Assembly: GCA_016926395.1 (NCBI GenBank)
Contig: JAFGOT010000012.1
Coordinates: 1 to 43,595 of the forward strand
Reading direction: 5' to 3'
Length of the DNA stretch: 43,595 bases
From: Candidatus Woesearchaeota archaeon
GTDB lineage: Archaea > Nanobdellota > Nanobdellia > Woesearchaeales > SKGA01
A model generated the notes under the pieces. It ran no database searches. It worked only from the letters and a program-made list of their open reading frames with translations, and was not told where the DNA came from. This document shows, piece by piece, positions 1-43,595 of the stretch (position 1 is the first letter of the stretch; the number at the start of each line of letters is the position of its first letter). The position numbers were made by a program, and so were the translations under genes.

Positions 1-191
1 AATAATACGTGGTGCTAGACAATGAAAAACAAAAAAAGTTTTTCAAGCCTTGCACAACACAGGTAAAACATAATGAATGACAAACTAATAATACGTGGTG
101 CTAGACAATGAAAAACAAAAAAAGTTTTTCAAGCCTTGCACAACACAGGTAAAACATAATGAATGACAAATTAATAGTGCGTGGTGCAAGA
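1..191 (+). repeat. 86-bp tandem repeat (about 2.2 copies visible) containing the uvrA leader and a diverged copy of its first 12 codons
   Basis: 1-84 is identical to 87-170; the third copy continues imperfectly into the uvrA start; the unit contains the mini-ORF 73-111 MNDKLIIRGARQ*. Confidence 0.95.
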
Positions 192-2945
192 GAACACAAT
201 TTGCAAAACATAGACATCACTTTACCTAGAGATAAATTTATTGTAATTACAGGCCTTAGTGGGAGTGGAAAGTCAACACTCGCATTTGACACCATATATG
301 CAGAAGGTCAAAGAAGATATGTTGAATCATTATCAGCATACGCTCGTCAATTTCTAAACTTAATGAACAAACCAGATGTTGATAACATAGAAGGTTTAAG
401 TCCGGCAATTTCTATTGAACAAAAAACAACTAGTAAAAATCCTCGATCAACAGTTGGAACAGTAACAGAAATTTATGATTATTTAAGATTATTATTTGCG
501 CGTGTTGGAGTTCCACACTGCCCTGAACACAAAACCCCAATAAAAAGACAATCAGCATCTAGCATAAAAAATCAGATTATAAAAAAGTATAATGGAAAAG
601 AAGTTGGAATATTTGCTCCTGTAATAAGACATAAAAAAGGAACATATGAAACACTCCTAAAAGAATTTTACGACCAAGGATATCTACAAGCAGAAGTTGA
701 TGGAAAACCACACCCTACAGATGAAGAAATAAAACTTGATAGATACAAACAACACGATATTAGCATTCTAATCGACATAATAACAGTCAGCGAAGATGAA
801 AGCGATAGAATACTTGAAGCAGTAGAAGGAGCACTAAAACTTGCAAATGGCCTTGTAAAAGTTGAGAAAGATACATATAGTGAACACATGGCATGTAGTA
901 AGTGCGGTTATTCTCTTGAAGAACTTCAACCAAGAATGTTCTCATTTAACACACCATACGGTGCATGCGCTAGTTGCACTGGGCTTGGCTTTAAACAAGA
1001 AGTAGATCCAGATTTAGTAATCCCAAATAAGGGACTTAGCATTGCAGAAGGCGCGATTGCAGTCTATAGTAAAATGGACAGTTCTTGGAGAGGACAACAA
1101 CTAGAAGCAGTTGGTAAAAAGTTTGGATTTAATCTTTGGACACCAATAAAAAAAATGTCAAAGAAACAACTTGACGTTCTGCTTTATGGAACGGATGAAG
1201 AAATCAAAGCAACATGGAGCACGGGCGCTACAATGAATTTCGAAAATGGATGGGAAGGAGTAATCCCTCAAACCATGAGACTTTACATGCAAACAGAATC
1301 CGATTATAGACGAAAAGAACTTGAAAAATTTATGCAACAACTTCCTTGTCCAACATGTCATGGTAAAAGATTAAATGAAAAAATACTAGCAGTATCAATC
1401 GATAAGAAAAACATAATTGATGTTACAGATTTAAGTGTTGAAAAAGCACTAACATGGTTTAAAGGACTTGAATTCGCGGTTGATGAAAAACAAATAGCAA
1501 CACCAATACTAAAAGAAATAATTTCGCGATTAACATTTCTATCAAATGTCGGCCTTAGCTACCTAACATTATCAAGAAATGCAGGAACACTATCAGGCGG
1601 CGAAGCACAAAGAATTAGACTTGCAACACAAATAGGTGCAAACCTAACAGGAGTATTATACGTTCTTGATGAACCAAGTATAGGACTTCACCAAAGAGAT
1701 AATAACAAATTAATCAAGACACTTCACAAATTAAGAGATTTAGGAAACACATTAATAGTTGTTGAACATGATGAAGATACAATTGAATCAGCAGACCATG
1801 TTGTAGATATAGGACCTGGAGCAGGAATTCATGGCGGAAAAATAATCGCGCAAGGAACACCTCAAGATATTAAAGATTGTACTCAATCACTCACAGGACA
1901 ATACTTAAGCGGTAAGAAAAAAATAAGTTATAGACCAAAACGTCGAGAACCAAAAGGATGGTTTATGATTAAAGGCGCACAAGAAAATAACTTAAAAAAT
2001 ATTGATGTGATGTTTCCAACAGGAGTTATGACGCTCGTAACAGGAGTTAGTGGAAGTGGAAAATCAACACTGGTTCACCAAATTCTCTACAAAGGACTTG
2101 TAAAAGAAATCCACGGCACGAGAGTAAATCCGGGAAAACACAAAAGCATAGAAGGAGCTCATAGCTTTGAAAAAGTAATAATCATCGATCAATCGCCAAT
2201 TGGAAAAACCCCAAGAAGCAATCCTGCAACATACACAAAAGTATTTGATGATATAAGAACACTATTTGCGATGACAACAGAAGCAAAAGTTAGAGGATAT
2301 CAAGTTGGAAGATTCTCATTTAACGTAAAAGGCGGAAGATGCGAGAAATGTGCAGGCGAGGGAGAAATCAAGATAGAAATGAATTTCTTACCAGATGTTT
2401 TTGTAGAATGTGATGAATGTAAAGGGCACAGATATAATAAAGAAACATTAGAAGTAAAATATAAAGGAAAAAGCATCGCAGAAGTTTTAGAAACAAGCGT
2501 TGATGAAGCACTTCCATTCTTTGAAAATATTCCTTCAATAAAAAGAAAACTCCAGACATTAGTTGATGTTGGTCTTGGATATTTAAAATTAGGACAAAGC
2601 TCAAACACCCTATCAGGCGGAGAAAGTCAAAGAATTAAGCTGACAAGAGAATTGTCTAAACGAGGAAACGATAAGACACTTTACATCCTTGATGAACCAA
2701 CAACAGGACTACATTTTCATGATATAAACAACTTACTTAAAGTGCTTAACAGATTAGTTGATCAAGGAAGCACGATGATTATAATCGAACACAACCTTGA
2801 CATAATAAAAAACGCAGATTGGGTGGTGGATTTAGGACCAGAAGGAGGAGAACATGGCGGAGAAGTCATTGCATCTGGAACTCCTGAAGAAATAGCTAAG
2901 TCTAAAAAAAGCCACACAGCCAAATTCTTAAAAAAAGTTCTTTAG
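159..2945 (+). CDS. uvrA: Excinuclease ABC subunit A
   Basis: Two ABC ATPase modules (GLSGSGKS, GVSGSGKS, LSGGEAQR, LSGGESQR, LDEPS/LDEPT) and CxxC Zn fingers; 928 aa. Confidence 0.98.
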   Translation: MNDKLIVRGAREHNLQNIDITLPRDKFIVITGLSGSGKSTLAFDTIYAEGQRRYVESLSAYARQFLNLMNKPDVDNIEGLSPAISIEQKTTSKNPRSTVGTVTEIYDYLRLLFARVGVPHCPEHKTPIKRQSASSIKNQIIKKYNGKEVGIFAPVIRHKKGTYETLLKEFYDQGYLQAEVDGKPHPTDEEIKLDRYKQHDISILIDIITVSEDESDRILEAVEGALKLANGLVKVEKDTYSEHMACSKCGYSLEELQPRMFSFNTPYGACASCTGLGFKQEVDPDLVIPNKGLSIAEGAIAVYSKMDSSWRGQQLEAVGKKFGFNLWTPIKKMSKKQLDVLLYGTDEEIKATWSTGATMNFENGWEGVIPQTMRLYMQTESDYRRKELEKFMQQLPCPTCHGKRLNEKILAVSIDKKNIIDVTDLSVEKALTWFKGLEFAVDEKQIATPILKEIISRLTFLSNVGLSYLTLSRNAGTLSGGEAQRIRLATQIGANLTGVLYVLDEPSIGLHQRDNNKLIKTLHKLRDLGNTLIVVEHDEDTIESADHVVDIGPGAGIHGGKIIAQGTPQDIKDCTQSLTGQYLSGKKKISYRPKRREPKGWFMIKGAQENNLKNIDVMFPTGVMTLVTGVSGSGKSTLVHQILYKGLVKEIHGTRVNPGKHKSIEGAHSFEKVIIIDQSPIGKTPRSNPATYTKVFDDIRTLFAMTTEAKVRGYQVGRFSFNVKGGRCEKCAGEGEIKIEMNFLPDVFVECDECKGHRYNKETLEVKYKGKSIAEVLETSVDEALPFFENIPSIKRKLQTLVDVGLGYLKLGQSSNTLSGGESQRIKLTRELSKRGNDKTLYILDEPTTGLHFHDINNLLKVLNRLVDQGSTMIIIEHNLDIIKNADWVVDLGPEGGEHGGEVIASGTPEEIAKSKKSHTAKFLKKVL

Positions 2946-2980
2946 AAAGATTTATCAAGTTTTGATTTCTGTAAAACAAC

Positions 2981-3502
2981 ATGGAAGAAGTAGAAGTAAA
3001 AATATTAGAAGTTGATAGACCTAAATGTGAAAAAATACTCCTTGATTTAGGAGCGGAGAAAATATTTGAAGGCACTATAAAGACAGTGGCTTTTGATAAT
3101 GGAAATAAAACACTAACAACAGATAAACAATTCATAAGACTTCGAAAAGAAAATGAAAAAAACGTTTTAGGCTTTAAAGGAAGAATAAAAAACAAAGAAG
3201 CCAAAGTGATGGAAGAGATAGAAACCGAAGTTGGCGATTTTGATAAAACAGTACAAATTCTTGAAAGGGTTGGGTTCACAATATGGACTCAAAATACAAA
3301 AGACAGAATTAGCTACAAACTAGAAGGAGTGAGATTCGATTTTGATAAATATAATGAAGAATACTCATACATCCCTGAATTTTTAGAGATTGAAGGAGAA
3401 AATATTGAAGTTATCAGAAAGTATGCAAAAATTCTTGGATTTGAAGATGAAGAACTTAAACCATGGGGATTTGGAAAACTCAATAATAAATATAAATCTT
3501 AG
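2981..3502 (+). CDS. CYTH-domain protein (class IV adenylate cyclase / triphosphate tunnel metalloenzyme family)
   Basis: N-terminal EVEVK (ExExK), IRLR and FLEIE motifs. Confidence 0.85.
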   Translation: MEEVEVKILEVDRPKCEKILLDLGAEKIFEGTIKTVAFDNGNKTLTTDKQFIRLRKENEKNVLGFKGRIKNKEAKVMEEIETEVGDFDKTVQILERVGFTIWTQNTKDRISYKLEGVRFDFDKYNEEYSYIPEFLEIEGENIEVIRKYAKILGFEDEELKPWGFGKLNNKYKS

Positions 3503-3539
3503 AAAATATTAAATAATAATAATTTTAGAAAGGGATATT

Positions 3540-3926
3540 ATGGATAGATTAATTACTGAATTTGAACTTGAAGCTAGCAGATGTATTCACCAAGTCCTTA
3601 ATGAAAATCTTCTCGGGCAAGAAAATGGAAATTATCCTCGATTTAAAGAACAACATATGAGGGTTATGATTAGAGAGGATTTTGAACATCATTTGCTTCG
3701 GGCAATACACAACCCAAGACTAAAAGAAACCATAGAAGAACACCAACTTAACCAAAAAGATTTTGAAATGATTCTAAAACAACTAAAAGCACACCTAGGA
3801 CCTCTTTTAAAAACTAAACTAAAACGTGAAAAAGATGAATTTAATGTTGAAAACTACATCAAAGACCAAAACGCAATAATAAAGGTTCAGTTAAACAGGT
3901 ATTTAAACACAGTGAATAAAGCTTAG
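3540..3926 (+). CDS. Hypothetical protein (helical)
   Basis: 128-aa ORF in the gene-dense + strand run; no recognised motif. Confidence 0.65.
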   Translation: MDRLITEFELEASRCIHQVLNENLLGQENGNYPRFKEQHMRVMIREDFEHHLLRAIHNPRLKETIEEHQLNQKDFEMILKQLKAHLGPLLKTKLKREKDEFNVENYIKDQNAIIKVQLNRYLNTVNKA

Positions 3927-3961
3927 AAAGGTATAAAAGTCAATAAAGCATTCTATTTTTT

Positions 3962-4333
3962 GTGCAAAACTACAACTATAACAAAGAAGAAACTTATTTT
4001 TCTATAATTAAAGATAAATTTGAAAGCCTAGAGAGGGTTAAAAAACTTCGAGCATATCAAAAACACCATCCTTGGGCAAAAGTTAGATATTTAGCAATAG
4101 GGTATGCACTTTGGTGGGGATTAAAAATTGGCGCTGTAGCATATGGACCTACAATAATTGACAACATAAAAGACAATTTAAATAAAGACGCTAGAAAAGA
4201 AAAATTAGAACAAACAATAGATAGCATGCAAATAAACAACAACGAATTCTCAGAACAATTTATGATAAAACCAGATACAACAATAGAAGAAAAAATAAAA
4301 AGATACGAGTCATTAGAAAGTCTAATTGAATAG
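3962..4333 (+). CDS. Hypothetical protein with one hydrophobic segment
   Basis: 123-aa ORF with a GTG start; hydrophobic stretch YLAIGYALWWGLKIGAVAYG. Confidence 0.6.
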   Translation: MQNYNYNKEETYFSIIKDKFESLERVKKLRAYQKHHPWAKVRYLAIGYALWWGLKIGAVAYGPTIIDNIKDNLNKDARKEKLEQTIDSMQINNNEFSEQFMIKPDTTIEEKIKRYESLESLIE

Positions 4334-5026
4334 ACTCATTATGCTAAGAGCAGTGTGCAAGAAACCAACCTTTATCATCCTACCAAAAGAAGTTCCAACA
4401 AATTTAATATCGCCACTTCGTTTTAATTCTCTATAAGTTTCCATTGGATAATCAGAACTTGTTAATTGCTCAATAGCAGCAATCCCACTGACATGAAGTT
4501 CATATTCAGGATAATCAACAGCACCACATTCAATAGTAGTAATTTTCTTATCTTCAAGTTTTAGATATGCAACAGGAGTTCCATTAAGATAAAAATTAAA
4601 ACTATCATAAGTAAAAGGAATATAGCTAGGAAGCTCTAAACCAATTAAATCATTCTCTTCAGTTAAAAATGAACAAAGACTAGCACCAACTAAAGTGTTA
4701 AATATCGAGCTAACATTGGAGTTTTCTTCTAAAGCTGACAAATTTACATCACTAACATCAACTTCCGCCATAATATCTTCCCAAGCAGAAGGAGGAATAG
4801 CATCCAAATCACAATCAGTAGCTAAAGGAGCAATAGCAGCTAAGTTTTCATCAGTTAATTTGCCACTTTCAAGAAGCTGAGTTACCTGCATAGACTCCTC
4901 GGGAGTTAAGTTACAATGAGCAAGAACGTCTTCTCCAACGGCTAAAACGCCTGGAATGATAGCAACTAATAATAAAAACCAAATAAACAATTTTTGTGAC
5001 ATAAACAAATTACTAAGAATGAACAT
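4322..5026 (-). CDS. Secreted or membrane-anchored protein with a possible SCP2-like C-terminal domain
   Basis: N-terminal signal or TM segment, acidic linker, and a C-terminal pattern (LKLEDKKITTIECG...PEYELHV...YRELKRSGDIKFVG...KVGF) resembling SCP2-like domains, judged by eye. Confidence 0.6.
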   Translation of the reverse strand: MFILSNLFMSQKLFIWFLLLVAIIPGVLAVGEDVLAHCNLTPEESMQVTQLLESGKLTDENLAAIAPLATDCDLDAIPPSAWEDIMAEVDVSDVNLSALEENSNVSSIFNTLVGASLCSFLTEENDLIGLELPSYIPFTYDSFNFYLNGTPVAYLKLEDKKITTIECGAVDYPEYELHVSGIAAIEQLTSSDYPMETYRELKRSGDIKFVGTSFGRMIKVGFLHTALSIMSLFN

Positions 5027-5079
5027 TTATAAATTTAACTTAGGAAAGTTTAAATGCAAACTAAAAGTTAAGAATCTAT

Positions 5080-6660
5080 ATGAAAGCACCTTTCGACTTG
5101 ACAAAGATAAGCGATAAGCCAGGATGTTATATTTACAAAGACATAACTGACACAATAATCTATGTTGGAAAGGCAAAAAATCTTAAAAAAAGAGTATCAA
5201 GTTATTTCTCTAAAAATTACTTAGATCTTAAAACAGCACAATTAGTTGAGAATATAAAAAGTGTAGAGACAATAATAACAAAGAACGAAGTTGAAGCACT
5301 TCTTTTAGAATCTAATCTTATACGACAACATAAACCAAGATACAATATTGATTTAAAATATGGGATGAGATATGCATGGATTGTTCTAACAAACGAAGAA
5401 TATCCTCGATTAATAACAGCAAGAAGTAGAAATCTAGACGGAGAATATTTTGGACCATTTGTTAGCGGAAACCTCAGACGAGTACTTCTTGATGTCCTGC
5501 GTAAAAAATTCTACATACGAACATGTCGTGTTCTTCCAAAAAAACCATGTCTTAGATATCACATCGGAGTATGTAAAGCACCGTGTGTTAAAAAACAAAC
5601 ACAAAAAGAATACGAAGAAAACGTAGAACAGGTAAGAACATATCTTCGAGGGAAGAATAAAGAACTCATAAAAGACTTGCAAAAACAGATGAAAGAAGCC
5701 GCTGCAAAAACAAACTTTGAATTGGCAAAAATACATAAAGAACAAATTGATTCACTAGAATACTTACAAAATCAAATGCTCGTTGAAAACTCCAGACTTG
5801 AAGAACAAGATGTTATTAACTACAAAAAATACACATCACAAAAAGATAACAAAGATTACGTAGAAGTAATAGTGTTTGGATTTAGACGAGGAGTCTTGTC
5901 GCAAAAACAAACATTCACAATAGCAGATGAAGAAAATGCACTTGAAGAGTTCATAAAAAGATTCTATGAAGTTGAAAAACCACCAAGTGAAATAATAATC
6001 CCTCATGAAATAGAAGATAATAGTTTAGAAAAATACTTAGAAGAAATATCAGGACACAAAGTCAGCTTAACCATCCCTCAAAGAGGGATGAAAAAAGAAC
6101 TATTAGAGTTAGTTGATAAAAACATTGATGAAGAAATAAGCTACGCAGAAAGTTTAGCCTTTGAAATAAAAGACAATCTAAATCTTGAGAAACCTGTTAG
6201 AACGATAGAATGTTTTGACATCTCACACTTAGGCGGAACAAACACCGTAGCATCAATGGTTCATTTCAAAGACGGCAAACCAGTAAAAAGCAAATACAGA
6301 AAGTTTAAGATACAAACAGTAGAGGGAATAGATGACTTTAGATCAATGAACGAAGTTATTACAAGACGATACTCCCGTTTGAAAAAAGAAAAAAGAGAAT
6401 ACCCAGATTTAATACTCATTGATGGAGGATCTCAACAAGTAGCATTTGCAAAAAAAGCACTCGATGCAATCGGTGTAAATATTCCAATGGTTGGACTTGC
6501 TAAAAAGTTTGAAGAAATATATTTTCCAGACAAAAAAGACCCAATAAGATTTGATAAAAATTCAAACATGATGAAGGTGTTCATAAATGCAAGAGATGAA
6601 ACACACAGGTTTGGAGTAACATTTCAAAGAAGTTTACGCTCAAAAGAGCTTAAAAAGTAA
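5080..6660 (+). CDS. uvrC: Excinuclease ABC subunit C, lacking the C-terminal (HhH)2 domain
   Basis: GIY-YIG (PGCYIY...IIYVGKAKNLKKRV), Cys cluster, UVR helix, RNase H-like domain (ECFDISH, DDF, LIDGG, RDETHRF). Confidence 0.95.
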   Translation: MKAPFDLTKISDKPGCYIYKDITDTIIYVGKAKNLKKRVSSYFSKNYLDLKTAQLVENIKSVETIITKNEVEALLLESNLIRQHKPRYNIDLKYGMRYAWIVLTNEEYPRLITARSRNLDGEYFGPFVSGNLRRVLLDVLRKKFYIRTCRVLPKKPCLRYHIGVCKAPCVKKQTQKEYEENVEQVRTYLRGKNKELIKDLQKQMKEAAAKTNFELAKIHKEQIDSLEYLQNQMLVENSRLEEQDVINYKKYTSQKDNKDYVEVIVFGFRRGVLSQKQTFTIADEENALEEFIKRFYEVEKPPSEIIIPHEIEDNSLEKYLEEISGHKVSLTIPQRGMKKELLELVDKNIDEEISYAESLAFEIKDNLNLEKPVRTIECFDISHLGGTNTVASMVHFKDGKPVKSKYRKFKIQTVEGIDDFRSMNEVITRRYSRLKKEKREYPDLILIDGGSQQVAFAKKALDAIGVNIPMVGLAKKFEEIYFPDKKDPIRFDKNSNMMKVFINARDETHRFGVTFQRSLRSKELKK

Positions 6661-6719
6661 AATAAGGCTTTTTAAGTCGTTCTAAAAGTTTAATAATTAG
6701 TTTATCTATAAGTAATAAT

Positions 6720-6983
6720 ATGAGCGGGGAAGATTTAAGACCCGCTAGTGAATGGGAACCCCCCGCAGGAATGATGATAGCGGGCACCGTACTTTTGGCT
6801 GCAGGCATATCCAACAGCACCACGGGGGTGTGCTGTATCGGATTGTTAATGATACTGATAGCTATTTTCTGGCTTCTAAAAATAAGAATGAAAAAACTAG
6901 ACCCAAATGTGAAAGAATTATCTCCAAGAAACGATTTAGAACAAAGAGATAAACACAGCCATAGCAGCAGGATTAGTGAGTAA
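6720..6983 (+). CDS. Small membrane protein
   Basis: 87 aa with two hydrophobic segments. Confidence 0.55.
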   Translation: MSGEDLRPASEWEPPAGMMIAGTVLLAAGISNSTTGVCCIGLLMILIAIFWLLKIRMKKLDPNVKELSPRNDLEQRDKHSHSSRISE

Positions 6984-7106
6984 ACAAAAAACTAATTGAT
7001 AAATGAGTTAACAATCAACTTAAAAGAATCTTGAAAATTCGGCTTATCAAAAAAAGACCAAAATAAAAGGAAAAACTATAAATAATCTACTGTAAAAAAT
7101 AATAGT

Positions 7107-7580
7107 ATGGAATTAGAAATAGCTAAAAAAACAGACATAGAAGAACTAAAGCAAATTTGTAACGAGTTTAGCAAACAAGAAGAAGATGATTTGAATATAA
7201 AAGATAAAATAAAAAATCCATATAATACCAAAAAAGGAATAGAATTTATACAAACATATATCACTAAAAGAAATAGAACAGTTTTTATCATAAGAAATAA
7301 AAAGAAAAACATAGTCGCGTTTTTATTTGCAAAAATTAATCCTCCAAAATTTAATTCTAAAAAACCAATAAAAGCAGATTTGACTATGATGTATGTTAAA
7401 GCACATTATCGAAGTAAAGGTCTTGGAAAACAATTAACTGACGAATTTAAAGTTTGGGCAAATAAAAAGGGAGCGGACAAGCTCAATGTTACTCTATGGA
7501 CCCATAACAAAAAAGCAGATAAATTCTACAGACGCGAAGGGTTCAAAACCTCAACCACCACCCTTGAAATGAACAGTTAA
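7107..7580 (+). CDS. GNAT family N-acetyltransferase
   Basis: Acetyl-CoA motif YVKAHYRSKGLGKQL and C-terminal N...A..FYRREGF. Confidence 0.9.
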   Translation: MELEIAKKTDIEELKQICNEFSKQEEDDLNIKDKIKNPYNTKKGIEFIQTYITKRNRTVFIIRNKKKNIVAFLFAKINPPKFNSKKPIKADLTMMYVKAHYRSKGLGKQLTDEFKVWANKKGADKLNVTLWTHNKKADKFYRREGFKTSTTTLEMNS

Positions 7581-7581
7581 G

Positions 7582-8382
7582 TTAAGCAATCATAACAGAC
7601 TGATCGCCCTTCTCATCAAGACGATCTAAACCAGAACGAAAAATAAGTCTGCTTGAATAATCATCAGGAACACAACGATACTGCGGATTATCAATAGGTT
7701 CGCTGCCCGTTGTTTCATAAGCCTTAACACAATTACAAGAATCACTAGACTTAGTGCAAACATCCCAAGAAGAAATAATTTCTTTATCGTAGCGAGGAAT
7801 ACAAAGTTTAACACCTATTTGAGTCATGTACTCATCAAAATTATTTGGACAAATATCAACGCAAATACCGCCAGTATCATTTGCAAATTTGACAGGATCA
7901 AAACCCTTAGCAGGTTCACCACTACAAACAACAAAAGAAATTTCCTCGCAAGAGCCAGAATAATAATTCATAGCACCACTAGAGCAGGCAGAACAACCAT
8001 TACCATAAGTTTTAGCATCAACACTAGGACAAGGAGCTTTAATACAACGAATACCATTATCAACTAAACCACAAACTGGAAAGTATTCCATCGTGCAAGC
8101 TTGAGCATCTTTTTCTTGCTCAGAGCAAACATGAAACTCAGGTTTTAAAACAATTTGGTCATCAGATCCAGGAAGAATGTCACCATCAGAAATATTATTT
8201 ATGTCTTCAACAAAAGTTTGTCCATCAGCAGAGCATTGACGAGGATAACTTTCCATAACAGGATTACCAGCCAAAACACAATCATCAAAGGTAGATATAA
8301 CAGGTTTCTCAACAGGAGCGCTTTGAGAACAAGCAGTGAAAACAACAGCAAAGATAGTTAAAATGATTAAAGCGAGTTTCAT
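7582..8382 (-). CDS. Cys-rich lipoprotein with a Kazal-like module
   Basis: Lipobox-like VFTA-C; module FDDCVLAGNPVMESYPRQC; Kazal-like ACTMEYFPVCG...TYGNGCSAC. Confidence 0.75.
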   Translation of the reverse strand: MKLALIILTIFAVVFTACSQSAPVEKPVISTFDDCVLAGNPVMESYPRQCSADGQTFVEDINNISDGDILPGSDDQIVLKPEFHVCSEQEKDAQACTMEYFPVCGLVDNGIRCIKAPCPSVDAKTYGNGCSACSSGAMNYYSGSCEEISFVVCSGEPAKGFDPVKFANDTGGICVDICPNNFDEYMTQIGVKLCIPRYDKEIISSWDVCTKSSDSCNCVKAYETTGSEPIDNPQYRCVPDDYSSRLIFRSGLDRLDEKGDQSVMIA

Positions 8383-8515
8383 GGAGTAAATAATATATTA
8401 AGTTATATTAAAAGGTTTTGAAGACTTCAAAGGGGAATGAAGTGAAACAAATAATGGAAAGTTATCCCATAAAACAAGAACATTTATTTATTTTAATATA
8501 TATTCTCAAAAGTCA

Positions 8516-8968
8516 ATGAAAGTAAAAACACGCAGTCAAATAATAATTGAAATTTTAAAAGATGCTTGCAACAGACCATCTAACCAACTTAAAACGGTTG
8601 AAGAATACATAACACATAAAGAGATAGACTCAGAATATTATGGATTTGGATTTGAAGAATTTAAACAATTAATAAATCAAGGATATTTAGCATATTGGGA
8701 ACCAAATGAAGAAGAAAAATCATTACCAGAACATAAAAAATCCGTTATTGCAACGCCTAAAGCAACAGAACTTATGGAATCTAGACAGAATAGACTCATC
8801 GCAGAAAAGGCAATCACAGTTACAATGTATATAGGTTTAACATCAATATTTGTAGCTGCAGTAGGGAATATGGGCGGAGGCTCAGCCGCTGCATTTGGAG
8901 CAGGATTATTCACATTCATAGGGGGATTAGGATTAATAAAAACAATAAATAACGAGAAAGAAAAATGA
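8516..8968 (+). CDS. Hypothetical membrane protein (possible wHTH-like N-terminus, two C-terminal TM segments)
   Basis: 150-aa ORF with a hydrophobic C-terminus; overlaps the next ORF by 4 nt (ATGA). Confidence 0.65.
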   Translation: MKVKTRSQIIIEILKDACNRPSNQLKTVEEYITHKEIDSEYYGFGFEEFKQLINQGYLAYWEPNEEEKSLPEHKKSVIATPKATELMESRQNRLIAEKAITVTMYIGLTSIFVAAVGNMGGGSAAAFGAGLFTFIGGLGLIKTINNEKEK

Positions 8969-9893
8969 AATTTAATTTCAAAAAAATCAAGGAAATCGCC
9001 AAAAAAAGTATTCAGAGAAAAAGAACAACAATCAAAGATCAATCAGAACAATTTGTTTATGATATGTTCTTGATTATGGCATTCACAATACCTGCATTCA
9101 TAGCAATAGCGATAGAAGAAGGAACCTATTTATCAATAATACCAATATTCATAATCGCCAGTTTTAACTGGTATTTAATATTTGCAATTCAGCATATAGA
9201 AAAAATAGTGAAAAACGTTTTGGAATACAAATATATATCAAACTAGTAGAACGCCAAAAGAAAACACTAGAGCAACAAAAAAACAAATCCAAAATACCTG
9301 TAAGAAAATTAATCTATCAGGCATTCATTCTAATAATCATAATTACGCCTTTAATGATTTTACCAATAATGGTTAACGGATCAATGAATTATCAAAATAG
9401 GGGGGGAATAGCACAAATAAATCAGGGATACAATAACGACAAAATAACAACAAACGAAGAATTCATTGTAAAAATTAACGATCCATTTGATCAAGGATCC
9501 ATTCAAAGATTATTCACAATAACAGGAGTAAAATTAAATCTACCAAACTACGAAGTTTGTTTTGAACAAAAACAAGAATTAAAAAGTAAAGCCAATGCAA
9601 CCACATTTTCAAGCACAATAACAATAAACAACATCAATCACGAGTTAAATTTAACAGATACATATTGTCAAACAATAAACTCTGAAAAAGGATCATTTGA
9701 AATAAAATCAACTTACGATCTCAACAATGAAAACAACATAATTATTACTGAAAATGAACTATATTATAAACCAGATATTTTTATAGACATTAATTGGAGT
9801 AATTTTTTTACAAATGCAATAGTTTTAATATTAGCGTGGTGGGGTTCTTGGTTAATTGTTATTAACATATTCAAAGAATTAAAAATTAATTAA
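8965..9893 (+). pseudogene. Membrane protein apparently split by a frameshift (ORFs 8965-9246 and 9354-9893)
   Basis: The frame of the second ORF stays open back to 9168 with protein-like sequence (GIQIYIKLVERQKKTLEQQKNKSKIPVRKLIYQAFILIIIITPL) and overlaps the first ORF in the -1 frame. Confidence 0.6.
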
Positions 9894-10939
9894 TTGCAAA
9901 AACCAAAATAACTAACATGTAATGAATCCAAATATTCAATATTTTCATCTTTAAATACTAATCTTAAGAACTTAAAGGTCTTATCTTCTTCAGAATAAAC
10001 TTTAAAATATTGCAAATAAGATTTATCTAAGGCATCATCAAGTAAATCGATAGAAACATATTCACCATCTTGTTTCAAAATTCCATTAAATGTGAAATTC
10101 ACAGAGGAAATATTCTCAGTAAAAACAAGTGTTTTGTAAATGTTAAACAAAGAATCATCTTGAGTAAGTTCATATGAATAAGAGGTAGAACAATTAGTAG
10201 ACTCATTAAAACCAGTTCCATCAGATGCAAGAAATCCAATAATTAGAATTGCAAAAACAAATATTAAACCAATAAAAGTAATAATAAAATCTTTGATTAT
10301 TGAAGATTTTTTTTTGAATTTAAAACTTCCAAAAACAACTGAATTATATTTTAATTTGAAAGCTGAACTAAATAACAGTATAATCAACATAGTCCACAAG
10401 AAATTTTCAAAAACAGATATAAAACTCAAAGTATGAAAAATAAAATTATTCGATTGGGTGAAAAAATCTAATTTCAAAAAAAGAAATGAAAATCCATATA
10501 ATATTAAGAATAATTCAATATCAACAACATATCTATCAGAAGGGGTATAATTCATCCTTATTGAAATAAAAAATAAATAAATTAAAACCACAGATAAACC
10601 AATTATTCTCGAGATACTGTGACCTGGAAATGAAAGCATAACCTCAAAAAGATAGAAAATTAAAAAACCTGCAAAAAATAATCGAGTTAACTCAACTAAG
10701 AAAGGCAAAATTAATCTTATGAATGATTTGTTAGTTCTTTTAGAGTCTTTCCAATACGATATAAATAAAGATTTATTATGAAGATAAATCATATACCAAC
10801 CAACCATAAAAAGAACAATAAAAATAACATAAATAATTGTCAAATTATTATTATCAGAAAGATAGAATGAAAAAACAGCAACTAATAAAGATAACAAAGC
10901 AGTAATTTTCCAAAAGTCTATTTTAGTATCTAGTTGCAT
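9890..10939 (-). CDS. Multi-pass membrane protein with a soluble C-terminal domain
   Basis: 349 aa with about seven hydrophobic segments; no family recognised. Confidence 0.7.
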   Translation of the reverse strand: MQLDTKIDFWKITALLSLLVAVFSFYLSDNNNLTIIYVIFIVLFMVGWYMIYLHNKSLFISYWKDSKRTNKSFIRLILPFLVELTRLFFAGFLIFYLFEVMLSFPGHSISRIIGLSVVLIYLFFISIRMNYTPSDRYVVDIELFLILYGFSFLFLKLDFFTQSNNFIFHTLSFISVFENFLWTMLIILLFSSAFKLKYNSVVFGSFKFKKKSSIIKDFIITFIGLIFVFAILIIGFLASDGTGFNESTNCSTSYSYELTQDDSLFNIYKTLVFTENISSVNFTFNGILKQDGEYVSIDLLDDALDKSYLQYFKVYSEEDKTFKFLRLVFKDENIEYLDSLHVSYFGFCN

Positions 10940-11090
10940 GAATAAAAAATAAAGAGCGCTCTAAATAAATATTTCTAAAAAAAAGCATAAAACACAACAT
11001 TTATCCAATTTATATAAAAAAATATCATTATACGAGTTAAAACACCACTTTAAAAGAGTAAAAATATAAATAACTATTAATTTACGCTAA

Positions 11091-12065
11091 TTGGCAATGA
11101 ACTTAAATATAGATAGACCCATTGAAAGAGAAGAAGAAGACAAATTATATTATAATGAACTATATGCAGGAAAGCTAGAACAAATCATTTCTAAAAACAA
11201 AGATAAATGCATCAAAGTTGGACTATTTGCCAAGTTTGGATCTGGAAAAACAAGTACAATAAATATCCTGTGGCAAAGATTGAAGAACAAAAGAAAAGTA
11301 ACTTTAAAAAAGAAAAATAAACGATTCATCCATGTAAAATCATTATGGGATTATTCTCCCGAAGATATTCTAAAAAAAATTATTGTTTCAGTAGATAAAC
11401 AAGCAAATTTAAAACTCAATTTAAACAAAGAAATAAATTCTGAAACAACATATATAGATGAGAAAGAAAAACGAATCAACTTCTTAACATACATAACGAT
11501 TTCTCTTTTCGCATTAATTGGAATCTCATTAATCGGAAAAAACACTGCAACAATAAATATGAATAAACCTATTAATGATATTGCAACAGTGGCTCTGAGC
11601 CATTCAATGACAATACCAAGTGCAACACTCCAATTATTAATAGGTTTGATTACAACGGGCTTAGCAGTTATGTTTGCAGTTAACTCATTTAAGAAACAAA
11701 CTAGAAGACCTCCTTCTACAAGTTATGATTTTGAAGATTATTGGATACAAATTCTTAAAGCAGCAAATCAAAAAGGAATAAAAGAAATAACATTAGTAGT
11801 AGATGACTTAGATAGATGCAAACCAGAAATAGTAAATGGGATATTTGGAAAGCTAAATGCAATCGTTGAGCAAACGGAAGAAAGATCCAAAATAAGTATG
11901 AACTTAATAATTCCATTTTCACTAGCAGATTATTTATTAATCGATGGAGATAAAGAAATCGAACGACTAAAATTCAATTATAAAAAATTCTTTGATATAA
12001 TAATAGACATGCCAGAACTAGGACCATTAGAACTTCAGAGGTTAGATGAACATGAAAATAAGTGA
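11091..12065 (+). CDS. KAP-family P-loop NTPase, N-terminal part
   Basis: Walker A GLFAKFGSGKTS, two TM segments inserted in the NTPase, Walker B LVVDDLDRC, and KKFFDIIIDMP; TTG start. Confidence 0.85.
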   Translation: MAMNLNIDRPIEREEEDKLYYNELYAGKLEQIISKNKDKCIKVGLFAKFGSGKTSTINILWQRLKNKRKVTLKKKNKRFIHVKSLWDYSPEDILKKIIVSVDKQANLKLNLNKEINSETTYIDEKEKRINFLTYITISLFALIGISLIGKNTATINMNKPINDIATVALSHSMTIPSATLQLLIGLITTGLAVMFAVNSFKKQTRRPPSTSYDFEDYWIQILKAANQKGIKEITLVVDDLDRCKPEIVNGIFGKLNAIVEQTEERSKISMNLIIPFSLADYLLIDGDKEIERLKFNYKKFFDIIIDMPELGPLELQRLDEHENK

Positions 12066-14079
12066 AGAAAAACTAACCCAAAGTATTTCTAAGTACGGCA
12101 CAATAATAAAAAATCCTCGAAACTGGAGAATGTATCGAAATTTTGTATCCACTCAAGCAGACATAAAAATAAAACAACATGAATTAATGAAAAAACGAAT
12201 ACCTCAAATATACAACATAACAAATCCTGAAGATAAAATTTGTTTTTGTACATATATACTATTTCAATTTCCAGAATTAGCAGAAAAAATCAGAAAATTT
12301 CCTCAATATCAAAAGCAAATAAGGGAAATAGCAGAGCATCTTAAAGATTCAAACGACAACAAATTTGACCCTAATAACAAGATAGTTACACGAAACATGA
12401 ACTCACTCTTCAAATCTATTGAAACACCATATTTTGAAAATTCAAATGAAGCAAATATTCCAGAATATTACAAGAAAAAGCCTTCTGAAGAAGAATTTCT
12501 AAGTTTTATTGAACAAACCTACATGGACGTGCCAACAGGTCTTGAATGGGATTTTTTTATGCTGAATAATATATTAACAACAACTAACATGCTTTTAATA
12601 CAACAAACATATAGCAACAACAGAGATTCAAACATTGACAAAACACTAAAAATATTAAATAACAATTGGAATCATTACTTTCAATCAGTTGATGAATATA
12701 TGAAGTACATTCTTATTTCAGGTTTTGATTTGTATAATTTTATCAAAATATTTGTAGAGTGTAATCAAGACATCGAGAATCCAGAAATAATTTCTAAATA
12801 CCAAAAAGAAGCATTAACACTACTAGTTAAATGGATTCAAAATGAGCGGTTTCTTAATATCTTTGTTGAACAAATAATGTTTAAAATGTACATGGCAACA
12901 GATTTAGGCGAATTTGCAAGATCTGATGCTAAAATCCTAGAAAAAAATCGCTGGAATATAGCAAAGGAAGAAAAATTCTACGAACTATTTAACCAAATAA
13001 TTCAAAAGAATTGGAGAATAATGCAATCCAATCAAGACGATAATAAATTATATTCATTATTAATAAGTACATGTAGATACAACAATACTTTGCTAAAATT
13101 ATTTCACATCCCCACAGCAGTTAAAGAATATATGGATGATAGAAAAATCAATAAAGCACTATGGAGTGTGGGACCCCTAGGACAATTTTCTAATGAAGAC
13201 CAAAAGAACATATCTCAATTTCCAGCACTAACAGTTGAATTAAAGTATCGACTAAGTTTAATGAAAGAAAAAGAATCCGAATATCAATTTCCAGATCAAT
13301 TAAGTAAAGTTCGAATAGAAAAAAAACTAATTCAAGTTTATGACATTATTAACACCAACAACCCACCTGTATACATAAGAAGACAAATAATTGGAGAGTT
13401 AATACGAAAAGCAGAACAAGTATTAAGAGATCAAAAAAACAAAAATTACATCAATCCAGTTCTTGAAGGTTTAGAATCGATTGCATTAATGATTATGTAC
13501 CTAGAAAACCAAGAAACACAAAGAAACTCAAAAAACGAAAATACAGACGAATTTATTTTACAAGAAATACAATTTCCAAGAATAGTAATCGAACTTATCA
13601 GAAGCCAAACAGAACCAATAAATAAAATCGAACTAAAAAATAAAATATCGCAAACAATATTTTTAGATAAAACACAAGATCAAATGATAAAAGACTTAAT
13701 TCAATACAAAGAAAAATTACGTCCAAAAGAAAAAGAAAGCAAACGCAATACGCCTAACAAAAAAGAAACCATAAAACGAGCGGTGAAATATTTATTTGAA
13801 AATGTAGACTACGATGAACAATCGAATGGACAAATAGGGACAGGTCATTTCAAAACAAACGCAACTCAACTATTCTATGAAGAAATAACAACAGAAAAAC
13901 AACTAAAAACAGCAGAAAGAAAATATAAGAAAATATTCAAACAAAACAAAGATAAAATATTAACAATGATCATTATAATTGGAAATGAGTTCGGAGAACA
14001 ATTTGTTGAAAAAACTATTTCAATGAGAGAAGCCGCGACTGAAAGAGTTGCATTTATTGATGAATCGGAATTCAGTTAA
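12046..14079 (+). CDS. Probable C-terminal continuation of the KAP NTPase with a large helical region
   Basis: Begins with the KAP-typical NPR...R..N motif (KNPRNWRMYRN); 20-nt overlap with the upstream ORF in the +1 frame. Confidence 0.7.
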   Translation: MNMKISEEKLTQSISKYGTIIKNPRNWRMYRNFVSTQADIKIKQHELMKKRIPQIYNITNPEDKICFCTYILFQFPELAEKIRKFPQYQKQIREIAEHLKDSNDNKFDPNNKIVTRNMNSLFKSIETPYFENSNEANIPEYYKKKPSEEEFLSFIEQTYMDVPTGLEWDFFMLNNILTTTNMLLIQQTYSNNRDSNIDKTLKILNNNWNHYFQSVDEYMKYILISGFDLYNFIKIFVECNQDIENPEIISKYQKEALTLLVKWIQNERFLNIFVEQIMFKMYMATDLGEFARSDAKILEKNRWNIAKEEKFYELFNQIIQKNWRIMQSNQDDNKLYSLLISTCRYNNTLLKLFHIPTAVKEYMDDRKINKALWSVGPLGQFSNEDQKNISQFPALTVELKYRLSLMKEKESEYQFPDQLSKVRIEKKLIQVYDIINTNNPPVYIRRQIIGELIRKAEQVLRDQKNKNYINPVLEGLESIALMIMYLENQETQRNSKNENTDEFILQEIQFPRIVIELIRSQTEPINKIELKNKISQTIFLDKTQDQMIKDLIQYKEKLRPKEKESKRNTPNKKETIKRAVKYLFENVDYDEQSNGQIGTGHFKTNATQLFYEEITTEKQLKTAERKYKKIFKQNKDKILTMIIIIGNEFGEQFVEKTISMREAATERVAFIDESEFS

Positions 14080-14234
14080 GAGTAATGTTGAACTTAAATT
14101 TAATAAATTATCAATGGACAATTTTCCAACCTTACAAGTAACAATTACTGAAAAAAACAGTCTTTTCATTCATCGTCAAACATCTATTTAATTAATAAGT
14201 ATAAGTCTAAATGAACTTTTATTTATATTTAACC

Positions 14235-14264
14235 GGCAAATCTGCCTAATTAGGAAAATTTGCC
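14235..14264. promoter_or_regulatory. Imperfect 30-bp palindrome
   Basis: GGCAAATCTGCCTAA|TTAGGAAAATTTGCC, 13/15 arm match. Confidence 0.45.
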
Positions 14265-14602
14265 TATGTTTCTCCAAGTTGGAGAATTTTATTAAAATAT
14301 AGTCTATAGACAATAATTTAGAGGGGAAATAGAGTTATAACTAAATCACAATAGAATATAAAGGTAGGTTGGATAAAAAAACAACTCGGAGATGAATAAA
14401 TGACTATCGAAATAATTAACAAAATATGTTATTTCTGTGACCGAACGGGACAAGAATATAACAAAGAAGAATGCGATAATACTATTAAAATAGATAACAA
14501 TGAATTAACTTTGTGCAATAAATGTTATTTAAGATATAAAGAAGGAAAATTACCTTTAACATATACAAAAATTTAATTTATTCAAGTAGGAGATTCGAAC
14601 CT

Positions 14603-14809
14603 TTAAAGAAATGGTGACCCCAGGAGGGCCGGATTATTGACATCACGTCGAGGATGAACCTCTGAAATCCCAAAAAGAGCCACTTTCAACAGCTGATTGA
14701 TTGTCTTGGATATGTTCACACCTTGTTTTTTGAGGTTTTCGTGGGCCTCATAATCAAGATTAATATGTATCCTCACAGCTTTGTTTTTACTGTTCTTTTT
14801 TGGTCTCAT
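14603..14809 (-). CDS. Integrase N-terminal fragment (intN) with a ribbon-helix-helix-like domain
   Basis: The ORF runs through the att repeat (LLGSP is encoded by the repeat) and is in frame with intC across the repeat; RIHINLD...LKKQGVNISKTINQLL resembles an RHH fold. Confidence 0.85.
   Translation of the reverse strand: MRPKKNSKNKAVRIHINLDYEAHENLKKQGVNISKTINQLLKVALFGISEVHPRRDVNNPALLGSPFL
14611..14627 (-). repeat. att site, tRNA-distal copy
   Basis: ATGGTGACCCCAGGAGG is identical to 21981-21997 (tRNA-Arg 3' end). Confidence 0.92.
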
Positions 14810-14810
14810 T

Positions 14811-15119
14811 TTAATTATTAAGATGCTTTTCTAGTTCATCTACAAACTTATCAATGCATTTTCTAGCACCACCACCCCAAATATCATCTGAGGAAGCAGT
14901 AATATTTATGTCTGTTCCAGAATCATTAGGTCGTAAATCAATCCTAACTGGAACTCTTTGTAAACCGTATTTTGTTTTAAACTTCAAAGATTTTAAAGTT
15001 TTATTTGACTCAACATCTTTACCGATTGATTCAGCAACAGCAACAACTATATCAAAAACATTTGATAATTTTAAGTCAACAAATATACTTCGTTTAGATT
15101 CTCCAACCATAAAAAACAC
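14811..15119 (-). CDS. Hypothetical protein (element cargo)
   Basis: 102-aa alpha/beta-patterned ORF ending 1 nt before the intN start. Confidence 0.7.
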   Translation of the reverse strand: MFFMVGESKRSIFVDLKLSNVFDIVVAVAESIGKDVESNKTLKSLKFKTKYGLQRVPVRIDLRPNDSGTDINITASSDDIWGGGARKCIDKFVDELEKHLNN

Positions 15120-15146
15120 CTAATTAGAAAAATAAAAAATAAAAAT

Positions 15147-16217
15147 CTATCTTAAAGTGATAGACGTTGAAGCAGTTGCTATAACTTTTGTTGAAACTCC
15201 TCGTTTAAGATTAACTTTCAAAGTATAACTTCCAGGAGGCAATGAATCCATACTATCATAACCAACATACGTTTCTTTGTAAACACCATCATAACCCACA
15301 GGAATTTCATCAAAGTCATAAGCATAAGTATCAATGTCTCTGCTTTTCACGGAATCCAATTTCATGATATAAAAATCAAAAGTAGGATTACTAAGAGGAA
15401 TTTCTCCAACATTCTTTATGCCAACTTTAACATAATCTAGGAAACATTCATCACTATAGCTATAACAAGTAGGATTATAATCAACAACACTCAATTCTAT
15501 TTCATGCTCCTTGTTTGCTAACTCTAATAATTCTTCCTCTTCTTTGATTTGTGATTTTAATACATCTCTTCGTTCAAAAATATCATAATCAAACAAATCA
15601 TTTATTTCGTCAAGCTGAGCATCATCAAAAGCATTTAGTCTTTCAAGTTCTGCTTTATCAAGTTCGATGATTTGGGAAAAAAGTTGTTTGTATTTGGTTT
15701 CATCAGATTCTTTATTCATCTGTTCCATCAAGTCTCCTCGATTAACATTCCATTCTCTTCGTTCATATCTATAATTTACAAATGCTTCTAGAAGAGCAGT
15801 ATCATAAGCTTCAGATAATTTAGCAACACTTCGGTTCATTTGATTAATTTTTGTTAAAATAGTATCAAAATTAATTAGGTCTCCCTCTTTGCTGTATTCC
15901 CAACTTTCTTCTTCCCAGTAACCCATAAACTTTTCAAACTCATCAGTTTCTTCAAGTTTAGCTTTAGCACAAGCATTAACTACTTTATCGCCTTGGTTTA
16001 GTTCCTTACATGAGGAGAATGCAGGACATTCAATATCCAAACAACAATTATCAGATGTTTCTCCAGTTTCAATAATTCCATTACCACATATTGCTTTTGC
16101 ACTAGATTTAGAAGACAAACCAGAATCTGTAGAATCACTCGTATCACTAATTGAACAAGCAGTGAACAAGAACATCACAGTCACTAAAATAGCCAAAATC
16201 ATCAATCTAAATTTCAT
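15147..16217 (-). CDS. Lipoprotein with a Cys-rich motif, coiled coil and probable Ig-like C-terminal domain
   Basis: Lipobox-like LFTA-C; CGNGIIETGETSDNCCLDIEC; beta-rich C-terminus (VKVGIKNVGE...PPGSYTLKVNL). Confidence 0.75.
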   Translation of the reverse strand: MKFRLMILAILVTVMFLFTACSISDTSDSTDSGLSSKSSAKAICGNGIIETGETSDNCCLDIECPAFSSCKELNQGDKVVNACAKAKLEETDEFEKFMGYWEEESWEYSKEGDLINFDTILTKINQMNRSVAKLSEAYDTALLEAFVNYRYERREWNVNRGDLMEQMNKESDETKYKQLFSQIIELDKAELERLNAFDDAQLDEINDLFDYDIFERRDVLKSQIKEEEELLELANKEHEIELSVVDYNPTCYSYSDECFLDYVKVGIKNVGEIPLSNPTFDFYIMKLDSVKSRDIDTYAYDFDEIPVGYDGVYKETYVGYDSMDSLPPGSYTLKVNLKRGVSTKVIATASTSITLR

Positions 16218-16228
16218 AATAAATCACC

Positions 16229-16261
16229 TATTTGGTTAATAGATTGTTAATATTTGGTTAT
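16229..16261. promoter_or_regulatory. Three 11-bp tandem repeats between divergent genes (candidate operator)
   Basis: TATTTGGTTAA / TAGATTGTTAA / TATTTGGTTAT. Confidence 0.55.
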
Positions 16262-16583
16262 ATATTTAAAAGTTACTATTTCAAGTATGAACACATATGC
16301 AGGAAGAAACATACCTCAACTAAATACTCAAATAGAGCTTATTTCATGGCTAAAACGTGGAAAGTATAGGCGGGATGTTTTTGAACAAGTTAAAGACAAA
16401 ACAACACCTGCAGAAATTGTTGCAAGATTATCCAAACAAAGAAAATCAAGTAGTGACTACGTGCAAGTTTCTAGAGCTTTGAGAGAATTAGAATTACAAG
16501 GACTAATTAAATGTTTAAACCCGAAAGAAAAAACTGGAGGACTATATGAGAAAACATCCAAAGGAACTAAAATAATTATTTGA
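16254..16583 (+). CDS. Winged helix-turn-helix transcriptional regulator (start may be ATG 16287)
   Basis: TPAEIVARL...QVSRALRELELQGLIKCLNP...GGLYEKTSKG matches an archaeal wHTH pattern. Confidence 0.8.
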   Translation: MVIYLKVTISSMNTYAGRNIPQLNTQIELISWLKRGKYRRDVFEQVKDKTTPAEIVARLSKQRKSSSDYVQVSRALRELELQGLIKCLNPKEKTGGLYEKTSKGTKIII

Positions 16584-16816
16584 GTTTCATAACACATCAC
16601 TTCTTTGTGAATTATGATTTCTATATAATCAAATTTTCAAAAACCGTGGAAAATAAGTTAACAAATAAAAAGAACTTTCTTCAAAAAACCGAAGGGAGGT
16701 AGTGCTTTTTCCTCACACTATTATTTGCATAAAACCGAGTAGGCTCACATTTTTGAGATTCAATTTTTTGAACGGAACAACAAAAGATTTATAATATATA
16801 TAAAATAAATTAAATC

Positions 16817-17089
16817 ATGGTTAAACAAACTATGAAATCTGAAAATTTAATCTATATTTTTAGATTACTAGGTATGTTAATCATCACAGTAATTATGAGA
16901 TGTTTGTTCAGCAAAACCAACCAAGAATTTTATGATTACATATCCTATGTGTTTTCAATAGGGATATTATTATTAATATTATTACCAAATCTTCATGAGT
17001 TTAAATTTTGGGGAATTAGTGCAAAAGGAAATAATCAACAAATAGACGACACAACTAAAATAATATTGGTGAACGAAAATGGCAAATAA
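16817..17089 (+). CDS. Small two-TM membrane protein
   Basis: Two hydrophobic segments; overlaps the next ORF by 11 nt. Confidence 0.65.
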   Translation: MVKQTMKSENLIYIFRLLGMLIITVIMRCLFSKTNQEFYDYISYVFSIGILLLILLPNLHEFKFWGISAKGNNQQIDDTTKIILVNENGK

Positions 17090-17405
17090 AATAAATTTTA
17101 AAGAAGGAAGTATTAATTTTTGGATTCCGGAAAACGTATTTGACTTTGACGATAACCAAACACACATACTAGTAAATCAAGGAAATTTAGAAGGCTCAAT
17201 ATTTATTGTTAAGGATGGGGATAATAAACTTAAATTCTTTCATGTATTGCTTGGCAAAGGAAGAACAGATGTTGTTATAGATGTACAAGAGTTATTAAAA
17301 AGTGAAAAACACATGATTACTGCAACGTGGAGCATAAGTAAAAAAGAAATCAATCTTTACATTGATGGTGGGAAAAAACACAACACTACCAAAATAACGT
17401 ATTAA
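17079..17405 (+). CDS. Small beta-sandwich protein, LamG/concanavalin-like
   Basis: EGSINFWI and HMITATW...INLYIDG resemble LamG-like strands. Confidence 0.6.
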   Translation: MANKINFKEGSINFWIPENVFDFDDNQTHILVNQGNLEGSIFIVKDGDNKLKFFHVLLGKGRTDVVIDVQELLKSEKHMITATWSISKKEINLYIDGGKKHNTTKITY

Positions 17406-18850
17406 TCACAACTGACAACCGGTTTAAAACCTAATTTTTCTTCGTATTTTTCTATCATTAAATTCATAACTTCTTCTTGATGCGAAATCCCAACCATGAC
17501 TGAATCATGAATAGGAATTGCAGGAATATTTTTTGTTACTAACTCATCTAAAATTTCCAACATTATTGATGAATCTTCAAATTGTAAATCTAAACCAACT
17601 CCGGTAAAGAAAAATTCTTCAATATTTGGATGTGCTGTTCTAAATGCAGAGATTATTTCCCTTATTCTTACGTGTGTACTAATCTCATCGCCAAATTCTT
17701 CCTTTAGTTCATGATTAGAACCAAACTCTCTTGCTATTGCTTTTATTGCAGACTCTTCATCGCCACTATTGAGCATAATATTTGTTACTGCTTTGTTTAG
17801 TTTTCTTGTTCCTTCATCTCCAAAAGAATAAAGGTCTGTTTCAGAAGGATAAATATTTTTTCTATGATAAAGCATACGCAAATGCAATGTGCTATAATCA
17901 GGTTCAACGACAGATTCATCATTAATTTTTATTTCATGACGAATAACTTTTGGCAAACCTTGAACCTCACTTCCATACAATCGACCACCTTTTGTAAAGC
18001 TTGATTGATTAAATACACGTTTGATTGATAAGTGTCTTAATGAAATCGTATGAGTAAAGGGGTAATAGTTATTTACTAGTGAATCTAATATCTCATTTCG
18101 TGTGGTAGTCTGTGAATCATATCGTATATAACGTGAATCTGTATTGAAATGAGTGTATAGATGAATCCGTGTATTAAACAATAACTGCGAGTAATCTTCG
18201 TCATTCATCTGAACCGTGACTTGTTGATTTAAAATGAATTCATTGTATCTTTGAATTTTTCTCCTCATCTCATCAAGTTCAGGAGTATTTTCATAGTCAA
18301 CTAATTTTTTATGTTCATCTTTTAACTGAATAGGTTCAACAAAACCAGAATCATCAATATCCAAAGCATCGTTAGAAGAAAACCGTGGAAGTAAATTTCT
18401 AAGTTTAGTCATAGAATCAACACGAGAGTACCTTGATTTATTTGCAAAGCTAAAACCTTTCGCAGAAAGAATAAGATAATCAGTTTCAATTAATTTTTTT
18501 ATTATTGATTCAATAACAATGTTGTAAGTAAAAAATTTAGGGACATAACGAGAACGCTTATCAGAGTAATAATTTTTATTGAACGAAACTGCAACTGGAC
18601 GTTCACAACGCCAAGCAAGAAAAAAATTAGTCAGTATACAATTAAGGGCACTACGTTTAAGTTCTTGTTGATAACCTGAAGACAAGCCAAGTTCATCAAA
18701 CAAAGTATCAACAACAGAAACAAAGTTTTCATCATCAGAATAAGAACGATAATTTAAACGACGAGCACTATCAAAATATAAAGCCTCAAAATGTTTTTGT
18801 TGCAAATCTAAAAGAGATTGCTCTTCCTCAAAATCAAATTGCCAATCCAT
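17402..18850 (-). CDS. Minimal polymerase of the family A DNA polymerase / T7-type RNA polymerase superfamily (TV-Pol-like)
   Basis: In order: GGRLY (DxxGR-like), VVEPDYSTLH (motif A Asp), RKLNK (motif B RxxxK), LQFEDS, IPIHDS (motif C); no exonuclease domain evident. Confidence 0.8.
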   Translation of the reverse strand: MDWQFDFEEEQSLLDLQQKHFEALYFDSARRLNYRSYSDDENFVSVVDTLFDELGLSSGYQQELKRSALNCILTNFFLAWRCERPVAVSFNKNYYSDKRSRYVPKFFTYNIVIESIIKKLIETDYLILSAKGFSFANKSRYSRVDSMTKLRNLLPRFSSNDALDIDDSGFVEPIQLKDEHKKLVDYENTPELDEMRRKIQRYNEFILNQQVTVQMNDEDYSQLLFNTRIHLYTHFNTDSRYIRYDSQTTTRNEILDSLVNNYYPFTHTISLRHLSIKRVFNQSSFTKGGRLYGSEVQGLPKVIRHEIKINDESVVEPDYSTLHLRMLYHRKNIYPSETDLYSFGDEGTRKLNKAVTNIMLNSGDEESAIKAIAREFGSNHELKEEFGDEISTHVRIREIISAFRTAHPNIEEFFFTGVGLDLQFEDSSIMLEILDELVTKNIPAIPIHDSVMVGISHQEEVMNLMIEKYEEKLGFKPVVSCD

Positions 18851-20891
18851 TTTGTAATTCTTCCAACTCTTTTTTTGTTTGTTCTAATTCAGCTCTCTTG
18901 TGTGGATGTTGCTTAACATCATATTCAAGAGTTTTTAGTTTTTTTGTTAACTTTTCAATATTTTCTTTTTTAGTTATTTCTGCTTGACAATCAGCACATA
19001 ATTCGTTTCCTAATGAACAATAACTACATTTTGAACATGAATGATGGTACTTAACAAAAATCTTTAACAACATTTGTTTATCTAAGTAAATGAATTGTTT
19101 TTTTGCTCGATGACATAAACGATTACACTCAGCGCGAGTTTGTTCTAAAACTGGCTTTGGTGATGCAACAACAACAATTTCTGATTCACTATCACTAACA
19201 CACCTTGCAACTTGTCTGATAATTGTTCTTGAAAAGTCCGTATTACTTGATGAGTCCCTCATAGATTTAAGTACAAAACTTGTTAATACGCGTTTATCAT
19301 CAATGTGCAAGTATCCTTCTGCATCGGTTATTTCTGCAGGACCGTGAGGATTTGGTGTCACACCCAAAATAGAACAGATTATTTCAGTTAAATCTTGAAT
19401 ATCATCTTTGTTTGGAGCAAGATTTTTATCTTCATAATAATTATCAAGTGCACTAGAAATGTTATTAAGATGACGAATACCATATTTTGTTTCTGTTGCA
19501 TCAATATTAAATTCTTTAATTGCTTCATAATTATATGTAGGTCTAGTAATTGTCAACTCATCATTTAAAAAACTTAAAACAGGTAAATTTGTTTGACCAA
19601 ATTCTCTTGCCACAACTCGTTTATCATCACTATTAAAGAAAAATAATTGCACTTTATCAACGTCAGCAATATCGCCTTTCCAATTACAAGAATCACACAC
19701 TAAAGAGTCATCTTCTCTTGAAAGAAACGACTTACATTGAGGACACAAAAAATCTGTTTGCTTCATCAATATCCCTTTATCATACAAAATATCCAACATA
19801 TATAATATTGATTGTATCTTTTCGTTATTACTTGAAAATTGACCATCAAGTTTATCAAAGAAAATTAACTTAAGGAGAGATAATGCATTTTTATAATAAT
19901 TAGGTCTTTCATTATTGAAATCTGATAAGGACAACTCTTCAGGAAGAGGAAATTCTTTTAATTCTACATAATCTTCAAAAATGTCTTCAATAAGTTTTGT
20001 TAATACTTCAACCTCATCAAGAGCAACTTTTCTTCTGAAAAAAATTCTTCCCTCATCTCGGTTAATACCACAATTTAATTTGAAATCATCAAGAATATGT
20101 TCTGCATAAAGACTGACTTCCGCTCCAACTTCTAATGCTGAACGATAAATTGTACTCATCATAAGATTTCCTTCAAACCTTGATGTTAATCGTTCAGAAC
20201 CAACGTCATCACCATTCAAAATGTGAATGGAACAGCTAGATAATCGATTTGATTTTTCCTTCCAGAGTTTTATTTGAGTATCATGAAATCGTAAGATAAG
20301 AAAATCAATATCAAAAACAGAAGAGAATAAATCTTTAACTTCATCTGCTAAATCCATATTTTTTGTAATAGCAAAAAATAATGAAGTTCCTTCAACATGA
20401 ATAAATAAACAGGAATCTAAAAACTCAACTTCTTTATTATTTCCTTTCTTATCTTTATAGGTAAATACACCCAAGGAATCATATTCAAAAATTCTAAAAA
20501 TTCCTTTTTGATAAATTCTTCTTAAAACAGGTTCATCATCACTCAGTTCATCAGTATCGCGTAAATTAGCTAAAGCATCATCATCAAGGTCAACCATAGA
20601 AGATAAATTATTCTCAACTATTTTTTCATTAATATGCTCCACATACGAATCAACAACAGAAGTAGACCGATAAAGATAAAGCGTTATAGGCCCTTCAAAA
20701 ATACAAATTTCTTTCAACCAATCGACATCTGCATCTGAAAGAGAATTGACTAATTCAATACGTAAATCTTGTGCTTTTTTTGTTGGAGTCCGTTTAATTT
20801 CATACTTATCCAAAAATAAATCAAGTAAACGTGTGGGAACATATTCATCTAAGAACCGCTCCACTTCATCAGTGTCATAAGTCTCTACCAT
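18834..20891 (-). CDS. Large protein with a Zn ribbon and a C-terminal restriction-endonuclease-like (PD-(D/E)xK-type) domain
   Basis: CPQC...CDSC; GPAEITDAE...TSFVLKS followed by an alpha/beta pattern; terminal Cys cluster CSKCSYC...CADC; overlaps the polymerase start by 17 nt. Confidence 0.55.
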   Translation of the reverse strand: MVETYDTDEVERFLDEYVPTRLLDLFLDKYEIKRTPTKKAQDLRIELVNSLSDADVDWLKEICIFEGPITLYLYRSTSVVDSYVEHINEKIVENNLSSMVDLDDDALANLRDTDELSDDEPVLRRIYQKGIFRIFEYDSLGVFTYKDKKGNNKEVEFLDSCLFIHVEGTSLFFAITKNMDLADEVKDLFSSVFDIDFLILRFHDTQIKLWKEKSNRLSSCSIHILNGDDVGSERLTSRFEGNLMMSTIYRSALEVGAEVSLYAEHILDDFKLNCGINRDEGRIFFRRKVALDEVEVLTKLIEDIFEDYVELKEFPLPEELSLSDFNNERPNYYKNALSLLKLIFFDKLDGQFSSNNEKIQSILYMLDILYDKGILMKQTDFLCPQCKSFLSREDDSLVCDSCNWKGDIADVDKVQLFFFNSDDKRVVAREFGQTNLPVLSFLNDELTITRPTYNYEAIKEFNIDATETKYGIRHLNNISSALDNYYEDKNLAPNKDDIQDLTEIICSILGVTPNPHGPAEITDAEGYLHIDDKRVLTSFVLKSMRDSSSNTDFSRTIIRQVARCVSDSESEIVVVASPKPVLEQTRAECNRLCHRAKKQFIYLDKQMLLKIFVKYHHSCSKCSYCSLGNELCADCQAEITKKENIEKLTKKLKTLEYDVKQHPHKRAELEQTKKELEELQNGLAI

Positions 20892-21081
20892 AGTGTTACA
20901 ATATATAGGTTGTATTTATTCATTTCGAATACTTGGCCAAAACAAGGATAAAAAACAGCAAAATTGGACAAAAAAATCAACCCTTATTAAACGAGACATA
21001 TAACATGTAATGTTAACACAGAACCATTCTAAGCAATGTGTAAACACAATACGCAACATACCAATAATAGGACTAATTCCC

Positions 21082-21981
21082 TTAACTAATACTATTTGAT
21101 GCTGTTTTCTCCTTAAGCAGTAATACCTCACTAAGTTTCTTTGCAACTTGCTTATACCAAAACTCTGCTTGTTGATTTTTAGCTAAATAATGATTTGCTC
21201 CAATACTGTTTGAAGCACGGCCTTGTATAAAATCTGCTACTCCTTCCGGTACTCCATTATACAGTAAAAAGTTATATTGCCACTTACGAAGATACTTAGC
21301 ATTAAACGTAGCTTTTTTGTTATATACATCTTGTAATCTGTTATTACTTCCAGTTATTCTTTTCAGTTTCTCATAAACAAATAATGGTAAAAAGACTGTG
21401 TTAATATTCTTAGTTTTACGATTATTAGCAACCGAGTATGACACAAAACCGTCGTTTATCTTAAACTTATTAACATCAAACGTTTTTAAGAAATCTAAAC
21501 ATTCAACAAAACGGATTCCTGATGTAGCAAGTATCAAAAATATCAGTTCTAAATCTTCGTTTTCTTTAAGAGCCGTATAACAACTTAACACATCTTCATT
21601 ACTCGGAACATAATAATCATTACCATCCCTACCTAACTTCAAAACCTTACGATAACGCACCAATACATCGTCTTCAAGCAACTCCAACTCTTCACAGAAG
21701 TTTAGATATACCCTACAAGCTTTAACCTTATTTCGTCTTCCTGACGGTTCTGATACAATATATTGACTAAGTTCGAACGGACTATCAAAGGACTTATCTC
21801 TAAAGAATCTGTTAAAATAAGAACGAATTCCTTTAACGTAACCAGTACCGAATTTAGTACTAAGCCAAGAGATAAAATCATCTCCTCTAACAAAATTTAG
21901 GCAGTTAACGTGGGCCTCTTTGTGATGCTCATTTTGAGAATTAAGAGTTTCAACAGCTCTCCGTGATGAATGAGAAATATA
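21082..21981 (-). CDS. Tyrosine integrase C-terminal fragment (intC), SSV-type
   Basis: The frame is open from the att repeat to the stop; catalytic set SGIR...K...KYLRK...QGR...NHY (R-K-KxxR-R-Y). Confidence 0.92.
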   Translation of the reverse strand, partial: YISHSSRRAVETLNSQNEHHKEAHVNCLNFVRGDDFISWLSTKFGTGYVKGIRSYFNRFFRDKSFDSPFELSQYIVSEPSGRRNKVKACRVYLNFCEELELLEDDVLVRYRKVLKLGRDGNDYYVPSNEDVLSCYTALKENEDLELIFLILATSGIRFVECLDFLKTFDVNKFKINDGFVSYSVANNRKTKNINTVFLPLFVYEKLKRITGSNNRLQDVYNKKATFNAKYLRKWQYNFLLYNGVPEGVADFIQGRASNSIGANHYLAKNQQAEFWYKQVAKKLSEVLLLKEKTASNSIS

Positions 21982-21997
21982 TGGTGACCCCAGGAGG
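21981..21997 (-). repeat. att site, tRNA-proximal copy
   Basis: Identical to 14611-14627; covers the last 16 nt of the tRNA plus 1 nt. Confidence 0.92.
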
Positions 21998-22059
21998 ATT
22001 CGAACCCCCGACCTGCCGGTCCGAAGCCGGCCGCTCTATCCAAGCTAAGCCATGGGGCC
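21982..22059 (-). tRNA. tRNA-Arg(UCG), intronless, CCA encoded
   Basis: Acceptor GGCCCCA/TGGGGTC, anticodon arm GCCGG-CTTCGGA-CCGGC, T-loop GGTTCGAATCC, 3' ACCA. Confidence 0.97.
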
Positions 22060-22180
22060 AAAGAGAAAAACTCGTTTGTTTTGAGTTTAGTAATATTTGG
22101 TCTGGCTTATAGAAATCAAGAACAATAATTCCATTTATAAAGATTGTCGTTAGAAATAAGTTTTAAAAAATAAAAAATAG

Positions 22181-22197
22181 AGGGAATTTCACCCCCT
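22181..22197 (-). terminator. Hairpin followed by a U-rich tract
   Basis: Minus strand AGGGGG-TGAAA-TTCCCT, then CTATTTTTTATTTTTT. Confidence 0.45.
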
Positions 22198-22253
22198 GGT
22201 TTGCGTGCTTAAACCAACCACTGCCTAGCACGCATCACTGTATGATAATAAAA

Positions 22254-22273
22254 CGGCGAATAATTATTCGCCG
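22254..22273. terminator. Perfect 20-bp palindrome overlapping the stop codon of 22264-22758
   Basis: CGGCGAATAATTATTCGCCG is self-complementary. Confidence 0.6.
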
Positions 22274-22758
22274 CAGTAAAAGATCTTCTCAACTTGAACA
22301 TCAATTGGAGCTGTGTTATTCCTATCGATTGCTTGTTGGGAAGGGGTTTTTTCTGTCACACCTTGTTGAGAGGAAGAAGCAACTCTATTTTGAGCTTGTT
22401 GGTTGCTTTTTATGGTTGCTACAGCGGAGTGCAGTTCTTTTAATGCTTCCATTGTAGAAGATAGATTTCGCTCAAGAGTTGCTATTCGATTTTCAGAGAA
22501 TTGTTTGTAACGCGAGAACATTTGTTGTTGTTCTGCTAGACGGAGTGCAAAATTAGAATTTTCAGTTGCAGATTCTATTTGGGTAGTGATGTTTCTTCTT
22601 GACTCATCTAAATGAGATTGAGAACCAGGTACTACGTGTTGAGAACCGTTTCGAGTTATTACTGCTGTATCTCGAATACTGCTAATCGATTCTTGAGACA
22701 AGCCGCAATTAAGCAAGTCTTGCTCGATTTGAAAACTGGTGTTTGAGTTAATCTCCAT
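22264..22758 (-). CDS. Hypothetical coiled-coil protein with a C-terminal VEKIFYCG motif
   Basis: 164 aa, Q/S-rich, with a heptad-like central region. Confidence 0.75.
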   Translation of the reverse strand: MEINSNTSFQIEQDLLNCGLSQESISSIRDTAVITRNGSQHVVPGSQSHLDESRRNITTQIESATENSNFALRLAEQQQMFSRYKQFSENRIATLERNLSSTMEALKELHSAVATIKSNQQAQNRVASSSQQGVTEKTPSQQAIDRNNTAPIDVQVEKIFYCGE

Positions 22759-22891
22759 CTTACTTCTTTTTATGAGTGAGGTTATTTATAAACATTTCGC
22801 TATATTTATATCTCAGTATAGTAATTCCCACCCTAATTGAAGAAATCTTTTTAAACAAATAAAAGAAAAAAGAAAAACAGGTGCTAATATT

Positions 22892-23242
22892 ATGAAAAAA
22901 ATAATCCTATTAATTGCAGTTCTTAGCTTATTAACATTAAGTGCTTGTTCACTTGAAGGAGATAGCCCAACATGGGATCACTTGCAAAATCAAGACCCAT
23001 CAAAAATCCATCGAGATGTTGGAGTTGAAAATCCAGACGTTCCTACAACTGATGACCCAAGATGTCTTGGACAATACACAAGCGACGATGTAACGTATAG
23101 AGATTTAGAAATCAGAGCAAAAACAGAGAATAACATCGATTTATGTTATGAAATGCCTGATGAACCATTAGTTGTTTCATGTCCTGGACAAGTTACACTA
23201 ATATATTATAGTAAGGCGCGATGTCTTGAGATGTTAAGTTAA
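22892..23242 (+). CDS. Small Cys-containing lipoprotein
   Basis: MKK-hydrophobic-LSA-C lipobox. Confidence 0.75.
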   Translation: MKKIILLIAVLSLLTLSACSLEGDSPTWDHLQNQDPSKIHRDVGVENPDVPTTDDPRCLGQYTSDDVTYRDLEIRAKTENNIDLCYEMPDEPLVVSCPGQVTLIYYSKARCLEMLS

Positions 23243-23899
23243 ATGGATCTTAAAACATTAAAGAAGGTTTTCTTAAACCTTCAAACTTTCACTTCTGATT
23301 TGCCCGTTCCTCTTGTGGAATTGACAATGATTCAAACCAATGACCCGTTTAAGGTATTGGTTGCAACAATTCTTAGTGCTAGAACAAAGGATTCTCTTAC
23401 AATAACAATCCTTCCAAAATTGTTTGAAAAAGTAAAAACAATAGATGACCTAAAAAAAATCAAACAAGAACAACTTGAAAAATTAATTTACCCAATTGGA
23501 TTTTACAAAAACAAAGCTAAGTTTCTAAAACAACTACCAAAAGCATTAGATGAAAAATTTAATGGAGTTATTCCTCAAATAGTTGAAGAAGTAGTGTTAC
23601 TTCCAGGTGTTGGAAGAAAGACAGCGAATTTAGTTGTTAGTGTTGGTTTTGACAAACCTGCAATTTGTGTTGATACTCACGTTCATAAAATAATGAATAG
23701 GTTTGGATTTCTAGAAACAAAAAACCCTCTTGAAACAGAGATGGAACTTAGAAAAAAATTACCACAAAATATGTGGCAGGAAACAAACAGAATAATTGTT
23801 GCATTTGGACAATATCAATGCGTTCCTGTAAGTCCAAAATGTTCAAGTTGTCCTGTGAAAAAATATTGTGAAAGAAAAGGAGTTATGAAAAGTCGTTAA
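23243..23899 (+). CDS. nth: Endonuclease III (HhH-GPD DNA glycosylase/AP lyase)
   Basis: LPGVGRKTAN, VDTHVH, 4Fe-4S motif CVPVSPKCSSCPVKKYC. Confidence 0.95.
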   Translation: MDLKTLKKVFLNLQTFTSDLPVPLVELTMIQTNDPFKVLVATILSARTKDSLTITILPKLFEKVKTIDDLKKIKQEQLEKLIYPIGFYKNKAKFLKQLPKALDEKFNGVIPQIVEEVVLLPGVGRKTANLVVSVGFDKPAICVDTHVHKIMNRFGFLETKNPLETEMELRKKLPQNMWQETNRIIVAFGQYQCVPVSPKCSSCPVKKYCERKGVMKSR

Positions 23900-24516
23900 A
23901 ATTTAACATTTCTCCAACGCATATTTTTGTAGGATTGATTAACCTTATCAGTTAAAGAATCAAACTGCAAGGAGTCATAACCTGAACTATTTGCGATGAT
24001 TGCTTTTGAATCCTCAATAAAGTCCAAAGAAAAATGATTTATCTTAGCAGTCTTGCCTGAACTAACAGGAAATTGAATATCATTAAACAAAAAATAATGA
24101 AGACCATCATAGTGAGGTCTATTCAAAACAATTATGGAATCACGAAGAGATTTTGATTCAATAAAAGAAGAAACACGTCTTAAATCATTTACTAAAGCTC
24201 TACGATTAGTGTTAAGAAGATTTTGAACATTAAATTCCAAAGAATAATTATTAAGTGGAACAGAATGAACGTTTAATTCAGAAACAGAATGAACATCTTG
24301 ACTTCCTTGAAGTCTTGCAACTTGAAAAGCAACTGCTAAAGGAATAACATGTTGGGAAGAATAAACATCTCCTTTCATATCTTCTGAGAAATCTACAGTC
24401 TCGTCTAATTTTTTATTACCATTTACTAAATATATTTTACTCATCGGAAAGCTAAGAAAGAAGTATTTGTTTAAATTACTTTCCAAAACGCCTATCTCGA
24501 CTTTTAAAATCATCAA
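23896..24516 (-). CDS. Hypothetical protein (start probably ATG 24444)
   Basis: Open frame between nth and uppS; no motif recognised. Confidence 0.6.
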   Translation of the reverse strand: MMILKVEIGVLESNLNKYFFLSFPMSKIYLVNGNKKLDETVDFSEDMKGDVYSSQHVIPLAVAFQVARLQGSQDVHSVSELNVHSVPLNNYSLEFNVQNLLNTNRRALVNDLRRVSSFIESKSLRDSIIVLNRPHYDGLHYFLFNDIQFPVSSGKTAKINHFSLDFIEDSKAIIANSSGYDSLQFDSLTDKVNQSYKNMRWRNVKF

Positions 24517-25171
24517 TACAATTTAAAAAAGTCTCTTTATCAAGTTCAGGCCAAAGCTTGTCAACAAAAAACCACTCGCTATAAGCTGACTGCCACACTA
24601 AAAAATTACTGGTTCGAATATCACCACCAGTTCGAATGATTAAATCAGGTTGATCTTTAAGATACACATAATTATTAATTAAATCAATATCAATTTCCAA
24701 AGGATTTACTCTTCCTTCTTTAACATCATTTGCGATTTTATGAACGGCTTCAACAATCTCTTCTTGACCACCATACGCAATACAAAGATTCACAATAAAG
24801 TTATCATGTTTTGAAGTTTTTTCTTCTAAATCAGCAATGCCTTGAGCAATATCAGAAGGTAATAAATCTTTTCGACCAATATGATTTACTTTTAACCGCT
24901 TAGTCATAATAGTAGATTCTTCACCCCAATTTTTCAGTTCTTTTCTAAATAAATTAAGTAAGAAATCAAGTTCATGCTTTGGGCGATTCAAATTCTGAAT
25001 AGACAGAGCATAAATAGTGGCTTCTTTGATACCTGCTTCTTCGCACCAAGAAAGCATCTCTTCAAACTTTTGAGCACCATATTCATGACCTTTCCAAGGT
25101 TCTTTCATAAGGCGTTTTGCGAACCGCCGGTTACCATCCATGATGATACCAACGTGTAATCCTTCACTCAT
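24476..25171 (-). CDS. uppS: cis-prenyltransferase (undecaprenyl/polyprenyl diphosphate synthase)
   Basis: HVGIIMDGNRR, YALSIQN, AYGGQEEI, PDLIIRTGG, RTSNFLVWQ, RRFGK. Confidence 0.95.
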   Translation of the reverse strand: MSEGLHVGIIMDGNRRFAKRLMKEPWKGHEYGAQKFEEMLSWCEEAGIKEATIYALSIQNLNRPKHELDFLLNLFRKELKNWGEESTIMTKRLKVNHIGRKDLLPSDIAQGIADLEEKTSKHDNFIVNLCIAYGGQEEIVEAVHKIANDVKEGRVNPLEIDIDLINNYVYLKDQPDLIIRTGGDIRTSNFLVWQSAYSEWFFVDKLWPELDKETFLNCIDDFKSRDRRFGK

Positions 25172-25207
25172 AAAGCAAGAAAAGAAATAAATCCTTTTTA
25201 AATGTTT

Positions 25208-25417
25208 TTAAGATTTAGCCAAAGCCAAGTCAACATAATACTCAAGCTTTGAATCAGATAAATCAAGTAAAGAAATAAACTCATCTTTAATGGTTGTAAA
25301 TTCTTTTAAAATAGAAAGTAAATCTCGTCCAGGGTGAGAATTCATTAAATTCTCAAGTTTTCTTACTAAACGATTGTTATCAGTTTCTTCGTATTTTTTA
25401 ATTTCTGTAGACAACAA
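25208..25417 (-). CDS. Small hypothetical protein
   Basis: 69-aa amphipathic helical ORF with a TTG start. Confidence 0.45.
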   Translation of the reverse strand: MLSTEIKKYEETDNNRLVRKLENLMNSHPGRDLLSILKEFTTIKDEFISLLDLSDSKLEYYVDLALAKS

Positions 25418-25681
25418 GTATCACCTCAACTAAAACAAACAGAAACAAATTTGCTTTAAAAATAAATCTATACTAGAGAATATAAAGCCCAAAATAAGAA
25501 TTAGAGATAAAAACAAGACAAATTAGCCTTCTTTAAGTGTTAAAAAAGATAAAATACGAACCCCCATGCAAAATCAAGTGGTCAAATTCAAATAAAAAAA
25601 GCCAAATAGAAGGGAAAACTAACCGAAATTTTCCATTATATTTATAAATAAAAAGACGATTCTAGAGTATAAGTGATTACT

Positions 25682-25885
25682 ATGGGACGAATCAAAACTA
25701 AATTAATCAAAGCGTTGACAAACACTGCATATGACCAACATAAAGAGGACTTCACTGTGGACTTCAAAGACAATAAAGAAGTTATCAACAAAACTACAGG
25801 CGGAGACATTTCTAAAAAACTTAGAAACACAATTGCTGGCTATGCTACTCGAATGAAAAAACGAGATATAAAGAATCAACTTTAA
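25682..25885 (+). CDS. rps17e: 30S ribosomal protein S17e
   Basis: MGRIKTK...FTVDFKDNK...SKKLRNTIAGY. Confidence 0.95.
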   Translation: MGRIKTKLIKALTNTAYDQHKEDFTVDFKDNKEVINKTTGGDISKKLRNTIAGYATRMKKRDIKNQL

Positions 25886-25900
25886 TTTTGGTGAAACAAA

Positions 25901-26185
25901 ATGGAAGGAGCGGATAATTCTATTTTTGTAGGAACAAAACCATTCATGAACTACGTGACAGGCGTTGTTATTCAATTCACCACTAAAGATGCAAAAGAAG
26001 TTCTTGTTAAAGCAAGAGGAAAATTCATTTCCCGTGCTGTTGATGTTGCAGAAATCGCAGTTAAAAGATTTCTAAAAGATCAAATAAGAGTTCAAAGCAT
26101 CAATATTGATTCTGAAGAATTCGAGAATAAAGAAGGAAAAGACGTTCATGTCTCTACCATCGAAATTATTTTAGAGCGAATCTAA
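25901..26185 (+). CDS. albA: DNA/RNA-binding protein Alba
   Basis: IFVGTKPFMNYV, VKARGKFISRAVDVAE, VSTIEI. Confidence 0.95.
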   Translation: MEGADNSIFVGTKPFMNYVTGVVIQFTTKDAKEVLVKARGKFISRAVDVAEIAVKRFLKDQIRVQSINIDSEEFENKEGKDVHVSTIEIILERI

Positions 26186-26221
26186 AATTATTTTCTTTTT
26201 TCTTTTATTATAATTCTAAAG

Positions 26222-27097
26222 TTAATTAAAAATTATTACCTTAACAGAATCTTTTTTTGAAAGACCAATTCTTAATTCGTCGGTTTCATCAAGAGTATAA
26301 ACATGATCCTTGGAGTCAAAAGAAAGAATATATCCGGATCTTAAAGGTTTTAGAATAACCTCTTCATCACCATCAATAATCCCTGAAGTAAACTCTTGGT
26401 GACGTTGTATGTGAGTATCTCTAACTATAAAACCATAAATAGGAAGATCATTAGCAAAAGAAGTTCCACCAGCATTCTTATACCACGAAGTACTTCCCAT
26501 ACCGGTTGAAAAAACAATACCTGAACAACCCTTAAAAACTTCAATCTTCTTATCCCAATAAATTTCAAAACTAGAAGTCTTATAAGCTTCTAAAGCTCCA
26601 AAATAAATATCATTAGTTGCTAGATTTGGAAGTTCTTTACCATTAATTTTAGCATACAAACGTTTCCAAGTTTCAATAATATAATCATTATTTTTCAGTC
26701 TGAGAAGAGATTCTTTAAGATTGTTTTCTGTCGCACTTGTTAAAGCACCAATACTTCCGGCAGCAGGATCCAAATCAGCATCGGAATTAATTCCAAAAAG
26801 AAGACTCTTCTTAAAATATTGAGCAGCATTTAGAAAAGTTCCATCTCCACCAAGAGTTATTATTAAATCAAAATCATCATCAGAATAATTTTCCATATTA
26901 GAATCTGAAGTATAAGTGATAGGAAAATCTAATTCTTTACTTAAATCTTTAAACTTTTTCTCAAGACGTTTTTGTTTTTGATGAGAAACCTCAAGAGCAG
27001 TCCTTCTTTTTTCGTCAAATCGTTTGAAAACATCTTTTTTAGATTCATAGTGTTCATAGCTAGTTGTTTTGATTACACATAATATTTTTTCAAACAT
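26222..27097 (-). CDS. nadK: NAD(+) kinase family protein
   Basis: LGGDGTFL, ND short motif, STGMGSTSW. Confidence 0.85.
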   Translation of the reverse strand: MFEKILCVIKTTSYEHYESKKDVFKRFDEKRRTALEVSHQKQKRLEKKFKDLSKELDFPITYTSDSNMENYSDDDFDLIITLGGDGTFLNAAQYFKKSLLFGINSDADLDPAAGSIGALTSATENNLKESLLRLKNNDYIIETWKRLYAKINGKELPNLATNDIYFGALEAYKTSSFEIYWDKKIEVFKGCSGIVFSTGMGSTSWYKNAGGTSFANDLPIYGFIVRDTHIQRHQEFTSGIIDGDEEVILKPLRSGYILSFDSKDHVYTLDETDELRIGLSKKDSVKVIIFN

Positions 27098-27197
27098 AAT
27101 TCCACATCAAGTTCATTTTCAATACGTTAATGGTGATAAATAAATCACTAGCCATTTATAATAGTAAGGGAAAAGTGAGTATTTAGATTAATATTAA

Positions 27198-27407
27198 TCA
27201 CGCGAGAATTCGCTTCTTTTTAGAAGATGATTTGTTTAATTCTTTTCGTATTGCTTTTACCTCAGAAATTAATTCAGCCATTTGATCATTAACTTTTGAT
27301 TGTTTCCAATTAAGATATAAAACATAAATTTGAAATGCAAATGCAACAACATAAATTATAACCATCAAAACAAAACTTCCTTGAATTAATTCTGGAGTTA
27401 GAGCCAT
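27198..27407 (-). CDS. Small single-TM protein
   Basis: One hydrophobic helix and a basic tail; coupled to the upstream gene (TAATG). Confidence 0.65.
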   Translation of the reverse strand: MALTPELIQGSFVLMVIIYVVAFAFQIYVLYLNWKQSKVNDQMAELISEVKAIRKELNKSSSKKKRILA

Positions 27408-28420
27408 TAGTAATCACCATATTCCTCTGCATATATTTGAATAATAAGAAGAGTGTAAGAGATAAGCAAAGGACCAATAAATAAACCTAAAAGTCCAAAA
27501 AGAGGAAGACCAATAAAAACACCAACTATAGTTACAAGAGGATGAATCTCACCAACTTTTTTCTGAATTATAGGACGCAGGAAACTATCAGAAATGTAAG
27601 AGAATACTCCCCAGATAATAAGACCAAGACCAGCACCATAACGATGATAAGAAAATATTTGAATTAAAGCAGCAGGAATCCAAATTATTGGAACACCAAG
27701 AACAGGAAGAAAAGAAACAACCAAAGCAATAAATCCCCAGAATATAGGACTATTTAGACCAAAAATCCAAAAACCAATACCAATGAAAACTCCTTGGAAT
27801 AAAGCAATCAAGCCACTTGCAACAACAGTTGCATAAGTTATATCTTTAAATTTTTTTACAAGTTTATCAGAATTCTTTTTACTAAAAGGAATGTATGGAC
27901 GAATAGATTCTTGAAAAGTTTCTTTTTGAACAAGCAAGAAAAATAATGTAAAATAAAATATTACTAAGTTTAGGAATACCTGAATAACGTTACCTGCTAA
28001 ATTAAATAACATATTACTAATCATCGAACTAGTTTTAGTAACTAATTCGTTTATTGAATTAGATAAGTCAACAGGAATAGAATACATTTGAGTAATTGAA
28101 GTTACCTTACCAACCCCATCAATAAGGGGTTGAGGATTAGAAATAATCTCTGTTACCTCCCCAACTAACAAAGATGAACCAATGAATAAAGGAATAAGAA
28201 CAACAAGAGTCGCGACGACCATAATAACACTCGCACTCATGCTTTTTGACCAACTGAATCTTTCTTGCAATTTAACATTTAAATTTTTGAATAGGAAAAA
28301 TATTAGAAAAGCACCAAAAAAAGCGTTAAAGAAAGGTTTTAGAGTCCAAAGCAAAAACACGACTAAAAATACAAGAAGAGCTGTTGCAAAATAGAATTTA
28401 AACCTATCATTTTGGGCCAT
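27407..28420 (-). CDS. AI-2E family (PerM/UPF0118) transporter
   Basis: Multi-TM; SFLPVLG, DSFLRP, HPLVTIVGVFIGLPLFGLLGLFIGP. Confidence 0.9.
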   Translation of the reverse strand: MAQNDRFKFYFATALLVFLVVFLLWTLKPFFNAFFGAFLIFFLFKNLNVKLQERFSWSKSMSASVIMVVATLVVLIPLFIGSSLLVGEVTEIISNPQPLIDGVGKVTSITQMYSIPVDLSNSINELVTKTSSMISNMLFNLAGNVIQVFLNLVIFYFTLFFLLVQKETFQESIRPYIPFSKKNSDKLVKKFKDITYATVVASGLIALFQGVFIGIGFWIFGLNSPIFWGFIALVVSFLPVLGVPIIWIPAALIQIFSYHRYGAGLGLIIWGVFSYISDSFLRPIIQKKVGEIHPLVTIVGVFIGLPLFGLLGLFIGPLLISYTLLIIQIYAEEYGDY

Positions 28421-28452
28421 AAAACAATTTTAAGAAAAGAACTTTATAAAGA

Positions 28453-29454
28453 TTACGAAGAAGAAACATTCATTTTAGGGTAAGTTCCAGGAGGCATAAA
28501 TACTTGAGTAGATTTAACAGCAACACCTTTCTTTAATGTAATCATGTCTTTTGAAATCATCAAAGCTTCACCAACACAAATTAGTTCTCCTTTTAGAGTA
28601 AGAATTGTAACTGGTTCTCCAACTTGAATATCAGACTCAACGTGAATAATACCCGGAACTTTAAGAGTAGCCCCATGAGAAATAGTGTCAACTGCCGCAT
28701 CAGAAACCCATACCTTCGGAAGATGATTTGTTGCAACTTCAACAGGTTTTACATATTCTCTAAGTTTGGTTTCATCACCAACAGTTTTGTAGTAATGAAA
28801 TGCATCAGTTAAGTCTTGCAGAGTAACAAGAGAAGTTGATTCATTAAAAGGTCCTGCTTTCGTACGTCTTAGCTCAGCCATATGAGCACCACTGTTTAGA
28901 GCAACACCGATGTCATGACAGAGTTTTCTAATATAAGTTCCTGCTTGACAACCAACAGTAAATAATACGTCTTGACCTTTAATTTCTAAAATATCAATAT
29001 AGTAAACTTTTCTATAACGAAATTGCCGTTTAACAGCGGATTTTACAGGAGGAAGTTGTTTAATTTTACCAACAAATTGATTTAGCATAACATCTCTAAT
29101 TTTTTCTTCAGGAAATTCATCATGAACGTGCATTAAGCAAACATACTCTTTTCCAGCAGTAAGAAGAGATTGAACAACACGAGTTCCTCTACCAATTGCG
29201 ACAGGAAGAACACCAGTTACTTTAGGATCTAAAGTTCCTGAATGACCAGACTTATCTATACCAAGAATTTTCTGAACATAAGCTGAAACTTGATGACTTG
29301 TAGGGCCAGAAGGTTTGTCAATGTTTACAACGCCAAAATCTAATAACTCACTAATTGGACGTTTGAAGGGATCACAACCATACTTATCAGAAGTAGAAGC
29401 TTCTTGTTTAGTCAATTTTGTTCGCACAATTCGCTCAAAAGGTAAGTCTCCCAT
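28453..29454 (-). CDS. cbf5: tRNA/rRNA pseudouridine synthase Cbf5 (archaeal TruB) with a PUA domain
   Basis: IDKPSGPTSHQV, GHSGTLDPKVTGVL, GTYIRKLCHDIG. Confidence 0.96.
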   Translation of the reverse strand: MGDLPFERIVRTKLTKQEASTSDKYGCDPFKRPISELLDFGVVNIDKPSGPTSHQVSAYVQKILGIDKSGHSGTLDPKVTGVLPVAIGRGTRVVQSLLTAGKEYVCLMHVHDEFPEEKIRDVMLNQFVGKIKQLPPVKSAVKRQFRYRKVYYIDILEIKGQDVLFTVGCQAGTYIRKLCHDIGVALNSGAHMAELRRTKAGPFNESTSLVTLQDLTDAFHYYKTVGDETKLREYVKPVEVATNHLPKVWVSDAAVDTISHGATLKVPGIIHVESDIQVGEPVTILTLKGELICVGEALMISKDMITLKKGVAVKSTQVFMPPGTYPKMNVSSS

Positions 29455-29496
29455 AGAAAGTAAAAATGAACAACCCTTTTTAAATGTTTTATTTAA

Positions 29497-30204
29497 TTAA
29501 GGTTTAATTGCAATTGTGCTTGGAGCCCTCCGCCCCACGCTTGGGCCGTCTTTAACACTAAATCCAGCAGACCTTAAATTATCACGAACAATCCTAGCAC
29601 AAGAATAAGTTGAAAGAAAACCTCCAGGCATTAACACATTAAAAACAGATGAAAAAAATTCAACACTCCAAAGATGAGGATTCTTTTGAGGAGAGAAAGG
29701 ATCAAAGAAAACAACATCTAGCGTATCATCAGCCAATCTGGGCAGACAAGTTAGAACATCACCAACATAAAGAGTTATCGTTAATGTATCATTTGAAAAA
29801 ACATGGATATTAAAATCCCCATTTTCTTCAACTAAAGAATCTTTAGAAACTAATTTTGAAATTGCATCATGAGCAAAAGAGTAGGAATTATCTAGAGCTA
29901 GTTTTGGAATCTCATCTAAAATAGCATAATCATTTTCAAAAGCAAATATTTGAATGTGACAATCAGGATTTACTTTTTTTATTTCAGTTATAGCAACAAG
30001 AGAATTGTAACCAAGACCAAAACAAACATCTCCAATAACAACATCAGAAGTTTCTTTTGAGATTTCAACTATACCTGTAGGAATAACATGTTTTCTTAGA
30101 GCTTCATCAAGAGCACCTGATTTAGAGTGGTATGTTTCATCAACAGAATCATTATGAAAAGTAACCGAACCATCATCAGTAATAACTTTTGAAATTTTAG
30201 CCAT
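29497..30204 (-). CDS. Stand-alone MnmC-type (MnmD-like) SAM-dependent tRNA methyltransferase
   Basis: DDGSVT...ETYHS, CFGLGYN, FFDPFSPQKNPHLW, STYS. Confidence 0.85.
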   Translation of the reverse strand: MAKISKVITDDGSVTFHNDSVDETYHSKSGALDEALRKHVIPTGIVEISKETSDVVIGDVCFGLGYNSLVAITEIKKVNPDCHIQIFAFENDYAILDEIPKLALDNSYSFAHDAISKLVSKDSLVEENGDFNIHVFSNDTLTITLYVGDVLTCLPRLADDTLDVVFFDPFSPQKNPHLWSVEFFSSVFNVLMPGGFLSTYSCARIVRDNLRSAGFSVKDGPSVGRRAPSTIAIKP

Positions 30205-30243
30205 AAGGATTAAAAGAAATAAGAAGAATATAAAATTAATCAT

Positions 30244-30822
30244 TTAGTTTATCAAATGCATAAAAATTTCTGAAACAATATAAGAAACGCAAGCAAGTAA
30301 TAAGAAGAAGGCATACGAAGCAAAAAGACGTGAAAGTATTTCATCATGAGTGTGGTGTCGACCTCTATGTTTATGATGAGCAACATGTAAAGAAGAATCT
30401 TTCTTAGTACTTTTCTTGGATCCTTTTTTGGTAGAAGGAATCGTATGAAGAACATAGAAAAGTGCTCCAGAAAATACTCCAAAGGCAAATAATATCAAAG
30501 TAACATAATAATGGGCCACAGCAACTAAAGAAGTTAAAGGAAACAAAACAGCAAACACAGAATAATCAAGTATGTTTACATTTTGCCTGTGCCAAAACAA
30601 TCTAAAAAAAGCAAATGTAAGAATAAGCAATGCAGAAACTATAAAGAATGGAAAATAAGAATAAAGAACAAAAAACAATAAGACCAGAGAAATCATTTGA
30701 ACTAAAGGAAAATACTTCTTAATAGTATGAACTTCTTCAGGTGCCGAATTAGCTAAATAGGATCCAACTACAACTCCTGAAAGTGCAATCAAAGCAGATA
30801 AAGTATAAGTAATAAAGTCCAT
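30244..30822 (-). CDS. Membrane protein
   Basis: Five to six hydrophobic segments and a His/Lys-rich loop. Confidence 0.7.
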   Translation of the reverse strand: MDFITYTLSALIALSGVVVGSYLANSAPEEVHTIKKYFPLVQMISLVLLFFVLYSYFPFFIVSALLILTFAFFRLFWHRQNVNILDYSVFAVLFPLTSLVAVAHYYVTLILFAFGVFSGALFYVLHTIPSTKKGSKKSTKKDSSLHVAHHKHRGRHHTHDEILSRLFASYAFFLLLACVSYIVSEIFMHLIN

Positions 30823-30831
30823 CTATTAACC

Positions 30832-31329
30832 TCAAGTAAATTGATGATTACATGCAATGTTTTCACTCAATTCGAATTCAGGACTTCCAACACCAGCGTA
30901 TTGATTACCAGTACCATCATCGAAAGGTACAATTCTTTCTACACCATTTTCATCAACTACAACCATGTAGACACAAAAATCCCCTTGTATTCCCATATCA
31001 GAACGAATAGATTCATAACTAAAGTCAGGCAATTCTTGTAATTTTTCTTCAATAATATTACCTTGTTCAATAAAACAGTAAGGACTAGATTCTGCTGCAT
31101 CACAAACTAATTTTGTACTAACAGCTTTTGCGTAGTCTTGTTGTTCTTGCGCCCCCGTATTAGTATTTCTGTTTGCAAGGAATGCATAGAAAACTGCAAC
31201 TACAACGATGAAAAGAATAACTGCAATGACCAAGTCAAAAGACCAGGTCTGACCTCTTTTTTTTAACACGAATATAACACCTAACATGTTTTTAAGCAAA
31301 GTTGTTTTTAAACATTGCGAAAATAACAC
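30832..31329 (-). CDS. Class III signal peptide (pilin-like) protein; true start probably near 31287-31269
   Basis: KKRG|QTWSFDLVIAVILFIVVVAVF. Confidence 0.75.
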   Translation of the reverse strand: MLFSQCLKTTLLKNMLGVIFVLKKRGQTWSFDLVIAVILFIVVVAVFYAFLANRNTNTGAQEQQDYAKAVSTKLVCDAAESSPYCFIEQGNIIEEKLQELPDFSYESIRSDMGIQGDFCVYMVVVDENGVERIVPFDDGTGNQYAGVGSPEFELSENIACNHQFT

Positions 31330-31557
31330 GCAATAAAATCACAATAAAAAAATAAAAATAACAAACAAAAAAAGAATTTTAGAAAACTACGAAAGAATGA
31401 TTAAATCAAAAAGTCACGAATTTATTTATAATAATTTAGCAACCTTTATAAATAAAAACCCTTAAAAAAGCAAAAGTTTATAAATAAGTTCTCACCTGGT
31501 TGTTTATATATTATAGAACGCACGTTGGCGCGCTTCTACAAGAGGGGGGAAGAAGAT

Positions 31558-32484
31558 ATGCCATCTTTTATCAAACGTTGTCCAGAATGTGGTAGTTTGG
31601 ATCTTTCTTATAACAAAGAAAAAGGAGAAATCACTTGCCGGAATTGTGGACTTGTAATCGAAGAAAAAATGGTCGATTTCGACCAAGAATGGAGAGAATT
31701 TGATAGCGAAGCTGCTGCTCGAAAAAGACGAACAGGAGCTCCAATGACTTACACTCAATTTGATCAAGGTTTAGGTACTGACGTTGGTCGTAAGGCAGAC
31801 CTATACAAATTCGGTGGAAAAACTAAAAATAAATTCTTTAGGCTACGAAAATGGCAACAAAGAATTTCAACAGCTATTGAAAGAAACCTAAAATTAGCAC
31901 TTTCTGAATTAAAAAGAGTATCAAGTTACTTAAGACTACCAGGTTCTGTTGAAGAAGAAGCTAGTAGAATTTATACACTGGCAGTTCAAAAAGGATTGGT
32001 TCGTGGACGAAGTATGGAAAGCGTTGTTGCAGGAGCACTATATGCTGCTTGTCGACGACACGATGTTCCAAGAACACTTGACGAATTGTCTGAAGCTAGT
32101 GGAATTGAGAAAAAAGAAATTGGTCGAACATACCGTTTCATAACTCGAGAACTAGGAATCAAAATCCTACCAAGTAATCCAGCCGATTATATTGCAAGAT
32201 TTGCAAGCGCATTAAAGCTAAGTGCAGAAACACAAAGTAAAAGCGTAGAAATAATTGAGCAAGCACAATCAGTAGAGTTAACAAGTGGCCGTGGTCCAAC
32301 AGGAATCGCAGCAGCAGCACTTTACGTAGCAGCTTTGATTAATGGTGAAAAACGAACACAAAGAGAAGTAGCAGATGTTGCAGGCGTAACAGAAGTTACA
32401 ATCAGAAATCGTTACAAAGAACTTCTTGAAAAACTTGAACTTGAAAAAGAAATTAAGAAGATCAAAAAAAAGAAACGTGATTAG
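31558..32484 (+). CDS. tfb: Transcription initiation factor IIB
   Basis: Zn ribbon CPECGS...CRNCG, QEWREF, two cyclin repeats (GRSMESVVAGALYAACR; GVTEVTIRNRYKEL); GGAGG-like purine run upstream of ATG 31558. Confidence 0.97.
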   Translation: MPSFIKRCPECGSLDLSYNKEKGEITCRNCGLVIEEKMVDFDQEWREFDSEAAARKRRTGAPMTYTQFDQGLGTDVGRKADLYKFGGKTKNKFFRLRKWQQRISTAIERNLKLALSELKRVSSYLRLPGSVEEEASRIYTLAVQKGLVRGRSMESVVAGALYAACRRHDVPRTLDELSEASGIEKKEIGRTYRFITRELGIKILPSNPADYIARFASALKLSAETQSKSVEIIEQAQSVELTSGRGPTGIAAAALYVAALINGEKRTQREVADVAGVTEVTIRNRYKELLEKLELEKEIKKIKKKKRD

Positions 32485-32620
32485 TTTCTTTTAATTTTTC
32501 ATTTTGTTTTTCTAATTCTAAATAACTAACACTTCAAAATATATATTTGAACTCTCAAAAAGATTTATAATCTAAATTAAGATTCTATCAAATTACAGAA
32601 ATTTAAGCGATAGTGAAATA

Positions 32621-32953
32621 ATGTTTAATGGATATAAATCAAGAGTTAGCTATCAAGGACCGCATTACCTTGATGAACTGGTGGAAGCTGCAAACAAAGG
32701 AGATTTCCAAGGAGATGTTGATGACCTAAGAATTAGCGCCGACAGTCCATACGTAGTTAACAGCAGTGGCCTTAACACGTGTTATAGTGCAATAATTGGT
32801 GCAGTAAATCAGATCAGTGGTCAAGTAACTCTTGTCGATGAATCATACTTAACAATAACAGATATTGATGGACAACTAAAAGAAGAATATCCAGAATTAT
32901 TTCCTGATTCTCAAAAAATACAAGACAATAAATTTATAAAAAAAGAATTCTAA
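32621..32953 (+). CDS. Hypothetical protein
   Basis: 110-aa acidic ORF. Confidence 0.6.
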   Translation: MFNGYKSRVSYQGPHYLDELVEAANKGDFQGDVDDLRISADSPYVVNSSGLNTCYSAIIGAVNQISGQVTLVDESYLTITDIDGQLKEEYPELFPDSQKIQDNKFIKKEF

Positions 32954-32963
32954 GTTTAAACCA

Positions 32964-33950
32964 ATGTCAGCGATTTTAGCTCTTGGAATAATAATCTTTT
33001 GCAGCATCATAATATGGAAAGTTGGAGATAGATTTGCAAGTGCATCATCAAACATAGGAGATTATCTAAAACTACCAAGAAGCGTAAAAGGAGCAACATT
33101 TGATGCAATAGCAAGTTCTTTTCCAGAATTAATGGTGGCTGTTTTCTCAGTAATTTCATTTCATCAATTTGAAGTTGGAATTGGAACAATAGCAGGAAGC
33201 GCTTTGTTTAATTTATTAGTAATTCCAGGAATAGCAGTACTAGTTGCACCTAAAGCGTTCAAAGTAAGTCAAGAAATATTTAATCGAGATGCATTATTTT
33301 ATCTTATTGCAGTGTTTGCATTAGTAACAGCATTAGTATCAACAAAAATGTGGGGCCTTTCAATTCCATTAATATTTATTTTAATATACATCTGGTATCT
33401 AAAGGACATAATTAAAGATACTAAAGCACACAGAAATAAAAAACAAATCAAAACAATTGAAGAAAAAATAAGCAAAGAAATCCACCTAGGTAAAAACATA
33501 ATAGTAGCAATAGTAACGATGATAATTATGGGCTTTGCAACTTATTTCTTAACCGAACAAGCAATTGTTTTTTCACAAGCAGTGGGAATCCATCCAATAA
33601 TAATATCCTTTACAATAATTGCAGCAGCAACATCCATACCCGATACAGTGGTAAGTGTTGTTAATGCAAGAAAAGGCGACATTGATGATGCAACGAGCAA
33701 CGTGTTTGGATCAAATATATTTGATATTTTAGTTGGACTTTCAATCCCGCTACTAATTGCTTATTTTTACAGCGGACCAATCAGAATTGATTTTGCACAC
33801 ATGGAAATAATTTTTGGATTATTTGGAGCAACAATAATATCACTTTATTTCTTAAGAAATTATTTACTTGAGAAAAGAGACGGAATAGTTCTTCTTTTAA
33901 TGTATTTGTTATTTATTGTTTATGTGGTCGGATTAACACTCATACCTTAA
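32964..33950 (+). CDS. Na+/Ca2+ (CaCA family) antiporter
   Basis: Alpha repeats ASSFPE...GSALFN and ATSIPD...GSNIFD. Confidence 0.92.
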   Translation: MSAILALGIIIFCSIIIWKVGDRFASASSNIGDYLKLPRSVKGATFDAIASSFPELMVAVFSVISFHQFEVGIGTIAGSALFNLLVIPGIAVLVAPKAFKVSQEIFNRDALFYLIAVFALVTALVSTKMWGLSIPLIFILIYIWYLKDIIKDTKAHRNKKQIKTIEEKISKEIHLGKNIIVAIVTMIIMGFATYFLTEQAIVFSQAVGIHPIIISFTIIAAATSIPDTVVSVVNARKGDIDDATSNVFGSNIFDILVGLSIPLLIAYFYSGPIRIDFAHMEIIFGLFGATIISLYFLRNYLLEKRDGIVLLLMYLLFIVYVVGLTLIP

Positions 33951-34588
33951 ATATACGAAATAATATCTATAACTTCTTTATTCTTAGAATAAGATTGAAT
34001 AATATTCTTGAACTTATCAACATCTAGTAAAATGTTTTTTTCTTGAAGAATTGGAAGAATATTTCCACCTGTTAAATATTGTGCAAACTGAGTGATGTTT
34101 TGAGGCTTAGGATTAAATCTAGCACGTTCAAAATCAATCATAACAGGAATTAAATCTTTTTTTACAATGATATGTTTGTAAGGATTTGTCATCTCAGACT
34201 TATTTATTCCTGCTTTGTCAAGAGAAAATAATTGATGAAACAAAACCGATAACATTCCAAGAGTTTCTTCTTTAGTTGAATTTAGCAGCCACTCATCAAT
34301 ACGCAACCCTTCGATGTATTCCATAACAACAAAATGTTCGCTAAACTCAATAATTTTTGGACCAACACCTAATTTATTAACCTCTCCAAGATATTTGGCT
34401 TCCATAAGAATTGCATTTCTAGCTTTAGATTCAGGTCGACATAATTTTATTGCAACATCCAAGTCATTTTTTTTAGCTTTAAGAACAATCCCTCGTTTCC
34501 CAAAAGAAAGAACAGAAACTTCTTGATAAGAGTCAGGCAATAACTTAGTGTAAGAATTAATATCAATACTTTCTTTGTATTCAGTCAT
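33947..34588 (-). CDS. Archaeal Ser/Thr protein kinase-like protein
   Basis: FGKRGIV, VAIK, MEYIEG, MIDFE. Confidence 0.8.
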   Translation of the reverse strand: MTEYKESIDINSYTKLLPDSYQEVSVLSFGKRGIVLKAKKNDLDVAIKLCRPESKARNAILMEAKYLGEVNKLGVGPKIIEFSEHFVVMEYIEGLRIDEWLLNSTKEETLGMLSVLFHQLFSLDKAGINKSEMTNPYKHIIVKKDLIPVMIDFERARFNPKPQNITQFAQYLTGGNILPILQEKNILLDVDKFKNIIQSYSKNKEVIDIISYI

Positions 34589-35166
34589 CGTCGCACCACT
34601 CTATAAACTAGAAGTTCTTCGAAGAAAAGTTTTTTTCTACCAACAATTTTGTAATCGAGATTAAGTTTGTAAAGCTGCGCTTCAACGATATCAGGATGAG
34701 TGAGAGAACTAATAAGAAAAATAAGAGTTCCATTATCTGCTAAATAATCCAAAACATCATCAAGAAATCTTAAAGTAACTTCATAACCACTTGGGCCACC
34801 ATGCAAAGCTAAATCATGAAAATCTTCATCATCTGGAAGATAAGGCGTATTAAAGGTAATTAAATCAAATTTTTTTACAGGAACTTTTTCAAACAAATTG
34901 GACTGGATAACTAAAGCGTTTTTTTTCTTAGAAAATTTATTATTCATAAAATCAATAGCAACAGGATTAACATCGACAAAAGTGACGTTTAAACCTTTTT
35001 TAAGAGCACTTTCTCCAATAACCCCACTACCAGCACCCATATCTAAAATGTTTAATGTGGAGAGTTTAACCCTTGTTTTCTTCAAAGCTTGTATTTCAGT
35101 TTCTAAAGCCTCAACTAGCAAAAAACTATCATCATCAGGCTCATAAAGAGGGTATTCGTTAATCAT
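34585..35166 (-). CDS. HemK2/PrmC-like N5-glutamine methyltransferase
   Basis: YEPDDDSFLL, LDMGAGSG, FNTPYLP, GGPSG, FFEEL. Confidence 0.88.
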   Translation of the reverse strand: MINEYPLYEPDDDSFLLVEALETEIQALKKTRVKLSTLNILDMGAGSGVIGESALKKGLNVTFVDVNPVAIDFMNNKFSKKKNALVIQSNLFEKVPVKKFDLITFNTPYLPDDEDFHDLALHGGPSGYEVTLRFLDDVLDYLADNGTLIFLISSLTHPDIVEAQLYKLNLDYKIVGRKKLFFEELLVYRVVRR

Positions 35167-35273
35167 AAAGAAATAAAATCCTCGAAAATTAATAAATTTA
35201 TGGGACATTTAGGGAGTTTTAAGCAAAGTATTTGCAAAATTCCGACTAAATAAAAAGAAATGAAAATAAAAAC

Positions 35274-35801
35274 TTATCGACCGGTTGCGTTAACAGTCAC
35301 TAAATTCAAACTATCCTCGCCAGCATCCACATTCACATTAAAAGTAGAGCCATCAAGAGAGAATGAAAGGTTATCACAATGAACATTCGAATCATTAATA
35401 ACACAAGCACCTTCGAAAGTGTCTGCAACATTAACAGCACTTAATGCAACTGAAAGAGCCAGAATCAAAAATAATTGAACCATTAGAACAATACTAGAGA
35501 TGACAATAGCTCCAATGCTTAAACCTTTACCAGTTTCATAATTAGCAGAGTCTTTAATACCTAAAATCCCAAATGTTAATCCTAAAACAGCCAGAATTAA
35601 ACCAAAGAACGGAAGCCAAATAAATAAGAATGAAAGTCCGCCTAAAATTATACCTGCAAGAGCAGTCGAAGGTATTTTTTTAGTAGTCGTTTTAGTTTTT
35701 GGAATAGGATTCTCATTTAGACTAATAGAATCTTTTGGTATGGATTTCTTAGCAGTCTTTTTAGTTGTTTTTTTTGTAGTTTTTTTAACCATGATTTTCA
35801 C
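35274..35801 (-). CDS. Membrane protein (DUF4190-like) with a Lys-rich N-terminus
   Basis: ALAGIILGGLSF...LGLTFGILG...GLSIGAIV two-helix pattern. Confidence 0.65.
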   Translation of the reverse strand: MKIMVKKTTKKTTKKTAKKSIPKDSISLNENPIPKTKTTTKKIPSTALAGIILGGLSFLFIWLPFFGLILAVLGLTFGILGIKDSANYETGKGLSIGAIVISSIVLMVQLFLILALSVALSAVNVADTFEGACVINDSNVHCDNLSFSLDGSTFNVNVDAGEDSLNLVTVNATGR

Positions 35802-35846
35802 CTAGTAATCAATATACAAAATAATATACTTTGAAGTATATAAATC

Positions 35847-36302
35847 TTATTTCATTCCAGTAGAGCCAAGCCCCCCAGATCTAGTCCCAATTGTTTTATC
35901 ATCATCAGCAAAAAGAACTTTCTGAAACCAACATTGAGCAATACGATCGCCTTTTTCAACAGCAAAATCCAAATTCCCATCATTAACTAAAACTAAAATA
36001 ATTTCGCCTTCATTACCCGAGTTATTGTAATAATCAGCATCAACCAAACCAACATTATTTGCCAAAGTTACTCGACGTTTAGCACCATTGCCACTTCGAG
36101 TAATTATATATAAACCTTCATCTGCTTGAAAATAAGATTTAATACCAGTTTGAATAGATATTTTTTCACCAGGTTTAATTATAAAACTTATAGGAGAAAA
36201 AAAATCGTACGCAGCAGCATTTTTCGTACCTCTAACAGGCAACTTATAATCAGAATTACCTTCAACCCTACTAACTAATTCAAATCCTCGTATCTTATCC
36301 AT
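35847..36302 (-). CDS. dut: Trimeric dUTPase
   Basis: AAAYDF, TRSG, GLVDADY, GDRIAQ, RSGGLGSTG. Confidence 0.93.
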   Translation of the reverse strand: MDKIRGFELVSRVEGNSDYKLPVRGTKNAAAYDFFSPISFIIKPGEKISIQTGIKSYFQADEGLYIITRSGNGAKRRVTLANNVGLVDADYYNNSGNEGEIILVLVNDGNLDFAVEKGDRIAQCWFQKVLFADDDKTIGTRSGGLGSTGMK

Positions 36303-37032
36303 TTCTTATCACCGTTCCAATAAATTCAGTTTGTTTTAACATTTTTTCAAACTCTTCTTTTTGGCCAACATAAAGAGTGAAATTATTTATTTTTTGAGAA
36401 ATCTCAAGACCTAATTTAGCCGCAGGAGGGTCCATAGGATAATTTCCTCCAGGAATAAAAGTATCACCAACTAAATCAACAATTCCTTGCCAAGAAATAC
36501 CAGATATGTTTTCATAGGTATCAACCAAAACAGAATTAAACTCAGTCGGTTTAACATTTAACACAACAGGAAAATTAGATATTTTATAAGCAGTTTCTGC
36601 ACCAAAGTTCTGAGCTAAACGCATCATGCAAAAATCAGTCGTAACACCTGGTTTAAAACCACTAGCAATAAACACCCTATGTTTTGTGTTAGGAATTATC
36701 TCAGGATTATCAATATACTCCCCATAAACAATATCATCACCAAGATATTCAATAAGTGAAGAAATTACTTTTCTTGCATTAACTTTAGTAATTGCAATGC
36801 CCACTTCATCATTAGCAACATCAATTTCACAAGAAGAGAGATTAGCATCAACTAAAAGTGGACGAATAGAACTAGTCACTCTACGGCAAAGTTTTCCACC
36901 GCCAATTATAAGAACAAACCTCAGGTCTTGATATTCTCGCAATATATCTGAAAGTTCAGTCATCGCTCTTTGATCATAAGCATCACCAGGAATAACAATA
37001 CTCCCCCCATAAGCTACCACACACGTTTTCAT
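36295..37032 (-). CDS. pyrH: UMP kinase, archaeal type
   Basis: YGGS, IGGGKLCR, GFKPGVTTD, GTVI. Confidence 0.85.
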   Translation of the reverse strand: MKTCVVAYGGSIVIPGDAYDQRAMTELSDILREYQDLRFVLIIGGGKLCRRVTSSIRPLLVDANLSSCEIDVANDEVGIAITKVNARKVISSLIEYLGDDIVYGEYIDNPEIIPNTKHRVFIASGFKPGVTTDFCMMRLAQNFGAETAYKISNFPVVLNVKPTEFNSVLVDTYENISGISWQGIVDLVGDTFIPGGNYPMDPPAAKLGLEISQKINNFTLYVGQKEEFEKMLKQTEFIGTVIRNG

Positions 37033-37107
37033 AGTGAAAAGACAATCAGAATAATTTTATAAGGCTTTGGAATAAATATATAAATTAACAAACATAAAAA
37101 TAAATAT

Positions 37108-37458
37108 ATGAAAAGAATATTAACAGGAATATCTGCAATTTTATCATTATTAGTTGCAGCATTATTATGGCCTTGGCAATGGTTAGCCTTAATCGCAATG
37201 ATTGGTGTTAGCATAATTCTTCTTTACAAATCAACCAGATCTGAAAGAAAATTATTTGCTATTTGTTCAATAGCAGGTGCAGGATCTGAAGTTTTTGCAA
37301 TAATACTTGGTTCATGGACATATACAAACCCGACATTCATAATTCCTTTATGGCTAATCCCTCTTTGGGGAATAGCATCAGTTTTTATGTCGAGAACAAG
37401 AATAGAAATTGAAGAGTTTGAAAAAAATAAAAATAAGAAATCCAAATCTAAAAAATAA
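37108..37458 (+). CDS. Small multi-TM protein (DUF2878-like)
   Basis: GSEVFAIILGSWTY...IPLWLIPLWG. Confidence 0.7.
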   Translation: MKRILTGISAILSLLVAALLWPWQWLALIAMIGVSIILLYKSTRSERKLFAICSIAGAGSEVFAIILGSWTYTNPTFIIPLWLIPLWGIASVFMSRTRIEIEEFEKNKNKKSKSKK

Positions 37459-37501
37459 TCATTCTTTGTTCAAATAAAATAGAAGACTTGAAAAAAAACG
37501 A

Positions 37502-37690
37502 GGATGTGCTAAAAACACAGCGCACATCCCCATCGGTATTAACCGTTGTTATTGACCCCCAACGAACAGCAAAAGTTTAAACAAACTTTTGAGCATTGCA
37601 AAAGCAATACAACAAAAATCTATAAAAACTTTTGAGTTGCGAACAAATTCGCGATAACACCAAATCTGACCGAAGTCAGAAACAAGGTGT
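37502..37690 (-). ncRNA. Candidate structured RNA: six hairpins including a cUUCGg tetraloop, ending in a terminator-like hairpin plus U-run
   Basis: Inverted repeats at 37502-37529, 37534-37545, 37571-37590, 37595-37608, 37639-37652 and 37657-37690. Confidence 0.4.
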
Positions 37691-37702
37691 GTAACCAGGA
37701 TG

Positions 37703-38161
37703 TTAATGAAGGAATTCTCTATCGATGCTTTCCATGTATTCACGAGTTCTTTCAATGATTGAATGCAAATAATATCTTTCCAAAACGTTGGTGAAGATTT
37801 CTGAAAATGTTCCATTCTCAGTTATTCGGTATTGTGCTTTGACCTTTTCAATTAAGAAAAGTTCACGACATCTTAGCAATTGACGCCGTATGTTAGATGG
37901 CGCTATACCAAGCAAAGGAACGCCGTGTTCTTTACGGTTTTCTACAACCATCTCCTCGACGTCTTTACTTGACAAAGGACCTTTGTTTTTAAGCATGACA
38001 TGCAACACATCAACGACCACATCACGTGAATCTCCAGGTTGCAATAAACCAAGAGTAAGACATAACTTACGAACAAGCTCTCGCCCAGAAAAAGAACTGG
38101 GTTTCTCATATTTACGCAAAGTTATCTCAGCCAATGGTGTATCTTTTGCAATAGTCCCCAT
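37703..38161 (-). CDS. Archaeal hypothetical protein, probable wHTH fold
   Basis: EITLRKYEKP, LGLLQPGDSRD, APSNIRRQL. Confidence 0.75.
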   Translation of the reverse strand: MGTIAKDTPLAEITLRKYEKPSSFSGRELVRKLCLTLGLLQPGDSRDVVVDVLHVMLKNKGPLSSKDVEEMVVENRKEHGVPLLGIAPSNIRRQLLRCRELFLIEKVKAQYRITENGTFSEIFTNVLERYYLHSIIERTREYMESIDREFLH

Positions 38162-38334
38162 CTATGTAATCCCCCAACTTAAAAATAAACTTCTTTATCC
38201 GCGAAGTTTCTTCTTTGTAAACAAACTTTAACAATTATCATTTAAAAATGTTTGTTTTTTTGCCTACATATTTTTATCAAAAGAAAATGTAAACATAGCA
38301 AATATTAAAAGGAATAAAGAAAATTACTTAACTC

Positions 38335-39138
38335 ATGTTTGACTTTTTTATAATACCATACATAAACATATTCGGATTTAAACTATATTATTATGGAATG
38401 GTTTATGCAGTAGGATTTTTAGCAGCATATTTCTATTTTAGATATCAAGCAAAAAGTAAAAGATTGGATTTGACGCTTGACCAAGTAGATACACTGATGA
38501 TTTATGTAATCATTGGAGGAATAATTGGTGGGAGATTAGGAGAATTTATTTTTTTCCAGCCAAGTGTTTTGATACACCACCCATTACAAGTGTTTTTAAT
38601 AAGGCAAGGGGGGATGAGTATTCATGGAGGAATACTAGGATTCTTAGGAGCAATATGGTTATTTAGAAGAAAACATAAAAATATTTCAACATATGAAGTG
38701 ACAGATAACGCAGTTATGATTGCGGCATTCACATTATTTTTTGGTAGAATTGCAAATTTTGTAAATGCAGAATTATGCGGAAGACCGACAAGCGTTTCAT
38801 GGGCAGTAAATTTACACAATCCACCTCTTTGCGATGGTTATCGTCACCCATCACAATTATATGAAGCAATAAAAAATTTATTCATAGGTTCTGTTTTAAT
38901 GTTTATTGAAAGCACTGAGAGAAAAACCAACAGGTACAAAGCAGGATTTAAAACATGGGTCTTCATACTTCTGTATGGTATTCTTAGAATAATTACTAAT
39001 TTTTGGCGAGATGATGTTCTTTGGTTTTTTGGAATATTAAGTACAGGGCAAGTACTAAGTTTAGCAATGGTAATAGTTGCAAGTTTTGTTTTGATAAAAT
39101 ATTACTGGTTACCTAATAAAAAAAATAAAAAATCATAA
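38335..39138 (+). CDS. lgt: Prolipoprotein diacylglyceryl transferase
   Basis: YYGMVY, GGRLG, GGMSIHGG, GRIANFVNAELCGR, HPSQLYE. Confidence 0.95.
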   Translation: MFDFFIIPYINIFGFKLYYYGMVYAVGFLAAYFYFRYQAKSKRLDLTLDQVDTLMIYVIIGGIIGGRLGEFIFFQPSVLIHHPLQVFLIRQGGMSIHGGILGFLGAIWLFRRKHKNISTYEVTDNAVMIAAFTLFFGRIANFVNAELCGRPTSVSWAVNLHNPPLCDGYRHPSQLYEAIKNLFIGSVLMFIESTERKTNRYKAGFKTWVFILLYGILRIITNFWRDDVLWFFGILSTGQVLSLAMVIVASFVLIKYYWLPNKKNKKS

Positions 39139-39320
39139 AGAATCAATACTCTTTAAAGGATAACCATTCAAATCCAAAATCTTATTAAACTTCCGAGCCA
39201 TCTTTTCACACAAAAGCTGGACCAAAATCGACTAAGTAAGTGCGCCGTTGGCAGCACAAAAAATCATAAAGAATCAATACTCTTTAAAGGATAACCATTC
39301 AAATCCAAAATCTTATTAAA
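39127..39320. repeat. Perfect 63-bp direct repeat (39127-39189 and 39258-39320) with a 68-bp unique spacer
   Basis: Base-by-base identity; the repeat encodes the 3' end of gene 39264-39542 and the lgt stop codon. Confidence 0.95.
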
Positions 39321-39542
39321 ATTCTGGGGACCACACTTCATACAGATAAAAAAAGGTCCGTATTTACCAATCTTAATATCAACCCAATCACCACAAATAC
39401 ATTTTAAATCTAGAAGTTCTTGAGTCTTATGAACATTACAAACAGGTACGCCTTGAGAATTGTTAGTGGTTGAAGTATCTCCACAAAAAGCACAAACATT
39501 TTGACGTGACTCGCCATAAACTTTCTTTCCTCTAAAAGCCAT
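39264..39542 (-). CDS. Small Cys-rich Zn-binding protein
   Basis: CAFC, CNVH, CIC and CMKC motifs. Confidence 0.75.
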   Translation of the reverse strand: MAFRGKKVYGESRQNVCAFCGDTSTTNNSQGVPVCNVHKTQELLDLKCICGDWVDIKIGKYGPFFICMKCGPQNFNKILDLNGYPLKSIDSL

Positions 39543-39639
39543 AAATTTGACGAAGAAATTAATCATTTATAAAATAAAAGGTTTTATAAAAAATAAAACA
39601 AATATTTTAAACAATAAAGCGTGTTTGAGGCAAGTATAA

Positions 39640-40215
39640 ATGGATTGGTTTAACTGGGTTATAATGCCCTTAATTATTTTCTGCGCAAGAATAATAGATA
39701 TGACTCTTGGAACAATGAGAATTATCGCAGTTAATAGAGGTTTAAAAAAAATAGCTCCATTAATTGGTTTCTTTGAAGTTATGACATGGATCGTTGTTGT
39801 GCGACAAGTAATAGTTGAAATGAATAATCCACTATGGTTTATTGCATATGGACTAGGATTTGCTGCAGGAAATTACGTAGGAATAACATTGTCTGAAAAA
39901 ATGTCAATGACAAATGTTATTATTAGGATAATGACGCAACAAGATAGCACCAAATTAGTAAAGAATCTTGAAAAAGAAGGATACAATATCACCATAACAA
40001 AAACACAATACAAAAATCACGAAGGAAGTATGTTATACACCAACATTCATTCAAGTGAACTTGAAGAAACAATCAAGATAATAAAAAAACACAACCCGAA
40101 TGCAGTATATAGTGTTGAAGACGTCAGGCAAGTTAGTAACGAATTATTTCCAACACACACTGTAAAGAAAAAAACATTTTTCGGAAATGGAAAACAACTC
40201 AACAAACACAAATAA
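39640..40215 (+). CDS. DUF2179/DUF5698 (YebE/UPF0316-like) membrane protein
   Basis: IFCARIIDMTLGTMR, GFFEV, YGLGFAAGNYVG. Confidence 0.85.
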   Translation: MDWFNWVIMPLIIFCARIIDMTLGTMRIIAVNRGLKKIAPLIGFFEVMTWIVVVRQVIVEMNNPLWFIAYGLGFAAGNYVGITLSEKMSMTNVIIRIMTQQDSTKLVKNLEKEGYNITITKTQYKNHEGSMLYTNIHSSELEETIKIIKKHNPNAVYSVEDVRQVSNELFPTHTVKKKTFFGNGKQLNKHK

Positions 40216-40274
40216 ATGAGAATAAAATGATATGTTGAATAAATTCAACATCAATTTTTTTCGGAGGAAAAAAA

Positions 40275-40943
40275 ATGATAGAAGTCCCAACTATAATAAT
40301 TAATTTCAAAACATACAATCAAGCATCAGGAATTGATGCAGTCAAACTAACAAAAGACTGTGCTGACATATCCAAAAAAACAAAAAAAAGCATAATAGTT
40401 TGTGCTCAAGCTCCAGACATAAATGCTTGTTCAAAAAATAAATTACCAGTATTTGCGCAACACGTAGATGTTTTTGAAGCAGGCGGACATACAGGAAAAA
40501 TAAATATAAAATCGTTAAAAGAAAACGGAGCAATGGGCTGTCTTGTAAACCACAGTGAAAATAGAATTTCATTTAAACAAATAATGCAAACAGTCGCACT
40601 TCTTGCAGAAGCAGAAATGGTTAGTGTTGTTTGTGTAAAAAATGCACGAGAAGCTAAACGAGTTGCAAAACTAAATCCAGATATTATCGCAATCGAACCT
40701 CCAAAATTAATTGGAGGAGATGTTTCTGTAACGAGGGCAAACCCAAATATTGTGAAAAAAAGTGTCGAAGCAGTAAAATCTGTAAGTGACAAAATTCCAG
40801 TTCTTTGCGGAGCAGGAGTTAAGAATTCTGATGATGTAAAAAAAGCAATAGAACTTGGCGCGATGGGAGTGTTAGTTGCAAGCGGAGTTACAAAAGCCGA
40901 CAATCAAAAAAGTGCAATTCTAGAACTTACAAAAGGAATTTAG
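40275..40943 (+). CDS. tpiA: Triosephosphate isomerase, archaeal type
   Basis: IINFKTY, QH, NHSE, AIEPPKLIG, LCGAGV, GVLVASG. Confidence 0.95.
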   Translation: MIEVPTIIINFKTYNQASGIDAVKLTKDCADISKKTKKSIIVCAQAPDINACSKNKLPVFAQHVDVFEAGGHTGKINIKSLKENGAMGCLVNHSENRISFKQIMQTVALLAEAEMVSVVCVKNAREAKRVAKLNPDIIAIEPPKLIGGDVSVTRANPNIVKKSVEAVKSVSDKIPVLCGAGVKNSDDVKKAIELGAMGVLVASGVTKADNQKSAILELTKGI

Positions 40944-41681
40944 TTATAGTTGAATTTTTCCTTGTTGCCAATCTTTTAGAATAATCTTAGCAGTAGTTAG
41001 GGTATCAGCATGACCGCCACTAATTTTTCTATTAAGTTTAAGAGCAATAAGTTCTAATAAATCCTCTTCACTTTGATTCTCATCAGTAATTCCATAATAG
41101 AAAAGAACAGGTTCTCTATGAATTACAAGAAGTTCATAAACGGCACCTTCAGGATCTTTAGTTTGTGTTGAAGAAGCAGTAATGGTTAATTTCTCAGAAA
41201 GTTTGTTATCATCACTAGCTAGAACACCAGGAGTATCAATAACCTTAATCTTGTTGTCAATTTTAATATTCTGTTTTCCCTTAGTATAACCACTTACAGG
41301 AGCAGTAGGAGCACTTCCACGACCCTTAAGAGCATTAATAACACTTGATTTCCCAGTATTAGGATAACCAACCACTCCAACAGTAACAGGCTCAACCTCT
41401 GCAAAACGAAGAATCATCCTACGAAGTAAAGTCATCCCATAAAATTTATGAGCAGAAACAAAAACACATGGAGCAAACTTTTTCTTGTAAGGCTCTAGTA
41501 AATCCTTATCTACAAGATCTGCTTTGTTAATAACAGTAATGAGAGTCTTACCGCTAGCTTTAACTTTACGTTCAATTTCAGAATTACGAGTTTGTTCGGG
41601 TAAACGTGCATCAATTACCATCAGAACAATATCTGATTGAGAAATGACAGAATCCACTATTTTCCAGAAATTAACTCCCAT
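40944..41681 (-). CDS. Circularly permuted GTPase (YlqF/RbgA family, ribosome biogenesis)
   Basis: DAR.P, NKAD (G4) preceding GYPNTGKS (G1) and DTPG (G3). Confidence 0.92.
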   Translation of the reverse strand: MGVNFWKIVDSVISQSDIVLMVIDARLPEQTRNSEIERKVKASGKTLITVINKADLVDKDLLEPYKKKFAPCVFVSAHKFYGMTLLRRMILRFAEVEPVTVGVVGYPNTGKSSVINALKGRGSAPTAPVSGYTKGKQNIKIDNKIKVIDTPGVLASDDNKLSEKLTITASSTQTKDPEGAVYELLVIHREPVLFYYGITDENQSEEDLLELIALKLNRKISGGHADTLTTAKIILKDWQQGKIQL

Positions 41682-41714
41682 AGCAAATACAAAATGAAGA
41701 ATTCTTTATAAACC

Positions 41715-42593
41715 TTATTTAGACTTATTGCTTGCAGGGTCAATATGAACAAAAACTCGATTGATTTCAGGGTGTTCTTGAATCTTATCCCTTAATTTTG
41801 AAGCAACATCATGAGATTTCTTAACAGTCATTAAAGGATTCATCATAACAACAATTTCAAGATTAATAGAATTACCAGCATAATGAGCCCTAATATCACC
41901 AACGCCCAGAACATTTGGAAACTTTTTTGCTTCACGCTTAACATGATCTAAAAATCTTTTAGAAGGAGCTTTTCCCATAAGCATATCAACATTTTTAATT
42001 CCAAGAAAATAAGCCGAATGAAATAACATTGCACCAAGACTGATTGCAACAACACTCTCAAACCAGAAAACACCAAACTCCGTTGAAATTACAGCAGCCA
42101 AAATAATAATAGACCTAACAACATCATTTCTTGCATCAATACCTAAAGCAGTAAGAGCGGGGCTGTTTAGTTTCTTTCCTTTATTTAAGAAAACAAAATA
42201 CATAACAAGTTTAACAAGCATCGCAACAATAACAATGAATAAAACAATAAAGGTTATGTGAGTTTGAGCAGGTTTAAAGAAACGTCTAAAACCAAGGACT
42301 ACAACTTGAAAACCAATAATTGCAGTAAACATCGCAACAATAAAACCCGCCAAGGGTTCAGCCCTATGATGTCCAAAAGGATGACACTTATCAGCAGGTT
42401 TATTTCCAGTTCTAACAGCAATCAAAATACCAACAGAGGTTAAAATATCACCTAAGGATTCTAATGCATCACTGATTAAAGCAACACTATTACTTATAAG
42501 ACCAGCAAAAAGTTTTCCAGCAAATAAAATAATATTAAGAAATAAGGCTCCAAGTGAAAATTGCTCATTAGCCTTCATCAGCTTTAACCTCAA
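41715..42593 (-). CDS. Cation diffusion facilitator family transporter
   Basis: SVALISDALES, HPFGHHRAE, DARND, VFVHIDP. Confidence 0.92.
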   Translation of the reverse strand: MRLKLMKANEQFSLGALFLNIILFAGKLFAGLISNSVALISDALESLGDILTSVGILIAVRTGNKPADKCHPFGHHRAEPLAGFIVAMFTAIIGFQVVVLGFRRFFKPAQTHITFIVLFIVIVAMLVKLVMYFVFLNKGKKLNSPALTALGIDARNDVVRSIIILAAVISTEFGVFWFESVVAISLGAMLFHSAYFLGIKNVDMLMGKAPSKRFLDHVKREAKKFPNVLGVGDIRAHYAGNSINLEIVVMMNPLMTVKKSHDVASKLRDKIQEHPEINRVFVHIDPASNKSK

Positions 42594-43315
42594 ATATTAA
42601 TAACAACCTTTTGACGCGCATCATAACGAGTTTCTTCACTTATTCGACAAGATTCCGCACCATTAGTTGTGCAACCACTAGGAGTAGCTTCACATTGATT
42701 ACCCAAACAAATATCAACATTAAAAATGTATTGACCGCCAAGAACTTTTTTATCTTTAGGAATATTAACTCCAATAGGCATAAATTTTCTATCATTAGGA
42801 TCTAATTCGAATTGAACTCCAGGCGCAGCAGAATCAACATCAGTAATAGGAATAATAACCCAATCGGAAGCACATTTTTCTAAATCACCAGCATTCTCAC
42901 AAATTGAAAATTTGTTAAAGTCTCCTTTTTTCATAAAGTCAAAAGGATCAAAAGGATCACAGCCACTAGTAATCATCGGATAACAACTCTCACCAGTAGG
43001 ATACGCGCTGCTTCCACCGTAAGTTACATGAACAGTAAAATTTTTTGGCTCAGGATGAATATTTGTAATACCTAAAGAAAACTCAGCCATTTCACCACGC
43101 TTTCCTTCAATAGTTTTTTGAGGAATAACAACAATCGAACCATCATCAAGAAGGGCATTAAGTCTTGCTTGTGTTTGAGAATCAACATTAGATCTCAAGT
43201 CTTGAGTTTTATCAAAAGCATTATAGAATAAATTCATACCAACCCCAAGCATCGCAATGCCAAGAATTATTACAACCAACATATTAATAGAAAGCTCAAA
43301 ACCTTTATTATTCAT
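42590..43315 (-). CDS. Class III signal peptide (pilin-like) protein, Cys-rich
   Basis: NKG|FELSINMLVVIILGIAMLGVG. Confidence 0.75.
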   Translation of the reverse strand: MNNKGFELSINMLVVIILGIAMLGVGMNLFYNAFDKTQDLRSNVDSQTQARLNALLDDGSIVVIPQKTIEGKRGEMAEFSLGITNIHPEPKNFTVHVTYGGSSAYPTGESCYPMITSGCDPFDPFDFMKKGDFNKFSICENAGDLEKCASDWVIIPITDVDSAAPGVQFELDPNDRKFMPIGVNIPKDKKVLGGQYIFNVDICLGNQCEATPSGCTTNGAESCRISEETRYDARQKVVINI

Positions 43316-43457
43316 TGTTCACACCTAAGAATGCTCAAAAATGAAATACATTTTTGGCACAAATAAAGAATTATAGTCAAACAAAACATTCAAAGCACAT
43401 TTAGTTTGAATAATTCTATTAATTTGAATAAAAAAAAGATGCTAAAAAAGCATCAAA

Positions 43458-43595
43458 CTATTGTTGTAAGAAATTGAACTCTCTTACCAAGACCATAGCA
43501 AATACAATCATAATAATCGCTCCAACACCAAGAACTGCAAATCCAAATGCAAAATCTTGAACAGAAGAAACAATCATATAAAGACCCATAGCCAT
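43458..43595 (-). CDS. Membrane protein, possibly truncated at the window edge
   Basis: Hydrophobic frame MAMGLYMIV...VLVREFNFLQQ* running from the window end. Confidence 0.55.
   Translation of the reverse strand: MAMGLYMIVSSVQDFAFGFAVLGVGAIIMIVFAMVLVREFNFLQQ

Follow-up and report, generated by a model that had tools for sequence, protein, structure and literature searches.

A ~7.39-kb element very probably placed in a tRNA-Arg gene of a Woesearchaeota-type archaeon by its own, self-split pT26-2-related integrase

Introduction

The integrase of SSV1 (D-335, Fuselloviridae) is the founding SSV-type integrase. It targets a tRNA-Arg gene, as does the enzyme described here, and its attP also lies inside its own gene, at annotated codons 64-78 (62-67 here) and with an att core of 44 bp (17 bp here). 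The integrases of pT26-2 (Thermococcus sp. 26/2, t26-1p) and pGE2 (Pyrococcus abyssi) have the same domain order as the protein analysed below, namely a ribbon-helix-helix (RHH)-like N-terminus, an att-encoded tRNA-derived peptide, a middle region and a PF16795 catalytic domain. The target of pT26-2-type integrases is likewise the 3' end of a tRNA gene, and their hosts are Thermococcales, Archaeoglobales or Methanosarcinales, whereas the host here is a small-genome DPANN archaeon. The same principle applies to pTN3-type integrases (Thermococcus nautili), which are split by their own integration (PMC8371274); compared with these, the element described here targets the 3' end of a tRNA gene.

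This archaeal mechanism is textbook knowledge. Exactly this kind of gene splitting has been reviewed for PF16795 integrases (PMC8371274). According to that review, the split integrase gene alone cannot provide the excision enzyme, and the split fragments of these 'suicidal' integrases have been reported to be inactive in vitro. A 2021 review suggested that self-splitting integration is tied to hyperthermophiles.

The window that we analysed, a stretch of DNA of 43,595 nucleotides, belongs to a metagenome-assembled genome (MAG) of 40 contigs and 1,016,835 bp that is 82.5% complete; the DNA has 30% G+C. Few mobile elements are, to our knowledge, known from DPANN archaea. In this window, an element was very probably inserted into the 3' end of a tRNA-Arg(TCG) gene by its own pT26-2-related suicidal integrase, whose gene lies split into two pieces that rejoin in frame. 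Mechanistically nothing new is needed to account for it, but we found no description of the mechanism for this host group. No paper found in our literature search paired the term 'suicidal integrase' with the name of a DPANN lineage.

Anatomy of the element and its target

The features of the element are listed in Table 1. Its ends are marked by a 17-bp exact direct repeat, ATGGTGACCCCAGGAGG, whose two copies are spaced 7,370 bp apart and are the only ones in the 1,016,835-bp assembly. If the repeat is extended, 21 of 23 bp are identical. Both copies of the core are translated as LLGSP in the integrase frame, and attP thus falls inside the integrase ORF, at codons 62-67. The core corresponds to the last 16 nt of the tRNA-Arg(TCG) gene plus 1 nt, its tRNA part comprising the 3' strands of the T stem and acceptor stem, the discriminator base and CCA. 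A complete tRNA-Arg(TCG) gene with regular acceptor and T stems is present at attR, as determined with ARAGORN and by inspection of the sequence; its orthologues in genomes of the same genus are 87-96% identical. Host genes flank the element, with UvrC on the left and archaeal Cbf5 and TFB on the right; a Logan contig encodes a Cbf5 protein (P0065) with 94% identity to that of the host. A complete 7.4-kb mobile element is precisely delimited here in a DPANN genome.

Table 1. Positions of the att sites, integrase gene pieces, tRNA gene and cargo ORFs in the window.
Feature	Coordinates	Strand	Description
T-loop-like relic	14585..14601	-	GGTTCGAATC plus TCCT; 9 nt outside attL
intN	14603..14809	-	68-aa ORF; codons 1-66 (14809..14612) are the integrase N-terminus
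Whole element with both cores	14611..21997		7,387 bp (~7.39 kb)
attL core	14611..14627		ATGGTGACCCCAGGAGG; displaced copy of tRNA-Arg 3' end
Element body between cores	14628..21980		bounded by the repeats; int halves at opposite ends, same orientation
102-aa cargo ORF	14811..15119	-	directly upstream of intN, stop 1 nt before intN ATG; no family match
356-aa cargo ORF	15147..16217	-	no family match
109-aa cargo ORF	16254..16583	+	weak winged-helix/transcription-regulator matches; phrog_2440, E 0.0015
482-aa cargo ORF	17402..18850	-	phrog_4756, E 2.4e-50
685-aa cargo ORF	18834..20891	-	overlaps start of 482-aa ORF; no significant PDB sequence match
intC	21082..21981	-	299 codons without start codon; DNA-binding middle region and PF16795 catalytic domain
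attR core	21981..21997		second copy of ATGGTGACCCCAGGAGG; now 3' end of functional tRNA gene
tRNA-Arg(TCG)	21982..22059	-	ARAGORN; intact, CCA encoded; integration target

We propose that the tyrosine integrase of the element catalysed site-specific insertion into the 3' end of the tRNA-Arg(TCG) gene in this Woesearchaeota-type DPANN host. By recombining attP with the matching 17 bp of the tRNA gene, it would have left the tRNA whole and cut its own gene in two. One product would be an N-terminal piece of 66 codons, to which the host contributes two more codons and the stop, and the other a start-less catalytic piece of 299 codons directly downstream of the tRNA. The rejoined attP would be made up of 21964-21980, the core and 14628-14645, and the empty attB of 14594-14610, the core and 21998-22014. 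In the circular form, a 365-aa integrase would be encoded by the last gene of a string formed with the 356-aa and 102-aa ORFs. Excision would now depend on integrase acting in trans, either encoded by a related element that enters the cell or persisting since before integration, as neither piece is expected to carry out recombination by itself.

The T-loop-like sequence just outside attL, GGTTCGAATC followed by TCCT, occurs twice in the window, against 0.03 copies expected by chance, the other copy being that of the tRNA gene itself. This sequence may have been left behind when an element inserted into this tRNA-Arg gene on a previous occasion.

The split integrase gene

The last two codons of intN (F and L) and its stop codon are host DNA beyond the att site. 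The earlier note had placed the start of codon 67 at position 14611, which is indeed the first base of the repeat. It had also read the equivalent base of the other repeat, 21981, as being in frame with an uninterrupted ORF down to 21082; we found that the frame through 21981 on the minus strand is open from 22035 to the stop at 21082, i.e. over 317 codons, and reaches into the tRNA gene. Joining 14809..14612 to 21981..21082 yields a stop-free frame of 66 + 299 = 365 aa, the length that the note had given for the circularised gene. As the intC frame holds no ATG, GTG or TTG before 21687, the ordinary ORF list shows intC as a protein of 201 aa only, in agreement with the note's view that the piece was missed for want of its own start. 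The gene caller gave a 199-aa product for this 365-aa gene.

The catalytic piece matches PF16795 (Phage_integr_3) over profile positions 2-160 of 161 (E 9.7e-40; 136.5 bits, with a cut-off of 27) and the integrase family phrog_5127 (E 3.4e-42). It also matches the crystal chains 3VCF, 4DKS and 3UXU of the SSV1 integrase (E about 5e-7). Residues R223, K257, K295-Y-L-R298, R321 and Y331 of the joined protein align with R211, K243, K278-x-x-R281, R304 and Y314 of SSV1, and the columns of the catalytic residues are invariant in 22 relatives. The R-KxxR-R-Y signature announced in the earlier note is thus present and aligned to the SSV1 active site. At the KxxR position, the protein has K and that of pT26-2 has N.

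The joined protein aligns collinearly, across the junction, with intact integrases, including those of pT26-2 and pGE2, so that the continuous alignment with free-element enzymes on which the earlier note had staked its reading was found. Each alignment forms a single BLASTP segment: residues 8-353 with 19-350 of the 352 residues of pT26-2 Int (E 4e-36), residues 2-353 with 32-370 of the 373 residues of pGE2 Int (E 4e-31), and residues 13-353 with 4-343 of the 343 residues of an intact metagenomic integrase, P0018 (43% identity, E 2e-93). The identity to the pT26-2 and pGE2 enzymes is about 29-32%. In a multiple alignment, the junction occupies the position of the tRNA-derived peptide in each intact integrase.

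The similarity is also detectable with intN alone, which is 40% identical to the N-terminus of pGE2 Int over 40 aa and to that of pT26-2 Int over 35 aa, with none of 2000 shuffles reaching the real score in either case. Its similarity to the N-terminus of P0018, the nearest intact protein of the DPANN clade, is weak when taken alone (4/2000 shuffles reach the real score), and none is detectable with the N-terminus of SSV1 (505/2000). The AlphaFold model of intN, of moderate confidence only, has an extended segment followed by helices 20-28 and 33-50 (pLDDT 80-85 over residues 11-40). Together with a weak Pfam match to CcdA (E 0.025), this model suggests that the N-terminal piece looks like an RHH domain. 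A MAFFT alignment with intN as its own row was rejected, as intN was misplaced inside the catalytic region.

Relationship to known suicidal integrases

Judged by sequence comparison, the enzyme is a tyrosine integrase of an already known kind, a 'suicidal' (SSV-type, type I) integrase that is probably pT26-2-like, and its closest characterised relatives are the pT26-2-type integrases rather than those of SSV1 or pTN3. The earlier note had called it an SSV-type integrase and named SSV1/pTN3-type enzymes for a phylogeny. The SSV-type assignment holds, since the protein belongs to PF16795, att lies at codons 62-67 and the halves of a gene split on integration are found at opposite ends of the element. 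With SSV1, which has the same R...KxxR...R...Y signature and a matching catalytic domain, only the C-terminal ~200 aa align in our pairwise set (26% identity, E 1.6e-13). The pTN3 sequence was absent among the matches of the plasmid search at E <=1e-3.

We built a quick IQ-TREE phylogeny of 110 rows, from which pTN3 was left out and in which the root and long branches are uncertain. The joined protein falls in a clade of 96 rows with pT26-2, pGE2, TPV1, ApPV1 and AvPV1 (SH-aLRT 98), separate from SSV1, APOV1 and a Bathyarchaeia clade. Within the 96 rows, it belongs to a clade of its own with 39 rows (SH-aLRT 100), made up of Woesearchaeota and unlabelled metagenome sequences and lying outside the 15-row reference clade.

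Age, mobility and alternative explanations

The insertion is probably evolutionarily recent, as the intact frames and catalytic residues would suggest. The identical att core, at only 17 bp, carries little information on age.

The same anatomy might belong to a trapped, inactive relic, fixed in the chromosome without an intact integrase, in which intN may persist as a small DNA-binding regulator. We regard this as a possible but rather doubtful explanation. It would fit with the single PF16795 locus of the host assembly, which has no second, intact integrase, with the in vitro inactivity reported for split fragments, and with the neat ORF of intN, whose stop comes from the host and whose predicted fold is RHH-like. 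It would also fit with the searches for other states of the locus: neither the circle junction nor the empty site was found in the assembly, and a degenerate attP/attB/attL/attR pattern had no match in JGI metagenome contigs or IMG/VR. In relatives, the left flank of the window was downstream of the tRNA gene at none of the nine same-genus tRNA-Arg(TCG) loci. However, the MAG is incomplete, and binning often misses free circles. Both integrase fragments are devoid of stops and frameshifts and keep all catalytic residues, and the large cargo ORFs are all intact. Moreover, the element was found in none of the 17 further genomes of this GTDB family, which also lack PF16795 matches; this speaks for a recent acquisition and against a long-fixed insertion.

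Alternatively, intN and intC might not belong together, intN being a stand-alone gene of the RHH/CopG type and intC a pseudogene that lost the 5' part of a classical integrase with att outside; their joining would then be coincidental. RHH genes are common beside integrases, and none of 19 longer candidate proteins reached E <=10 in a word-based search with intN, which is too short and divergent for that index. We nevertheless consider this explanation extremely unlikely. The intN piece aligns with the N-termini of intact integrases, the joined protein is collinear with three of them over nearly the full length, the att-encoded peptide sits where they have their own tRNA-derived peptide, and the intC frame begins exactly at the repeat, without a start codon. 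From the sequence, an in-frame join by chance is not a serious alternative: a match of frame alone has a chance of one in three, but an open frame of 317 codons is very unlikely at 30% G+C, and each piece by itself shows homology to the corresponding end of intact integrases. An assembly chimera, in which reads of a free circle were joined to the chromosome at the common 17 bp, might be suspected in a contig from a MAG in 40 contigs but is highly improbable, since a chimera at one common repeat gives one junction, whereas here both junctions lie in one contig with host genes on each side, the repeat is shorter than the usual assembly k-mers, and the tRNA-then-intC arrangement recurs in many independent assemblies. 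Insertion of the element by its own integrase thus remains the preferred reading, and the locus, with both halves intact, exact att sites and a restored tRNA, represents a very clean natural case of a suicidal integrase.

Cargo genes

The 482-aa protein has distant matches in large bacterial phages, and its named structural neighbours in the Atlas are a family-A DNA polymerase palm and a DNA-directed RNA polymerase (TM 0.73-0.75). It is possibly a family-A-like polymerase, which we take as a lead only. No significant match was found in a PDB sequence search with the 482-aa and 685-aa proteins. We compared the element's proteins with 161 integrase loci by tblastn. The 482-aa protein has a homologue at a single locus (L005), and so has the 109-aa protein (L155), where it adjoins the integrase; no homologues of the 685-, 356- and 102-aa ORFs were found at these loci. 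The matches of the 482-aa protein in PLSDB lie on three proteobacterial replicons, none on an archaeal plasmid. The conserved core genes of the pT26-2 plasmid family are not shared, as judged by the 482-aa protein only. Thus, from the PLSDB search with this protein and the tblastn comparison of the 161 loci, the cargo appears unrelated to pT26-2 plasmids, and only the integrase module is common.

Distribution of the integrase clade

PF16795 matches are present in nine of 43 other genomes of the order. The clade of this integrase appears large, as tblastn confirmed at least 419 stretches in metagenome contigs of JGI, and most of its Woesearchaeota and metagenome members are likewise split beside tRNA genes. 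At six of the eight closest loci in genomes, the open integrase frame is overlapped at its 5' end by a tRNA gene of the same strand. We see roughly even chances that these sequences represent a large, undescribed pT26-2-related clade specific to Woesearchaeota/DPANN archaea and carried by small, very diverse elements, the one described here with a possible minimal family-A-like polymerase. If so, the self-splitting strategy would not be tied to hyperthermophiles but would be common in ultra-small, probably symbiotic archaea. A bolder version is that the split state may serve as a switch, with IntN as a stand-alone RHH regulator and IntC produced by read-through from the tRNA promoter.

Suicidal-integrase loci are systematically misannotated by gene callers. 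Most metagenome relatives have tRNA-derived peptides upstream (GSNP, VRIP, GVRILLGS), and many database entries for relatives start with translated tRNA sequence.

The integrase gene is split at a tRNA-Arg gene

The element is bounded by a direct repeat that is exact over 17 bp and matches at 21 of 23 bp when extended, and whose sequence, ATGGTGACCCCAGGAGG, occurs only at these two places in the 1,016,835-bp, 40-contig assembly. ARAGORN predicted a tRNA-Arg(TCG) gene, the sole tRNA in the window, at its right-hand copy. On the tRNA strand, the repeat comprises the 3' strands of the T and acceptor stems, then the discriminator base and the encoded CCA with one base more. Both copies read LLGSP.

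Features of the element and of its surroundings
Feature	Position	Strand	Description
intN ORF (N-terminal integrase piece)	14603-14809	-	68 aa, C-terminal end ...NPALLGSPFL
intC frame (catalytic piece)	22035 to 21082	-	open from 22035 to stop at 21082, entered at 21981; 317 codons, 299 from 21981 on
attL	14611-14627		direct repeat
attR	21981-21997		direct repeat
tRNA-Arg(TCG)	21982-22059	-	
Cargo ORF	17402-18850	-	482 aa; phrog_4756, E 2.4e-50
T-loop-like relic	14585-14601	-	GGTTCGAATC then TCCT; 9 nt outside attL
Cys-rich ORF	14400-14576	+	58 aa, CxxC ... CxxC; ends 35 nt from attL, host side; no family match
Low-G+C region	9000-14600		directly left of element; includes ORFs 11091-12065 and 12046-14079

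Entered at 21981 on the minus strand, the intC frame reads ...GVRILLGSPYISHSS... and contains no in-frame ATG, GTG or TTG upstream of 21687; hence, an ordinary ORF list gives just a 201-aa ORF. In the database, the gene called on this contig for intC has a 199-aa product (P0002). Joining 14809..14612 to 21981..21082 yields a stop-free frame of 66 + 299 = 365 aa. Recomputation from the window DNA thus reproduced all the figures of the earlier note for the repeat, the frames and the joined protein, and the ORF list bears out its remark that the full intC is missed for want of a start codon. Many public entries among the related database proteins P0003-P0064 begin with translated tRNA sequence or are cut at an internal start, which indicates that gene finders systematically mis-call split integrases.

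We assembled the joined protein by script from the DNA of the window and set it against integrases of free replicons taken from public records. It gave one BLASTP segment each with pT26-2 Int (t26-1p, plasmid GU056179; residues 8-353 versus 19-350 of 352, 29% identity, E 4e-36), pGE2 Int (2-353 versus 32-370 of 373, 29% identity, E 4e-31) and the intact metagenomic protein P0018 (13-353 versus 4-343 of 343, 43% identity, E 2e-93). SSV1 D-335 aligned over the C-terminal half only on both sides (26% identity, E 1.6e-13). The 66-aa intN alone matches residues 32-71 of pGE2 Int and 19-53 of pT26-2 Int, with 40% identity in each case. Among 2000 shuffled intN sequences, the real score was reached by none for pGE2 or pT26-2, by 4 for P0018 and by 505 for SSV1. 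The junction coincides, in a multiple alignment, with the tRNA-derived peptide that every intact protein has of its own. The earlier note had made its reading depend on continuous alignment with free-element integrases, and single collinear segments were found. Together with the intN shuffles and the position of the junction, they show that intN and intC are two halves of one gene. The att site lies within that gene at codons 62-67, whereas the annotated 44-bp integration site of SSV1 corresponds to codons 64-78.

Catalytic and N-terminal domains

The 299-aa intC covers the whole profile of Pfam PF16795 (Phage_integr_3, 'Archaeal phage integrase'; E 9.7e-40) and matches the PHROG integrase family phrog_5127 (E 3.4e-42). 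Among PDB sequences, the SSV1 integrase catalytic domain alone was matched (3VCF, 4DKS, 3UXU; E about 5e-7). SSV1-type integrases have an R...KxxR...Y signature, with Y314 shown to be the nucleophile (PMC8371274). In the PDB alignment, R223, K257, K295-Y-L-R298, R321 and Y331 (joined-protein numbering) are aligned with SSV1 R211, K243, K278-x-x-R281, R304 and Y314, and these active-site columns (R, K, KxxR, R, Y) are invariant across an alignment of 22 relatives. The signature claimed earlier for intC is thus present, and the PF16795 match, the SSV1 residues and the collinear alignments uphold the interpretation as a split SSV-type integrase.

AlphaFold, run on the single sequence of the 68-aa intN product, modelled an extended segment and then helices 20-28 and 33-50 (pLDDT 80-85 over residues 11-40), and Pfam gave a weak CcdA match (E 0.025). 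Taken together, these fit a ribbon-helix-helix-like domain, without proving one. By analogy with SSV2 Int, whose multimerisation is controlled by its N-terminal extremity (PMC8371274), we infer that intN has a role in oligomerisation or DNA binding.

Relationship to other integrases

In collections of plasmids and phages, the characterised elements that intC matched best were pT26-2 (E 6e-20), pGE2, Archaeoglobus profundus pleomorphic provirus 1 (E 2e-19), Aeropyrum pernix ovoid virus 1, Archaeoglobus veneficus pleomorphic virus 1 and TPV1; SSV1 reached E 1e-5 only. We computed a quick IQ-TREE phylogeny (110 rows, SSV1 root), a short search with long branches in which the starred clades only are to be trusted. 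The window integrase groups with Woesearchaeota MAG loci and unlabelled metagenome proteins in a 39-row clade (SH-aLRT 100). This clade is nested in a 96-row clade (SH-aLRT 98) with pT26-2, pGE2, TPV1 and Archaeoglobus viruses, apart from the 15-row clade of those references.

At six of the eight nearest genome loci, the open integrase frame overlaps at its 5' end with a tRNA gene on the same strand, and one of these tRNAs is again tRNA-Arg(TCG). Close metagenome loci mostly lack a start codon and have tRNA-derived peptides upstream (for example, GSNP, VRIPxP, GVRILLGS); intact forms were rare (P0018, and P0055 with locus L162). JGI metagenome contigs contain at least 419 stretches that encode relatives. 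At L010 (Woesearchaeota MAG JABGUJ010000002.1, 2871-3001), a 98-nt tRNA-Glu(TTC) call that may hold an intron precedes a related split integrase. Despite the different tRNA, this integrase reads through almost the same tRNA-derived peptide (GVRILLGS) as the one in the window.

The self-splitting mechanism is established for SSV1, pTN3 and pT26-2 (PMC8371274). The same review names Sulfolobales, Thermococcales, Archaeoglobales and Methanosarcinales as host groups, describes the system as typical of hyperthermophilic archaea and leaves DPANN unmentioned. The term 'suicidal integrase' was not found in the top-listed papers of a literature search combining DPANN lineage names. As the mechanism is already known, this locus adds a member, of modest surprise.

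Host, distribution and mobility

The window codes for archaeal TFB and Cbf5, and all the closest named relatives of its Cbf5 (63-73% identity) come from MAGs of Woesearchaeota, Nanoarchaeota or Nanobdellota. The assembly (1.02 Mb, 82.5% complete; relatives' genomes, 0.7-1.2 Mb) contains a single PF16795 locus. PF16795 was not found in any of the 17 further genomes from this GTDB family; in the order, 9 of 43 further genomes have it. Thus, the element is accessory and probably a recent gain, the part of the 'recent or still mobile' proposal that this distribution favours. Neither the circle junction nor the empty site was found in the assembly, and a degenerate pattern for all four att forms had no match in JGI metagenome contigs or IMG/VR. 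The window's left flank was not seen downstream of the tRNA at any of nine related tRNA-Arg loci. According to PMC8371274, split integrase fragments show no activity in vitro, and an intact integrase gene must be supplied from elsewhere for excision.

Cargo

Seven ORFs of 90-685 aa lie between the att sites, most without a family match. By structure, the Atlas neighbours of the 482-aa protein carry the names family-A DNA polymerase palm and DNA-directed RNA polymerase (TM 0.73-0.75), and distant tblastn matches occur in large Vibrio, Aeromonas and Rheinheimera phages, with distant relatives also in three proteobacterial replicons. The protein may be a minimal polymerase encoded by the element, a lead only. 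Only one of 161 integrase loci (L005) encodes a homologue; thus, the window element has its integrase module, but not its cargo, in common with pT26-2-type elements.

The tRNA-Arg neighbourhood

Within the window, the T-loop-like sequence of the relic occurs elsewhere only in the tRNA (0.03 copies expected by chance). A previous insertion with an att site extending to the T loop may have left the relic as a scar. In the same genus, L094 (G010:C86) has a T-loop-like GGGTTCGAATCTGCTCAG 45 nt downstream of tRNA-Arg(TCG), and at L095 (G001:C5) and L097 (G013:C30) the tRNA 3' end is duplicated ~60 nt downstream, with ~30 nt of downstream flank. tRNA-Arg(TCG) looks like a repeatedly used insertion site. 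The genes at 22400-29400 lie upstream of the tRNA 5' end in the window, whereas their homologues in four related genomes (G001:C5, G010:C86, G011:C4, G013:C30), in the same orientation, lie downstream of the tRNA-Arg 3' end, which points to a rearrangement at this gene. Finally, G+C content is 0.24-0.28 directly left of the element, compared with 0.30-0.36 elsewhere, and this region may be a second island adjoining the same tRNA site.

Follow-up and report, generated by a model that had tools for sequence, protein, structure and literature searches.

The window analysed here, a stretch of 43,595 nucleotides from a Candidatus Woesearchaeota archaeon, contains a complete 7.37-kb element inserted at a tRNA gene. 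It is probably (with a probability of roughly 55%) the integrated form of a circular, plasmid-like element of a DPANN archaeon of the Woesearchaeota/Nanoarchaeota type, whose polymerase would be its own replication protein. The element belongs to a small family of tRNA-integrated elements with sizes of 5.8–7.4 kb, defined on the basis of four elements only, whose sole constant genes code for an integrase of one clade and for a polymerase that combines a winged-helix with a PolA-superfamily domain. No description of such archaeal integrative elements was found in the literature, and to this extent the type is unfamiliar, as a preliminary description of the element had stated; its parts, in contrast, have precedents in suicidal integrases and in an unannotated polymerase family of phages and bacterial elements. 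The assignment to a DPANN-like host, which had also been proposed, is supported by the genome size of 1.02 Mb and by the closest integrases (42–52% identity), which stem from Woesearchaeota and Nanoarchaeota MAGs.

Insertion site and split integrase

The element spans 7,370 bp and is bracketed by an exact 17-nt repeat, ATGGTGACCCCAGGAGG, of which the 43.6-kb window has two copies and no more (7,370 nt apart), whereas 100 shuffles gave an expectation of 0 copies even if two mismatches were allowed. The right copy (attR, 21981–21997) overlaps the 3′ end of a tRNA-Arg(TCG) gene on the minus strand (21982–22059; detected by ARAGORN, and by Rfam as RF00005 with 59.8 bits), which is intact despite the insertion. 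The distal copy (attL, 14611–14627) equals the last 16 nt of this tRNA plus one nucleotide; the core is duplicated, as in SSV-type elements. A minus-strand reading frame starting at position 14809 passes through the att site, resumes at 21980, and is free of stop codons down to 21082, and joining of the element's ends in silico (21980 to 14611) yielded one uninterrupted integrase ORF of 365 aa. In the integrated state, the N-terminal fragment Int(N) is a 68-aa ORF (14603–14809, minus strand) that ends two codons beyond the att site and is in frame with the catalytic part, Int(C) (21082–21996, minus strand), once the ends are joined. Int(C) matched PF16795 (Phage_integr_3; E = 1e-39, 136.5 bits as compared to a cut-off of 27) and the integrase family phrog_5127 (E = 3e-42), and the PF16795 integrase was recovered in a whole-genome search as well. 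With this domain, an attP within its own ORF, and the 3′ part of a tRNA gene as target, the integrase is of the SSV type (“suicidal,” type I). Insertion occurred by site-specific recombination between the 17-nt attP inside the integrase gene and the tRNA-Arg(TCG) 3′ end, an event that restored the tRNA while dividing the integrase gene into Int(N) and Int(C). Excision would need an intact integrase from an episomal or related copy, as has been proposed for other suicidal integrases. Completeness of the element, both att sites, and the split integrase, all contained in the preliminary description, were thus confirmed.

Among 63 integrase homologs detected at E ≤ 1e-10, all named ones are from DPANN MAGs. 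An alignment of 15 homologs revealed the invariant residues R162, K196, R237/R260, H269, and Y270 and a near-invariant Y281, which are, judged from sequence only, candidates for the Arg/Lys/Arg/Tyr catalytic set. The element is present as a single copy in the genome, its polymerase gene was not found in 10 genomes of the same genus, no element genes adjoin tRNA-Arg(TCG) in five of the same genus, and all ORFs are intact, which together point to a recent acquisition.

Suicidal integrases form a class already known from archaea (PMC8371274) and occur in the fusellovirus SSV1 and in the plasmids pTN3 and pT26-2 (PMC8371274, PMC7253208). The element in the window resembles these SSV-type elements in its PF16795 domain, the location of attP in the integrase ORF, the Int(N)/Int(C) split, the targeting and regeneration of a tRNA 3′ part, and the organization as a small circle with mostly orphan cargo. 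Further examples are pXZ1/pSSVi and the TKV-type elements; to our knowledge, the known elements with such integrases replicate by means of an AEP prim-pol, MCM, or an RCR Rep, whereas the putative replication gene here codes for a PolA-superfamily polymerase. Other differences are the short att core of only 17 nt, an integrase N-terminus that resembles ribbon-helix-helix (RHH) proteins, and the host, a mesophilic DPANN archaeon from freshwater or sediment. DPANN archaea are not mentioned in a review of the tyrosine recombinases of archaea from 2021, which links suicidal integrases to hyperthermophiles.

Related elements and the conserved polymerase

The database search recommended in the preliminary description did not recover the attP junction from JGI metagenome or IMG/VR contigs (queried with the attP sequence), and neither an episomal form nor an excision junction was observed, which counts against a plasmid-like element. 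Three further elements with the same core were found, each of which codes for a polymerase homolog and for an integrase of the same clade. In the closest relative, L001, which was retrieved in part, the gene order is that of the window element, with Int(C), two unrelated ORFs, the polymerase (50% identity), a winged-helix (wHTH) regulator (70%), and an 87-aa ORF corresponding to Int(N) (52%). The two other elements are complete: L055 is delimited by 45-nt repeats located 5,789 bp apart, and L061 by repeats of at least 69 nt located 6,774 bp apart at a tRNA-Phe gene of a Nanoarchaeota MAG. In both, the integrase reassembles in frame over the tRNA-derived repeat and has an RHH-like N-terminus, as does the window integrase with its weak CcdA/ParG RHH matches, and the polymerase homolog was detected by hmmsearch (E = 2e-48 in L055 and 2e-44 in L061). 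Integrase and polymerase are the only genes common to all four elements, to which the closest pair adds the wHTH gene. As the only non-integrase gene kept throughout, the polymerase is more in line with a backbone than with a cargo function.

The polymerase gene (17402–18850, minus strand) codes for a 482-aa protein that is predicted to consist of a winged-helix domain (residues ~38–161) and a thumb-palm-fingers domain (~160–482). In an AF2 model (mean pLDDT 76), the VIA fold matches over ~245 residues included the apicoplast PolA apPol (Z = 14.5), Aquifex Pol I (13.6), and Klenow (13.1), and a Foldseek comparison to the PolA-type fold gave E = 1e-5 with a probability of 1.00. Yeast mtRNAP (Z = 13.6) and T7 RNAP (13.0) also matched, with scores not above those of the DNA polymerases. 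Residues 38–161 were modeled as a winged helix (Z = 6–7 to proteins of this kind), and no exonuclease fold, active or vestigial, was among the fold matches N-terminal to the polymerase domain. At the level of families, the protein matched phrog_4756 (E = 2e-50); Pfam contained no family at E ≤ 1, including PF00476 and PF00940, and a sequence search of the PDB gave no match either. The earlier polymerase call is thus confirmed by fold, and the modeled protein joins a winged helix to a polymerase domain of the PolA/T7-RNAP superfamily that lacks an exonuclease.

The alignment of the polymerase family contains four invariant residues (D318, R349, K353, and D449). Motif A reads DYSTLHLR as compared to DYSQIELR in PolA, with His in place of the steric-gate Glu; motif B (RKLNKAVTNIMLN, as compared to RxxxKxxxFxxxYG) has neither the F/Y nor the YG; and motif C is IHDS instead of HDE. 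T7 RNAP has HDSF at motif C and GRxY ahead of motif A, and the corresponding stretches are IHDSVMV and GGRLYGS in the window polymerase and PIHDSFIV and GGRFYGG in the family consensus. The protein therefore has the right-hand fold of PolA but not the PolA family profile and canonical motifs, and it has a T7-like motif C and GRxY but not the PF00940 profile or the large N-terminal promoter-binding domain of T7-type RNA polymerases, which exceed 800 aa.

Most homologs of the polymerase are encoded by large phages (242 records from ~240 phage genomes, unannotated), and others occur in bacterial elements. Carriers of phrog_4756 proteins are Rheinheimera, Vibrio, and Aeromonas phages, the proteins being located in tailed phages of 110–145 kb or in bacterial replicons, and the phage and bacterial relatives share the fold over the whole length (BFVD: E = 1e-23, TM up to 0.69; ESM Atlas: TM 0.63–0.66). 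Nearly all are labeled “hypothetical,” with one ESM Atlas cluster named “DNA polymerase family A palm domain-containing protein.” These proteins belong to the same family, but in the minimal archaeal element the polymerase is the only candidate replication gene. In large phages, a role as the only replicase of a small plasmid does not apply, and this distribution speaks against the proposed function. On short contigs elsewhere, the neighbor of a homolog is either a serine resolvase or an integrase of the tyrosine type, which favors the plasmid reading.

Accessory genes and alternative readings

All seven cargo ORFs of the preliminary description (102, 356, 109, 90, 108, 482, and 685 aa) are present. 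Two transcription units diverge from a control region (16229–16260) that contains TATTTGGTTA twice, 22 nt apart, a pair that may represent an operator. On its right, the 109-aa winged-helix regulator (16254–16583, plus strand; weak wHTH matches in Pfam and PHROGs) more likely starts at the ATG at 16287. A 30-nt non-coding block (16740–16769, plus strand) is 100% identical in L001, where its location with respect to the wHTH gene is unchanged, whereas the surrounding coding DNA is only 64–71% identical; it is a candidate cis site, for example an origin or a binding site of the polymerase or the regulator. The 102-aa ORF (14811–15119, minus strand) had no family match and was not found in the related elements.

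Upstream of the polymerase, and overlapping its start by 17 nt, lies the gene of a 685-aa protein (18834–20891, minus strand), the second cargo protein for which the proposed fold check was carried out with AF2 (pLDDT 65). The model has an RdgC-like domain (residues 64–311), a Zn ribbon (~383–402), a restriction endonuclease (REase)-like domain (~497–628), a Cys4 cluster, and a C-terminal helical hairpin. Of the nuclease-like character claimed for this protein, the predicted RdgC-like part is clear (Z = 10.0, Foldseek E = 5.5e-5; the N-terminal domain also weakly matches lambda RexA), and the REase-like part is moderately supported by matches to AF1548 (Z = 7.6) and AspBHI (Z = 7.5). The protein is a near-orphan with two relatives among 1.84 billion representatives.

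These features bear on a different reading, in which the polymerase is not a replicase and the element a passively inherited islet that moves only with a supplied integrase; the polymerase and the 685-aa protein would serve defense, exclusion, or the repair of DNA, unless the polymerase transcribes the genes of the element in the manner of T7 RNAP. Besides the gene overlap, the RdgC and RexA matches, and the T7 RNAP-like motif C and GGRxY motif, this reading is in line with a weak HEPN-like gene next to the closest homolog of the 685-aa protein and with a bacterial polymerase homolog located near a methyltransferase/helicase cluster and an AbiE pair. However, no defense system model of PADLOC matched any ORF, the sole weak match (E = 2.9e-4) being to the wHTH region of the 109-aa regulator. 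Furthermore, the 685-aa protein is missing from L001, L055, and L061, and neither of its two relatives has a polymerase alongside, so that the pair does not form a conserved system. Since it is the polymerase that all four elements have kept, we regard the islet reading as unlikely, although it fares best among the alternatives.

Three further cargo proteins bear on the possibility of a small temperate virus, pleomorphic or spindle-shaped, with a polymerase that copies the viral genome and proteins that form envelope, spike, or capsid. The 356-aa protein (15147–16217, minus strand) is a putative surface lipoprotein with a hydrophobic N-terminus (residues 1–27), a signal peptide with a lipobox-like end at Cys (...LFTAC), and a C-terminal Ig/CARDB-like domain; in the ESM Atlas its shape matched archaeal surface proteins of the CARDB/DUF7490 type, at low TM. 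It belongs to the variable cargo. The 90-aa protein (16817–17089, plus strand) has two hydrophobic helices and only sub-threshold family matches. These calls and that of the wHTH regulator agree with the preliminary description, whereas the LamG-like nature of the 108-aa protein (17079–17405, plus strand) can be retained only tentatively: as a ConA/LamG-like β-sandwich it matched PF13385 (Laminin_G_3) with E = 1.8e-4 and 22.1 bits, below the Pfam cut-off of 27.6. Pleolipoviruses are membrane-vesicle-like archaeal viruses of 7–17 kb, a range that includes the size of the element, and they are also similar in the integration into a tRNA gene and in the combination of a secreted with a small membrane protein. 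Spindle-shaped viruses were the first source of SSV-type integrases (PMC8371274), and the temperate pleolipovirus SNJ2 carries an integrase (PMC5861418), which belongs to another family, however, and no homolog of the pleolipoviral spike, membrane protein, or conserved NTPase was detected in the element. PHROGs and Pfam revealed no virion structural family, although sequence searches easily miss capsid proteins that are small and hydrophobic. The 92-aa two-TM protein of L055 and the signal/TM protein of L061 would fit a virus, but the membrane proteins of the elements are not homologous to each other, and none is encoded in the part of L001 that was retrieved. In IMG/VR, no related contig was found by single-protein polymerase patterns or the attP sequence, and the relatives of the polymerase are mostly on long phage-like contigs. 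A viral nature thus appears improbable.

Among archaeal satellites, pSSVx and pSSVi spread via fusellovirus particles. A plasmid-derived satellite that replicates with its own polymerase and travels in particles hijacked from a helper virus that infects the same DPANN archaeon would agree with the small size, the integrase and replication genes, the absence of recognizable structural genes, and the plasmid-derived satellites of archaea including nanohaloarchaea (bioRxiv 10.1101/2025.02.15.638363), but is the least probable reading, as no P-loop protein or other homolog of a helper-virus signature gene is encoded (in pSSVx-like or SRCE elements, an AAA+ ATPase is one example), and no helper virus is known or was seen in this genome.

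Proposed replication of the probable plasmid-like element

Of the possibilities named in the preliminary description (self-replicating integrative plasmid, virus satellite, or defense islet), the evidence favors the integrative plasmid, given the shared integrase and polymerase genes and the fact that no virion, packaging, or known defense genes were detected, with self-replication as the predicted part. In agreement with that description, Pfam, PHROGs, NCBIfam, and PADLOC revealed no capsid, terminase, relaxase, RCR Rep, MCM/Cdc6, or AEP family in the element's ORFs, and no helicase, packaging ATPase/NTPase, or P-loop family was detected. In a plasmid of this kind, the winged-helix domain of the polymerase would bind an element-specific site, for which the 30-nt block is a candidate, and DNA synthesis would be initiated at this site by the polymerase domain, which lacks an exonuclease, through de novo priming, as in CcPol-MP and piPolB, or through RNA primer synthesis, as in T7-type or mitochondrial RNAPs. 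After initiation the host replisome would take over. The wHTH protein would regulate both divergent transcription units, and the lipoprotein and the two-TM, LamG-like, 102-aa, and 685-aa proteins would be exchangeable cargo, the last of them possibly serving in exclusion or defense.

Primase activity of A-family polymerases next to site-specific recombinases has been described in mobile elements (PMC7581432, PMC10061031). Like CcPol-MP, the primase that forms a module with the helicase Cch2 in staphylococcal SCCmec and related Bacillota elements (PMC7581432, PMC10061031), the polymerase has an A-type domain with the 3′–5′ exonuclease reduced or missing, and its gene shares an integrative element with a neighboring site-specific recombinase gene (definition in PMC10061031); also, priming of the own element's replication, proposed or shown for CcPol-MP, is proposed here. 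In contrast to CcPol-MP, it has no PF00476 match as a sequence link, the listed fold matches do not include CcPol, a winged helix takes the place of an exonuclease remnant at the N-terminus, motif C is closer to T7 RNAP, and the host is an archaeon. An OB-fold partner of the CcPol kind was not detected in the element (for the 102- and 108-aa ORFs as judged by sequence alone), nor was a helicase, which is an observation against CcPol-like priming.

Pipolins are small elements, bacterial or mitochondrial and often located in a tRNA gene, that combine a tyrosine recombinase with a possibly self-priming polymerase. The window element resembles them in all these respects but its host, and differs in its integrase type and in a polymerase of the A/T7 superfamily instead of piPolB, a family B polymerase that needs no primer (cited in PMC10061031).

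More tentatively, and with less confidence than the plasmid nature as such, the four elements may represent an undescribed family of archaeal integrative plasmids with a self-contained initiator, composed of a winged-helix origin binder and a minimal PolA/T7-RNAP-superfamily polymerase that primes without helicase, AEP, or DnaG primase. If so, this protein would be the first replicase of the PolA/T7-RNAP superfamily in an archaeal mobile element, and the superfamily would have, in addition to the PolA DNA polymerases and the single-subunit RNA polymerases, a third deep branch, to which hundreds of unannotated phage genes would also belong.

Boundaries, target tRNA and integrase of the element

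The 17-mer ATGGTGACCCCAGGAGG occurs in exactly two copies in the window, at 14611–14627 (attL) and 21981–21997 (attR), which are spaced 7,370 bp apart. No further copy was found in the window even when two mismatches were allowed, and none in 100 shuffles. The right copy consists of the last 16 nt of tRNA-Arg(TCG) and one additional base, so that the tRNA remains intact. This gene (21982–22059, minus strand) is the single tRNA gene in the window (ARAGORN; Rfam 59.8 bits), and no other Rfam family was detected inside the element. The exact repeat, with the tRNA 3′ end at its right copy, bears out the preliminary description of a 7,370-bp att-bounded, tRNA-integrated element.

The same description had reported a split integrase, and this reading also held. 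The ORF of the N-terminal part, Int(N), starts at 14809 on the minus strand and enters the left att copy, and a chromosomal stop two codons beyond it yields a product of 68 aa. When the ends of the element are joined in silico (21980 to 14611), the integrase frame continues free of stops down to 21082 and encodes 365 aa. The C-terminal 304 aa of the rejoined protein match the archaeal phage integrase family PF16795 (E = 1e-39) and the integrase family PHROG 5127 (3e-42), whereas the N-terminal 45 residues have weak ribbon-helix-helix (RHH) matches to CcdA and ParG. Rejoining of the integrase gene across the att site is the hallmark of the integrases termed SSV-type or “suicidal” (review: PMC8371274). 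At the sequence level, the locus is a precisely bounded element in a tRNA gene with a predicted suicidal integrase.

The host flank directly outside attL (14586–14603) reads AGGAGATTCGAACC and, except for a single deleted base, matches the T-arm of the tRNA-Arg, GGAGGATTCGAACC. This sequence could be what remains of a longer att site of greater age, left by an earlier integration at tRNA-Arg; if so, the left flank, which encodes a putative KAP-type NTPase and a 58-aa Zn-ribbon ORF (14400–14576), may be a decayed older island. In two same-genus genomes, the match to tRNA-Arg(TCG) falls into two pieces about 25–60 nt apart (G042:C8:10109–10246 and G107:C10:12941–13047), which suggests an intron-containing target tRNA in some relatives.

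The host assembly comprises 1.02 Mb in 40 contigs and is an estimated 82.5% complete. Its assignment to a DPANN-like archaeon is supported by the relationships of the integrase: of the 63 homologues at E ≤ 1e-10, those with names are assigned to “Candidatus Woesearchaeota”, “Nanoarchaeota” and “archaeon GW2011_AR3”, and the nine closest integrase loci in the species-genome collection (42–49% identity) derive almost exclusively from Woesearchaeota and Nanoarchaeota MAGs. Among the related integrases inspected directly, two start at a tRNA 3′ end, namely those of loci L052 in tRNA-Arg(CCT) and L053 in tRNA-Lys. At both loci (L052, 10001–11514; L053, 7113–8566) the DPANN integrase gene (47–49% identity) overlaps a serine resolvase gene downstream of it, and the integrase clade is thus shared with the element while the cargo backbone is a different one.

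The element has a G + C content of 31.0%, compared to 32.2% for the genome, in which it is single-copy; neither a second copy nor a spacer-like match was found in the 1.02-Mb assembly, where a crude k-mer scan also revealed no CRISPR-like arrays. A very AT-rich stretch of 23 nt that separates the lipoprotein gene from the 102-aa ORF (15124–15146) has exact matches of 16–22 nt on about 10 other contigs of the genome and is probably a common low-complexity sequence of the promoter or terminator type. None of the five same-genus loci examined carries genes of the element beside tRNA-Arg(TCG). In same-genus genomes, conservation of the locus at the DNA level is confined to the tRNA and the surrounding gene order is rearranged, so that an empty attB site cannot be demonstrated by synteny. 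The in silico attP junction (43 nt) had no match in JGI metagenome contigs or IMG/VR, from which the source sample is possibly absent. Two sequencing runs, both from one study, contain the stretch.

A winged-helix polymerase of the PolA/T7 RNA polymerase superfamily

The 482-aa polymerase (17402–18850, minus strand) has no Pfam, NCBIfam or PADLOC match, and PDB searches with its sequence or profile returned nothing except a TrmB winged-helix match at chance level. It matches phrog_4756, a family of unknown function (E = 2e-50), and a search of 5.8 billion proteins retrieved only 21 relatives. Invariant in the alignment of these relatives are D318 of motif A (EPDYS), R349 and K353 of motif B, and D449 of motif C (IHDS). 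The AlphaFold model, built on this shallow alignment of 21 sequences, has a mean pLDDT of 76, with values >90 across most of the palm and fingers. Foldseek searches against the PDB assigned the model to family A polymerases (E about 1e-5, probability 1.00). In an exhaustive VIA search, residues 160–482 matched apicoplast PolA (Z = 14.5), yeast mitochondrial RNA polymerase (13.6), Aquifex Pol I (13.6), Pol nu (13.3), Klenow fragment (13.1) and T7 RNA polymerase (13.0), and residues 38–161 matched winged-helix domains (Z = 6–7). Thus the protein is predicted to join a winged helix to a polymerase domain that lacks an exonuclease, and on the basis of the model it appears about as distant from the PolA DNA polymerases as from the single-subunit RNA polymerases. 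Motif A has a His at the position of the steric-gate Glu of PolA, in motif B both the YG and the aromatic residue of PolA are missing, and motif C is of the T7 type (HDS). On these motifs the protein was filed under neither PolA nor T7-type RNA polymerases; it is a separate clade of the superfamily.

The clade is not new to the databases. A tblastn search detected a homologue in 242 phage records, of which 115 belong to Rheinheimera, 98 to Vibrio and 14 to Aeromonas phages (110–145 kb) and the rest to others, and all 20 phage records listed label it as “hypothetical protein” (for example MZ456352.1, 43697–45040, and OP718284.1). BFVD contains structural matches over the whole length (E = 1e-23, TM up to 0.69), one of which has a UniProt entry named “DNA polymerase”, and bacterial clusters in the ESM Atlas reach TM values of 0.63–0.66, one of them bearing the name “family A palm domain-containing”. 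Searches of open-access papers and bioRxiv retrieved no study of the family, and the parts consulted of a 2023 PolA reclassification (PMC10201439) and a 2026 survey of bacterial polymerases (PMC12926913) describe nothing resembling it.

Within the phylum of the host, the polymerase was found in 6 of 401 genomes, and in none of the 10 genomes of the same genus. On short contigs, more distant homologues adjoin a serine resolvase or tyrosine integrase. A further genome of the phylum has a homologue that is broken into two ORFs of 146 and 302 aa (L028, G358:C17, 9431–10761) directly adjoining four tandem tRNAs (Gln, Glu, Val and Gly; 10853–11155), and probably represents a decaying integrated relative. 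A bacterial homologue on a Thioclava plasmid (L027, NZ_CP053563.1, 5950–6885) has its N-terminus cut by an IS21 insertion and adjoins a DNA methyltransferase/helicase cluster and an AbiEi/AbiEii pair.

Related elements and variable cargo

A locus search with the single polymerase protein as query yielded no related loci; these were retrieved with an alignment of the polymerase subgroup (in IMG/VR) and an integrase alignment (in genomes). The closest polymerase (P0002, 50% identity) is encoded on L001, a contig of 6,555 bp whose gene order mirrors that of the window: Int(C), truncated where the contig ends, is followed by two orphans, the polymerase, another orphan, the winged-helix regulator (wHTH; 70% identity to its 109-aa counterpart in the window) and an RHH-type Int(N) (52%). 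When the polymerase profile was run on 79 genome loci carrying related integrases, two more elements were recovered. L055, from an unclassified archaeal MAG, is flanked by 45-nt tRNA-like direct repeats 5,789 bp apart, and L061, from a Nanoarchaeota MAG, by repeats of 69 nt or more that are spaced 6,774 bp apart, with the left copy located inside tRNA-Phe. Joining the ends of either element restores an uninterrupted integrase of about 350–370 aa whose N-terminus is RHH-like. The polymerases of L055 and L061 share 43% identity and are 26–28% identical to that of the window. By predicted gene content, these four members, one of them partial, form a small family defined by a suicidal integrase and a winged-helix PolA-type polymerase; these two genes are the constant content of the 5.8–7.4-kb elements, the rest being variable.

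When the ends of the element are joined into a circle, the lipoprotein, the 102-aa ORF, the integrase, the 685-aa ORF and the polymerase form, in this order, one co-directional five-gene block. The genes of the wHTH, two-TM and LamG-like proteins run in the opposite direction from an AT-rich divergent region of 36–70 bp that contains TATTTGGTTA twice, and the two transcription units converge at 17402–17405. The only sizeable non-coding stretches are 16584–16816 and 20892–21081. Four of the cargo proteins have no counterparts in the related elements: a 356-aa protein with a signal peptide ending in Cys and an Ig/CARDB-like C-terminal domain (ESM Atlas model) of the kind found in archaeal surface proteins, a 90-aa protein with two hydrophobic helices, a 108-aa protein with a Laminin_G_3 match below threshold, and the 102-aa protein, which lacks any match.

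The 685-aa protein (18834–20891, minus strand) has only two relatives (33 and 25% identity) in an exhaustive phmmer search of 1.84 billion representatives, and its model has a pLDDT of 65 on a shallow three-sequence alignment. The fold of residues 64–311 matches that of E. coli RdgC, with a Z of 10.0 across 216 residues and a Foldseek E of 5.5e-5 (probability 1.00); lambda RexA scores far lower. Residues 497–628 (approximately) resemble the restriction-endonuclease fold of AF1548 (Z = 7.6) and the AspBHI catalytic domain (Z = 7.5), values that support a common arrangement only. The protein also has two Cys4 clusters and ends in a helical hairpin. On this structural basis it likely binds DNA, and its earlier designation as nuclease-like is plausible. 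A conserved two-gene system of this protein and the polymerase was considered and rejected: L001 has two unrelated ORFs at this position, L055 and L061 lack the protein, and its two homologues are on contigs with neither polymerase nor integrase, one of them adjoining a weak HEPN-like gene. The protein is therefore outside the family core.

The coding DNA of the window and L001 is 64–71% identical, whereas the spacer downstream of the wHTH gene is unalignable save for a block of 30 nt, TAGGCTCACATTTTTGAGATTCAATTTTTT (window, 16740–16769; L001, 4554–4583, minus strand), which is 100% identical and equally far from the wHTH stop codon in the two elements. The block is unique within the window, absent from L055 and L061, and without a match in JGI contigs, which may lack the source sample, and as DNA it has no significant fold. 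A promoter role is unlikely in L001, where the next gene converges on it. Its conservation would fit a binding site, either an origin or a site for the polymerase or the regulator, and makes it a concrete candidate for biochemistry.

Nature and significance of the element

Of the three readings offered in the preliminary description, a self-replicating integrative plasmid is best supported. The polymerase would act as its replication initiator, since it is the only conserved gene besides the integrase, contains a DNA-binding domain (the winged helix), and no other replication function is detectable in the element. Exonuclease-reduced A-family polymerases of integrative elements act as primases (CcPol-MP; PMC7581432, PMC10061031). 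That the element is a virus, a virus satellite or a defence islet is in each case unlikely: no conserved structural or packaging gene was detected in the family, the retrieved part of L001 encodes no membrane proteins, and PADLOC returned no matches.

The kind to which the element belongs, small integrative elements of archaea that carry an SSV-type integrase, is known. The variant appears to be undescribed in the literature searched (open-access papers and bioRxiv) because it combines a DPANN host with a winged-helix polymerase of the PolA/T7 superfamily, a putative replicase that recurs in related elements. It also brings mesophilic DPANN archaea into the host range of the “suicidal” integrases. 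The mobile elements of DPANN archaea have hardly been catalogued, and the base-exact boundaries together with three relatives provide a first small family. To our knowledge, replication of archaea and their elements relies on polymerases of families B and D together with AEP primases and MCM, and it is unexpected that the sole candidate for a replication gene in an archaeal element should encode a PolA/T7-type enzyme. At 482 aa the polymerase is compact and may represent a new, testable type of primase-polymerase, and a function assigned to it here would also annotate the homologues in about 240 phage genomes.

Follow-up and report, generated by a model that had tools for sequence, protein, structure and literature searches.

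The PolA/T7 superfamily is seen as a group of polymerases from bacteria, organelles, and viruses. Archaeal chromosomes and the known archaeal viruses use enzymes of family B or D (PMC11348598). The TV-Pol family was defined in 2008 by four features, namely, a thumb made of helices, a hairpin whose Arg is invariant, an RRM-like palm whose two Asp residues bind metal and are highly conserved, and fingers that carry RxxxK along with a conserved Asp (Iyer, Abhiman & Aravind 2008, PMC2579912). In that description the thumb consists of two antiparallel helices N-terminal to the hairpin, and the fingers are inserted after the first palm strand. TV-Pol has neither a fused nor a linked nuclease, and its gene is carried by small elements that also encode a D5 helicase or a recombination enzyme (integrase, resolvase, or transposase). 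Next to members of the subset with the TV-PolN domain there is a resolvase, a transposase, or an integrase of the lambda type, and the carriers were bacteria, a plastid, and viruses (PMC2579912).

Phage members of what is most probably the same family were described again in 2024 as divPolA2, in a paper whose one mention of TV-Pol is part of the background (Yutin et al. 2024, PMC11348598). divPolA2 has an active palm and a novel N-terminal domain, with no exonuclease and no homologous thumb seen, and was proposed to act as a repair DNA polymerase or as an RNA polymerase; a replicative role was doubted because a regular polymerase is present, the gene neighborhoods are variable, and two or three copies sometimes occur (PMC11348598). 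Among the proteins listed as TV-Pol, only CcPol of the SCCmec element has been tested biochemically. It is a DNA polymerase with a preference for dNTPs and with counterparts of Pol I residues E710 and F762; together with its partner MP it starts strands de novo, and the CcPol-MP pair also has terminal-transferase activity (Bebel et al. 2020, PMC7581432). CcPol is distant from the polymerase described here (P0001), whose own subfamily has no assayed member (PMC7581432).

P0001 is encoded in an archaeon with a genome of ~1 Mb, and the family has otherwise been seen in bacteria and viruses. No archaeal TV-Pol was found in the literature searched, coverage of which was incomplete, so that absence is not proven. 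The window (the whole 43,595-nucleotide stretch of DNA that was analyzed) holds the TV-Pol gene alongside an archaeal-type integrase in a tRNA-targeting element. This extends a known family and defines no new one.

Active site and predicted fold of the polymerase

The P0001 gene occupies 17402..18850 on the minus strand, a strand absent from the earlier sequence-only reading of this DNA, and is a 482-amino-acid ORF with an ATG start (coordinates include the stop codon). That reading had picked out the core polymerase motifs, in order, within these 482 residues, and both the translation and the conservation of the motifs among 167 aligned family members bear it out. GGRLY lies at residues 288 to 292, EPDYS at 316 to 320, R349-x3-K353 follows with N361-S362 at the end of motif B, and LQFEDS and IHDS lie at 422 to 427 and 447 to 450. 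R290, R304, D318, and K353 are present in 167/167 members and N361 and D449 in 166/167 each, followed by S450 (163/167), R278 (161/167), H448 (160/167), R349 (156/167), H323 (153/167), and D339 (150/167); position 357 is L, N, or Q among the 167 relatives. Because of this conservation, we interpret the motifs as a selected active site and not as a chance occurrence.

No family in Pfam (E ≤ 1), NCBIfam, or PADLOC was matched by P0001, DNA_pol_A (PF00476) and RNA_pol being among the unmatched models, and neither a single-sequence phmmer search nor a profile search against PDB sequences returned a polymerase. In PHROGs, P0001 matches phrog_4756, a family of unknown function (E = 2.4e-50). Similarity to PolA is visible in the predicted fold and not at the level of Pfam; at the level of motifs, hhalign gives a weak match (E = 0.02). 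The hhalign comparisons, in which a profile of the family core was aligned to single sequences of Pol I (Klenow) and T7 RNA polymerase (RNAP), have weak statistics (E = 0.02 to 0.1); despite this, every motif falls in register with Klenow. The G288-G289-R290 triplet in the beta-hairpin (17981..17989, minus strand) aligns with Klenow T-G-R668, R290 being equivalent to R668 of Klenow and R425 of T7 RNAP. The motif A catalytic residue D318 (17897..17899, minus strand) corresponds to D705, and H323, five residues on, takes the steric gate position of E710. In motif B, or the O-helix, R349-x3-K353-x3-N357-x3-N361 (17768..17806, minus strand) aligns with R754, K758, F762, and Y766. Q423 aligns with Q849, and motif C, H448-D449-S450 (17501..17509, minus strand), aligns with H881-D882-E883 of Klenow and H811-D812-S813 of T7 RNAP.

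The sequence-only reading had called the GRxY and HDS motifs variants of the T7 RNAP kind and had pointed out that motif B lacks Tyr-Gly. It was right on both counts: T7 RNAP has RGRVY at 423 to 427 and HDS at 811 to 813, while Pol I has TGRLSS, HDE, and, where P0001 has N361-S362, Y766-G. Because of this register against Klenow and T7 RNAP, P0001 is, as far as its motifs go, a mosaic, with a motif A and an LQ motif like those of Pol I and a GRxY hairpin and motif C like those of T7 RNAP.

Such a mosaic bears on the nature of the product. P0001 might be a DNA-dependent RNA polymerase, a minimal T7-like enzyme that transcribes the genes of its element or supplies the origin with an RNA primer in the manner of T7 or mitochondrial RNAP, but we think this improbable. 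Its motif A (DYSxLHxRMLYH) and LQ motif resemble those of Pol I, whereas T7 RNAP has DGSCSG in motif A; Asn replaces the T7 residue Y639, which contacts the 2'-OH; a promoter-binding N-terminal domain and a specificity loop are absent from a protein of only 482 residues, against 883 in T7 RNAP; Pfam RNA_pol is unmatched; and CcPol prefers dNTPs (PMC7581432). On the other hand, the His at the steric gate, the near-invariant Asn (166/167) in place of the O-helix Tyr, and the T7-like HDS of motif C leave some room for use of NTPs. The TV-Pol/divPolA2 lineage as a whole could accordingly be imagined as single-subunit RNA polymerases or RNA primases of ~480 residues, each targeted by its own winged-helix domain, an idea drawn from aligned residues that we rate as a minority prospect. 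If it were true, an archaeal mobile element would have in P0001 an RNA polymerase of its own, one smaller than any other enzyme of the T7-type RNAP lineage.

An AlphaFold2 model of P0001, built from a 60-sequence alignment (mean pLDDT, 88.6; pTM, 0.87), predicts a polymerase fold of the family A/T7 type. The sequence-only reading had proposed a Foldseek comparison, which matched structures of both PolA and single-subunit RNAPs: against the PDB, family A DNA polymerases were best (apicoplast Pol, Taq, Bst, and Klenow; E ~1e-5, probability 1.00), with mitochondrial RNAP lower in the list. An independent structure search, VIA, gave about equal scores to the DNA and RNA polymerases of the superfamily, namely, 14.6 for apicoplast Pol (rmsd 3.8, 250 residues aligned), 13.9 for Aquifex Pol I, 13.4 for yeast mitochondrial RNAP, 13.3 for Pol nu, and 12.8 for T7 RNAP, with the N4 RNAPs at 7.4 to 8.1. 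Most VIA alignments cover residues ~166 to 482 of the model, and those to PolA structures mostly start at residues 166 to 183.

Three regions can be distinguished in the model. The palm and fingers form the catalytic core (amino acids 271 to 482; 17405..18040, minus strand), where conservation across the family is highest and where hhalign places all motifs in the Klenow register; it includes a hairpin of strands 277 to 280 and 288 to 292 and two helices of the fingers, 349 to 361 and 365 to 378. Between the core and the N-terminal domain lies a helical, thumb-like region (amino acids ~166 to 270; 18041..18355, minus strand), with helices 190 to 207, 217 to 235, and 251 to 261 at the position of the thumb and a variable, low-confidence insert at 237 to 249 (pLDDT < 50); this region differs in length from member to member of the family. 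The N-terminal domain (amino acids ~38 to 165; 18356..18739, minus strand) is winged-helix-like and probably corresponds to the TV-PolN region. Structure searches with the model found no exonuclease or helicase fold. The earlier claim that the protein lacks both domains thus holds, as Pfam and NCBIfam were empty and the N-terminal part of the model is a small winged-helix-like domain.

A 7.4-kb element bounded by tRNA-Arg repeats

The polymerase gene lies within an insert of ~7.37 kb that is delimited by two copies of a 17-nt repeat. One copy (21981..21997, plus strand) is in the 3' end of a tRNA-Arg (TCG) gene predicted by ARAGORN at 21982..22059 on the minus strand, which would be the integration target, and the other, an exact match, is at the far end of the element (14611..14627, plus strand). 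The chance expectation for such a pair was 0.01, and 0/100 shuffled sequences gave two copies. Next to the tRNA gene, 2.2 kb upstream of the polymerase, is a gene for a 201-amino-acid archaeal SSV-type tyrosine integrase (21082..21687, minus strand; PF16795, E = 4.8e-40). The mobile-element setting that had been proposed from the letters of the DNA is therefore corroborated by the integrase, the adjacent tRNA-Arg gene, and the distant repeat. New for the family are the archaeal host, the boundaries formed by a tRNA-Arg 3'-end repeat, and the archaeal SSV-type integrase in place of a bacterial one, as are the active-site variants documented above.

Between integrase and polymerase is a 685-amino-acid orphan ORF, P0170 (18834..20891, minus strand), which is a probable operon partner of the polymerase because the end of P0170, stop codon included, and the start of the polymerase gene share 17 nt. 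P0170 matched no Pfam, NCBIfam, or PADLOC family and had no homologue in a word-seeded search, and its only look-alikes in the Atlas were unnamed proteins. On the other side, a small ORF on the opposite strand (17079-17405) adjoins the polymerase and has a weak lectin-like Pfam match. The element also holds several small ORFs, one of which encodes a winged-helix protein, and a gene for a 356-amino-acid predicted secreted or lipoprotein-like protein. No helicase family was recognized among the element ORFs scanned (all but the three shortest), PADLOC returned no match for the polymerase or its neighbors, and a search for an origin within the element gave a single candidate, a weak 11-nt tandem repeat in intergenic DNA at 16218-16253.

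We looked for evidence of the element in other states. In 13 genomes of the same genus, the left flank (12600-14600) had no counterpart that could reveal an empty site, synteny being poor at ~70% identity. The tRNA-Arg gene is kept at 87 to 96% identity in same-genus genomes. Among the assembled contigs of two DNA samples, both possibly the source, one 15.5-kb contig spans attL and ends inside the tRNA gene, and neither a circular junction nor an empty site was seen. Three candidate joints in the sample contigs were not credible, having sides of only 20 to 21 nt. The metatranscriptome contigs searched did not cover the element stretch.

Archaeal host, close relatives, and family distribution

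Genes for Cbf5, TFB, UvrA, and a UMP kinase of the archaeal type lie in the window, and all but that for UvrA confirm the archaeal host that the sequence-only reading had deduced. With 1.02 Mb in 40 contigs and a completeness of 82.5%, the assembly belongs to a DPANN-type archaeon with a small genome. Polymerases of this kind are present in 4/401 genomes of the host phylum; none was detected among the genomes of the same genus that were searched. The closest homologue, with 50% identity and all motifs kept, is on a 6.5-kb contig (L001; 30% GC), where it lies downstream of a PF16795 integrase that is 32% identical (E = 1e-14) to the one in the window. BLASTP detected no similarity between P0170 and the two L001 ORFs found at the same place. 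Because these two unrelated ORFs replace P0170, we regard integrase and polymerase as a conserved module in which the intervening genes vary. Contig L001 and three others (L094, L095, and L026) had no terminal overlaps and thus gave no sign of circular episomes.

In a quick, unrooted maximum-likelihood tree, the window polymerase and its L001 homologue form a clade (SH-aLRT, 99) within a six-row metagenomic group, which is nested among mostly Desulfobacterota sequences. Other archaeal-labelled rows are placed elsewhere in the tree, away from this clade, and one of them, on a 2.2-kb contig and sister to a deltaproteobacterial MAG, may be mis-binned. The topology would fit acquisition from bacterial elements, the unrooted tree giving no direction of transfer. 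Given the rarity of the family in the archaeal phylum (4/401) and the position of the window sequence among bacterial ones, P0001 might be seen as the inactive or decaying remnant of an element that reached an archaeal genome from bacteria, but we consider this very improbable. The reading frame is intact with all catalytic residues kept, the integrase and att sites are intact as well, and the GC content of the element (30.9%) equals that of its host (31.6% in the window). Furthermore, the retention of the same motifs by a 50%-identical relative with an archaeal integrase indicates purifying selection in the lineage.

Beyond these close relatives, the family has a very large membership. When 1.84 billion cluster representatives (clusters at 50% identity) were searched exhaustively with phmmer, at least 6,200 relatives of P0001 were found with E ≤ 1e-3, of which 3,534 reached E ≤ 1e-10; the conservation lies in residues ~270 to 480. 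A scan of one genome per prokaryotic species yielded 113 loci, mostly in Alphaproteobacteria, Desulfobacterota, and Gammaproteobacteria. When the neighboring ORFs of 85 loci were clustered, a P4-type tyrosine integrase of ~400 amino acids was found ~1.7 kb upstream of the polymerase in 44/85 loci and a resolvase of ~200 amino acids downstream of it in 25/85. This recombinase linkage is the context published for TV-Pol with TV-PolN (PMC2579912). Of the four hallmarks of TV-Pol, P0001 clearly has three, namely, the hairpin with its Arg, the palm with two Asp residues, and fingers that carry D339 and RxxxK, and a thumb is plausible; P0001 also shares the genomic setting of TV-Pol, with no nuclease domain and with an integrase 2.2 kb upstream. 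Relatives also occur in taxa named in the Figure 2 legend of PMC2579912, namely, Reinekea blandensis MED297, Alteromonas, Methylobacterium, and Paracoccus (the last from a plasmid search). The link to TV-Pol drawn by the sequence-only reading thus withstood comparison of features, neighborhoods, and taxa, and we conclude that P0001 belongs to the TV-Pol family, in the subset with an N-terminal domain (where divPolA2 most probably falls too), and is an established kind of enzyme and not a new one. This membership is based on features, context, and taxa, the proteins of PMC2579912 being compared by description. For phage Ma-LMM01, a TV-Pol carrier in PMC2579912 whose TV-Pol is treated there as a separate integrated element, a profile search with the P0001 subfamily gave no match.

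A tblastn search of phages returned 242 records, all annotated as hypothetical proteins, including 115 from Rheinheimera barbaviruses, 98 from Vibrio phages, and 14 from Aeromonas phages; some records hold two copies of the polymerase. Given the phrog_4756 match and a host range like that in PMC11348598, these are most probably the divPolA2 proteins. An extra polymerase in large phages, with variable neighborhoods and occasional duplication, raises the question of whether the job of P0001 is non-replicative, such as gap filling and repair, or template-independent or signaling synthesis in conflicts among mobile elements, phages, and hosts. Elements that carry the polymerase with no helicase, the orphan P0170 upstream with no replication signature, and the terminal-transferase activity of CcPol-MP would all suit such a job. 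However, neither the polymerase nor its neighbors matched PADLOC, conservation extends to the residues that contact the template (R290, Q423, and K353), and the dominant, widespread linkage to integrases and resolvases of small elements fits element propagation better. We therefore see a non-replicative job as conceivable but rather unlikely.

Proposed role and comparison with known systems

The sequence-only reading had named three candidate functions, a replicase or primase of the element, a private RNA polymerase, and a template-independent synthetase, and had not chosen among them. We suggest, with somewhat better than even confidence, that P0001 is an active TV-Pol, free of exonuclease and helicase domains, that serves as the replication initiator (primase-polymerase) of the excised tRNA-Arg element. 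We infer this role because the small integrase-bearing element encodes no other protein of a replication type, because polymerase and recombinase stand in the same relation as do AEP or DnaG primases and recombinases in comparable elements (the argument of PMC2579912), and because CcPol with MP primes DNA synthesis (PMC7581432). In this scheme, the SSV-type integrase would first excise the element; the N-terminal winged-helix domain, plausibly a DNA-targeting module judging from the model, would then bring the polymerase to element DNA; and the core of palm and fingers would start a new strand and extend it for some distance. Since the element has no helicase, the host replisome may afterwards take over synthesis. 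Several observations speak against an initiator: no SSB-like partner or helicase was recognized in the scanned ORFs of the element, the phage members of the family look accessory and not replicative, the nucleotide-selecting residues are unlike those of the dNTP-specific Pol I and CcPol, the weak 11-nt repeat is the sole origin candidate, and the contigs compared gave neither a circular nor an empty-site form.

The co-occurrence of TV-Pol and an archaeal-type integrase in one element of a small-genome archaeon implies that the replication modules of small elements pass from one domain of life to another and recombine there with the integration modules already at hand. Moreover, with 482 residues, P0001 offers a compact and convenient test case for asking whether a very large family makes DNA or RNA.

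With Klenow, Taq, and T7 RNAP, P0001 shares a right-hand core of palm and fingers in which the order and register of motifs A, B, and C agree. It differs from Pol I in having no exonuclease domains, in HDS where Pol I has HDE, and in the replacement of the sugar- and base-selecting E710, F762, and Y766 of family A DNA polymerases by H323, N357, and N361. It differs from T7 RNAP in its N-terminal part, where a winged-helix-like domain stands in place of the promoter-binding one.

Both CcPol-MP and P0001 are family A-type polymerases of mobile elements that bear recombinases. CcPol, however, has a partial 3'-5' exonuclease fold and depends on the small OB-fold partner MP, whose gene lies between those of the polymerase and a helicase; none of these was recognized for P0001. 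The CcPol-MP primase-polymerase of SCCmec is reportedly also treated by Rice in a 2022 bioRxiv preprint (10.1101/2022.12.02.518924). From divPolA2, P0001 differs in setting, since divPolA2 is an accessory gene of lytic phages of 80 to 145 kb that have a regular polymerase, whereas P0001 is the sole polymerase of a 7.4-kb integrative element; identity between the two is 24 to 31%. The likeness to TV-Pol extends to the minimal polymerase domain, the Arg hairpin, the two-Asp palm, the extra N-terminal domain, and residence in small recombinase-bearing elements (PMC2579912). In contrast to the TV-Pol described previously, however, the host is an archaeon, the recombinase is of the archaeal SSV type (PF16795) instead of a lambda/P4-type integrase or a resolvase, and the N-terminal domain is winged-helix-like, where an all-helical fold was predicted for TV-PolN (PMC2579912).

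Probable partner gene, repeat and lipobox-like motif in the element

The 685-aa ORF that lies upstream of the TV-Pol-type minimal polymerase gene (18834 to 20891, minus strand) is translationally coupled with it. Its product carries Cys-X2-Cys pairs near aa 383 to 405 and 614 to 640 as well as a coiled-coil tail. A word search of 5.8 billion proteins returned zero homologues of this ORF, and its Atlas look-alikes were only unnamed Bacillota proteins of ~640 to 690 aa (score, 0.91 to 0.95).

An 11-nt tandem repeat, TATTTGGTTAA, at positions 16229 to 16267 (3.5 copies, 75% matches) spans the wHTH gene start (16254), reaching into the short divergent gap before the 356-aa ORF (15147 to 16217, minus strand); it may act as an operator or iteron for the element. 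The N terminus of the 356-aa ORF is a signal peptide with a lipobox-like LFTAC at its end. A bacterial-type prolipoprotein diacylglyceryl transferase gene, lgt, is also present in this archaeal window (38335 to 39138, plus strand; TIGR00544, E value of 2e-46, exceeding the curated cutoff). Taken together, the lipobox-like motif and Lgt hint that lipoproteins might be processed in the bacterial style in this archaeon.

A low-GC stretch left of the element

GC content is low (24 to 29%) across positions 9000 to 14600. This stretch encodes a KAP-family P-loop NTPase (11091 to 12065) and a 677-aa ORF to which no family was assigned, and a counterpart of positions 12600 to 14600 was absent from the 13 same-genus genomes compared. 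A tRNA T-arm-like remnant, GGAGATTCGAACC, is found at 14589 to 14601, immediately left of an att copy (the repeated tRNA-Arg 3' end). The stretch may represent a second, older island, in tandem with the element at the same tRNA.

Related polymerases in archaeal bins, bacterial islands and phages

Among archaeal-labeled carriers of polymerase homologues, L016, a 2.2-kb contig of a Nanoarchaeota MAG (37% GC), encodes a polymerase sister to that of a Deltaproteobacteria MAG, with short branches and an SH-aLRT of 100; this contig is probably bacterial and misbinned, and thus not another example from archaea. L026, from a Pacearchaeota MAG, encodes a short form of 257 aa comprising the catalytic core only (2612 to 3385), near a tRNA-Thr. 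On L095, a related 4.3-kb contig, the polymerase is paired with a plasmid replication protein of the RepA_C family (PF04796).

The paper naming the phage protein divPolA2 (Yutin et al. 2024, PMC11348598) apparently draws no link between it and TV-Pol. One query and profile matched both phage divPolA2, for example in MZ456352 (43697 to 45040) and MG592495 (30536 to 31864), with two copies in some of the matched phages, and bacterial island TV-Pol with an N-domain, which is integrase or resolvase linked.

Follow-up and report, generated by a model that had tools for sequence, protein, structure and literature searches.

A minimal family-A polymerase and the RdgC-like protein encoded by an overlapping gene on an archaeal integrative element are not a conserved pair

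Do a small polymerase and a large nuclease-like protein encoded by overlapping genes form a two-gene system? The question is raised by a locus in the window that we analysed, a stretch of 43,595 nucleotides from the genome of a Woesearchaeota archaeon. A 685-aa ORF (P0001, positions 18834-20891, minus strand) encodes a protein with RdgC-like, wHTH, Cys4 and possible REase-like parts. Next to it, on the same strand, lies the gene of a 482-aa minimal family-A polymerase of the TV-Pol/divPolA2 type (P0002, 17402-18850). The two genes are translationally coupled through an overlap of 17 nt (18834..18850, minus strand): direct reading places the ATG of the polymerase gene 17 nt ahead of the TGA that ends the 685-aa gene. 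This start codon is backed by alignment, the first residues of the polymerase matching those of a homologue with 50% identity (P0004). Together the two genes span 3,490 bp, i.e. 47% of the 7,370-bp element that carries them. A polymerase gene overlapping a nuclease-like gene is insufficient to call a system. An earlier examination of the DNA (hereafter the sequence-only reading) was right that both ORFs are present, that they overlap on the same strand and that they fill about half of the element. It went on to propose a candidate two-gene system, active either in defence or in replication. We instead favour, with odds slightly better than even (about 0.55), a reading in which the polymerase is the replication enzyme of the element, with the 685-aa protein as a DNA-handling accessory, specific to the lineage, in a variable slot.

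The element is delimited by an exact 17-nt repeat, ATGGTGACCCCAGGAGG, found at 14611 and 21981. The attL core (14611..14627) is an exact copy of the 3' end of a tRNA-Arg, and the attR core (21981..21997) lies within the 3' end of the integration target itself, a tRNA-Arg(TCG) gene at 21982-22059 on the minus strand (ARAGORN; Rfam RF00005, 59.8 bits). Both parts of a split SSV-type integrase are encoded on the minus strand: the 68-aa N-terminal fragment Int(N) at 14603..14809, which is 52% identical to the corresponding ORF of a sister element (L001), and the catalytic part Int(C) at 21082..21687 (Pfam PF16795 Phage_integr_3, E = 4.8e-40). When the element is circularised in silico (21980 joined to 14611), a single open frame runs from Int(N) through the att site into the catalytic part. 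An integrase split by integration, an att site within its gene and a tRNA target are characteristic of SSV-type (type I) archaeal elements, and we found all three here. The archaeal genes TFB and Cbf5 flank the element, in a host genome of 1.02 Mb.

The integrase, the 685-aa gene and the polymerase form a co-directional string in which the two overlapping genes come last; the ORF list contains no same-strand gene downstream of the polymerase. The core common to this element and L001 consists of the polymerase, the integrase and a 109-aa protein (16254..16583, plus strand). The latter, 70.5% identical to the product of L001 positions 4760-5062, is the best-conserved protein between the two elements; weakly matched in PHROG by transcriptional regulators (E = 1.5e-3), it is probably a small DNA-binding regulator. 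We found no second replication enzyme on the element in the ORF list and family searches, no P-loop gene in a Pfam-based search of its genes, and neither an origin nor a helicase gene along its length.

P0002 has the minimal core of a family-A polymerase and its active site is intact, in agreement with the 'minimal polymerase' of PolA/T7 type described in the sequence-only reading. Its AF2 model (pLDDT 79) was compared with the PDB using Foldseek, and the best 50 matches are all PolA or mitochondrial RNA polymerases (E ~2e-5, prob 1.0). Invariant in the alignment are R290, D318, D339, R349, K353 and D449. The palm has its two metal-binding Asp residues, D318 (DYS) in motif A and D449 (HDS) in motif C; all 19 aligned sequences share them, and they lie on modelled strands 312-315 and 444-454. 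R290 belongs to a beta-hairpin with strands modelled at 277-280 and 288-292, where G289 is also invariant and R278 nearly so. The fingers contribute the conserved D339 and an RxxxK motif (R349, K353), all of them invariant. Pfam gives no exonuclease domain match. TV-Pols are described with a thumb made of two antiparallel helices (PMC2579912). In the AF2 model of P0002, helices 190-207 and 217-235 precede the beta-hairpin; the authors who described divPolA2 report no homologous thumb in those enzymes (PMC11348598).

Of 400 other genomes in the phylum, 4 have the polymerase, and of 10 in the genus none does, a sparseness that indicates a mobile gene. Homologues occur on alphaproteobacterial replicons, tblastn matches were obtained in 242 phage records (115 of them from Rheinheimera phages), and the protein matches phrog_4756 (E = 2.4e-50). 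Some relatives adjoin site-specific recombinases, either tyrosine integrases or a resolvase. Two further genomes of the phylum have polymerase homologues that stand alone among housekeeping genes, some with stop codons, which shows that such homologues can persist without a partner.

The sequence-only reading knew of no described system that uses a PolA core in this way. This overlooks the TV-Pols (PMC2579912), the CcPol-MP and PolA-SSB primases (PMC7581432, PMC10061031) and divPolA2 (PMC11348598). TV-Pols, which are linked to recombinases on mobile elements, were described from bacteria, a plastid and viruses and were predicted to act as primase-polymerases (Iyer, Abhiman and Aravind 2008, PMC2579912). 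P0002 resembles them in its minimal PolA core, with the hairpin Arg, the two palm Asp and the finger Asp with RxxxK, in its extra N-terminal domain, and in its linkage to an integrase or resolvase on small elements (here, and also in L001, an SSV-type integrase). It differs in that the host is an archaeon and the recombinase is of SSV type. When the polymerase profile was compared with a 506-aa gene next to a transposase in Microcystis phage LMM01, a gene that may not be the published TV-Pol, the alignment did not go beyond the motifs and was not significant (hhalign probability 0.4%).

The second group, divPolA2, comprises divergent family-A polymerases of barbaviruses and of Vibrio and Aeromonas phages (Yutin et al. 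2024, PMC11348598). P0002 is homologous across the whole catalytic core to the reference AUR84708 (BLASTP E = 2e-13, residues 274-474), and shares with this group the lack of an exonuclease domain and a variable gene neighbourhood. The phages, however, also encode a regular PolB, whereas P0002 is found on a 7,370-bp archaeal element without any other DNA polymerase. In the large phages, where neighbourhoods vary, a replicative role was judged unlikely (PMC11348598), and hence P0002 may have a role in repair or elsewhere. The third group includes CcPol-MP-Cch2, from SCCmec (Bebel et al. 2020, PMC7581432), as well as PolA-SSB primases encoded on Bacillota elements (Rice 2023, PMC10061031). CcPol-MP is the sole biochemically proven PolA-type primase (PMC7581432), and the DNA-binding partners of PolA-SSB primases are variable (PMC10061031). 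Here, as there, a truncated family-A polymerase is encoded on an integrative element and co-expressed with a sequence-variable DNA-binding protein. The partner in those systems is a small OB-fold protein encoded downstream, whereas here it is encoded upstream, has 685 residues and is RdgC-like. Moreover, their operons include a helicase and ours does not, and the partner here is not conserved with the polymerase.

We then considered the 685-aa protein. Structure matches place an RdgC-like domain at about residues 64-311, the largest confidently modelled domain of the protein. It is followed by a wHTH with a Cys4 ribbon (C383/386/399/402), a possible REase-like domain (residues 497-628, with E520, D523, K542 and D552 invariant in the alignment), a second Cys4 cluster (C619/622/632/635) and a coiled coil (residues 633-684). 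Foldseek matches this domain to E. coli RdgC (2owl; E = 5.5e-5, prob 1.0), and with VIA-align RdgC is the top row, well apart from the others (Z 10.0, with 216 residues aligned and an rmsd of 5.5). BFVD adds matches to RdgC-like proteins of phages, and thus three libraries agree on the fold. Pfam, including its RdgC family, gives no match for P0001 at E up to 1 and none for the two homologues. A relation between RexA and RdgC has been described (PMC11077077). The N-terminal ~250 residues of P0001 have this RdgC fold. Zinc ribbons, a possible REase-like domain and a coiled coil follow in the same chain, a combination that is not listed for either RdgC or RexA.

The REase-like region (model pLDDT 55-79) aligns with AF1548 (Z 7.6, 108 residues) and with the catalytic domain of AspBHI (Z 7.5, 133 residues), both scores lying within the stated background of the aligner. 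In the catalytic D...(D/E/Q)xK motif of PD-(D/E)xK and Mrr-like nucleases, the position two before the Lys is acidic or Gln; before K542 it is a hydrophobic V or I in all three homologues. Structural neighbours in the Atlas include STAND and TIR proteins bearing Mrr_cat, at low TM-score. The description of the protein as 'nuclease-like' thus holds in part: an REase-like fold at 497-628 has middling support, but the largest domain modelled with confidence is an RdgC-like, DNA-binding one. The protein is not a helicase, since it lacks a Walker A motif.

This architecture (RdgC-like ring, zinc ribbons and REase-like domain) is undescribed and has three known members, P0001 and the only two relatives that a search of 1.8 billion representative proteins gave. 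No relatives turned up in collections of viral, genome and metagenome contigs, two word-indexed searches returned the query alone, and PDB sequence searches with single proteins and profiles gave nothing useful. A phylum-wide genome search yielded no full-length match, nearly all matches being confined to the coiled-coil tail.

If the two genes formed a system, one would expect to find them together elsewhere. They are not a conserved pair. We analysed 24 polymerase loci, 21 with a profile of the 685-aa family, which gave no match, and three through their called genes, which include nothing of the size or kind of P0001. In the sister element L001, whose polymerase is 50% identical, the same slot is filled by unrelated genes of 330 and 322 aa, the latter upstream of the polymerase with a 4-nt overlap; BLASTP and profile comparisons revealed no similarity of either protein to the 685-aa family, and the Atlas entry of the 330-aa protein offered no further clue. 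Other loci have a ParB-like gene (L045) or an HNH and a PLD-like gene (L055) upstream of the polymerase. These upstream genes are varied and often coupled to the polymerase, and in this they resemble the variable DNA-binding partners of PolA-SSB primases (PMC10061031). A tally of 110 neighbour proteins from the 24 loci contains no recurrent partner family, nuclease or other, and led us to reject the recurrent nuclease theme that the HNH and PLD-like genes might suggest. On the P0001 side, the test relies on the one relative with usable context: the closest homologue, L003, has no polymerase on its 6.9-kb contig. Its 301-aa and 358-aa genes were considered as a hidden polymerase and show no relation to the polymerase profile; a weak BLAST match (E = 1e-4) was put down to composition. 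Hence, the conserved two-gene system proposed at first finds no co-occurrence outside this locus, be it in the 24 polymerase loci or in L003.

The observed gene structure, element borders, folds, conserved residues and absence of co-occurrence are the basis on which we infer activities. P0002, the sole nucleic-acid-synthesising enzyme on the element, would most likely both prime and copy the circle formed on excision, a role that has been predicted for TV-Pols and, for the related CcPol-MP primase, demonstrated in biochemical work. P0001 appears not to be an obligate partner. It would be co-expressed with the polymerase through the 17-nt overlap, from a slot of variable content with the integrase gene on one side and the polymerase gene on the other. 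There, it would most likely bind, and perhaps nick or open, the DNA of the element for the polymerase to start. Alternatively, it may protect replication intermediates against host recombination.

A different explanation, which we regard as unlikely, is that P0001 serves exclusion or defence as cargo of the element: it would be a Rex-like sensor of DNA, fused to a nuclease-like domain, that acts independently of the polymerase. The position would be a variable hotspot flanked by the integrase and the polymerase, and the overlap would reflect operon packing only. The unrelated genes in this slot in L001 and the absence of polymerase next to the closest homologue fit such cargo. So does the N-terminal fold shared with lambda RexA, a DNA-binding protein of phage exclusion (8twq), although this Foldseek match is weak (E = 1.2e-2, prob 0.51). 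The possible Mrr-like fold and the Mrr_cat-bearing Atlas neighbours point the same way, but the nuclease motif is non-canonical and the TM-scores are low. Furthermore, we identified no RexB-like membrane partner, the context of L003 is uninformative, with a sub-threshold HEPN match in a neighbouring gene, and none of the three family members matches PADLOC.

The replication option of the sequence-only reading deserves a distinction. Replication is a more likely setting than defence, but the fixed pairing with the large protein that it implied is unsupported. In its strict form, P0001 would be a dedicated origin-binding or nicking initiator in obligate complex with the polymerase, the two proteins forming a replicase comparable to CcPol-MP. 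The genes are translationally coupled, PolA-type primases require a separate, sequence-variable DNA-binding subunit (PMC7581432, PMC10061031), the RdgC-like fold is one that encircles DNA, and no further replication factor that binds DNA is encoded on the element. Yet the P0001 family occurs without the polymerase and the polymerase without the P0001 family, and L001 has no equivalent detectable by sequence or profile, which makes this form distinctly improbable. A bolder version, and a long shot, is that P0001 is a DNA-loading or nicking subunit thanks to which the minimal family-A polymerase would both initiate on and replicate a small archaeal circle unaided. With its RdgC-like ring and REase-like domain, P0001 would then play the part that MP plays in CcPol-MP, and different elements would plug non-homologous DNA-binding partners (the 330-aa, 322-aa and ParB-like proteins) into one translationally coupled slot. 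If true, this would be a new, modular way to initiate replication, and the element would be the first replicon of Archaea based on PolA.

In the defence option, the nuclease-like protein would be activated by a nucleic-acid product that the polymerase synthesises or senses. This option draws on the gene overlap and on parallels with CBASS, retrons and defence-associated reverse transcriptases and on nothing else, and is very improbable: the genes do not co-occur elsewhere, PADLOC defence models match neither P0001, its homologues nor P0002, the 24 polymerase neighbourhoods have no recurrent nuclease partner, the polymerase is a core gene shared with L001 while the putative effector is not, and the pair sits in a self-integrating element otherwise devoid of a replicase.

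Under the reading that we prefer, an element-borne replication enzyme with a lineage-specific accessory, the locus adds to what is known of archaeal replicons. Hardly any family-A polymerases are known from archaeal mobile elements. Published surveys report protein- or RNA-primed PolB, archaeo-eukaryotic primase-polymerases and rolling-circle Rep, and the only PolA groups recorded from archaeal genomes are the 'hot spring' ones (PMC10201439, PMC11348598). With a divPolA2/TV-Pol-type enzyme as its sole polymerase, an archaeal SSV-integrase element gives this little-studied enzyme class a third setting. With one polymerase, one integrase and few small genes, the element is a compact test case for self-sufficient priming and replication, to which P0001 adds its three-member architecture.

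Some minor features of the element may concern its regulation and cargo. The A/T-rich leader of the P0001 gene (20892..20925, minus strand) contains a TATA-like CTATATATT roughly 20 nt ahead of the start codon and is possibly a promoter of its own for this gene. We make no claim that integration severs the polymerase operon from the integrase promoter, because this TATA-like CTATATATT makes an independent promoter at least as likely. P0003 (356 aa, 15147..16217, minus strand) has an N-terminal hydrophobic, signal-like segment in its translation and no family match, and is a candidate cargo or envelope protein. Finally, the divergent intergenic region contains 3.5 copies of the 11-nt unit TATTTGGTTAA (16229..16267, TRF score 48), a candidate operator or origin element.

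The two genes overlap on the reverse strand. P0001, a protein of 685 aa, is encoded at 18834..20891 (-) and the polymerase P0002, of 482 aa, at 17402..18850 (-), the ATG of the latter preceding the TGA of the former by 17 nt. This start is credible because the first residues of P0002 align with those of P0004, a homologue with 50% identity. An exact 17-nt repeat (att), ATGGTGACCCCAGGAGG, is found at 14611 and 21981, the second copy being the 3' end of a tRNA-Arg(TCG) gene (21982-22059). The element between the repeats has 7,370 bp, 47% of which is taken up by the genes of P0001 and P0002. Hence, the sequence-only reading was accurate in describing overlapping same-strand genes that fill about half of an element. 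An ORF at 21082..21687 (-) matches the SSV-type archaeal integrase family (PF16795, E = 4.8e-40), and when the ends of the element were joined in silico we obtained one continuous frame that runs from a 68-aa ORF (14603..14809) through att to the catalytic part. Integration has thus divided the integrase gene in two, as it does in SSV1-type elements. The N-terminal fragment, Int(N) (14603-14809), terminates two codons past att, within host DNA, and the other part of the integrase spans 21082-21980. Among the genes flanking the element are those for TFB and a Cbf5-type pseudouridine synthase. The assembly has 1.02 Mb, with a completeness of 82.5%, and the host is a small-genome archaeon.

We found no match to P0002 in Pfam, NCBIfam or PADLOC, and a strong one to a PHROG of unknown function (phrog_4756, E = 2.4e-50). 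An alignment of 19 relatives revealed invariant residues at G289, R290, D339, Y341 and N361, at E316 and D318 (part of a DYSxxHxR motif), at R349 and K353 (RxxxK), and at D449 and S450 (HDS). The AlphaFold model built with this alignment has a mean pLDDT of 79, exceeding 90 over most of the C-terminal core, and its best 50 matches in the PDB are all family-A DNA polymerases or mitochondrial RNA polymerase (E of about 2e-5, probability 1.0). The fold matches and the invariant residues show that the earlier description as a minimal PolA/T7-type polymerase was correct. The definition of TV-Pol enzymes (PMC2579912) is based on an Arg in the hairpin, two Asp in the palm, and an Asp plus an RxxxK motif in the fingers. 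P0002 has all of these and in these features fits the structural definition. By tblastn, 242 phage records contain relatives; 115 of these records are of Rheinheimera phages, and others are of Vibrio and Aeromonas phages. Further relatives lie on replicons of Paracoccus, Thioclava and Neorhizobium. The phage relatives are the divPolA2 group of Yutin et al. (PMC11348598), and the whole core of P0002 aligns with the divPolA2 reference AUR84708 (E = 2e-13). Judging from these alignments, P0002 belongs with divPolA2. It differs from divPolA2/TV-Pol in the domain of the host, in the type of recombinase, and in being the only polymerase of its element. It lies outside the definition of CcPol-MP, because it has neither a small OB-fold partner nor a helicase. 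The polymerase is an archaeal example of a TV-Pol-type enzyme on an integrative element, and its kind has already been described.

The neighbouring protein is rare. P0001 has no family match in Pfam, PADLOC or NCBIfam, and in PHROGs only its coiled-coil tail is matched. When 1.84 billion representative proteins were searched exhaustively with phmmer, just two relatives were returned, P0025 (33% identity) and P0026 (25%), both full-length. Two Cys4 clusters (383/386/399/402 and 619/622/632/635) are invariant in the three-way alignment, as are E520, D523, K542 and D552. The model of P0001 is of moderate quality overall (pLDDT 65) and good for residues 10-220. Its N-terminal region resembles E. 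coli RdgC (Foldseek E = 5.5e-5; top row of VIA-align, with Z = 10.0 and 216 residues aligned). Many phage proteins that carry an RdgC-like annotation are among its matches as well. Lower in the list of fold matches come the kinetochore proteins Iml3/CENP-L and lambda RexA, which share the RdgC fold (PMC11077077). P0001 has this fold but falls outside the RdgC sequence family. Residues 497-628 align with AF1548 (Z = 7.6) and with the catalytic domain of AspBHI (Z = 7.5), both scores being within the stated background of the aligner; we take the two to be restriction-endonuclease-like domains. The nuclease motif is incomplete relative to the canonical one, as a hydrophobic residue stands two positions ahead of K542. 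With background-level scores and an incomplete motif, the term "nuclease-like" used for this protein is only partly supported. No Walker A motif was found in P0001, and we rejected the possibility that it is a helicase. P0001 can firmly be described as an RdgC-like, DNA-binding protein that also has zinc ribbons and a coiled coil.

We then asked where the two genes occur together. P0004, the closest homologue of the polymerase, is on contig L001, which carries an element of the same type, with an SSV-type integrase fragment, the polymerase, a 100-aa protein and an Int(N) fragment. Between the integrase and the polymerase of L001 there are genes encoding 330 aa and 322 aa, and neither BLASTP nor profile comparison relates their products to P0001. 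The 6.9-kb contig (L003) of P0025, the closest homologue of P0001, has no gene resembling the polymerase, and the contig of P0026 is too short to judge its neighbourhood. The P0001-family profile had no match among the ORFs of 21 loci with a polymerase homologue, and the called genes of three further polymerase loci include no P0001-like protein. The upstream neighbour of the polymerase varies between small ORFs, the 322-aa gene, a ParB-like gene and a tyrosine integrase. When 110 proteins encoded near the polymerase at 24 loci were tallied by Pfam family, no partner recurred, the commonest families being PhoH (4) and phage integrase (3). Of 400 other genomes of the phylum, 4 contain the polymerase, and of 10 genomes of the same genus none does. 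In two of the four it stands alone among housekeeping genes; the P0001 family has no full-length match in the same 400 genomes. As far as current data allow, the two genes do not co-occur outside this locus, which the sequence-only reading had named among the findings that would refute it. The pair is not a new two-gene system. The sequence-only reading made a real observation, and its interpretation is supported in part.

In other genomes of the phylum, polymerase homologues, at L013 (8431-9821), L014 (1961-3136) and L007, have housekeeping genes as neighbours and no integrase. Some are split into two ORFs or contain in-frame TAA codons, and they resemble the decaying remains of elements that have been lost. 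On L045, a viral contig of 53.7 kb, a ParB-like gene (5766-6848; TIGR00180, E = 2.8e-10, below the curated cut-off) abuts the polymerase start with a 1-nt overlap, i.e. another DNA-binding protein is coupled to this polymerase family. On L055 (2856-5128), genes for a PLD-like protein (PF13091) and an HNH endonuclease (PF01844) precede the polymerase homologue on the same strand, a single case that does not recur in the neighbour tally.

The polymerase is a core gene of the element family and the sole nucleic-acid-synthesising enzyme on a 7.4-kb element able to excise as a circle. Its relatives adjoin integrases and resolvases, a linkage shared with TV-Pol elements, and for CcPol, a related truncated PolA, priming of DNA synthesis in combination with a DNA-binding subunit has been demonstrated (PMC7581432, PMC10061031). 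Together, these observations suggest that P0002 would prime and extend DNA on the excised element. About 20 nt before the start codon of P0001 there is a TATA-like element, and the genes of P0001 and P0002 may thus be transcribed as a unit of their own. P0001 fills a variable slot and would be co-expressed with P0002 via the overlap. Given its RdgC-like DNA-encircling domain, zinc ribbons and possible nuclease fold, it most likely binds, and perhaps nicks or opens, element DNA for the polymerase; alternatively, it could protect replication intermediates. The main rival explanation is that P0001 is an independent exclusion cargo of the Rex type. Least likely is a defence system in which the polymerase activates a nuclease, since the two genes do not co-occur elsewhere in the loci compared, no defence model is matched, and the conserved gene is the polymerase, not the putative effector.

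Other features lie in and around the element. The 100-109-aa protein common to both elements (16254-16583 (+) in the window, 4760-5062 (-) in L001) is 70% identical between them, more than the polymerase (50%) and the integrase (32%). Its PHROG matches are to transcriptional regulators and are weak; it may be the key regulator or DNA-binding protein of the element. An 11-nt unit, TATTTGGTTAA, is present in 3.5 copies in the divergent promoter region (16229-16267), and AAAACCG occurs three times, about 45 nt apart, in a non-coding stretch of 233 nt (16584-16816). These repeats, whose pattern was picked after being seen, are candidate operator or origin sequences. Just outside attL (11091-14079) lie two overlapping reading frames, the first for a KAP-family P-loop NTPase (PF07693, E = 8.5e-10) and the second of 677 aa. 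This arrangement may reflect a gene that has been split, or the integration site may have a defence-type neighbour here. Finally, within the element, a 356-aa protein (15147-16217) has a signal-like N-terminus and a Cys-rich segment, and a 108-aa ORF (17079-17405) has a sub-threshold match to concanavalin-A-like lectins (E = 1.8e-4). Both products could be envelope or surface proteins, and so, instead of a plasmid, the element might be a small virus.
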